DNA of 64,000 nucleotides from Selaginella moellendorffii (taxonomy: Eukaryota > Plantae > Lycopodiophyta). The stretch is from the NCBI RefSeq assembly GCF_000143415.4, contig NW_003314261.1, positions 868,001 through 932,000 on the forward strand, read 5' to 3'. Position 1 is the stretch's first letter. Each line of letters begins with the position of its first letter. Shown piece after piece: positions 1-64,000 of this stretch. The position numbers and the translations under genes were made by a program. The notes under the pieces were generated by a model, which was not told where the DNA came from, ran no database searches, and worked only from the letters and a program-made list of their open reading frames with translations.

Positions 1-2135
1 TCTACCTTCCGGTGGTGAGCAAGAGCATTTGCGTGAGAATCGAGACCGATCTCGCCATCGCCGTGACACTTCTGCGAACACTCTCCGACTTGTTCTACAT
101 TCTACACATGGTTTTGGAGTTCCGGATGGGTTTCATCGCTCCCTCTTCGCAAGTTTTTGGGAAAGGAGAGCTCGTCGTGGATACGAAGCAAATTGCCAGG
201 AAGTATCTCACCAGGAACTTCTGGCTTGACTTGGTTGCCGTCTTGCCTCTTCCACAGGTCTGCCGTCTTTATTGTCTCTCTCTCTCATTTAGTTGTCTTT
301 TCTTCGTTCTTTCACTGGCAAGGCTAATCCAAACTTTTGTTCTAGTTCATAATCTGGATTTTGATACCAGTTCTGAAGAGCACACCGGCAGCAAGCACTA
401 AGACCGCCTTGAGATTCGTGGTCTTTTTCCAGTACCTCCCGCGGCTGCTCAGGATCTATCCGTTAACAATGAAGATGGTCAAGAGCACTGGAATGGTGCT
501 GGAGACTCCGTGGGCTGGAGCGGCATACAATCTTATACTTTTCATGCTCGCAAGTCATGTAAGTCTGTGTCGTGCCGTCTACATCCATCCAACTTTAAGG
601 AAACCGTTGTTGTTTATTCAGGTACTTGGCGCTACGTGGTACTTGCTAGCCGTGGAACGCCAGGACACTTGCTGGCGTAGAGAATGCCGGCGTGATACCA
701 CTTTTGGTATACACTTGTGCAAGCGCTTTCTGGACTGTCAAAGTCGGACAAATGGTTTATCCGGGCAGCGGGATCAATGGCTCAGCTCGACCGATATAAG
801 TCAACGATGCTCCGCCGATCAGGACAGCTTCAACTTTGGTATTTATAATGAAGCTCTCAAGAACGGAATCACAACAAACACCGCGTTCTTCAAGAAATAT
901 TTCTACTGTCTGTGGTGGGGATTGCGTAACCTGAGGTATGAGCGTCTTTTTATATTCTTAGACTCACAATGAACGTGCGCTCTGTAGTGCGCTGGGTCAA
1001 AATCTGGAAACAAGTACGTTTGTTTGGGAGATTCTGTTTGCTATTGTTATTGCGATCCTGGGATTAGTTCTGTTCGCTCTGCTCATTGGAAACATGCAGG
1101 TCGGTTGCCCTGTCTTTCTCAAAGCGTCATTCTTTTAGCTTCTTTTGTGTTTATGCAGACGTACTTGCAATCTGTTACAGTGAGGTTGGAACAAATGAGG
1201 CTTAAACGTCGTGACACAGAGCAGTGGATGAGCCACCGGCAATTGCCGCCTGAGCTACGTGATCGAGTACGGAGATATGACCAGCAGAAATGGGTGGCAA
1301 CAAGGGGAGTTGACGAAGAAGCGCTCGTCCAAAGCTTACCAGTTGACCTGAAAAGAGATATCAAGCGGCATCTCTGCCTGAATCTAGTTCGCAGGGTAAG
1401 TTGCTTGGCTATCTACTTTCATCTCGAGCTAAGTCATGATGTTTACAGGTCCCATTGTTTAGTCACATGGACGAACGACTTTTAGATGCTATGTGTGAGA
1501 GGCTTACCTCTGCTCTTCACACCGAAGGAACGTTTATTACTCGGGAAGGTGATCCTGTCAACGAGATGCTGTTTATTATCCGAGGAAACTTGGAAAGTGT
1601 AACTACAGATGGAGGGCGCACAGGTTTTTTGAACGTGAGCATTCTGGGGCCGGGAGATTTCTGTGGCGAAGAACTCTTGTCCTGGGCTTTGCTCCCAAAG
1701 CCGAAAAACCTTCCGACCTCGACTCGGACGGTTAAAGCGTTGAAAGAGGTGGAAGGTTTCTCTTTCAAAGCCGAGGACTTGAGATTTGTGGCCGGTCAGT
1801 TCCGAAGGATGCACAGCAAGCAGCTCCAGCATACGATACGCTACTACTCGCAGCAGTGGCGTACCTGGGCAGCTCAGTACATTCAAGCTGCCTGGAGACG
1901 TCACGTTAAGAAACAAGACCAAAAGCGGCAGCTCGAGTTACTATCCAGTCTCATAGACGACGGAGGGGCACCGCTTAAAACTTCTACTTCCATCAGCTTC
2001 GGAGCAGCCTTGTTCGCCTCTAAGTTTGCTGTCAACGCAATGCGGGGTGTCCAGCGGTTGAGATCAAGCAGAGCCACGGCTCGTTTACTTTACAAGCCCA
2101 GCGAGCCAGACTTTATGACCGATTACGAGGAGTGA
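1..2135 (+). CDS. CNGC: Cyclic nucleotide-gated cation channel (5' end outside window; about 6 exons visible)
   Basis: Spliced ORF pieces contain FWLDLVAVLPLPQ, ETPWAGAAYNL, pore-region YFYCLWWGLRNLS, C-linker KRRDTEQWMSHRQLP, CNBD (EGDPVNEMLFIIRG, GDFCGEELL, STRTV) and IQ motif IQAAWRRH. GT-AG introns at ~258-344, 559-621, ~936-987, 1100-1158 and 1396-1448; TGA at 2133-2135. Confidence 0.96.
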
Positions 2136-3862
2136 CTCTGGACAACCGAGGTCACAGTTTGAGAGCGCAGGTTTGATAACAGGAGATACGGAGTGCCGTC
2201 GCTCGGGTGTAGACTCAAAGCTCGCAGAGCCGCTGCTCCACCAATGCTGGAAGTAGTGTGGTGGTGAACGTTACAGGCAGAGAGAAGGCTCGTCCAAGCG
2301 GCAGCGTCGGGTTCGTACGGCATTAAGTCGAGAAGCTCCGAGGCTTGCTCTATCCAGCCAGATCGTCCCAGAGCATCAGCCAGGCAGACGTAGTGATCCA
2401 GCGCTGGAACAAGGCCGTGGTCGGGGATACAGGAGAAGAAGGTGTGAGCCGCGTGAAGAAGGCCGGCTTGAGCACACTTGGACAGGATAGCGATGAAAGT
2501 CACCTGGTCGGGATTGATACCATCGAGCTGCATCGATTGGAAGAGGTGGAGTGACTCCTGCCCTCGACCATTTTCAGCGTAGGACGAGACAAGGCTCGTC
2601 CACAACACCACGTCTTTGCAAGGCCAGGACACGAAGATTTCTCTGGCGGCCTCCAAGCTCGAGCACTTGCTATACATCCCGATCAAGGCATTGACGAGAA
2701 GTATATCGGGGTGGGAGACCTCCGAGTGGATTGCTCGTCCCAGCAACAGGTCCGCTTGGCTTCCACAGGCTTCTATCACAGCGAGGAAAGTTACATTGTC
2801 AGGATGAACGCCATCGAGATCCATAGCGCGGAAGAACCGAATCGCCGAGGCGAAATCGCCGGTTTGAGAGTAGGTGACAATCATCAAGTTCCAGGAGACA
2901 ACGTCCTTGGTGGGAATTTTTTGGAAGAGAAGCAAAGCTTCGTGAAAGTGGCCGTTTTTGGTGTAAGCTCCAAGCATGGAGTTCCAGGAGACAACGTCGT
3001 GGTGTGGAGATGTGTCGAAAATTTGCTTAGCTTCGTGGAGATGCCCGTGTTGGGCATACGCATGTATCATAGCGCTGGAAGTAAAATCATCTTTGTTGTG
3101 GCAGCTGGTGTATATTCTTCTAGATTCCTGGATTTTCCCTGCCTGGGTATATGCGTTTACCATGATGGTCGTGGTGACAGCATCGCGTAGATGCCCGGGC
3201 ATGGAATCTAGTAAAGATTCCGCTTTGTGTAGATGCCCGGTCTGGGCATATGCTGCTAGGAGAGAGTTCCACGTCACAGAGTTTCGTACAGCCATTGCGT
3301 CGAACGTAGCTTGGGCCATTTCCAACTGGCCAGTTCTTCCGTACGTAGAGATGAGGGTGTTCCACGAGATAATGTCCTTGTTGGGCATGCGATCGAAGAG
3401 GAGTTTAGATTCGTCTAGATTCCCTTGTTGGGCATACGCTGCGAGCATTGCGTTCCAGGAAATCGTGTCGCGAGAGGGCATTTGATCGAAGAGCTCACGC
3501 GCTTCGCCCGGACGATCGCGCTCGCCATACGCAGTGATGAGACAATTCCAAGAGATTGGGTCTTGGCTTCTCTCTCTCTCGGGCATCTGGTCGAAGAGGG
3601 CGCGCGCGGTGTCAATCTGGCCGTTGTGGGCGAATGCCGCGATCACGATGTTCCAGGAGAAGGAATTGGGCTTGTCGATCGACTGGAAGGCGGCCAGGGC
3701 GTCGGCCGTGCTCCCGCAGCGCCCATACATCTCCACGACAAGATTGGCGAGAAATCTACTGTTGCGATGCTTGCTGTGGCGAATTCGATTGTGGAGAGCC
3801 CGGGCATGGGCGAGATCGCGAGTGCGCCCACACGATCGCAGCTGCGCTGCCAATTCCTCCAT
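2123..3862 (-). CDS. PLS-class pentatricopeptide repeat protein with (partial) E domain, intronless
   Basis: 579 aa ORF with repeated motifs (VEMYGRCG, SWNAMLAAYAQ, PDNVTFLAV, HYVCLADALGRSG, MPYEPDAAAWTSLL, YLLLSN). No DYW domain. Confidence 0.92.
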   Translation of the reverse strand: MEELAAQLRSCGRTRDLAHARALHNRIRHSKHRNSRFLANLVVEMYGRCGSTADALAAFQSIDKPNSFSWNIVIAAFAHNGQIDTARALFDQMPERERSQDPISWNCLITAYGERDRPGEARELFDQMPSRDTISWNAMLAAYAQQGNLDESKLLFDRMPNKDIISWNTLISTYGRTGQLEMAQATFDAMAVRNSVTWNSLLAAYAQTGHLHKAESLLDSMPGHLRDAVTTTIMVNAYTQAGKIQESRRIYTSCHNKDDFTSSAMIHAYAQHGHLHEAKQIFDTSPHHDVVSWNSMLGAYTKNGHFHEALLLFQKIPTKDVVSWNLMIVTYSQTGDFASAIRFFRAMDLDGVHPDNVTFLAVIEACGSQADLLLGRAIHSEVSHPDILLVNALIGMYSKCSSLEAAREIFVSWPCKDVVLWTSLVSSYAENGRGQESLHLFQSMQLDGINPDQVTFIAILSKCAQAGLLHAAHTFFSCIPDHGLVPALDHYVCLADALGRSGWIEQASELLDLMPYEPDAAAWTSLLSACNVHHHTTSSIGGAAALRALSLHPSDGTPYLLLSNLRSQTVTSVVQSHSS

Positions 3863-3950
3863 TCCATTTCGAAAGAGAAGATCGTTTAAACCCTAGCCGC
3901 TTTAAAGCCATAAACCCTGAACCCATTTTTAGGGTTCTTTGTTTCTCGCG
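3863..3950. promoter_or_regulatory. 88-bp bidirectional promoter with telo-box-like motifs
   Basis: Lies between divergent ATGs at 3862 (-) and 3951 (+). Contains AAACCCTAG at 3888, AAACCCTGA at 3912 and TAGGGTT at 3930. Confidence 0.65.
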
Positions 3951-5865
3951 ATGCGTGCTACTGTGTCGAGGGCGTGGAGAATCATCGCCGCGCCATCCAG
4001 GTAACGGCGATTCCCAGGCGCATTTTAGCTGCAATCTCATCCCCGCGCTCTTCTAGATGGAGTAATGGCCAGCATTCTTTCGCTCCTCCGCGGCTAAATC
4101 CCTCTGCGAGTCTTGGCTGCCGGAGAGCGTATGCCGAAGAGGCGGGGGCCAAGGTTGAAGATGAGAGTGGCAACGATCCGGAAGAAGGGAAGAAGGAGAA
4201 GGGCAGCCTCGTTAGCCTGTGCTTAAAGACTCCCGATCTCTCTGTGAGGAGGATCGAGGCATGGGCCGCCCAAGGCAACACTGTCACGCAGGGAAATATC
4301 TCCGAGGTCATCGAAGCTCTTTGTGTCCAGAAGAGATTTCTCGCAGCATTGCGGGTAAGTACTTTCTTCTTTTCTTTCTCCTCTTCCATTTCTTGCTTCT
4401 TATTTTCTGCGTGTTGTTCTCGTATCTGTGCTTTCTTCTTCTTCGTTTCCTTAGTCATAGAGTTTCTTTGTTCTTGCGCATTGATTTATTTTCTCGCTTC
4501 TTAGTTTTGGCGTGTTCTCGTCGAGTGACTGTGATTTGTTTTTCGTTCTCTAAAGTTTGTTTGTAACAGGTGATGGAATTCGCTCGCCAGAGGACTGATT
4601 TTGTCTTCTCGCTCGAGGATGCCAAGCAGGAGGTGACCATTGCAACTCGCAAGCTTGGGTCCTTCGCAGGGCAGAAAAAAATCAATTCCCTCCCTGAGAA
4701 GTTCCGGTCCAACGAGGAAGTAGTAGCTGCATACCTCCGGGCTCTGACAAGGATCAACGCGGCGTCCAAGGCACTTTCTCTCATCAAAGATCTCAAGCCC
4801 ACCACTCCAGCGCTCTACAGCTCCATGATCTCCGTGTACGCCTTCTTGGCCATGCACGAGAAGATGCTGGCTCTTTACACCGACATGAAGGAGCTGGGAG
4901 TCAAGCCGACTCTGGAGATCGTCATGCTGATGCTTCTCAAGTACCACAAGAGGGTTGGGGGTCTTCCAGGAATCGAGGAAGAAGCTCGAGCTGCTCTGGA
5001 AGAGATTGATCCGCGTGCCGCAGAGCCATTGATCCGGAACTACATGCTGGAGATGTATGGATACTTGGGCGATCGAGACAAAGTCGAGAACATCTGGAGC
5101 ATCATACGGGCCCAGCCGGGAGGGACCTTTCGCAACTGTTACTTCAGTGCAATGCTCGCGTTTGGCTACCTCCGGGACGTGGACAGAGCCGAGGAGCTAC
5201 TCCGGGAGTCCGTGGAGGTGGTCAAGGTGATCCCGGGAAGAAACCAGTACTTTAAGATGCTCGACGTGTACGCCAAGATGGGGATGATGGACAAGGCGGA
5301 GAAGCTCTTGGAGGAGAGAGCCGAGGATCAGTACCGGAACTTCTATCCTTGCAACGCTCTGGTGGAGGGATACTTGTCCTTAAACGACCCGGACAAGGCT
5401 TTGAAGAAGATGGAGGAGCTCGGATCGAGCCGCCCGAGCTACGAGGCAGTTGTGGGCCTCCTTCCGGTGCTCGAGAGCAAAAAAGACACACTCGCCACCA
5501 AGAAGTTGATCCGTGCCTATCTGTTCCAGTACCGTGGAGACGTCTACCTCTATAACAAGATGCTCAAAGTTTACGTCGCGGCGGGAAAGCGGCCGGGGCC
5601 GAGAATGTTGGCCAGGTTTGAGATCGATCCAAACGACGAGACCCGCGAGCTCATGAAGGTCATTGAGGGGTTCCCAGAGCCTACGGAATCGGAGGATGTC
5701 ATCATGGAAGAAAGCGAGAAGAAGGTCGAGAAGAAGGTGGAAGACAAGCCATCAGCAGAGAGTAAGAAGAACAAGAGCAAGAACAAGAAAAAGAAGAACG
5801 AGGAATCATCCAAGCAAGAGAAGAGGCCTGAAGGAAAGTGGGAGTTTCTACAATCTTTGGTTTAA
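3951..5865 (+). CDS. P-type PPR protein, probably mitochondrial; exons 3951-4000, 4057-4354, 4570-5865
   Basis: Splicing at GT-AG sites gives the Arg/Ser/Ala-rich presequence MRATVSRAWRIIAAPSRWSNG. This is followed by degenerate P repeats (YSSMISVYA, NYMLEMYGYLGD, YFKMLDVYAKMG, CNALVEGY) and a Lys/Glu-rich tail. Confidence 0.85.
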
Positions 5866-6899
5866 AGTCTAGCTTGTTTATACTAGTGTTTCTTGTAAGC
5901 TTCAAAGTTAGAATGAGAGATTTCTAGCTTCTAGTTCCACTTCTTTGTCTTTTGGGTGTCTTTCTTCTTTTGATCTTTGTCTTGCAGTTTATCATTGTTC
6001 ATGGCAATCGTTTGTTAAAGACCTCTTTAAACTCCTTTCCAAAACAACAATCGTCAATGCAAAACAGCAGGCGGTGCACACTCCCTGCAACAGCGGCGTC
6101 TTCTCAAACTTGCCAACGAGCCACTTGGCGAGCTATCCTGGGCGGTGAAGTAGAGCGGGATTTTGAGGCGGTAATCGATCCCCTATTGTCCACCACGTCC
6201 GACACGAAAGCCAGGCTTGAAACCGGGCGATCGGAGCTGCTGTTCTTGCGCTGCTGCGAGCTCAATGCCGCATATTCCATTTTCTTCGTAACAAATACTT
6301 AAACTATTTTAAAGTACATGTATTCTCCACTTTTTGACCGGGTCCTAAAAAAATATACACAAAAACATCGAGTCATTTGGTACCAAAAACTCCTTGAGCC
6401 ATCAAAGGGCTGGAGATTTGCGAAAATGGTAGCAGCCAATCGCTCCATCAGCAATGAGAGCAAGAAACAGGAACAGAAAAAAGAAAAGAAAAGTAACAAG
6501 CCACAATCTTGTGCTCAAATACCATGAAGAGAAAACAAGTTGCAATTCACATGTAAATCACACTTTATATACAAGCTATTCCTGACTGATTGGTGCGTGA
6601 TTCCTGGAGACCTGAGCAGATCAACAACTGCTACCTTCGACAAGCTTGATGAGACATTGAAACATTAATCTCAGTGATCATCAAAGTGGACATCATGGCA
6701 GTAGTAATGTCATCATGTACCTACATAGGATAGAACCTATATGGTTTTTAGTATAAAAAGCTCCATTGACAAAATATTTATCAAATATCAATAGAGCAAT
6801 CTCAAAGGCAAAAACTCTCTATGGCAGCTCTTTTTGAGGTAATTACAATATGCCAAGCCTTAAATCACTATATCACTCATTTACTTTGTTGAGTGCGGA

Positions 6900-8050
6900 A
6901 GGATAAATCAACGATGTTTAAAAACGTATCCTCAGCCCGCGAAAGTTTGTGGAGTAAAGTGTGAGGGAGTGCAGGTAATGACTGGCAAATTGAATGGTCC
7001 CGAAGGAAGTTTTTCAAAATTTCTTCTTCTAGCAAGAAACCAGAGAGGTATGGAAATATTAAAGCATTGAAAGGATTAAGAGGAGAAGATTCATTCTCTC
7101 ATGCTGCTATAAGATGCTGATAAGGGGATAGAGAAATCTGTTTTCATGGTCAACCAGCTATTGGAAAATAGTGGAGTTTGATGTAATTGATAAGAGATTT
7201 GATGGGATGCAAATAAAATTATCTAGCAATCCTAGAAACAGAGATGGACCAAAATTCAGCTCAACTCATTAGTTGAGCTTAATTTCAACTCAGTCAAGGG
7301 TAGTCAATGAAAGTCTAACATAGCCTTTGAAACTTACATTTACTTTGAATTGACTCTGTTGGCATTTTGTTGATTAAGCTGACTTTCATTGACTTTTTGA
7401 CTCAAAAGTATGCTTTTAACGTTTTGAGAGGGAATCCTCTCGTTTTTGAAGTGCAAATTCTTGATGGGTGGGATTACTGAGTTTAAATACTGTTAGTTGG
7501 GAGAATGAAGAATTGAGAAACTATTGGAGTTCTTAGATGTTTTGCCAACTGAACGTTTATCTGCCCCTTGAAGTCACCCTTTGGTTGGAGCCTCTGTCTT
7601 GTTCATATGTAAAAAAGATGGTGTGTCGACTATTATGCCTTGAACGAGGTAATGGCGAGGAACAATTATGCAATACCACGTGGTGATGCCAACTTTCTGT
7701 ACTCTTGTGAATCAAGTTTTTGCGGACTATCCTCAAGCACTTTGAACATTTGCAAATGGCATTTCAAATGATTGCGCAAGAATAAACTTTATGCTAAGAA
7801 AACCAAATGCGAGTTTGAGGTTCAATCCTAAGAAACTTCACACTTCATGGCATTTGTTTCCAATCCAAGATTGACTCGATCCACCAAGGATTGGATTCCT
7901 TCCAAGTATATTGTCCGACTTTGGATGAGTGTTGTATGATGCGTCCAACTTTGCATTGAAGATGATTATCCAGTTTCATACTTCTAGAGGAAGTGCAATG
8001 ACATTGAAGCCATTGTGCAGTCACTCCAGCAGAGGTGATAACGGATCATT
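6900..8050 (+). mobile_element. Highly decayed Ty3/Gypsy pol remnant
   Basis: About 7590-7680 translates to GASVLFICKKDG..VDYYALNEVMARNNYAIPR (Gypsy RT motif), and 7930 gives YDASNFAL (RNase H). Many stops and deletions; boundaries approximate. Confidence 0.7.
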
Positions 8051-8134
8051 GGACCTTGCGGCATTTCTTAGAGCATTCATTTATATATCCTTTTCTTTGC
8101 AGTTTCCACTTTCAAAAACATGGATTGTGAAGCT

Positions 8135-8345
8135 CAATCAGCTCGAACAGCTCGTGAGCTCGTCGGCCATGTCACCAACAAACTCCACTCCCAAGCCCGG
8201 TACTGCGAGAAGATCTCCGCCGCGCTCGACACATCTCCGCATTTTCCATACATGTTGATGGCCGCTGCTCCAGCAGTGACGTCGAACTTCTCGCCGCTCG
8301 AATAGACAGCACTGCCGTCCGAGAGAGCTGTGAAGGCCGCGCAGA
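8135..8345 (-). pseudogene. Inverted partial duplicate of the PPR pseudogene at ~10822-11080
   Basis: Encodes CAAFTALSDGSAVYSS-GEKFDVTAGAAAINMYGKCGDVSSAAEIFSQ, near-identical to ORF 10365-11240 but on the opposite strand with small deletions. Confidence 0.85.
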
Positions 8346-8429
8346 CGTCGAGAAACTGGAGAAACTTTCTGCAAAGGTACGACTGCAGAGAAAGTAACCT
8401 CCCTTTTCTCTTTCGCACTCACTCTATAG

Positions 8430-9850
8430 CCATCAGCTTTGATCTGCAGCAGTCACCCTTGACATCACCCTACATCGACACGGAGAATTTCTCGCCCGAG
8501 TGGTGGTGCCAACTCTTGGGGAACAAGAAATCTTCGAATTAAGGGAAAGCTCATCCAGATACAGTTTAATCCTTCTTCTTCTTCGCTGCCAACTTCTGCA
8601 TGCTGTCCCCACATCGTGGTCGGCGTTTGGTGGACTTCTTAATTCAGTTACGCTCGGGCTCGGGATAGTGGTGCTTCCAGTTTTGCATCCGCCCGAGCCC
8701 GAGCCCGAGCCAGAGCCAGAGCTCGAGCCCAAGACAAGAGGCACTGTTGAGCTGGTACTCCAAGCCCGAGACACTTTGTATTGTACAATGTACACCCCTG
8801 TTGACAGCTTGGAAGGAATTTCCTTTGCTATGTCCTCAAACGAAAAAAACTCTCCGACAACATCGATGAAAACGTGCTTTGCCAGGGCTCACTTTCTACA
8901 CTCCAGGACGATCTCACTGGTGTAATCAATCACGATCATTTCACAAAACTGATTTGACAGTTTTTCGAGTGTTTGGATCAGAATGTCCCTTGCAAAATCG
9001 GAGACGAATCGTAGTGTCCTCGGCACCTTCCAGAACCCATCTCATATTAAGAAACTTGAGCAAACAACCTCCACCCTTTCTGGAACAAACAACAAACGCC
9101 TGAACTGCAGCAATTCGATCGGCCGCAGGCACCGCGCACCATCCTTTCTAGAGCAGTCACCATGACCTTGACTTGTTTCATAGCTTTAAAGTCGCACTTC
9201 GCTTTGGATGCAGTGACGTACTCGGACACGAGCAAAGGAAGCCTCCAGGTCAGGTATAGGAAATCGCTCCCCTCCGCAATTCCATGCGCACCGAGAAAGG
9301 TTTGAGCTTCCCCCACCGTGAACACTGCAATTTTTCGGTACAAAAGGCAATCTATGGCACTTAACAAACTCCTCATGACAAAGAGTCTTGGAGCATAAAC
9401 TCTCAACGGACTCAATATTTCCTCTAATGTCCGCCACCCTGGGTTCATCTAGTTTCTGATAGTTATCGATGAGAAAGACAAAGTCGTTTGACTCCCCCAA
9501 CTTTTCGATGCACTTCCTCAACTGCTCAAACTCCTTTTGAAACGCAATTTCCCTTTGAAGTGATACATCCAAGAAAGAGAGCTTTTTGCAGATTCGAGAA
9601 GAGGTCCTGGGCATTTGAAGGGATATCAGGAAAGTAGATCGGTCGGTTTGGCTTCTCTTCTGCTTAGGTGACATCGACCTCCTGGATCTTCTTTCCTGAA
9701 GCCTGAGCTCTGTTCCATTCGTGGCCACTACGGAGGCATCCGTGCTCAACAAGCTTCGGAACGAGCGGCTTGTAATGGAATCCAAGGTCTTCAACCGTCA
9801 GCCTCTCTAGCAGCCATTTTGCCGTCCATTGCATTCCACAAAAAGGCGGC
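8430..9850 (-). pseudogene. Frameshifted orphan gene, possibly P-loop NTPase-like
   Basis: Protein-like segments occur in several frames (FVFLIDNYQKL; FTVGEAQTFL...LTWRLPLLV; DVVGEFFSFEDIAKEIP). There are in-frame stops and no recognisable Walker A. Confidence 0.35.
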
Positions 9851-9969
9851 AAATTCCTTAGAAGCTCCGCCAGATAATCCTCTGGCGAGGACGTAGCTTA
9901 ACCCTATCCTAAAACTCCATAAACCAATTATATAACCCTAAAAATGCCTTTAGTGTTTTGATTGGTTTG

Positions 9970-11240
9970 CATGGAAGATTCATTGCGTGAAACCAAAAGG
10001 GCCAGACTGGATCGGGGAAACTGAGCGTCTTCGATCAAATGCCCGAGTGGAAGCTTGTCTCTCGGAACTCAATGCTGGCGGGGCTGGGATCCAACGGGGA
10101 GGTTGCGGCCGCGGAGGAGATGTTTGAGCTGCGAGCCGGAGGGGAACTCGATGATCGCGGCCTACGCTCGCCACGGGAGCTTCTCTCGAGCTCTGAGCTT
10201 GCTCAAGCGGATGGACTTGGACGGTGAGCCTCCATACCCTACGTGGATCACCATCCTCGACTGCTGCGACAATCTCCACCATGGAAGTCTTCTCCACAAA
10301 AAACTGGAGCTCTCGCTTGATCTCCGCTTGGACGTAGACTTGAGTTGCCTGCTCATCAACATGTATGGGAAATGCCGCAGCTTGGAAGGCGCTCGCAAGT
10401 CCTTCGAGAAGAGCTCTGCCACCACCAGTGTCAGATCCTGGACTGCCTCGGAGCGTTCGTGGCAAACGACTCAAGCCGGAGAGCGATCAAGAGCTTCCAC
10501 AAGATGGTACTAGAAGGCGTCCACTTCGACAAGGTGGCGGTGCTGAGCGTCCTGGAAGCCTGCTCTGGAGCCGGAGACTTGGACAGAGCTGCTCCTATAC
10601 GGTTGAGAGAGGCTCGCTCAACATGTACGTCAAGTGTGGGAGATTCGAGCAGTCGAAGCTCGTCTTCGATGCCTTTCCGGAGAAGACCCTCGTGTCATGG
10701 ACGTCGATGGTGTCGAGCTATGCCGGGAGCGGACGCTCTGCCGAGGCGCTGAAAGCTTTCAAGCTCATGGACTTGGCCGGCCTGAGAATGGACGGTGTCG
10801 CTCTGGCTTGCATCTTCGATGCGTGCGCGGCCTTCACAGCTCTCTCGGACGGCAGCGCTGTCTACTCGAGCGTCGAGGCGAGCGGCGAGATGCTCGATGT
10901 CACTGCTGGAGCAGCCGCCATCAACATGTATGGAAAATGCGGAGATGTGTCGAGCGCGGCGGAGATCTTCTCGCAGGACGGGGCCTGGGAGTGGAGTTTG
11001 ATGCTCTGCACGACCACAGTGGCGGCCTTTGCTCGAAACGGACATGGCCGACGAGCTTGCGAGCTGTTTGAGTTGACTGAGCGTCAAGGACTAGAACTGG
11101 ACGTTGTCAGCTTCACCACCATTCTTGCTGCGTGTAGCGCTGCCGGGCTGCTCCACGATGGTCACGGGTACTTTGTTTCCATGAGAGGGGACTATGCTCT
11201 CGCTGCCACCATGGATCACTACGTTTGCGTCATCTCATGA
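9970..11240 (+). pseudogene. PLS-class PPR pseudogene (multiple frameshifts, 3' truncated)
   Basis: PPR motifs (NSMIAAYARHG, INMYGKCRSLE, NMYVKCGRFE, SFTTILAACS, DHYVCVI) are spread over overlapping ORFs in different frames. It stops abruptly after HYVCVI. Confidence 0.88.
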
Positions 11241-11960
11241 GCTAGACCGGACCACAACGCTTGTTTATGCATGGCCGCAGACGCACCTTGCAGGAAACGC
11301 CTACGCTCTAGAGCAATACGTGCCTGCAAAAACACGCAAGTTCCAACAATCTATCCACGAACACTCCACCTTTGTCACGGCAAGGAGTGCTGATGCATGT
11401 GAATTTTGCGTGATGAACTCCGTGAACGACGCTGGCAAGGGGTTCTCGGCAACATCCGCTGGGAAGTTCCGTCGATGAACTTCTCTCAGAGCGTGGGCCG
11501 AGAGCTGCCATAATAGCTCCACAAATCTAGAGAAGGAAAAAACGAAAAAAACTCAATCATAGGAACCACGGAGGCAAAACAAGACCCACCTCTGACCACA
11601 GCATGGAAACCCGAGAGCTACTCCGAGGTAAAGCCCCTTGAGCCTCTAGCTCGTTGATAAGACCCTGGACAATCTGGAAAGAAAGAAATTTCTTTCCAGA
11701 AACACAGCGAAAGAATGCGTATTACTGTTTCCGGAAGTCGCGAGACTGTGCCGCATCGAAAATCGGCCAGACACCGGCGAAATCCTGTGAGATCGAGCGT
11801 GAGCGCCTCAAATCAACCTACATTCTCGCCGTCTTCCCCACCTTGGTGGCCAGCGATAGCAGCGCCTCGCCGACTCGCGGATTGCAGCACCTTGCCCTAG
11901 AATGCTGGCATCCAGAGCAAGCATCTCCGTCTCCTTGTCGCGGATCACATCCTCCTTGGA
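11219..11960 (-). pseudogene. AUG6: Augmin/HAUS6 subunit 5' fragment pseudogene with introns
   Basis: Exon translations [71 protein letters not shown] and [11 protein letters not shown]...[10 protein letters not shown] match the plant AUG6 N-terminus as I recall it. There is a frameshifting deletion near 11603 and truncation after AHEMT. Confidence 0.85.
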
Positions 11961-12073
11961 GCGTCTCCCTAGCAAAGACTCAGTGCAAAGCCAAAGAGCT
12001 GGCCAAATTTAACCTAAATTTAATGATAACTCCCATTAAATGAGAAAATAGAGGTTTAACGGGAGGAATGGTT

Positions 12074-12120
12074 TTTTTAATCGGGGCCGTTCGATCTGTT
12101 GGATCCGACGGCTGTGAGGC
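12074..12120. promoter_or_regulatory. Paired MSA-like elements between AUG6 pseudogene and formin
   Basis: GCCGTTCGATC...GATCCGACGGC is an inverted pair resembling the MYB3R-bound MSA core (YCYAACGG). A homologous copy lies at 48508-48554. Confidence 0.5.
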
Positions 12121-12398
12121 CCCTTCTCCGGCGCTCAATGTTCTCTCTCCAGGAGAGGCGGGATTAAACTTAGGTACCGGATCAGATCTCTGGGAGCTCC
12201 TAGGGTTCCTGGGTTTCTGTCACACGGCGGATGAGCTTACTGGCTATGGCGCCGATCGATATCAGGCAAGTCGAGGCAGGGATTTTGATGCGCTACGGGC
12301 TCGCGATGGCCGCATTGAGCTGAGATCACAGCCTGTGTGATCGAGGTGAAAATTCTCTGGGGCGTGGAGAATCCAGGCACTCGTCATTGCATGGGAGA

Positions 12399-15300
12399 AT
12401 GTCGCTTTTCCGCCGATTTTTCTACAGGAGGCCCCCCGATGGGCTCCTGGAGATATCCGAGAGGGTTTTTGGTAAGCACTCGCTCGCCCTCGATCCATTC
12501 CAATCTCCATTCCCAGCGCATTGATCCATTCTTTTGTGAAATCCAGTCTTTGACTCGTGCTTCTCCACGGACGTCTTCGAGGAGGAGACTTACAAGCTCT
12601 ACTTGCGCCAGATCGCGATGCAAATCCACGAGCAGTTCCCCGATTCGTCCTTCCTCGTCTTTAACTTCCGGGAGGGCGAGAGGAAGAGCCAGCTGACAGA
12701 GATGTTATCGCAATACGATATGACGGTGATGGACTATCCACGCCAGTACGAGGGCTGCCCGATTCTTCCCATGGAGATGATCCATCACTTCCTGCGATCC
12801 AGCGATAGTTGGCTCTCGCTCGAGGGGCAGCAAAACATCGTCCTGATGCACTGCGAGAGGGGGGGATGGCCGCTGCTGGCGTTCATTCTCGCCAGCTTTC
12901 TCATCTACAGGAAGATGTACACGGGCGAATTCAAGACGCTTGATATGCTCCACCGGGAGGCTCCCAAGGGATTGATGCAGCTGCTCACTCCGCTCAATCC
13001 GATGCCATCGCAGCTGAGATATCTCCAGTACGTTGCTAGAAGGAACAACTCTCCAGAGTGGCCTCCCCCGGATCGCTCGCTCAGCCTCGACTGCCTCATT
13101 CTCAGAGTGGTGCCAGCTTTCGATACCGAGGATGGATGCCGGCCCCTCGTCCGGATTTATGGAAGAGATCCCCGATCGAAAGCAGGGAACAGGACGACGA
13201 GGATGCTCTTTGCCTTGGGAAAGAAGAGCAAGTCTGTCCGGCATTATCGACCGGTAAGGTGGTGAGCTTGTTTTCTTTCTCTTGCTTTGATCAGTAACGC
13301 TCTTGTGTGTTCCAGACAGATTGTGATGTGATGAAGATCGATGTACAGTGTGCCGTGCAAGGGGACGTGGTTCTCGAGTGCATTCACTTGGACTTGGAGT
13401 CGGACCGGGAGGAGATGATGTTCCGGGTCATGTTTAACACGGCGTTCATCCGCTCCAACATCCTGATGCTCAACCGGGACGACATTGACATACTCTGGAA
13501 CGGGAAGGAGCGCTTCTCCAAGGACTTCCGAGCAGAGGTAAGGAAGCAAAGCTGAACCAATTTTGGCAAAATCAATCTTTTCCTTTTAGGTGCTTTTTGG
13601 CGAGACGGATGGATTTTCGTCCCCTGTGGCGCCTGTGCCGTCGCTGATGGAAGAGAAAGGTGGCTTGCCGATGGAAGCTTTTGCCAAGGTCCAGGAGCTC
13701 TTCAGTAGCGGGGACTGGTTAGACGGTGGCGGAGACGCGGCATTGAAGTTCCTCCAGCAGCTGACCACGGTTGGCAATGGATTTGAGGACAGGAGACTTC
13801 CGATGGATCGAGCAGCACTAGCGGCAGTGGACGACGAGTGGACACTTATTTCCAGCAGCACTACCTCCTCCACCATCGCCACCGCGACACCCCTAACCGA
13901 CGATCAAAACGGGACAAGTCCAACGTCATCGTCTAACCCTAGCTTCGCACCAGGTACTCCTTCGCCACCTCCACCTCCGCCTCCTCCACCACCTCCGAGG
14001 TTGGCTATTTCGCGTTCTCCACCTCCTGCTCCACCACCACCACCACCACCACCAGTAGTTTCTGTTGCCGGTCGTCCCCCTCCTCCGCCTCCTCCACCAC
14101 CTCCGTTCAAGCTTCCAAGTTCTACTGCAAAGCTGCCACCGCCACCGCCGCCTCCGCCTCCTCCGCCGCTGCCTCGAGGGAATTCAACTGCCCCACCGCC
14201 GCCGCCTCCGCCACCGTTGCCTAGAGGGAATTCAGCTGCACCACCTCCTCCGCCTCCTCCACCGCCACGTGGCAATACCGCTGCGCCACCTCCACCGCCA
14301 CCACCTCTTCCACAAGCTGCGAGGCCTCTAGCTTCATCAAGCTCACCACCGCCGCCGCCACCGCCGCCGCTGCCTCCACCGGGAATGCGAGGCACTCCTC
14401 TGCCTCCACCTCCGCCTTTTAAAGGACCGCCTCCACCTCCGCCGCCTCCTCCCGGATCAGCAGCTCCGCCGCCACCGCCGCCTCCTCTCGGTGTGAAGTC
14501 ACCATTGCCTGGTGTACCACCTCCTCCGCCACCTGCATTGGGGAGAGGACGAGGTAGTAGTCCTTTGACACCTTCGCCTCCTGGTGGTCGAGGCCGAGGA
14601 CAGGTTGCTGGTGCTTCGGGTCTGGCATCTGCTACGCCGAAGAAGACCTCTCTGAAGCCATACCACTGGGTAAAGGTTACACGGGCTATGCAGGGCAGTC
14701 TATGGGCGGAGAGTCAGAAGCAGGAAGAGCAGTCAAGGTGTGTCTTGTGGTCTTTTTCTTTTGTTACATGTGCTCACAATTTCTTTTTGTTGCGTGATAG
14801 GCAACCTGAATTTGACATGAACGAGCTAGAGAGCCTCTTCTCGGCCGCTGTTCCGAATGCTGCTGCGGGTGGTGACAGAGCGGGTGGTCGTCGTGCATCT
14901 CTAGTTCCCAAGCAGGAAAAAGTGCTCCTGGTAAGCTGCCTTTTGTAGTCGAAGCGGAGGCCTCACTATTGTTTTATTCAGATTGAACATAGACGGGCGT
15001 ACAATTGCGAGATAATGCTGACAAAAGTGAAGATGCCACTGCCAGAAGTTGTTGTAAGTTGCTCTCTACATTATGCAATGTGGTTTTTACTTGAGCACTC
15101 AGAAAGCAATACTAGCGTTGGATGGGGCAGTACTGGATGTAGATCAGGTTGATAATCTGATCAAGTTTTGTCCAACAAAGGAGGAGATGGAAACGCTCAA
15201 GGTTTTATTTCCAGATATGATCTTGCCATCTAACTTACACGCTGGTGGTTTTGCAGAACTACACGGGCGATAAAGAATGCCTGGGCAAATGTGAGCAGGT

Positions 15301-16596
15301 TTGTTCCGCTTTGTCCGAAACAGTATCGTTTACTAGACAATATGTTTGCTTTTGCAGTATTTCCTGGAGATGATGAAAGTTCCTCGGGTAGAGTCCAAAT
15401 TGAGGGTTTTTTCTTTTAAACTTCAGTTCACGTCGCAGGTTTGGTGAAAATTATTTTGTCTACCCTTTCAAACGTTGGTATCAGGTGTCAGATTTACGAG
15501 AAAATCTGGTAGTAGTCAATGAAGCTTCAGCAGAGGTAATTTCGCACTCTTCTTGTATGTTGCCTGAAGCCGGATTCTTGCAGGTGAAAGAGTCTCCTAA
15601 GCTTAAAAGAGTGATGCAAACGGTTCTGTCCCTGGGAAATGCGTTAAACCAAGGAACTGCTAGAGGTAAGCAGAGTGCCCGGGAGCTTGAGCTAAGTAAC
15701 AAGTGTGGCTGTTGTTCCAGGGGCGGCGATTGGATTCAGACTCGATAGTCTACTTAAGCTGACAGAAACTCGAGCTCGTAATTCTAGAACTACGTTATTA
15801 CATTATCTGTGTAAAGTAAGTTAGGTGCAACTGTTTTGGCTTGGCTGACACGTGACACTGGTGGCAGATTGTATCCGAGAAAATGCCCGAAATACTTGAT
15901 TTCGACAAGGAATTGCCTCACCTTGAGGCAGCCACCAAGGTTCTTATATTTCATACTCCAGTATTTGTGTCTCGGTTTTCTGACCTGTGTTACAGATTCA
16001 ATTGAAGGCTCTTGCAGAAGAAATGCAAGCCGTAAGCAAGGGCCTGGAAAAGGTTGAGCAGGAATTGACAGCGTCTGAAAACGATGGAGCCGTCTCTGAT
16101 GGGTTTCGGAAGGTGATGTCTGCCTGCTTTGCGTGCATTGTCCTAATGTTTTCCATGGACGCACAGAGCTTGAAGAGTTTCCTTGATACAGCGGAGGCGG
16201 AGGTGAGAACACTGGCGTCTTTGTACTCTGAAGTGGTAAGAGATGTTAAGTTTGTATGAATGGCTCGTTGAAAGCATTGTCACTTTGCAGGGCCACAATG
16301 CCGATTCCTTGGCGCGCTACTTCAATGAAGATCCCGCTCGCTGTCCATTTGAGCAAGGTACTTAACCATTTGGTCTATATGCACTTGATTTTACAAACGT
16401 CTGTTGGATTTGGTTCGCAGCGGTGTCGATCATTTTTAATTTCATCGTGATGTTCAAGCGTGCATTGGAAGAGAACAGCAAGCTAGCAGAGATGGAAAGG
16501 AAGAAGGCTGAGAAGGAGGCCGACAAAGACAAGGTTCTCCCGCTGAGAAGAGAGCTGGATGGGCTACTGTCGCCCCGGCGAAGCAGGATAGCGTGA
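12399..16596 (+). CDS. Class II formin (PTEN-like/C2, FH1, FH2), multi-exon
   Basis: Exon 1 encodes MSLFRRFFYRRPPDGLLEISERVF. The PTEN-like domain has HCERGGW and PSQLRYLQY; C2 has FRVMFNTAFIRSNIL; FH1 is a long polyproline tract; FH2 has LKPYHWVKVTRAMQGSLW, RRAYNCEIMLTK and LSLGNALNQGTARG. TGA at 16594-16596. Confidence 0.96.
13960..14535 (+). repeat. FH1 polyproline (CCN)n low-complexity tract
   Basis: More than 10 poly-Pro runs, including three PPPPP(L)PRGN(S/T) units. Confidence 0.9.
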
Positions 16597-16753
16597 CCAT
16601 TTAAGTCGGAGATTTTGAAAGGGGGTCTTTGTTTGTACATTCTTCCGGATAGATTATTGACACGAAGAAGATTTTTGAAGAAAAGAAATTCAATGATACG
16701 TTTCCAAGGCCCTACTAAGAACGTTAGGGTTTTCATGCAGAAGGGTTTAGAGC

Positions 16754-18307
16754 ATGGCAGAAGAAGAAGCACGATACAGGGTAAGCTCCTTTGCTGCGCG
16801 TGCAGTTTTACAAGTGCTCCGAGAGCCTCAAGGAGGCAATATGCTATGGAATGATGGAGATGGGCCTTTGTTGAATGCCAAGAATTTCCTTGGTAGACCA
16901 TTTATGCCGCCGCTCATCAGCAGCAACGTGCGGGTGGACACCTTCACTGATTGGGGAGTTGGACGGGAGTTATTCCCATCCAAGCTCTATGTATGGCACA
17001 ACATCCATGAGCTGGTCGATCGTTTTGTTGCAAGAGAGATCAATGATACGGAGGAGGTCCTTTTTGTGCCCAATCGGGATCGACAAGTTCATCCTGTGGA
17101 TTCTCCAGGTGCGATGGCGAGAGTCCTCAGCTCCCAACTCGTCCAGCGGCTGCCGGGGGCAATCCGTCGAGTAGGCTTGGTTCCCGAGGTTAATGTACTG
17201 TTGACAGGCAGTGATCGCAGCGTGAAACCTCGAGGTTGTCTCGTGGGAGTAATTCATTTGGAGCTTGAAGGGCTGTGCGTGCGAGACATTGCTACAAATC
17301 TGGAACGTGGCTCTTCCTTTAGAGAAGCTGTGGAGAGGGTTTATTGTTACTGTGAGCAGTGGAAGACAGACTATGCAGTGATTATTGGTGCATGCCATCT
17401 GTGGTTTTGCGTCAGGCATGGCTACAATGGCTTTGCTATAGCTGAACCGATGAAGATCTCTGAGGTGCCAATGAAGCACTTCTGGTACGTTATCTTCTCT
17501 AGTGTGGTCAATGCCACTGAGTTGCCTCTGCAAGACGATCAGGACAATTGCGAGGAGCTCACAATGGTGCCTCCCCCTCATCATGTGATGCTGCCAAAGG
17601 ATTTCAACAAGTTTGTCAAGCGCAACATGAAGCACTTGGCAAGCGAGTTGGCATACATCTCCATGGCCAAAGTGCACAAGAAGCTGAAGTCTTGGAGGTT
17701 TGGGGAGTTTTATAGGGACTTTCGGCAGGGAATGGTGCTGTCACCAAATGTGGCAAGAGCTGTGTACAGAGGATCTGAGAAGGTGGTGGTGAAAATAGTG
17801 GACATGTCTCAACCAGGTTCAAAGCTAGGTGCTGCTATGTTGTTTGTTCGGGAGATCCTCATGTATTCCAGGCTCAAATCCATGCAGGGTCGTGGAGTTC
17901 CCAAGCTCTTAGAGTATGGCGTCCTCAATGGGGATATGTTCTCAGTGATTGTCATGTCCGACGAAGGTGATAGCACTCTTCCTTCCCAAACATATCCCCA
18001 TCTCAAAGAGCCTGCCACAAGGGTGTTGCGAGAGATCTACCAGTGTGGTGCTTATCATGGAACTTTTGAGGCATCAGATGTTGTGGTCTCTGTGGACGGT
18101 GATCTGCCACCCAAAGTTAGCATCGTGGGCTTCTCCTTGGGCGGCATTGTCTCGATTGAGCATAATCCTTGGAAGGATGAGCTGAGTTGTGTCATGTCAA
18201 CTATCGGGATCACAGAGGATTCATCATCGGAAGAAGATGGCGCTGAGGATGTGGAGGAAGGCCAGAGTGAAGATTACTATTCTAGCGTGGAAAGCCCCTA
18301 TAGGTAG
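16754..18307 (+). CDS. Intronless orphan: degenerate REase-fold + pseudokinase protein (copy 1)
   Basis: 517 aa ORF with a paralogue at 46953-48470. The C-terminus has kinase-like VVVK, REILMY..L..MQGRGVPKLLEYG, YHGT and IVGFS. The middle has ERVYCYC...YAVIIG...WFCVR. Confidence 0.8.
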   Translation: MAEEEARYRVSSFAARAVLQVLREPQGGNMLWNDGDGPLLNAKNFLGRPFMPPLISSNVRVDTFTDWGVGRELFPSKLYVWHNIHELVDRFVAREINDTEEVLFVPNRDRQVHPVDSPGAMARVLSSQLVQRLPGAIRRVGLVPEVNVLLTGSDRSVKPRGCLVGVIHLELEGLCVRDIATNLERGSSFREAVERVYCYCEQWKTDYAVIIGACHLWFCVRHGYNGFAIAEPMKISEVPMKHFWYVIFSSVVNATELPLQDDQDNCEELTMVPPPHHVMLPKDFNKFVKRNMKHLASELAYISMAKVHKKLKSWRFGEFYRDFRQGMVLSPNVARAVYRGSEKVVVKIVDMSQPGSKLGAAMLFVREILMYSRLKSMQGRGVPKLLEYGVLNGDMFSVIVMSDEGDSTLPSQTYPHLKEPATRVLREIYQCGAYHGTFEASDVVVSVDGDLPPKVSIVGFSLGGIVSIEHNPWKDELSCVMSTIGITEDSSSEEDGAEDVEEGQSEDYYSSVESPYR

Positions 18308-18405
18308 TTCTTGCTAGATTTCATTGAGTTGAATTCACTAGTTTTTCTTGGTAGATTTCATTGAGTTGGATTTGCTCTTGCACGGCACACTGTACATCGA
18401 TCTTC

Positions 18406-18589
18406 TGTTATGAAATGGGGATACCCAGCCTTGTGAGCGCAGCAGCGCTCCATGCTGGGTCCACCTTTATTGCGGAAGACGGATCAAGAACAGAATGTGT
18501 CGGGCGTGATCACCTACAGAACCTAAACGGATGTGTCCCTTCTGCTGACGTGGCATCCCAGCTTGAGATTGCGGCTTAAGTCCTCAACA
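18406..18589 (-). repeat. Copia 3' LTR
   Basis: Reads identical to 22245-22428 and adjoins the PPT. Confidence 0.95.
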
Positions 18590-21500
18590 CTCCCACTCGA
18601 GCTAAGCTGGGATCAGCCTCGAGCAACTGTACACCAAGAGCTTGGACATGCTTGGAGAATGCAGCTAGGGGCAGAGCTTTTGTGAAAACATCTGCCACCT
18701 GATCTCCCGTCGCACAATACACTAGCTCCATTGTCTCCATGGCAACCTGCTCACGAATAAAATGAAACTGTACCTGTATGTGCTTGGTACGTCCGTGATA
18801 CTTCGGGTTCTTCGTCAAGGCAATTGCTCCCTGATTATCACAGAAGATAATCGTTGGAGTCTTCTGTGGATAATATACTCCACTCAATAGTTGCCTCAGC
18901 CAAACACACTCTTTGGCTGCTAAGGTAGTGGCCACGTACTCAGCTTCGGTGCTTGATAGTGCAATTGTTGGCTGCCTTTTACTGCACCAAGTAACTGCTC
19001 CACTACCAAGGCTGAACATATAGCCTGAAGTGGACTTCCTCTTGTCAACTTCACCAGCCCAATCAGCATCTAAGTATCCAACGAGCTGAATACCCCTAGG
19101 CTGCTGCTTGTAAACAAGACCATAGTTGGCAGTCCCCTTCAAGTATCTGAAAATCCGCTTTACTGCTAACCAGTGCTGGTAGCCAGGATTTTCCAAGTGC
19201 TGTGAAACTGCTCCCACTGCATAGGCTATGTCTGGCCTCGTACACACCATCAGGTACACTAAGCTTCCCACCATCTGCCTATATGGGATCCGCTTCATAT
19301 GTTCCTCCATAGGTGTGGTTGCTGGGTTCAGCTCACTGAGTTGAAACCTCTGAAGCACGTCCAGAATGTACTTCTTCTGAGACATCTGAATCACTCCCTT
19401 CCTCCTGTCTCGGAAGATCTGAATGCCAAGGCAGTAGTGAAGAGGTCCCATGTCAACCATCTTGAATCGGCACCCCAAATCCAGCTTCAACTGCTTCATG
19501 GTAGCACCTTCACTTGAGAAAAGGATGCAGTCATCCACATAGAGAGCTATCATGGCTCGAAATTCTCCCACTCGCTTCAAGTACACGTTACTGTCAGCTG
19601 AAGTCTTGGAGAACCCCAAACCCAAGAGATAAGCGTCCATTTTCTCGTACCAGGCCCTGGGTGCTTGTTTAAGGCCATATAAAGCCTTCTTCAACCGGCA
19701 CACTAAATGTTCCTTCCCTGGAACAACAAAGCCCTCTGGTTGCGAGATAAAGACCTCCTCATGTAGATCTCCATTCAGAAAAGCTGTGGTGACGTCCATC
19801 TGCTCGACTTCCAAGTTTTCTTGAGCAGCAATGTTCAGCAACATCCTGATCGATGCATGTTTCACCACTGGTGAAAATGTTTCTGCAAAGTCCACTCCTT
19901 CTACTTGAGAAAATCCTCGAGCTACAAATCTGGCCTTGTAACGATCAATAGAGCCATCTGGCTTATACTTGATCCGGAACAGCCACTTTGTACTCACGAT
20001 TCTTCTGCCTGTAGGAAGCTCCACCAAGTCCCACGTTTCATTTTCCATCAAAGATTGATACTCTAGGAAAATTGCATGCTGCCACTCTGCTGCATTTGGA
20101 CCAGCCAAGGCTTCTTGCAGGGTCTTGGGTACTGTGGCTTCTGCTTGGTGAAAGAGTGCTAGAAAGTCGAGTTCCATGTCCTCAGAAGGAACTTCCTCCT
20201 GCTGCTGGGACGGTGAGCTTGCAGCATAATAAAATGCTGCTGAGGTTACTGGAGGTGGCTCAGATGCACTGCGATCACGAGCTGCTCTGGCTTCAACTCT
20301 AGAAGCCTCAAGAGCCTGCTTTAATGCCACATCCTCTCTGTACTGCTGTCCTTGTTCAGTCAAGACACGAACACGACTGGATCTACGAGGTGCTGCTGCT
20401 TCCTGCTGCTGGCTGCTTTCCTGCTGCTGGCTGCTCTCACTAGAGCTGCCTTCCTCGAAATTGAGAGAAGGTGAGAGATCTGAGACACTCCTTGGAAGAG
20501 TTCGGCCTGCCCTGGGAGGAACTTGAGCCACGACTCCACCTCCACCTGTAGCTGCTCCGCCTGAGTGTGCACGCTGCCGTCGAGAGGCATCTTCCTCCTC
20601 GCTGTCGCTATCCTCAATTAGGGTTTGCTTACCACTAATGAGTAACGGCATCTGCTGCGAGGTGGTTGCTAGCTGGTTCTTGGTGTTGTACATCTTAGAC
20701 TCGTCGAAGATGACATTCCTGCTCGTGATCACCTTCCTGGTGTTCAGGTTGAAGAGCTTGTAACCCTTCATCTTGCTTGCATAGCCAAGGAGAATGCACT
20801 TCTCACTTCTACTGTCCAGCTTCTTGGGCTCGTCCTTGAGTGCATAAGCTACACACCCAAAGATCCTGAGATGGCTCACGTCTGGTGCCTTCCCATACCA
20901 CACCTCATAAGGTGTTCGTCCCTTGACAGCAGAAGTAATCAGCCTATTCCTCAAGTAGGCTGCTGTCTTCACAGCATCACACCAAAAGAAATTTGGCATG
21001 CCTGCATCTTGCAAGATCGCTCGTGCCATCTCCACAAGAGTTCGGTTCATCCTCTCAGCCACGCCATTTTGCTCAGGAGTTGAAGGCACTGAAAGTTGCC
21101 GCTTAATTCCAGCTTGCTCACAGAACTCCTTAAAGGCGTTAGAGGTGAACTCTCCACCACCATCACTTCTCAGCATCTTGATTTTTCTGCTTGTCTCAAG
21201 CTCCGCTTGCAGCTTGTAGACCTTGAAAGCTTCAAAGGCCTCTGACTTGTGCAGCAAAAACTTCACTGCTACCATCCTTGAAAAATCGTCGATGAATGTG
21301 ACAAAGTATTTCTTCTTTGTCCTTGACATGGTCTGCATTGGGCCACATAGATCAGAGTGTACCAGCTCCAGGACATCCTTCCCTCTTTCACTTACACCTG
21401 AGCGAAATGGAAGGCGATGCTGCTTACTGAGGACACAAGGCTCACAAAATCCAGCTGATGATGGAGCAATGTTCAGTCCTCGGACAAGTTGTCCTCTTGC

Positions 21501-21640
21501 TAGCTGCTGTACTCTCTTGATGGAAGAGTGGCCTAATCTCCTGTGCCAAGTGTCTAGTGTAGCTGGTTTGTCTTCCACGCTGCTACTGAGCATTAACCTC
21601 TCAGGATACACCACTTCAGCATTCAGGCAATAGAGCCCGT
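18576..21640 (-). CDS. pol: Copia pol (integrase, RT, RNase H), open frame, protease absent
   Basis: WHRRLGH...CEPC, HSDLCGP, RSDGGGEF, QNGVAERMNR, YKARFVARGF, LYVDD, DADWAG, CDNQGA and ADVFTK. The first in-frame ATG is at 21593. Confidence 0.92.
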
Positions 21641-21659
21641 GTGAAGAACGATCCTGAAG

Positions 21660-22230
21660 ATGGGGAGTGTGCGCGACGCCATAGAGATCTTTGATGGCAA
21701 GGATTTCAGCGGATGGCAGGAGCAACTCGAGTACTACTTTATGCAGAAGGAGCTGTGGCCAGTGGTCGACGGTTCCTGGACGCGCCCTCCCACAACGGAC
21801 AAGGCTGACCGCAAAGAGTGGGATGGAAAGAACATCAAGGCCTTGGGCATTCTAGGCAGAGGCCTGGGCAAGGTGTTCAGTTGCCATCTCGACATCACGA
21901 AGACTGCGCACGAGAACTGGGAAAACCTGAAAGCAACCCTCGGAAAGGAGAATGAGACCACATTGCTGGACTTAGAGACAGAACTCGGTTCTGTAAGACA
22001 GCATGAAGGTGAGTCCATTCAAGCCTTTGTTGGAAGGTTGAGGAAGGTAGCAAGCCAGATCGCACGCATCACGAAGACACCAGTGAGTGAACCGAAGCTC
22101 AAGTCGGTTGTCATCAAAGGCGTGGCGAAGTATCTTCTGACAACAGCGACTACTCACTCGTCAAAGAAATTTGACGAAATGGTCCTTCAGTTGAAGTCAG
22201 CAGAGAACTTGATGGAGACCAATGAGGGAG
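21660..22230 (+). CDS. gag: Copia gag (N-terminal/capsid part), antisense to its own element
   Basis: MGSVRDAIEIFDGKDFSGWQEQLEYYFMQKELWPVVDG...EWDGKNIKALGIL...TAHENWENLK...QHEGESIQAFVGRL is a Copia gag signature. No zinc knuckle. The frame stays open through the PBS and LTR to 22418. Confidence 0.9.
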
Positions 22231-22244
22231 TAGCTCTGATACCA

Positions 22245-22428
22245 TGTTATGAAATGGGGATACCCAGCCTTGTGAGCGCAGCAGCGCTCCATGCTGGGTC
22301 CACCTTTATTGCGGAAGACGGATCAAGAACAGAATGTGTCGGGCGTGATCACCTACAGAACCTAAACGGATGTGTCCCTTCTGCTGACGTGGCATCCCAG
22401 CTTGAGATTGCGGCTTAAGTCCTCAACA
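22245..22428 (-). repeat. Copia 5' LTR
   Basis: Adjoins the tRNA-iMet PBS and is followed by TSD TCTTC. Confidence 0.95.
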
Positions 22429-23579
22429 TCTTCATCACATCACAATCTGTCTGGAACACACAAGAGCGTTACTGACCAAAGCAAGAGAAAGAAAACAAGC
22501 TCACCACCTTACCGGTCGATAATGCCGGACATCTTTCCCAAGGCAAAAAGCATCCTCGTCGTCCTGTTCCCTGCTTTCAATTGGGGATCTCTTCCATAAA
22601 TGCGGCCCCTCGTCCGGATCGAAAGCTGGCACCACTTTGAGAATGAGGCAGTCGAGGCTGAGCGAGCGATCTGGGAGTGGCCACTCTGGAGTGTTGTTCC
22701 TTCTAGCAACGTACTAGAGATATCTCAGCTGCGATGGCATCGGATTGAGTGGAGTGAGCAGCTGCATGGGAGCCTCCCGGTGGAGCATATCAAGTGTCTT
22801 GAATTCGCCCGTGTACATCTTCCTGTAGATGAGAAAGCTGGTGAGAATGAACGCCAGCAGCGGCCATCCCCCCCTCTTGCAGTGCATCAGGACGATGTTT
22901 TGCTGCCCCTCGAGTGAGAGCCAACTATCGCTGGATTGCAGGAAGTGATGGATCATCTCCATGGGAAGAATTGGATGTTGCTGAACATTGCTGCTCAAGA
23001 AAACTTGGAAGTCGAGCAGATGGACATCACCACAGCTTTTCTGAATGGAGATCTACATGAGGAGGTCTTTATCTCGCAACCAGAGGGCTTTGTTGTTCCA
23101 GGGAAGGAACATTTAGTGTGCAGATAATTCATCTTTGAAAAATTACTGGATCCTTGTAGCGGCGTGGATAATCCATCACTGTCATATCGTAGTGCGATAA
23201 CATCTCTGTCAGCTGGCTCTTCCTCTCACCCTCCGGGAAGTTAAAGACGAGGAAGGACGAATCGGGGAACTGCTCGTGGATTTGCATCGCGATCTGGCGC
23301 AAGTAGTGCTTGTAAGTCTCCTCCTCGAAGATGTCCGCGGAGAAACACGAGTCAAAGACTGGATTCACAAAAGAATGGGTGAATGTGCTGGGAATGGAGA
23401 TTGGAATGTATGAGGAGAGATTGGAATGTAACACATTTGGACTAAAAGCTTCAACTTGAAAGGTTGAGAGTAGGAGTGGAACTCCCAACAAAGAGCTCGA
23501 GGAACAAGCACGAAACAAGCAATAAGCGAGGCTCCAAAAAGGGACCCAAAAGGACCAACACATGACACGTGGAAGAGTG

Positions 23580-24030
23580 CAAGATGGACCCGAGTTGAAG
23601 TCCGAGATGGAGTCCGAGATAGACCGAAGTGGAGTCCAATATGGACCCAGATGGAGTCCGAGATGGACCCGAGGTGGAGTCCGATATGGAGTCTGATATG
23701 GACTGAGATGGAGTCCGAGATGGACCTGAGATGGAGTCTGAGATGGAGTTCGAGATGGACCCGAGGTGGAGTACGAGATGGAGTCTGATATGGACCGAGA
23801 TGGAGTCCGAGATGGACCCGAGGTGGAGTCCGAGAAGGACCCGAGATAGAGTCCGAAGTCGAGACCGAGACTGAGACTGAGCCTGACACTGAGACTGAGA
23901 CCGGGACTGAGATCAAGACTGGGACCAAGATTGAGATCGAGACCAAGGCCGAGGCCGAGACCGAGCCCAAGCCCGAGTCCGAGTCCGAGTCTGAGTCCGA
24001 GTCCGAGTCCGAGTCCGAGTTCAAGTCTGA
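23580..24030 (+). repeat. Minisatellite in LTR-B: GATGGACCCGA/GATGGAGTCCGA units, then (GAGACC)n/(GAGTCC)n
   Basis: Directly visible; homologous arrays at ~35025-35410 and ~38180-38620. Confidence 0.9.
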
Positions 24031-24293
24031 GAGGGTGAAAGCCCAAAGCGTTCGTTTCCCAGACCTTGGGGGGTTTGGTGAGCTCCAAAAGTATAGTAAG
24101 GGGGAGGACTGCAGTGGAACCAGTTTGGCCAGGAAAGGCTAGTTTGGCCCAGGAAGGCTGTATCCAGTGTTGGGTGATGAGCTGCCCACTGGGAAGTCCA
24201 AGACTAGAGTGAACACAGGCCGACAAGCAGGTTGGCTTGATGAAGTGTTCAAGAGCCTTCTCTAGTTCCCCCGGGAGATCGATTGGCCGATGC

Positions 24294-25448
24294 TGTAGCG
24301 CACGTGGTTTTGACCCTTTATCCTATGGTGATTTACCATAGGATAACACCACGAAGCGGAACCTAAACCCTCTTTGTGCCACGTGACAGATGCCACGTGT
24401 CACATGCCACGTGTCCATGCCACGTGTCCATAGGAACCTGAGGTTCAGGGCCTTGGGCCACTGAACGAAGAAACGGTGCCAAACTCCCAAGCGTGGAGCC
24501 AAGGAGTGATGGAACCGGACCACGGAGCAACTCCCGAGCATATGGCCCAAGGAGCAAAGGGACAGGAGCCTGGAGCAACTTGGAACAGTCCTGGAGCAAC
24601 CAGCATCCCAATGCCAGAACTAACACGCAAAACGGAGCCAAACAGAGCCAAACGGAGTTTAGCGCTATTTCGGCATACCGGTGGCCTAACGTGAGGATAT
24701 GGGTACTCCACCAGCTAGCATGGAATGGAACTTGGGCTTAGACCCAAGCCGGACGCAGAACAAGGACAGGCACGCAAGCGGGAGCTAGACTATGCCTCAG
24801 GTTGGTCGGCCATGCCCGACCTACCCACTATCCCTACTATACATTTGGAACCTCCCACAGCCCCCCCCCTTTGAGGAACACACGCTTTGGGCTTTCACCC
24901 CAAGCCTCCTTTAGTACCAGGAGTTAGTCTCTGGGACAAGCTCAAAACTTATTAAATATGGAATGTCCTTAGATTGTGAATTTGGACACGGGACGAACAC
25001 TATTGTGTTCGGGCCGATCTCTACATTCCGTAGATATGCCAAATGAGCAAATCTAGACACTTTCCAGAAATAGCATTTAGGACCGAAATGAGACTAACAC
25101 AAAGGGCATGATAGCGAGGGTGTTTGGCAAACACGGTAAGCTATCATCGAGCGATATTGAGGGACCAAGCTCAATATCGCGGGGGTTCCCAACACTAGCA
25201 AGTGCAAGTCAACGAATGAGTTTCTCTAACCAGGTCAAGTATGCTTGACTAAATAGACACTTAGGAATTCCTTCCTTATGCTCATCTGGTCAAGTGCACA
25301 CGCGAGGATTAGTTTCTCAACTAGCTTAGGCAGAGACTGATAACGGGTCCAGCAATACCGACTTCTTGCCATCGTGGCAATAAGGTAAGAGTGTCCGTAA
25401 GGACTAGCCGACAGGTAACTTTTGATACCCGAAGTCACATTCGCGACA
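24294..25448 (-). repeat. Element C 3' LTR (with ~195-bp internal deletion)
   Basis: Colinear with 30341-31678 except for the missing ~30606-30802 segment and one extra GCCACGTGTC unit. Confidence 0.93.
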
Positions 25449-28400
25449 CTCTCTCCCCCTTGGGAAGATCGACGTCCTCGTCAATGCATACTCCAGTCTA
25501 GAATACCGCCAAGGAAACAACTCCAGAAAAAGTTCACGGTACTCACACTATGTGAGAAATGCACCAACTTAAATGAGTTAAGGGGGCAACCTCTTTGTCT
25601 AACGCGGATGCGCTACCAGCTTAGACACCTTTCGGCCGTCGCCGACAAGGAAATGACTAACGGAGTCAGCCACCCTTGTTGCTCTGGGAGTCACCCAGCT
25701 TACAAAAGTGTGATATGCCCCTGCCCGCAGGAACATAGAGAGAGAAGCCAGAGGCCCCAACCCTCCTAAGCAAAGAAACCAAACCCGTCGGTAAGGTTTA
25801 GATAGACTACTGTAAACAGGCAGTTAGAGTTGTTTACACGGTCACGCCCTTTCAACGGAATAAGGAACATCGACAAAGAGGCGGGTTATGTGACCAGTCG
25901 ACAGTAGCTACCCCATGACTAGAGATTTCACCATGCACACGAAGTGCCGAAGCCAGTCTGCCTATACTGGCCCAAACTCAAAGATCAATAGATGGACAAT
26001 ATCAAAGTCAGAGACAATGATATCTGAGAAGCTTAATTACTAGTGATTATATTTTAGAGTAGAACACAAAAGTATTCTAAACAAGTTATCATCCGATAAA
26101 CTAGTATTACAGTATAGGAATCACCATGATCATTATAATTGGTAAACATAGGAGTCACCATTCAACAAAATTCAATAGCAAGTAGATCATCAAGGAAACT
26201 CAATGATAAAACTGAACTACCAAAAATGGCAGATAGCATGCCAAACAACTCACAAAACATAACTCAAAGAACACAAAGTATCATTGACTAACAAGCACAA
26301 TGCTCGTGAATGTATCACCCGAAGGAAATAACATCTTAATCTATGAGAACTAACTCGAGCAATAATCAACAGAACAAAATGAATGTTGCAAAGCAAACAA
26401 ACGCTTGTTCATATCAACTATTACATTAGCCAATCCGAATAGATCCCAGCCAACAACACTAAGGAACTCAAGTTGCCTAAGCAAGTGTCAGCAACATCCT
26501 ACTGACGTCTCAAACCCAAGAGATCAATCCAGAGCAAAACACAAAGAACATGTGGTATTGCGAAAAGCCAAAAGCTATCAAAGAGAACAACCAACTATCA
26601 TGAAAGATCGTCAATTAGCCCATCAATGTAGTGATGTATAATCATCGTTGAAGAAAGAATCTACCATCCCGAAGAATAGCAAATAATTCCAAACCAATAA
26701 TAATCAAGCAAAACTTGTGATAAGGATAATCAACTACCCTAGATGATAGTCAATCATCACCAATGATTGCCAGATGCAAAGCTAACTTCAACATCGAAGT
26801 TAATGAGCCAAAATGCCTTCCCCAACAACTTCTAACAAATGGAATAATGAGCATAAAACTCAAAGAACCAAAGCTCGAAGAAGCCTATAGCCAAGTCTTG
26901 CTTAATAATGATCACGAGTCTCATAGAAGCTAACTTCAATGCTAAAGAAGAAATCATGGTGCAACCCACAATGTCTTCTTCAACACATCCATAAGCCAAA
27001 CTTCATAATGCCAAAGTTAATGAAGAGCATTTCTGCATCAATCCAAAAGCTAAGCACAATGGAGCTATGCTCAACAAGTGATCACTAAATGATCCTCCAT
27101 GAATTCATCTATAGCAAGACGTAACTCACGTCGTAACAAGCACAAGGGAATCATCAATGATCAATATAGTCCAATTTAAACCCAATAAGGATTCAAACTT
27201 CCCAATATCGATCACTAATTCTTCCGCTTGTAGAGTTAGCATAGTCCACGATTGAATCACTTTTCAAGGAAAAGCTAAAGCTCAACCCCTACTAAACAAT
27301 CTCATCTAGAACACAACTAACTCAACTTGCTACTCAATTCATTTGAACGTCAACACAGTTGCTAACTAGCAAATGCATGAATGCCAACAACACAAAGCTA
27401 AAGCCAAATCATCAACACTATTTTTATCAGAACTAATGAAACTCAATATCAATCCTACAGAGAGACATTTCATTTCACTTGAATCTCAATACCAACAATG
27501 TCAATGACAAGGCATCACTTCAATGCCATCAACACCAAAACAAAGCTAGAAGAAAGCACGAGTGAATCACCACTCAAAACTCTCCAGCAACCAAGCTAAC
27601 CAAAGTCGAAGATACTTTAGTCAGTATCTGAGACCAATCCTTCAACAAAACTCAGTTACAGATAACACTTCATCAAGGAGTGATTCACCACGTCCAAGAC
27701 TTAATGAAATCTAACACCACGAACTAAACGCAACCAAATGATATCAACAAAGATAGAGTCGATATGCCAACATGGAAAACCCATGTAAGTCTAACGATAC
27801 GATCCTTTGCAACACCATCCGGTAAAACAAGCCCATCACTGCTAAATCATCATCGAGCAAAGCAAGTATCAACAGTCTTTTTGACAAAGTCTACAAGTAA
27901 TCACTAGTCGCAAAGCAACTAACAATCACCCTTCAACTTGCCTTCACAAGACCCGAACACTAACTCATGTCATTGAGTTACATACTTGTCCAATATGAAC
28001 ATAATACCCCAGGTACGAGATAAAAGTTCATAGACAAGCACAAACTAAATGACCACTCGAATCCAACTCAACCGCAATAAACTCACTAATGCATTTAGTC
28101 AATAGCTCTGAGCATGCCTTGAAGAGGCTAGCTATGTGATCAACACTCAGTCGAAACTAAAGTGAAGACCATGAGATGGACTCATATCGGTACACAACTT
28201 CCTCATAGACAAAGCTATAGTAGGGGTACTAACATCTCAACCTCAAACAACTAAGTTGGACATCACCATCCTCAACCAAGGCACAGGGCCACCAAGACCA
28301 AGTCAAGATCAGTGAGAGCTCACTACTCTCGTAGAGTCTAACATAATGCAAGGTGCAACCTGCCACCAAGCACAATGCTACAAAAGAAAGGCACAAGGGT

Positions 28401-30340
28401 CACCTTTCTTAGAAAAGTGCAACAGCCACTTTTCTACACCAACTCCAAACTCTATCCAACTCAATTGCTTTAGCCCCAAAAGTTAACATCCCTTTCAGAT
28501 TGCATCATACAAACTACCTACTAAGATCTAAGCCAACCGAAGTCAACTCCAACCCCTTCACTAGTTTGTACTGGCTTTCGAAAACGGAATGGTTTTCGAG
28601 CAAAGTGACCGATAGATCAGCCATTAAAAAAGCCTAAGAAAATTTGTGGAAAACTTTCTATCCTAGAGAAAGAATGACTCTCAGTCCAGGAATGCAAACT
28701 TTCACGACTCAACCAACTTCCTCCTACAAACAACTTCACATAGATTCACCTCAACACAAATTCTCATCACCCATAATATGCTTAAACATCGAACATCTTT
28801 TTGCCCATACTTCCGACATCCGTAAAATGTAAATGGAACATCCAAGGCTTGATCACGAAGACCACATCTTCAGATATCCACATTGCACTAACACTCTTCT
28901 TCAACCACCTTCAAGATCCAATGTGAAGCCAAAACACTAACAAGAAAAATGACATGGAAAATCAAGCTCTAAGGAAACTTCCTCATCACTTGAAATAACA
29001 ATGCCACCTCCACTAACACAAGTGCTAGTGATGTCAATGCCCTAACTACACATCTTCTCCATCCAACAATCTACTCCAAGTGCTAACAGATCAACCAACA
29101 AGCCATAGCAAATGAATGCTATAACCCTTTTCCAACACCTAATGGGCAAACTCAAGGAAACAAGGTACCAACTTAAGCTTAGCATAATGAACGGGGTTGA
29201 TCATCATTTAACCAAGCAACTTCGTAAACACATTGCTCATTATCACATGGATATGATATAGAAATCACAATGACTTGATCATCAATTGAGCAACACCACA
29301 AGCAATGCCAATGTCATTACTTCAAAGGTTTATGTGAGTATCAAGTGCCAACTGAATTCGACAAAATGCAACATAAATGCCATACTCCACCGACAAAGAT
29401 TTATAACACCCAACATCACTAACTTTTGTTCACAACACGGACAAGCTCATGCCACTCTCTTTCCGACCAAATTCAACACTAATCCAACACCAAGCTACTC
29501 AAGGAGCAATAGCAAGATTCCCCGGAAAAGAATTGAGCATTGCAACCCAAGTCTTCCAATAGCAAGCTTAGACAAAATGGTATAGCACTTCACCACTATC
29601 CATCCCACAACTCACCATTGTAAGACCACCATCTCCAACATGCATCAAGATAGGGACTTTTGATTGCATAATGTGAAGACAAGCAATGAGTTAACACCTC
29701 ATTGCAAATCATCTCTCCAAGAAGAGAAAATGATTTACGTATTTGATCCTCCGTCCTCGATAACTCTCTTTTCGATCTCATCTTTGACCAAACCTCAAGC
29801 TTGCTTTCGCACTGCCTTCAGTTCAATCCAAGAAAAGTTTATGAGAGAGCACGGCAATGATTACTTGAACCAATAGACTATTCCCTACAGTCTTGATTGA
29901 TCCAATTATAATCATGCCTAGGAAGGATCCACTAGTGCCGTGCTAAACAACTACGGACCAGCCTATTTGCCACTCATAGCAAACCCAAGGAAAGTTTATT
30001 TTCACCCATGGTACATGGAACAACTCATGGAACCACCGATAGGCTAACATTAATCCTGCCAACTCAAAGTGTAACCTCGAGTTGCTAATACGCCTCACTC
30101 ATGAGCCCAAGCGCAAACTCGTGTAAAGGAACAACTCAGTCCACCCTATGAGCCCAAGAGCAAGCTCACATAATATGGAACAAAAAGGTAACCAAAACCT
30201 ATCCCAAGGAACCAATGTGAAGTCTTTGCACCAAAATGTGTACCCACTCGGATCATCGTTTTCATCTCTGCGTATGCAACGAGACTAGTTGCCCAATCTC
30301 ATTGGATAGTACTCGCCGAGACTCATTCTCTGATACCAAA

Positions 30341-31678
30341 TGTAGCGCACGTGGTTTTGACCCTTTATCCTATGGTGATTTACCATAGGATAACACCACG
30401 AAGCGGAACCTAAACCCTCTTTGTGCCACGTGACAGATGCCACGTGTCACATGCCACGTGTCCATAGGAACCCGAGGTTCAGGGCCTTGGGCCACTGAAC
30501 GAAGAAACGGTGCCAAACTCCCAAGCGTGGAGCCAAGGAATGATGGAACCGGACCACGGAGCAACTCCCGAGCATATAGCCCAAGGAGCAAAGGGACAGG
30601 AGCCCGGATGTAAGCTCCTGAGTTTGGACTTCCCGGGAGGTCACTCAGCCCAGTACTATTCAAACCCAAGGACGCTTAACCCCAAATATCCCAAGACCCT
30701 TAACCGATTGGAAAAGGGGGTGCACTCTTGTTCATGGGCCCTTTCCCTCTATATTTGAACCCCATGGATCGTCTCTCAAGTCATTCCCTTTGGTTGCTTA
30801 CACCGGAGCGACTTGGAACAGTCCTGGAGCAACCAGCATCCCAATGCCAGGACCAGCACGCAAAACGGAGCCAAACGGAGTTTGGCGTTATTTCGGCATA
30901 CCGGTGGCCTAAGTGAGGATATGGGTACTCCACCAGCTAGCATGGAATGGAACTTGAGCTTAGACCCAAGCCGGACGCAGAACAAGGACAGGCACGCAAG
31001 CGGGAGCTAGACTATGCCTCAGGTTGGTCGGCCATGCCCGACCTACCCACTATCCCTACTATACATTTGGAACCTCCCACAGCCCCCCCCCCCCCCCCCT
31101 TTGAGGAACACACACTTTGGGCTTTCACCCCAAGCCTCCCTTAGTACCAGGAGTTAGTCTCTGGGACAAGCTCAAAACTTACTAAATATGGAATGTCCTT
31201 AGATTGTGAATTTGGACACGGGACGAACACTATTGTGTTCGGGCCGATCTCTACATTCCGTAGATATGCCAAATGAGCAAATCTAGACACTTTCCAGAAA
31301 TAGCATTTAGGACCGAAATGAGACTAACACAAAGGGCATGATAGTGAGAGTGTTTGGCAGACACGGTAAGCTATCATCTAGCGATATTGAGGGACCAAGT
31401 TCAATATCGCGGGGGTTCCCAACACTAGCAAGTGCAAGTCAACGAATGAGTTTCTCTAACCAGGTCAAGTATGCTTGACTAAATAGACACTTAGGAATTC
31501 CTTCCTTATGCTCATCTGGTCAAGTGCACACGCGAGGACTAGTTTCTCAACTAGCTTAGGCAGAGACTGATAACGGGTCCAGCAATACCGACTTCTTGCC
31601 ATCGTGGCAATAAGGTAAGAGTGTCCGTAAGGACTAGCCGACAGGTAACTTTCGATACCCGAAGTCACATTCGCGACA
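30341..31678 (-). repeat. Element C 5' LTR
   Basis: Next to the PBS; TG...CA ends. Confidence 0.93.
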
Positions 31679-34600
31679 GATGCTCCCAATCCAAGTGTGG
31701 GTGGCACTACCTACTTGGATAACAGGCGTGGCTCAACGGAACCTCACTCTAATCCCATGGCTAGAGCACCCAAAGGCAGAAGGCAGGGAGAGTATCCACA
31801 AGGCTTGTGTAAGGCCATGGTGTTCCAAAATGTTGCCCCAAGGTCCCAGACTGTGAAAAGGAAGTGGAACCGTCCTATAGTGTAGAGACCAAGGATACGG
31901 TCATGTGAGGAGAAAGTCCCAGAGGACCATGGGACTTAGTGGTCGGGCAATATGTGCAAACACGACCATGGGTAGAAAGGGACTTGGTGGGGAACAGAAA
32001 GGGGATATTGGGGAAGGCTATCCTCCATGTCTATGGGCATCCTAAGGGTGCTAAGGAGTGGATCTGGGATGATCACTCATGGACGGATAGCCCAGTCTTT
32101 GAGAGATGGGACTGTGATGTAGGTGGTGTTAAACCACCGATGTGACCAAGGTGAATGGGCATGGCCTTAGCGTAACGGGCTGATATGTTAGTGGTACCTT
32201 AGGGTGTCGGTCATGGGATCGGACATATGTAGCACTTGGACCAAGTGCAAAGGTTGACTGGTGGGAATGCCATTCTCGAGGCTAGCAAGCCCAAGTCCGA
32301 AATAGGACTTATGGAGGTTGTGAGTGAGACTTCTCCAAGTGGTCGAAGGTGTGGTTAAGTGGCTAAAGTAGAATGGAAAAATTAGTCGCTTACAACTTGG
32401 TATCGGAGCTGTTCCTTAGTCTGACTTTTATTGGTGCTCAAGTATATCACCACTTGTGTTGGTATCGGAAGGTCCTAGGAGTGAGCCTATCCTTGAGGAG
32501 TAGCAAGTCGGGAAGATATGGCTCTCCACTCAAGTTCATGTGTGAACTTGTAGGTGAGGTGGTGGATAGAAAAGGGCCAATAATAGAACGACTTTGGGAT
32601 CTTGGGAACAATGTAAAGTTTTCCTCATTGAGTTGAGGATGTGATCCAGATGAGTGTTTGACTCAGCAAACTAACTAATGTAGTTGTGGTCACGGGGAAG
32701 ATAGAGACTCCAAAAACGATAAAGGAGTCACAAGATTATCCTCATATAGTTGAGGTTGGTGCTCATGAATGTGAGACCAGAATTAATGACCATGGGAGGT
32801 CAAATATGAAAGAGGACACAAATCCTTGAAATGGTAGCTGGGGCTACCTCTAATAAATGCTTGAACAACCTAAGGAGTTAGGGGTGTACTCAGAGGATGA
32901 GTTGGTATTCTCATCATGTGGACAAGTACAAAAGGTTGCCCCACGAGAATAAATCAAGTGTCAGAGTAACACTTGCAAAGATGGTCCTTGTGAGTAGGAC
33001 CTGAATACAAGAAGTTGTATTTCAGTGAGCTAGCACCTCAAAAGTAGAACTTCACGGGTCATTGGATGATAAAGTCCAAAAAGCTGGATGACTCAAATAG
33101 AGTCAAGGAATAATCTTAAAGGATTGATGGAAAAATTTGGATTGAGGTGTGTGGTGCCCCATGAAGGATGCGGGGGGGGGAATAATAGAATCCAAGTATG
33201 AGAAAAGAGGGTATCTCATCGATGGCAAAATGTGCTATGCTAAAGTCATGGGAAAGAGTTTCCTGGAAGAAGATAATTTTGACACAAAGTTGTGCATGAA
33301 CTCTATGATGTAGTGCTAATAGATAGTTAGTATGAGAAACACTGTATTAGTTTTGGCAAAGACCTAGACACTAATAAGTAGTGTTATAAAGATAGGCTCA
33401 TGGAGCCAATGGTGTGACCAATGGAAATGGGAATGGCATAGCCTAAGCTGGAAGGCATGTGGTTAGAGTATGGTGACCTAAATAATGATGGAGGTGTGGA
33501 AGCATCAGCAAAGAGTTGTAAGGCTTGATAACTAAGAGGAAACTAAGCAAAAGGTGCAAAATAATTGGTTAAGTTAGTAAGAAGTAACTACCTAAGACTT
33601 CTTATGGGGATAAAGAAGTTAGATATACCCTTATGGGGGAGAAACTACTTATATTGTGAAATAGTAAGTCAATGTCATAAAGAGAATGCTCATTGCCAAA
33701 GAAGGCCATCATTGGGATACGTAAACGCTCTAAAACACCAGGAAGTGGTATTTGGTGTCGTGAAAGCATTAGATAAGGCCCAAGGGATTAAGTCCCTAGC
33801 AAATGATGGGTAGGAGGTGCTATCACAAATGTCCAAGGCTCTAAAGATGGGAAAAATCTGTCTATCTGATTTGGACAAAGCCAAAAATGGGATTTTGGCA
33901 AGGCTAGTGATGGGCATATAGAGGCCCATAAATAGCAACGTTAATCCCAGTGTGTGGGATTATAAGGTGTGCATGCCCAAATTGAGGAACCACTCCCTAA
34001 GCTATTGGGTAAGTTCATCCCTATGAATACTTGCTAAAGCATGGTAGAAGGTGCAAAGTTATCCTCTTAGTTTGGAGGAGAATAACCAAAAGAAACATAT
34101 GAGGCCAAAAGGCAAGTAGTATTGGGATGGAATTGAACCATAGAAATCGAAAGACATAACCAATGGTGGTTATGCAAATTGGGAGTGGAAAATCAAAAGG
34201 GTGCTCAAGAATGTTGCTACTAGCAATTGCAATGCCATGAAGAGTTTAAAATATGGAATTATCCATGTTAGACCATATGGTGAGTAGGGAGCTTGCAAAG
34301 GAGAAACCTTAGCAAGCTAAGGAACAGAGTTCCTTAAAGGTTCTCGAAGACAATTCTAGGTAGATAAGTACCTAGAAAGCCAAGTGTAAATGGTTTCTAG
34401 AGCGCGCAAAATCAGAGTGGCACAGCAGAAGCGTGGTCTTGAAGTTGCCTATGAGGTGAGGCTATCAAAGTTGGGAAAGTAGTCCCCGAGTGTTCAAAGA
34501 GAGGGCTTTGAACAAAAGTCAATGGTTAAGGACTTTCACGCTTACGCATGAACCATATCACGCTGGCAGGATGACTTGCTAATCGAGATTGGCAAGTCAG

Positions 34601-34787
34601 GGGAACAAATCCCCTAGTTGAAGGTGCTAACTTCAAAAGGGGTGGCCCATGGGGCCGAGCATGGAGGAGTCCATGCATGATCACAAACTTGTCAAGTGAG
34701 AAGACTTCACAGTGCGGAGGAACTAAGTTCTTAAGCTGTGATCTATAGCACGTTTTGAGTATATGTTGGTGCACCGGCATGGAGAGT

Positions 34788-59624: not shown

Positions 59625-59845
59625 CGCTGATCGGGAAGAGAGAGCGCAGAGAATGTAGCTAGGGCAAGCGATCGATCAAAGAATCCACCATAGCTAAAGA
59701 GAGAATGATCGATCGCCCGGCGCGTAAGTCCATATCCAGCCGTTGACGTGCCAGCGGCTAGGATGCTGCCAGAGGCTTGCCACGTTTCTACACGAAGTTA
59801 GGGTTGGCGCCGTTTAGAAGCATTTCAAACTGGAAGCTTTTGGCT

Positions 59846-61825
59846 ATGGATGACGCTAAGCGCGCAGTGAAGCACGGGTATGTCCATTCGATTCTTCGAT
59901 CAAACGCTGCAATGCTGGGGGAAATTTGTGAGTAACGGGAGGTTTTGATTCAATCTAGAGCCGAGAGTGTCGCCGAGGGGGCCGAGAACGCGGCCCAGGA
60001 TGTCAAGGAGGCTTTTGGAGCGTCCCAGCCTGGATTGTCGACGCATGCTCCTCAGGAAGTCCAGCAGCAGCAGGGATCTGGATGGTTCCAGAAGGGATTT
60101 CTACTGCCAGAGGACGAGAGGGCTGAGGATTCCAGTCACGGGCAGCAGAAGATCGATGAATCGAAGCACAGGATCGATGAAGCCAAGCACAAGACCGAGG
60201 AACATGGCAAGGGTTTGCTCGGTGCGCTGGGAGAAATCGCCACGAATATCAAGAACGCTGTCGGGGGCGTCACAGAGGACGCCAAGGAACAGGGACGTCA
60301 TATGGCGGACAGCGCTCGAGAGACTGCTGGGGAATACCAAGGAAAAAGCGAGGATCAAACTGACCGAGCCAGAGAAAGAGCGGACGACACGAAAAAATCC
60401 GCTAGAGAGACCAAAGACGATATCAAGGATCGAGCTGGCAAGACAGTGGACGATACAAAGAGGTCCGCGAGAGAAACCAAGGATGAGATGACTGACAAAG
60501 CCAAGAGAACCACCGATGAAACAAAGAAGTCTGCGAGAGAAACCAAGGACGAGGTGACAGACAGAGCGAAGAGGACCACCGATGAAACAAAGAAGTCCGC
60601 CAGAGAAACCAAGGACGAGGTGACAGACAAAGCAAAGAGGGTCGCCGATGAAACAAAGATGTCTGCGAGAGAAACCAAGGACGAGGTGAAAGATAGAACT
60701 CAGAGAACGGTGGACGATACGAAGAGGTATGTGAGGGAAACCAAGGACGAGGTGACGGACAGAGCTCGGAGTGCTGTGGATGAAACCAAACACAAGGCTG
60801 GAGACGCAGCGGACAGAGCTTCGGAGCAAGGCAAAGGCCTGTTTGGAACACTCGGTGAAATGGCTAGTAACTTGAGGAACGCTGTGGCCGGGACTACCGA
60901 GGACGTGACGCACGATAGAACCGAGCTGGTTGCCAACAGAGCCGATGAGCTGAAGGAGAAAGGCAAGAATGCGGCGGATGACTCGGTTGACGAGACAAAA
61001 GACGAGGCTTCTGAGCGAGGCAATGCTCTCTTGGATCGTGTCAAAGGCACCGCGGAAGACACACGTAACAAGGTGTATGAAACGAAGGATGAGGCTGCAG
61101 CAAGAGGGACCCGGGTGGTGGACAAAGTCAAGGATACGGCGGGGATCTTGAAGCAGAAAAGTGAAGACGCTGTCGAAAATGTAAAGCACAAGACCGATGA
61201 GACGGCAGATCGAGGCAAAGGTGTACTGAATTACGTCAAGGGTGTTGTCACAACGCCAACAGCCGGAGAGCACCAACAACATCGGCCACAGAAAGCAGAG
61301 GCCCCTCAACCACAGCAACGTAACCTTCGAGAAAAATACGAGGAGGCAAAGAGCAAAGCCAGAGACAATGCCGAGAAAGTGAAGGAAAACACCAAGCAAC
61401 GCATGGAGGCGGCGACTGAAGCTGGCAGGGGGATCCTGGACGCAATCGGGGATGTGGCTTCCGAGTTCACGGACGTATTACAGGGATCGACTCGTCATGT
61501 ACAGTCCGTGTCGGCTCGTGAGGTTGACGCACAGCGCGCAATGTCGGCAGCTCAAGGCAGAACGCAAGTGCCTCCCAATCTCGCCAAACTCAACGACGCT
61601 GCCCGCGAGGAGACCGAGCGGATTGTAGCTGAGCAAAAAGCGCTGGATGATGCTGCTGCCACCGCATCGTCTTCACCACCACCAACTAAAGAGCAGGACA
61701 AGAGCGTCATTGAATCCGTGGCTGAGTGGGTCGTGGACAGGAAGCAGCAGCTTACAGACGAGATGACACAGCGCGTAGTCGAAGCAGAGAAAGCCAAGCA
61801 GGACGAGGAGAGGAACAAGCGCTAG
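59846..61825 (+). CDS. Late embryogenesis abundant (group 3-like) hydrophilic protein; intron 59878-59958
   Basis: The ATG exon MDDAKRAVKHG splices in frame to AESVAEG. The protein is rich in K/E/D/T/A/R with 11/22-aa periodicity, and ACGT boxes lie upstream (59746, 59779). Confidence 0.85.
60380..60790 (+). repeat. 66-bp (22-aa) coding tandem repeat, about 6 copies
   Basis: Unit approximately DETKKSARETKDEVTDRAKRTT. Confidence 0.9.
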
Positions 61826-61926
61826 CTTGGAGCGTGTACCTGGTAAAACTTTGTCGTTCACTTCACTGTTTTATTTACTTGTTCTGATTGCTACTTCCAG
61901 GATCACAGTACAAGACCTTGCTTCTG

Positions 61927-63158
61927 TCAATGCTTTGGGAGGAGCATGTACTCTGGCTTGGAGTCGTGGTTGATAAACATGTAAGCCTTTCCAGTTGGAC
62001 CCTTCTTCACCACCTCTTGAACGTAGTCTCCGAATTTGACAGGCTTGTAGAGCTGGGGGTGGTCCTCGTCGATGAGTTCCGGAGCAGGGGCGACTGTCGA
62101 ATCGAACAAGCAGCTGTAGTTGGAAGCGATGGACATCCTGGGACGTGATGCGTTCACTTTCACGCGATGGATGACGCTCTGGTACCTCCCGTTGCTCATC
62201 AGCTGGGCGTTCATCACAACACGAGTAAGTTTGGAGACGGACAGAGCAGAACAGGAAGAACTTTACCTCGAGGAGATCACTGATGTTGATGGTGATTGCT
62301 CCCGGGATGGGCTCGACGACCACCCAGGTGTTGTTCTGGAGAACTTGGAGGCCGGGAATGCCATCTTGAAGCAGCAATGTGAGTCCTCCAAAGTCGGAAT
62401 GGGGCTCGATGCCGAGCACCTTGTCAGGCTCTGGACAACCGGGATAGTAGTTCGTCAGGATAGATTGGTTGGGAACTCCAAAGCGTTTCTCGAAGTAGTC
62501 TGTAGGGAGACCAACGCCTTCGGACAGGAATCCCAGGATTTTCCTCGTGAGCATCAGGAAGTCATCAGAGAGACCGGACATCACTTCTCTGGAAAGTTAG
62601 CAATCGCAGAGTTTAAAGACGAACAAATGGAAGAACAGGGGCTTCATAATGGACCACCTTTCAGAGACGAAGAAATGGAAGAACAGGGAAGCTAGCTTAC
62701 TTGTATTGCAGTGGCTGCGCGGGCCAGCTATCCAAGTTCCTCTTTGGAGACGTGCACAGGAAAAAGTAGTCCCTCCATAGCTGGACAGCGTCGGCAGCAT
62801 TGGAGATCTTACTTCCATAGCCATCGCTCTTGAAGCCATACTCCTTGGCGGCATACTTGAGTTTCTCCTCCTTGGGCAGCTCGAAGAACTCCCTCGACAC
62901 CTTCTGCGGCTTGGTGACATCAATGCCGTGGTTGATGACCTGGAAGAATCCCCACTCGCTGCTGGCACTTGCGATCTCGCGCACCACTCTCTCATGCTGC
63001 TCGGGGCTGAGATTGAAGTCACAGAGATCAACCACGGGTACCGACTTCCCAGGCTCGTGGGTCACCACTGGGACCTTGTCCTCGGGAGCTATGTAGTTCT
63101 TGGGGACCGCTTTCAATGATTTGCTGAGCTCTTGGACTGGAACAAACTCCGCGCCCAT
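61927..63158 (-). CDS. 2-oxoglutarate/Fe(II)-dependent dioxygenase (DOXC class), 3 exons
   Basis: VPVVDL, EWGFFQVINHG, NYYPGCPEP, HSD (HxD), SNGRYQSVIHRV and RMS (RxS). Confidence 0.94.
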
Positions 63159-63437
63159 TGCAAAGATCTCTCCTTTCGTCATTTTAGATGCTCGCACCCT
63201 TTTAGTAGCGAAACAATTGGAGCGGGATCTATCCACGTATCCCGGTGGTGTGGGTGTTGACTAGCTACCAGTCAACTCGATGCTTGACTTTTTTCTGTCC
63301 TTGAGATTTGGGTATCATTGACGTTCCAAAGTTTGACAAAAAGATCTATTGCGTTTTTCATAATGTAGCTGCCCTCAATAATTATTTCTTTGTTCTGATT
63401 GATACTTCCAGGATCACAGTAGAAAACCTTGCTTCTC

Positions 63438-64000
63438 TCAATGCTTTTGGAAGAGCATGTACTCCGGCTTGGAGTCGTGGTTGATAAGCATGTAAGACTT
63501 TCCAGTTGGACCCTTCTTCACCACCTCCTGAACGTAGTCTCCGAATTTGACAGGCTTGTAGAGCTGGGGGTGCTCCTCGTCGATGAGTTCCGGAGCAGGG
63601 GCAACACCGGAATCGAACGAGCAGCTGTAGTTGCAAGCAATGGACATCCTGGGACGCGACGCGTTCACTTGCACGCGATGGATGACACTCCGGTACCTCC
63701 CGTTGCTCATCAACTGGGAGTTCATCATAAACACAAGTGCAAAACAGGAAGAACGTTTACCTCAAGGAGATCACTGATGTTGATGGTGATTGCTCCCGGG
63801 ATGGGCTCGACGACCACCCAGGTGTTGTTCTTGAGAACTTGGAGGCCGGGAACACCATCTTGAAGCAGCAACGTAAGTCCTCCAAAGTCGGAGTGGGGCA
63901 TGAAGCCGAGCACCTTGTCAGGCTCTGGACAACCGGGATAGTAGTTCGTCAGGATGGATTGGTTGGGAATTCCGAAGCACTTCTCGAAGTAGTCAGTAGG
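63438..64000 (-). CDS. Tandem paralogous 2OG-Fe(II) dioxygenase (5' part outside window)
   Basis: Last two exons and 3' flank are closely similar to the 61927-63158 gene. Confidence 0.92.

Follow-up and report, generated by a model that had tools for sequence, protein, structure and literature searches.

Within a 64,000-nucleotide stretch of the Selaginella moellendorffii genome, referred to here as the window, an intact gene without introns encodes a protein in which a domain that appears to be of the nuclease type is followed by a truncated protein-kinase-like domain. Most of the residues expected at the catalytic positions of the two domains are replaced. The protein belongs to a two-domain family restricted to Selaginella, and it is probably a double pseudoenzyme that acts by binding and not by catalysis. 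If correct, this would be a clear plant case of a two-enzyme, toxin-type module that selection maintains even with most of the catalytic residues of its two domains replaced. The same genome holds sister genes that look kinase-competent, and together they offer a natural series on what pseudoenzymes are kept for. A literature search found no paper naming these Selaginella genes.

The gene, copy 1, occupies positions 16754–18307 on the plus strand. As the original prediction described, it is a single open reading frame (ORF) of 517 amino acids plus stop with an ATG start, and a stop codon lies immediately 5' of the ATG (the open fragment starts at 16751). The intact paralogue that had been noticed 30 kb away is likewise present: copy 2, at 46953–48470 on the minus strand, encodes 505 amino acids, lies 30.2 kb from copy 1 and is 73% identical to it over its full length. 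Copy 2 has an allele in the reference assembly (L001) with a likewise intact ORF of 508 amino acids, which brings the number of intact ORFs of 505–517 codons to three. At the DNA level the similarity between the two copies starts exactly at the ATG and stops 36 nt past the stop codon, at 18343, in a 3' flank of copy 1 (18308–18372, plus strand) in which copies of a 28-nt unit are spaced 37 nt apart. The dS between the copies is 0.49 and the dN/dS is 0.27 (bootstrap 95% CI 0.21–0.36; maximum 0.42 in 1000 resamples), with a value of 0.14 for the kinase-like part; between alleles, dN/dS is 0.21–0.24. Both copies are under purifying selection, which is strongest on the kinase-like domain. The gene had been predicted to be a maintained one, and the value between the paralogues lies well away from 1. 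Since 517 codons are open in three sequences and dN/dS is 0.27, a chance ORF is excluded.

Copy 1 is a nuclear gene of S. moellendorffii. The window is 95.6–99.1% identical to GL377625.1, and PPR-DYW and formin genes flank the copies on the contig. Contamination was considered and ruled out, as these neighbours are typical of Selaginella and copies 1 and 2 are present in two haplotype assemblies. Neither window copy has a protein model in the collections searched, where only an older JGI model of the allele is found. An ORF at 42768–44330, a candidate paralogue by its size, turned out to encode a PPR protein. Copy 1 adjoins a copia-type element and sits between long inverted repeats.

The C-terminal part of the protein (amino acids 325–483; 17726–18202, plus strand) is a truncated protein-kinase-like domain made up of an N-lobe, a catalytic loop, the DFG strand and one helix. 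Searches of Pfam, PADLOC, NCBIfam and PDB sequences with the window protein alone as the query returned nothing meaningful. The full-length AlphaFold model is poor (pLDDT only 48) and was used for kinase matches only; with it, Foldseek gave at least 500 PDB kinase matches at E ≤ 1e-3, the best at 1e-6, over 165–185 columns. A profile of the family matches PAK6, TP53RK/Bud32 (TP53RK E 2e-4), Rio2 (E 3.9e-4) and Cdc7 in PDB, and hhalign aligns the kinase part alone with the chytrid kinase domain described below, which clears the Pfam Pkinase threshold, at E 8.4e-22. The three approaches agree on the kinase-like C-terminal half first proposed from short motifs, all of which are present. Its C-lobe is incomplete. 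The protein stops 56 residues past the DFG column, 34 of which form an acidic disordered tail (amino acids 484–517; 18203–18304, plus strand; pLDDT about 30; 30% Asp/Glu in the last 40 residues), and relatives match just positions 6–152 of the 263-position Pfam kinase model.

Family and PDB alignments identify the lysine of the VVVK motif as the beta3 lysine, K347, which is aligned with the VAVK lysine of PAK6, and E367 as the alphaC glutamate. Both are invariant in 21 sequences of the Selaginella and chytrid/aphelid families, and D350 is likewise invariant across the two families. Three further positions are substituted. The HxD position reads HGT, with T437 replacing the catalytic aspartate; D442 stands in the catalytic-loop asparagine column; and the DFG position reads GFS (G459-F-S), with G459 replacing the metal-binding aspartate. 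A pattern search of the window protein found no GxGxxG glycine-rich loop motif. The states at 437, 442 and 459 are identical in copy 1, copy 2 and the reference-assembly allele P0001, which extends to the allele the prediction that the Lys–Glu pair is kept beside HGT and GFS in both copies. D350 and D442 are still present in the kinase pocket.

The putative nuclease-like domain (N-domain; amino acids 65–257; 16946–17524, plus strand) is preceded by a poorly conserved N-terminal region (amino acids 1–64; 16754–16945, plus strand), which has no conserved columns and a pLDDT below 50. It is followed by a low-confidence, partly helical linker (amino acids 258–324; 17525–17725, plus strand; pLDDT about 30) whose length varies across the family. 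The AF2 model of the N-domain (pLDDT 67, pTM 0.71) has helices and strands in the order expected for an alpha-beta-beta-beta-alpha-beta core. Its best Foldseek matches are Hjc resolvases (E 0.04–0.3), then RecU, a REase-domain protein, SwaI and YaeQ, with JAMM proteins interspersed and none below 0.001; a viral library gave weak matches only. Of the two folds originally predicted, the structural comparison of the models recovered that of the kinase, while that of the PD-(D/E)xK nuclease was matched weakly, the best Hjc hit standing at E 0.04. An N-domain-only profile of two environmental relatives matched nothing in PDB or Pfam. In hhalign, the N-domain aligns with the chytrid/aphelid N-domain with a probability of 97.2% (E 3.5e-11, 166 columns), and cross-controls give E 0.17–0.43. 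From this homology and the shared motifs, with weak support from structure, we infer that the N-domain probably has a PD-(D/E)xK-like fold.

The residues that would define an active nuclease of this type are replaced. V146-N147 occupy the PD columns in copy 1 and L-S in copy 2, E170-L-E172 occupy the ExK columns with glutamate in place of lysine, and R195 stands in the Q column; Y199 is retained. Alignments differ in how they place the loop that joins the PD and ExK columns, and none of the alternatives gives an Asp/Lys pair. PD and ExK are missing from the window copies just as had been read from the sequence, with neither an aspartate nor a lysine at the aligned columns. Acidic residues (E145, E170 and E172) persist near the former nuclease site.

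The family consists of at least eight annotated Selaginella lineages with proteins of about 440–530 amino acids. A search that read every protein among 1.84 billion representatives gave no member in other plants or algae, S. moellendorffii being the only plant found. The lineage specificity that had been suggested agrees with this, and a broad distribution in land plants was not seen. In a word-index protein search, the 14-sequence family alignment did not recover the family's own members. Identity between Selaginella lineages is 20–25%, with a mean of 24%, and the family is both fast-diverging and restricted to Selaginella. Its genes are partly clustered (the P0007 locus holds three members). 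P0007 and P0015 keep the full kinase set (Asp, Asn, Asp), and because some paralogues do so, the loss in the clade of the window copies is derived. The view that both sites of the window protein are dead stands as far as the substituted columns are concerned, but the condition is not peculiar to copy 1: the DFG aspartate is missing in most Selaginella members and the ExK lysine in all of them.

Outside Selaginella, relatives were found only in zoosporic fungi, aphelids, one amoebozoan and environmental samples. Among them are uncharacterised proteins of about 520 amino acids from chytrids (Entophlyctis luteolus P0020 and Obelidium mucronatum P0021), aphelids (Amoeboaphelidium P0032 and P0034–P0038) and environmental eukaryotes, all annotated solely as hypothetical. 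Aligned over both domains, the Selaginella and chytrid/aphelid families give an hhalign E of 1.2e-26 over 347 columns, and a further comparison gives E 3.8e-18. Length, domain order and the truncation of the kinase are the same as in the window protein. The two families also have in common a W..F motif at the start of the domain, a helix-strand block (..Y.. / YG..T / W.F) and, in the kinase, the VxxKxxD and E..Y..L..QG..P.L..G motifs and an H-G-x loop. They differ in the catalytic residues, which are replaced in the window protein and kept in the chytrid/aphelid family, where E..PD..ExK..QxxxY is invariant or nearly so, HGD(L)R..N..IDFG is nearly invariant and the kinase set is complete. The chytrid/aphelid proteins are 49% identical among themselves, whereas their identity to the window protein is about 17%, and the latter, in contrast to their kinase, matches no Pfam model. 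The comparison defines a nuclease-kinase family, previously unnamed, of chytrids and aphelids whose members match the plant proteins in size and layout. Since the plant family has its nearest relatives in these organisms, inter-kingdom transfer is a question that genome surveys can address.

The family might be an old eukaryotic inheritance that was lost from other plants, as against one acquired horizontally from an organism of the chytrid or aphelid kind. This is a tenable account, although less likely than not. In 300 of 300 bootstraps the Selaginella sequences form one group apart from those of chytrids, aphelids and metagenomes; they are not nested inside the latter, and their deep divergence from one another implies either great age or fast evolution. 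Crinkler-type (CR) proteins, moreover, are reported from several lineages of free-living organisms, land plants among them (PMC5289972 and another review). Inheritance is harder to reconcile with an exhaustive search that gave no other plant or alga, with relatives confined to the organisms named above, and with gene structure: both members checked are intronless (P0007 has one exon, and one continuous ORF spans the P0002 locus) amid genes that are intron-rich.

Some pseudokinases that keep the Lys–Glu pair without the HRD and DFG aspartates act as switches or scaffolds, among them MLKL and the plant decoys ZED1/ZRK and RKS1, and plant decoy pseudokinases are also found in gene clusters. The window protein has the same class of substitution in a conserved, selected domain that lies beside a second effector-type domain. 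However, no specific relationship to these proteins is detectable and none is among the best matches, so that the likeness is one of mode of action and not of membership. If the window protein acts by binding, its kinase N-lobe with the Lys–Glu pair would be a folded interaction or switch module, possibly one that still holds a nucleotide, and the nuclease-like domain would offer another surface, to which nucleic acid or protein binds. The likeliest partners, purely by conjecture, would be catalytically competent relatives, either paralogues of the P0007 type, with the kinase set kept, or related nuclease-kinase proteins of zoosporic parasites, which the Selaginella protein may modulate or block through mixed complexes. 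The proposal of mixed complexes draws on a review (PMC5289972) in which the Crinkler kinase CRN8 is described as a presumed dimer and a kinase-dead form as a dominant negative. A bolder scenario is that a zoosporic parasite resembling a chytrid or an aphelid was the source of a nuclease-kinase toxin module captured by a Selaginella ancestor, that the module was expanded into a family in Selaginella, and that dead copies such as the two in the window were kept as intracellular mimics, binding and neutralising related effectors of such parasites or restraining the plant's own active paralogues. We regard it as a long shot; if true, a plant immune or antidote family would have been built from a parasite weapon.

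It is unlikely, though somewhat less of a stretch, that catalysis persists in one domain or in both through an unconventional active site, built for example in the kinase from the Lys–Glu pair with D350, E439 or D442 and in the nuclease from the all-acidic E145, E170 and E172. Some restriction enzymes work with glutamate replacing the lysine. Both families have K347, D350 and E367 without exception, acidic residues are found in or beside the former catalytic columns, and it is the kinase-like domain that is under the strongest purifying selection. However, three canonical kinase positions are replaced together and the glycine-rich loop is missing. D350 is no substitute either, as the active-looking relatives have it in addition to HGD, the asparagine and DFG, and the nuclease lysine is found in none of the Selaginella members. 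Judged from the residues themselves, unusual chemistry from the remaining acidic positions (E145, E170 and E172; D350 and D442) is conceivable.

The order of a nuclease-fold domain and then a kinase invites comparison with Crinkler/CR modules such as CRN8 of Phytophthora infestans; according to reviews, about one-sixth of CR C-termini have this arrangement (Zhang et al. 2016, as represented in PMC5289972). The original prediction called the protein Crinkler-like, and the searches gave no support for this assignment. Unlike Crinklers, the window protein has neither a Ubl/LxLFLAK header nor a DWL/HVLVxxP junction, and no stretch resembling a signal peptide (the N-terminus of copy 1 is charged, and its 12-aa hydropathy peaks at 1.25). 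The Pfam header model PF20147 has no match in it at E ≤ 10, nor does it match the chytrid relatives. Pattern searches of the window protein found no LFLAK motif and no HVL[VI]..P, the nearest being HVML at amino acid 277 in the copy 1 linker, which is missing in copy 2. No named Crinkler was among the results of the protein searches. Minimal kinases of the Bud32/TP53RK, RIO and Kdo-kinase type are among the best PDB matches of the family profile and also appear as NCBIfam/Pfam matches for the relatives, and they are similar in having a short C-lobe and no activation segment. However, all of these matches fall below the family cut-offs, and the kinases themselves are active, universally conserved and without a nuclease-like fusion.

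It is very improbable that the family spread by transposition and not as ordinary host genes, with the present gene riding on a mobile or selfish element or being what remains of one. Such an origin might be read from a family that is multi-copy, partly clustered and intronless in the two members checked, from the copia-type element and the inverted repeats around copy 1, and from the transposon ancestry that the literature gives to nuclease domains of the Crinkler type (Zhang et al. 2016, as represented in PMC5289972). However, the similarity between copies 1 and 2 is limited to the coding sequence and 36 nt, and no terminal repeats or target-site duplications were found flanking either copy. 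The unit contains no transposase, integrase or reverse transcriptase, and the dS of 0.49 together with the low identity between lineages speaks against a recent spread. The copia element, whose two LTRs are identical, inserted separately and more recently. That the gene is a decaying relic, open by accident, is scarcely credible: catalytic residues are absent, a protein model of the window copies is missing from the collections searched and the neighbouring third locus appears degraded, but three ORFs of 505–517 codons are intact and dN/dS is low between paralogues (0.27, never above 0.42 in the bootstrap) as well as between alleles (0.21–0.24).

The window contains a third, divergent locus of the family at 49302–50095 on the plus strand, head-to-head with copy 2, which has the nuclease-like domain only; no kinase part was detected there. 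It consists of two overlapping frames, which amounts to one frame change or an unrecognised intron. The original prediction aligned the middle segment of the window protein with the ORF at 49302, in which a W..F motif, PD and E-x-K can be seen by eye. That ORF gave no BLASTP match with the copy 1 protein (E 4.3) and matches nothing in Pfam, and it is the second, overlapping frame that matches the family by profile, in the helix-strand block. Among 1597 six-frame fragments, this second frame has an HMM E of 2.7e-4 with the chytrid profile and 1.2e-3 with the Selaginella profile, and hhalign gives E 3.9e-4 and 1.7e-3. The two-frame pieces of this locus and of the chytrid contig L002 were compared separately and never joined. 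The locus looks degraded. It is conserved in the other haplotype, where L001 carries the same fragment.

The original prediction, of an intact and intronless gene with a nuclease fold, a kinase domain and two apparently dead active sites, is real and was largely read correctly. The gene (copy 1) is an ORF of 517 aa with an ATG start at 16754..18307 (+), as predicted, and the paralogue assigned to it (copy 2, 46953..48470 on the - strand) is an intact ORF of 505 aa with 73% full-length identity. The open stretch of copy 1 begins only one codon upstream of its ATG, which leaves no room for a longer reading in that frame. As DNA the copies are 80% identical, with similarity running from the exact ATG to 36 nt past the stop and no alignment of the flanks outside these limits. 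Nei-Gojobori comparison gave a dN of 0.134 and a dS of 0.489, and the resulting dN/dS of 0.27 (bootstrap 95% interval 0.21-0.36; 0 of 1000 resamples above 0.42) identifies copy 1 as a real gene under constraint. Over aa 321-480 the ratio falls to 0.14, and over the N-terminal 290 aa it is 0.32. A short tandem duplication lies right after the stop in both copies (18308-18372 and 46879-46952; units of 28-30 nt, spacing 37-44 nt).

The sole close database protein to copy 1 is SELMODRAFT_423176 (P0001) from S. moellendorffii, with 78% identity. Its locus (L001, GL377625.1:556351-578430) aligns with window 58431-41235 at 95.6-99.1% identity, so that the window represents the other haplotype or another assembly of S. 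moellendorffii and P0001 is the copy 2 allele. Read as a plain ORF, this allele (10554-12077 in L001) is intact with 508 aa and has a dN/dS of 0.21-0.24 against window copy 2. The published gene model of P0001 has an extra upstream exon and omits 17 residues which the plain ORF retains. Between copy 1 and copy 2, dS is 0.33 in the C-terminal half and 0.64 in the other half. Moreover, a tract of ~200 bp in the L001 allele is closer to copy 1 (90-93% identity) than to window copy 2 (82-86%), which indicates ongoing gene conversion between loci 30 kb apart.

A profile built from copy 1, copy 2 and P0001 was searched with HMMER against all of 1.84 billion representative proteins. This found 12 proteins at E<=1e-3, eight of which (P0001-P0007 and P0009; 439-533 aa) are from S. 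moellendorffii, while the remaining four are one chytrid, one amoebozoan and two environmental sequences. No other plant appeared among these matches, so that within plants the family was found in S. moellendorffii only. The cluster mates of the eight Selaginella matches are second-haplotype alleles. Most members are labeled in UniProt merely as "protein kinase domain-containing," our literature search found no paper that names these Selaginella genes, and the members share only 20-26% identity with the window protein. Both members checked are intronless: P0007 consists of one exon, and an uninterrupted ORF spans the P0002 locus. The family is partly clustered: the P0007 locus (L004, GL377565.1:6266107-6287459) has, within 8 kb, another full member besides P0007 and pieces of a third, the three lying at 10001-11353 (+), 11684-12970 (-) and 17289-18101 (-). 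The first of these is P0007, in which no canonical kinase residue is missing; the second lies hidden in a 637-aa gene model, and the third is fragmentary.

The C-terminal domain is kinase-like in fold and very probably a kinase pseudoenzyme. A 14-sequence family profile matched 577 kinase sequences in the PDB at E<=10, the best being PAK6, TP53RK/Bud32, Rio2 and Cdc7 (E 1.6e-4 to 7e-4), and the alignments place VVVK on the VAVK strand and the H-G-x...V-G-F region on HRD...DFG. The full-length AlphaFold model of copy 1 is poor overall (pLDDT 48) but reaches 56-77 in the C-terminal part; Foldseek returned at least 500 PDB matches to it at E<=1e-3 over 165-185 aligned columns, with kinases throughout among the 50 listed. 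In size and best matches the domain resembles the minimal kinases of the Bud32, RIO and Kdo type. The β3 Lys, the K+3 Asp and the αC Glu (K347, D350 and E367 in the window copies and the allele) are invariant across the family. In these same three sequences the HxD Asp is T437, the catalytic-loop Asn is D442 and the DFG Asp is G459 (G-F-S), which bears out the predicted kinase reading of a kept Lys and Glu with HGT and GFS in both copies. Elsewhere in the family, the HxD Asp is retained in P0002/13, P0005 and P0007/15, the Asn in P0005 and P0007/15, and the DFG Asp only in P0007/15 and the L004 neighbor. Degeneration of the kinase site is therefore widespread in Selaginella, with at least one lineage (P0007/P0015) keeping a complete set. 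A pattern search found no GxGxxG motif in the window protein. The kinase-like domain stops 56 aa past the DFG column, and the final 34 aa form an acidic tail.

The unnamed chytrid and aphelid proteins are the closest relatives. The chytrid match (P0012) aligns with the family profile over window aa 187-473 at an hhalign E of 3.8e-18, a span that starts with the final N-domain helix and strands and continues through the linker and kinase. Searching with P0012 recovered full-length relatives of 509-547 aa, every one an unnamed protein, from Entophlyctis luteolus, Obelidium mucronatum, Amoeboaphelidium occidentale, A. protococcarum and environmental assemblies. In their alignment, the nearly invariant parts of the N-domain are a helix acidic residue, G-D-P-D, V-E-F-K-T-P-W, an E-Q-x-Y-x-Y-M helix (which fits Q...Y), R-Y-G-x-L-T and T-W-F; those of the kinase are V-V-F-K-T-x-D, E..Y..L..LQG..IP, H-G-D-L-R-L-P-N and I-D-F-G, after which the domain ends 15-25 aa further on. 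We read these motifs as the RecB-like form of the PD-(D/E)xK signature, joined to a minimal kinase. Of the two parts Pfam recognized the kinase alone, over positions 6-152 of the 263 in its model. Comparing the Selaginella and microbial families by their profiles gave a probability of 99.7% (E 1.2e-26) over 347 columns, window aa 76-466. Each domain also matches separately (N-domain, E 3.5e-11, probability 97.2%; kinase, E 8.4e-22, probability 99.4%), whereas both N-domain-to-kinase cross-controls were not significant (E 0.17 and 0.43), so that the two-domain unit is homologous as a whole.

It is this homology and the signature, rather than a fold match, that make the N-domain probably a nuclease-fold domain. 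Sequence searches of the PDB and Pfam with the N-domain matched nothing. Modeled on its own, aa 65-257 (pLDDT 67, pTM 0.71) shows its elements in the expected nuclease order: a helix, a strand from the PD columns, a strand to the ExK columns, a long helix and three strands. Its best Foldseek matches in the PDB were archaeal Hjc resolvases, which are weak (E 0.04-0.3), followed by other weak matches to RecU, a restriction-endonuclease-domain protein, SwaI and YaeQ, and also to JAMM proteins; none fell below 1e-3, and a viral library did no better. In the alignment to the chytrid N-domain, the PD columns are V146-N147 in copy 1 and L-S in copy 2, and copy 1 has E170-L-E172 at ExK, R195 at the Q column and a retained Tyr (Y199). 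P-D is kept in four Selaginella lineages and Glu is found there in two, while no lineage compared has the ExK Lys. The claim that the middle segment lacks PD and ExK holds insofar as every alignment version is without a canonical nuclease site in the window copies; the exact residue equivalences are of low confidence, since the alignment of the PD-ExK loop varies between runs.

The middle segment had also been aligned with a PD-ExK gene at 49302. The ORF at 49302-50060 shows no BLASTP similarity to the copy 1 protein and no Pfam match; its translation has W..F, P-D and E-x-K-T-W in the expected order. The link was recovered by profiles, but in a second ORF which overlaps its end in another frame. 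This ORF carries the helix-strand block, which scores E 2.7e-4 with the chytrid profile and E 1.2e-3 with the Selaginella one in a set of 1597 window fragments; it is also matched by hhalign and present in the other haplotype (L001). No kinase part was detected downstream. The locus, 49302..50095 (+), is a third and divergent member of the family, head-to-head with copy 2, with one frame change or an unrecognized intron. The family gene on a chytrid contig (L002) is likewise divided between two frames; for both loci the pieces were compared apart, unjoined.

In a neighbor-joining tree of 362 columns common to the Selaginella and microbial sequences, Selaginella stands apart from all chytrid, aphelid and environmental sequences in 300 of 300 bootstraps, and the window clade joins P0002 in 240. 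Mean identity is 24% among the Selaginella lineages, 49% within the microbial group and 19% between the two, with P0007 the Selaginella member nearest to the microbes (22%). Tree and identities fit a family that arose once in the Selaginella lineage, then radiated and repeatedly lost catalytic residues. Either horizontal acquisition or ancient inheritance with loss elsewhere would be compatible with this tree.

The label "Crinkler-like" fared less well. The architecture matches that of the REase-plus-kinase modules which reviews describe at the C-terminus of Crinkler (CR) effectors (CRN8 of P. infestans is an example of a Crinkler kinase), and land plants are already reported there to have Crinkler-type proteins. 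However, none of the Crinkler header features tested by Pfam and pattern search was found in the window protein, and no named Crinkler was among the results of the protein searches run. Copy 1 represents a branch of a nuclease-kinase module family that lies in a host genome and has degenerate catalytic sites. In two relatives of the kinase or of the nuclease-kinase module, P0011 (a 315-aa Vermistella antarctica transcript) and P0024 (environmental, 543 aa), parts of the N-terminus seem ubiquitin-like on inspection, with no Pfam match; these would echo the Crinkler header-plus-toxin layout.

As for function, the copy 1 protein would most likely act without catalysis. Its best-conserved part is the kinase N-lobe with the Lys-Glu pair and a Y..L..QG..P.L..G surface, and this conservation points to a module that folds stably and serves for interaction or nucleotide sensing; the nuclease-like domain would offer a second surface for binding. 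CRN8 is thought to dimerize, and a kinase-dead copy blocks it (reviewed in PMC5289972). With kinase-competent members in the family, these reports would make mixed complexes with active relatives, either paralogues within the plant or related proteins from zoosporic parasites, the most economical mechanism, a tentative proposal that we hold with low confidence.

The neighboring genes are ordinary plant genes, including PPR and PPR-E-DYW genes, a CSC1/RSN1-type channel gene and a formin gene, with a PTEN-C2 exon, whose end lies ~150 nt upstream of the copy 1 ATG. A copia-type LTR element (18406-22428) lies directly 3' of copy 1 and is a young insertion, as its 184-bp LTRs are 100% identical. 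It seems rearranged, since its pol-like ORF (integrase, reverse transcriptase) is on the - strand and its gag-like ORF on the + strand, and a 149-bp pol piece has an inverted copy just outside at 22973-23121. An inverted repeat of ~0.9 kb, 90-93% identical (12488-13361 on the + strand against 18377-18405 plus 22429-23415 on the - strand), encloses the formin gene body and copy 1; its left arm spans the PTEN-C2 exon, and its right arm begins 70 nt past the copy 1 stop and is interrupted by the copia-type insertion. The repeat may be a trace of the rearrangement that put copy 1 there. A 45-bp element with 87% identity occurs at 12076-12120 (+), 5' of the formin gene preceding copy 1, and at 48508-48552 (-), 38 nt 5' of the copy 2 ATG, as well as in L001 (10444-10461). 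It includes an exact 18-mer, two matches were seen in 0 of 100 shuffles, and it is not present in the other family loci compared; it may serve as a promoter element or be left over from the duplication.

Elsewhere in the window, a PPR-E-DYW editing-factor gene at 42768-45430 (+) is read as two ORFs (42768-44330 and 44324-45430) overlapping by a few bases; its annotation in the reference haplotype is one protein of 865 aa. Several families of dispersed repeats, with 79-96% identity, occur at 23428-24294, 34784-36397 and 37943-39620, with more at 24294-25448, 30341-31678 and 31679-32395; their long ORFs matched no Pfam family. Between 26 and 42 kb the GC content is low, and both GC skew and AT skew are strong. 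Finally, a 626-aa ORF at 59945-61825 (+), unrelated to copy 1, has internal repeats and weak apolipoprotein/YtxH-like matches and looks like a LEA-type repeat protein.

Follow-up and report, generated by a model that had tools for sequence, protein, structure and literature searches.

A very young Ty1/Copia insertion in Selaginella moellendorffii with an inverted leader-gag block abutting the PBS

How does a retrotransposon copy young enough to have identical LTRs come to carry the N-terminal half of its gag on the opposite strand? The question is raised by positions 18406-22428 of a 64,000-nt stretch of Selaginella moellendorffii (Lycopodiophyta) DNA (GCF_000143415.4, contig NW_003314261.1, 868,001-932,000, forward strand); this whole stretch is referred to below as the window, and positions are counted from its first letter. 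The initial annotation of the locus had proposed either a rearrangement after insertion or a non-autonomous subfamily mobilised in trans. Its anatomical description holds, and the first of its two interpretations keeps part of the probability, but it did not consider a third origin, namely, during the reverse transcription that made the copy, which is the reading that we prefer.

A very young insertion with a paralogous empty site

The element proves to be a real and very recent Ty1/Copia insertion, oriented on the minus strand, with the order (in minus sense) LTR-PBS-antisense(leader + gag 1-191)-IN-RT-RH-PPT-LTR. Its terminal and minus-strand features, the target site duplication and the empty site are:

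13333..13337, plus strand: paralogous empty site with a single GAAGA, in an intact formin gene of the same window
18401..18405, no strand: left copy of the TSD, TCTTC, 5 bp (single copy in the paralogue)
18406..18589, minus strand: 3' LTR (element sense), 184 bp, 100% identical to 22245-22428
18579..21638, minus strand: open pol frame with gag_pre-integrase, integrase (HHCC, DD35E), SH3, RT (YVDD) and RNase H; stop inside the LTR
18590..18598, minus strand: PPT GAGTGGGAG (reverse complement), adjoining the 3' LTR
22233..22244, minus strand: PBS TGGTATCAGAGC, tRNA-iMet, 12 nt (reverse complement of the window letters), with junction R at its 3' boundary
22245..22428, minus strand: 5' LTR (element sense), 184 bp, 100% identical to 18406-18589
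22429..22433, no strand: right copy of the TSD, TCTTC, 5 bp (single copy in the paralogue)

The LTRs are direct terminal repeats with the ends TG...CA (TGTT...AACA). Because the paralogue has one GAAGA where the element locus has one on each side, 13333-13337 is the true empty site, and the flanks of the element match it exactly. The 5-bp target duplication is therefore proven by a paralogous empty site within the window, and the identical LTRs and perfect TSD of the initial annotation stand in full. With 1.3 × 10−8 per site per year, a commonly assumed plant rate, the lack of differences between the 184-bp LTRs sets an upper bound on the age of the element of roughly 0.2-0.6 Myr.

The PBS, PPT and pol all lie on the minus strand, as annotated. 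The PBS is identical to the published plant Copia tRNA-Met PBS, and the PPT resembles the Copia PPTs in the same paper (PMC3852365). A minus-strand ORF (21725..18579, 1049 aa) contains the Pfam domains gag_pre-integrs, rve, SH3_retrovirus and RVT_2, in this order, and can be aligned with a complete Copia polyprotein reference over residues 441-1347, RNase H included, up to the C-terminus; in the N-terminal alignment, the Gly-Leu-Tyr codons at 21630-21638 mark the start of the pol homology. The position of integrase ahead of RT and RNase H is the Ty1/Copia pol order. Given that the integrase, RT and RNase H motifs are all intact, the template was a recently functional element.

The inverted block, the missing region and the search for relatives

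Next to the PBS lies a block of 596 bp on the plus strand, which consists of a short leader and gag codons 1-191:

21637..21659, plus strand: inverted leader, 23 nt, preceding the gag ATG (putative native sequence after the PBS)
21660..22232, plus strand: inverted gag, codons 1-191 (Pfam, BLASTP and multiple alignment)

The gag frame reads through the PBS into the LTR as a plus-strand ORF of 252 aa (21660..22418), which matches Retrotran_gag_2 (Pfam, E = 1.6 × 10−11), with a weak sub-threshold match to DUF4219, and aligns in BLASTP to residues 25-167 of the same Copia polyprotein reference as pol. In the multiple alignment, the gag homology extends up to the PBS. The measured block thus bears out the earlier estimate of a leader and ~590 bp of gag on the plus strand, as well as the placement of the breakpoint directly against the PBS. 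Absent are ~0.6 kb that would include the C-terminus of gag, CCHC and protease: in all six frames, the element is devoid of a CCHC knuckle and of a D(S/T)G protease motif, in agreement with the annotated loss of both, and no protease-region match was found anywhere in the 64-kb window. The arrangement of an autonomous element, in which gag with its nucleic-acid-binding C-terminus and the protease lie upstream on the integrase strand, is therefore absent. The copy most likely cannot replicate by itself, and is a single dead copy rather than a new system. The initial annotation had also stressed that the gag and IN-RT-RH frames are free of stops; both frames are indeed open, but this is expected in so young a copy and hence is neither a separate signal nor a mark of selection.

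Two explanations would place the anomaly outside the biology of a single insertion. Misassembly of near-identical family copies, or a cloning artefact, could have disguised a normal gag-protease region, and young repeats are prone to misassembly; however, the window contains zero Ns, the junctions are clean and microhomology-bounded, both frames are open, the flanks match the paralogous empty site exactly, and a breakpoint at the PBS boundary combined with a simultaneous 0.6-kb deletion is not expected from an assembler, which makes an artefact very improbable. The CpG density of gag and the LTRs is twice that of pol, and a difference in CpG content between gag and pol would fit a nested origin, whereby a second copy inserted into the first in the opposite orientation and later deletions removed the LTRs of this second copy and most of the 5' regions of both elements. 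Such a history would require at least three events within the lifetime of LTRs with zero divergence, and neither internal LTR sequence nor an internal TSD has left any trace, so that we consider it scarcely credible.

Gag, the LTR and the two junctions have no further copy elsewhere in the 64-kb window. Word searches with pol (1049 aa) and with RT-RNase H (490 aa), in collections that do not include the host genome, yielded nothing above 53% identity (the best protein identity among 5.8 billion sequences was 52-53%), and the word search with the gag protein (252 aa) yielded no match at all. There was likewise no match in the exact-protein look-up, in the gag-based scans of metagenome and viral contigs, or for the leader/gag DNA pattern in viral contigs. 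Two metagenome matches to a 25-mer spanning the LTR end and PBS were rejected as unrelated AT-rich elements that have only the 13-nt LTR tip plus PBS in common with the query. A contig of a distant relative that was checked for the PBS-to-ATG distance possibly has a tandem structure.

These searches bear on the second interpretation of the initial annotation, under which the element is a copy of an already rearranged master, that is, a member of a non-autonomous subfamily whose antisense-gag RNA is packaged and reverse-transcribed by the proteins of an autonomous relative. The intact LTRs, PBS and PPT of a young copy with a clean TSD are compatible with such mobilisation, Copia derivatives with a defective gag and a dependence on a partner are known, BARE-2 among them, and an RT fragment beside the element (described below) differs from it by 1 base, which allows for a second near-identical source. 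The lack of a second copy in the window and in the searched collections, which exclude the host genome, is weak evidence to the contrary. Ty1 has its cis signals for packaging and for extended pairing with the tRNA just downstream of the PBS, in the region that is inverted here; the inversion probably harms packaging and priming, and therefore counts against mobilisation in trans. Furthermore, an intact full IN-RT-RH frame would not be expected in an established parasite lineage. BARE-2 resembles the element in that the cis elements and pol are retained and its own gag is unusable; families of this type are, however, defined by many copies with a shared defect, whereas here one copy is known, with gag inverted rather than mutated. 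Overall, we regard mobilisation in trans as improbable.

Junctions of the inverted block and its possible origin

On both sides, the inverted block is bordered by the last five PBS bases, in mutually inverted copies (AGAGC...GCTCT). At the gag end, junction R coincides with the 3' edge of the 12-nt PBS; the other junction is:

21632..21638, no strand: junction L, AGAGCCC, reverse complement of the pol Gly-Leu codons and identical to the final 5 nt of the PBS followed by the usual 13th C

The presence of these pentamers at the two junctions, with the gag end of the block directly against the 12-nt PBS, is a new observation. AGAGC and GCTCT combined occur only 11 times in the element, and the junction-L site is among the best few PBS-like sites of 7264 internal positions (chance of ~2-3%). 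Simple arithmetic gives a probability of ~0.1% that a breakpoint placed at random in the ~4.2 kb of internal sequence would lie no more than 3 nt from the 3' edge of the PBS. AGAGCCC is followed by the 23-nt leader and then by the gag start codon, which is what a block that begins exactly at the native end of the PBS would show; accordingly, the native sequence after the PBS would read CCGTGTGAAG...ATG, judging from the leader at 21637..21659. At junction R, the codons complementary to the PBS, Ala-Leu, fall on an A-[LFM] motif found in 14 of the 16 reference gags, which weakly suggests that GCTCT microhomology was involved at this junction too. The A-L motif is ~10 residues nearer to the preceding helix than in the references, and the match may be due to chance. 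The microhomology argument is partly post hoc, and the native PBS-leader junction and GCTCT in the native gag are presumed.

These junctions can be related to known features of tRNA-primed reverse transcription. In the tRNA-iMet-primed elements Ty1 and Ty3, the first plus-strand strong-stop DNA terminates after 12 nt of tRNA, and Ty3 particles accumulate dead-end strong-stop DNAs (PMC5371799). Plant and fungal tRNA-iMet carries a bulky 2'-O-phosphoribosyl at position 64, which is the 13th base from the 3' end (PMC11301382). In the reading that we prefer, with a probability of about 0.5, two template switches guided by microhomology to the last five PBS bases (AGAGC/GCTCT) occurred while the copy was being made, most likely inside the virus-like particle. 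Plus-strand strong-stop DNA would have ended after the 12 tRNA-templated bases (...TGGTATCAGAGC-3') and mis-annealed to GCUCU in the gag region of the still-uncopied genomic RNA. Gag and the short leader would then have been copied backwards until synthesis stalled five bases into the tRNA-occupied PBS, and the new GCTCT-3' end would have found its complement, AGAGC, in the minus-strand DNA where the Gly-Leu-Tyr codons precede integrase, from where synthesis could proceed to the end. Normal insertion by the particle integrase would account for the 5-bp TSD and the identical LTRs. The product would have been dead on arrival: the C-terminus of gag, CCHC and protease are missing, and the RNA of the element does not allow translation of the gag that is left. 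This order of events, and reverse transcriptase rather than a host polymerase as the enzyme that switched templates, are what we infer from the junctions. Template switching with opposite polarity has rarely been documented for integrated LTR elements, which speaks against this origin, as does the unequal CpG density to the extent that it could mean a different source for gag.

A host-driven origin is brought into focus by the surroundings of the element. In a formin copy that flanks it, which is a pseudogene fragment with one stop and one frameshift, an exon that is uninterrupted in the paralogous formin contains a 175-nt insertion, 0.55 kb outside the element, with a 5-nt microhomology (GGATG):

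22973..23121, plus strand: inverted copy of the element RT (19698-19846), 149 nt, 1 mismatch, an insertion in the formin pseudogene fragment beside the element
23122..23149, plus strand: orphan filler beside the RT fragment, 28 nt, with no other copy in the window

This insertion is the result of past host templated repair at the locus, and the same kind of repair could have yielded the structure of the element after insertion, which likewise counts against an origin in reverse transcription. In such a scenario, host repair or replication with template switching (MMEJ, MMBIR, or SDSA with filler) acted on a normal integrated Copia: a break in the gag-protease region was followed by the loss of ~1.2 kb and re-synthesis of leader-gag in inverted orientation via 5-nt microhomologies. 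The identical LTRs and TSD fit equally well with this scenario, the filler is a clear templated event at the same locus, and the occurrence within 0.75 kb of two inverted patches bounded by microhomology suggests that one repair episode made both. It leaves unexplained, however, why one breakpoint coincides with the 3' boundary of the 12-nt PBS and the other makes use of the same pentamer from the PBS; the 596-nt inverted fill-in requires a second gag template, from the sister chromatid or another element; and the PBS, LTR, TSD and flank between the two patches are undisturbed. We therefore consider post-insertion repair unlikely, albeit the strongest competitor to template switching during reverse transcription. 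Two other uses of the RT fragment were rejected. Its insertion did not create a new intron of a working formin, given that the paralogue exon is uninterrupted and the copy beside the element is a pseudogene fragment; and recombination between the 149-nt inverted arms did not cause the inversion, since RT is contiguous across 19846/19847 and the predicted inversion differs.

Comparison with known systems and antisense gag RNA

The element resembles compact autonomous plant Ty1/Copia elements (for example, Jatropha Jc8/Jc9, Tnt1, EVADE), with short TG...CA LTRs, a 5-bp TSD, the PBS TGGTATCAGAGC, a GAGGGGGAG-type PPT, the order IN-RT-RH and a pol frame that extends into the 3' LTR; it differs from them in that the N-terminal half of gag lies on the other strand and the gag C-terminus, CCHC and protease are lacking. 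The dead-end strong-stop DNA of Ty1/Ty3 ends after 12 tRNA-templated bases, and the antisense gag starts right after the 12-nt PBS (PMC5371799); the yeast DNA is, however, described as a displaced by-product and not as a primer for aberrant synthesis, a role that it would have to assume here. Internal segments of Copia cDNA are also inverted in autointegration circles of Ty1 and of Arabidopsis SISYPHUS (PMC7197481), but these are circular suicide forms in which LTR ends are joined to an internal target. The autointegration route is excluded because the LTRs of the element have the same orientation, form its ends and adjoin host DNA with a TSD, which is the wrong topology.

Among non-LTR elements, a 5'-side inversion plus deletion that arises in reverse transcription is seen in LINE-1. 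In twin priming, a second 3' end primes on the RNA and produces a 5' inversion with a deletion and junction microhomology. LINE-1 is target-primed on chromosomal DNA, whereas the second primer here would be strong-stop DNA within the particle. Copies of L1 with a 5' inversion form a recognised class (PMC2912911). If the reverse-transcription reading is true, the element would be their LTR-element counterpart, a natural integrated footprint of a Ty1/Ty3-style plus-strand pathway with a 12-nt strong-stop end in a plant Copia, and would offer a testable one-step origin for antisense or fold-back retrotransposon loci. By itself, it amounts to one dead copy within a pseudogene fragment, and no influence on the host or other elements has been demonstrated.

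As the initial annotation had anticipated, an LTR-driven transcript would, from the structure, contain 596 nt of antisense leader and gag. Silencing or parasitism of the autonomous family by this antisense gag is conjecture. The broader idea that mispriming by the 12-nt strong-stop DNA is a recurrent route to 5'-inverted Copia in this spikemoss, and that transcripts of this copy, or of a subfamily derived from it, provide antisense gag that forms dsRNA together with the RT fragment and silences the autonomous family, strikes us as highly doubtful. In a silencer of the Mu killer type, sense and antisense copies are present in one transcript and siRNAs are produced. Gag is present only once in the element, which consequently has no internal hairpin. 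A 149-bp inverted repeat does exist between the RT of the element (19698-19846) and the flanking fragment (22973-23121).

Structure of the rearranged element and its integration site

The Copia insertion is a known kind of element in a new structural form. The initial annotation had described this element correctly in every detail that could be checked (LTRs, target-site duplication, strand of the PBS and polypurine tract, and reading frames). The whole inserted unit comprises 4023 bp, and it and its flanks contain the following features.

Features of the element and of the interrupted formin fragment
18406-18589 and 22245-22428: direct LTRs, 184 nt each, 100% identical, with TGTT...AACA ends
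18401-18405 and 22429-22433: target-site duplication TCTTC, on both sides of the element
22233-22244: PBS, reverse complement TGGTATCAGAGC, directly inside the right LTR
18590-18598: polypurine tract, reverse complement GAGTGGGAG, inside the left LTR, typical of Copia
21725..18579, minus strand: pol frame, 1049 open codons, with gag_pre-integrs, rve, SH3_retrovirus and RVT_2 matches
21660..22418, plus strand: gag frame, 252 codons, with a Retrotran_gag_2 match (E = 1.6 × 10−11)
23415-23152, 22974-22429 and 18405-18377, minus strand: formin fragment, 90-93% identical to the intact formin gene

The sequence TGGTATCAGAGC is the tRNA-Met-complementary PBS of plant Copia families (PMC3852365). Because the PBS and the polypurine tract both read on the reverse complement, the element is placed on the minus strand. 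The minus-strand pol frame aligns with residues 441-1347 of the complete Copia polyprotein P0002 (1349 aa), including the RNase H part, at 44% identity, and contains the HHCC, DD35E and YVDD motifs. Gag lies on the opposite strand, as had been claimed: the plus-strand frame with the Retrotran_gag_2 match aligns with P0002 residues 25-167 and also has a weak, sub-threshold DUF4219 match, whereas the integrase and RVT_2 matches are all in the minus-strand frame. In two JGI metagenome contigs, AT-rich LTR elements (L002:384-408 and L003:4550-4574) have the last 13 LTR bases and the PBS identical to those of this element and are otherwise unrelated to it; the shared end is a convergent or conserved LTR terminus beside a tRNA-Met PBS.

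An intact class-II-formin-like gene is encoded on the plus strand of the same window (~12.3-16.6 kb; ~12300-16600), with PTEN_C2, proline-rich FH1 and FH2 regions. The Copia is hosted by an inverted partial duplicate of this gene (~870 bp), located 5-10 kb away on the minus strand. In the intact copy, the sequence ...GATGTGATGAAGATCGATGTACAG... contains a single GAAGA (13333-13337). The corresponding formin stretch is interrupted by the Copia, which has a GAAGA on either side, and the flanks show no other break in collinearity. This paralogous site serves as well as an allelic empty site would, and the comparison shows integrase-type insertion of the entire unit. The duplicate contains a premature stop and a frameshift, so that the insertion is in a pseudogene fragment, with no obvious cost to the host. 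Just past the end of the formin homology (18377), two 28-nt direct repeats, 93% identical and 37 nt apart, occupy 18308-18372, directly downstream of the stop codon that ends a plus-strand ORF of 517 aa lacking Pfam matches. On the other side, a degenerate array of 12-nt tandem units, GAGATGGAGTCC-like (23567-23880), is contained in a 365-codon minus-strand ORF, likewise with no Pfam match.

Missing coding capacity, expected transcript and age

Pol homology starts only at the Gly-Leu-Tyr codons 21630-21638, shortly upstream of the WHxRLGH box (25 reference polyproteins), and gag homology reaches the PBS, passing through the helix ...LKSAENLMETNE (16 references). Reference residues ~215-414, that is, the gag C-terminus, the CCHC knuckle where present, and the aspartic protease with its beta-barrel, have no counterpart in the element, so that ~0.6 kb is deleted and the native element would be ~4.6 kb long. 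The absence of the zinc knuckle and protease noted in the initial annotation was borne out by both searches: the C-x2-C-x4-H-x4-C and D(S/T)G motifs were absent from all six frames of the element, and tblastn with six full polyproteins found the missing segment nowhere in the 64-kb window.

From the structure alone, any LTR-driven transcript is predicted to carry the leader and gag in antisense, over 596 nt. Since the element's own RNA cannot give Gag, there is no protease, and pol would have to be initiated after a leader of ~0.7 kb, we consider this copy dead. The gag and IN-RT-RH frames are indeed free of stops, as had been noted, over 252 and 1049 codons, respectively; about 5% of substitutions create a stop, and the open frames are a sign of youth only. 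Zero differences between the LTRs over 184 bp bound the age at roughly 0.2-0.6 Myr under the commonly assumed plant rate of 1.3 × 10−8 per site per year.

PBS pentamers at the junctions and a proposed aberrant strand transfer

In element sense, the order from the 5' end is LTR, TGGTATCAGAGC, TACTCCCTCATTGG... (antisense gag) ...CATCTTCAGGATCGTTCTTCACACGG, GCTCTATTGCCTGAAT... (pol). At junction R, antisense gag starts directly after the 12th PBS base. At junction L (21632-21638), the pol side opens with GCTCT. The PBS ends in the reverse complement of this pentamer, AGAGC, and thus the inverted block is bounded by inverted pentamers. On the plus strand, the block reads AGAGC, then C, a 23-nt stretch and the gag ATG; given the usual plant Copia PBS, TGGTATCAGAGCC (PMC3852365), this is the arrangement expected of a native PBS with a short leader between it and gag. 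The element contains 11 occurrences of AGAGC or GCTCT. Of 7264 internal positions on both strands, ~6 are PBS-like (at least 8/12 matches, with at least 5 contiguous at the 3' end); the junction-L site is among these and ranks first once the 13th C is counted. By post hoc estimates, a PBS-like site would fall within the ~15-nt breakpoint interval by chance with a probability of ~2-3%, and a random breakpoint would lie no more than 3 nt from the PBS 3' edge ~0.1% of the time. In the gag frame, the PBS complement encodes Ala-Leu, and A-[LFM] is found at the aligned column in 14 of the 16 reference gags, a weak hint that native gag may have carried GCTCT at junction R; the spacing falls ~10 residues short of that in the reference gags, so that the match may be a coincidence.

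Aberrant strand transfer most probably gave rise to the element, as a one-off event. In Ty1/Ty3, which are primed by tRNA-iMet, the first plus-strand strong-stop DNA ends once 12 nt of the tRNA have been copied and is a displaced dead end, and such DNAs reach high levels in Ty3 particles (PMC5371799). In plants and fungi, position 64 of tRNA-iMet carries a bulky 2'-O-phosphoribosyl group (PMC11301382); this is the 13th base from the tRNA 3' end and presumably the stop. Given this stop and a strong-stop end after 12 tRNA-templated nt, a free single strand ...TGGTATCAGAGC-3' is expected in Copia particles. Its 3' end would pair with GCUCU in the gag region of a still-uncopied genomic RNA, and extension would produce antisense gag and antisense leader straight after the 12-nt PBS. 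On meeting the tRNA-occupied PBS of that RNA, the growing strand would stall a few bases in, and the resulting GCTCT-3' end could pair with its complement, AGAGC, at the Gly-Leu-Tyr codons of pol in the minus-strand DNA. Mutual extension, as in normal second strand transfer, would then complete a linear double-stranded cDNA, with both LTRs full-length and the internal order as observed, to be inserted in the normal way by integrase of the same particle. The identical LTRs, the clean target-site duplication, the 12-nt PBS junction, the reuse of the pentamer, the short leader beside pol and the intact pol frame are all accounted for by this one scenario. It resembles the twin priming behind 5'-inverted LINE-1 copies, although the machinery is different. 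The element would matter mainly as a natural footprint of the mechanism and a possible seed of antisense RNA, rather than as a new system. Autointegration, which can invert internal parts of Copia cDNA (PMC7197481), was excluded: it yields circles, and its topology is wrong for this element.

Possible alternatives: host repair, subfamily inheritance and assembly artefact

Host repair after insertion could also have rebuilt the gag region, and this rival is genuinely supported. At 0.55 kb outside the element, the formin fragment carries a 175-nt insertion (22978-23152) at a point where the exon of the intact paralogue runs on unbroken. The insertion consists of an inverted 147-149-nt copy of the element's RT (19698-19846) joined to 28 nt of orphan filler, and one of its junctions has the 5-nt microhomology GGATG. 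The copy has one CpG-type mismatch (V to I) and forms, with the element's RT, an inverted repeat of 149 bp whose arms are separated by 3.1 kb. This insertion resembles a double-strand break patched with templated filler DNA or captured cDNA, and shows that inverted, microhomology-bounded patches do get made at this locus; repair of this kind, however, leaves the use of the PBS terminus at both junctions unexplained.

In Ty1, packaging and extended primer pairing depend on the region just downstream of the PBS. The inversion lies there and would probably damage both functions, and we therefore lowered our estimate for an inherited subfamily of rearranged elements. In a collection of 5.8 billion proteins that does not include the host genome, the best identities were 52-53% for pol and RT-RNase H, and gag had no match. 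An assembly artefact is unlikely, since the junctions are clean, the frames open and the empty-site match exact.

CpG density changes stepwise at the pol/gag junction (21606-22428 vs. 18590-21600). The observed/expected ratio is ~0.7 in the gag block and LTRs vs. 0.39 in pol, where no 573-nt window exceeds 0.54; the contrast may be normal for the 5' region in this family, or may hint at a different gag source.
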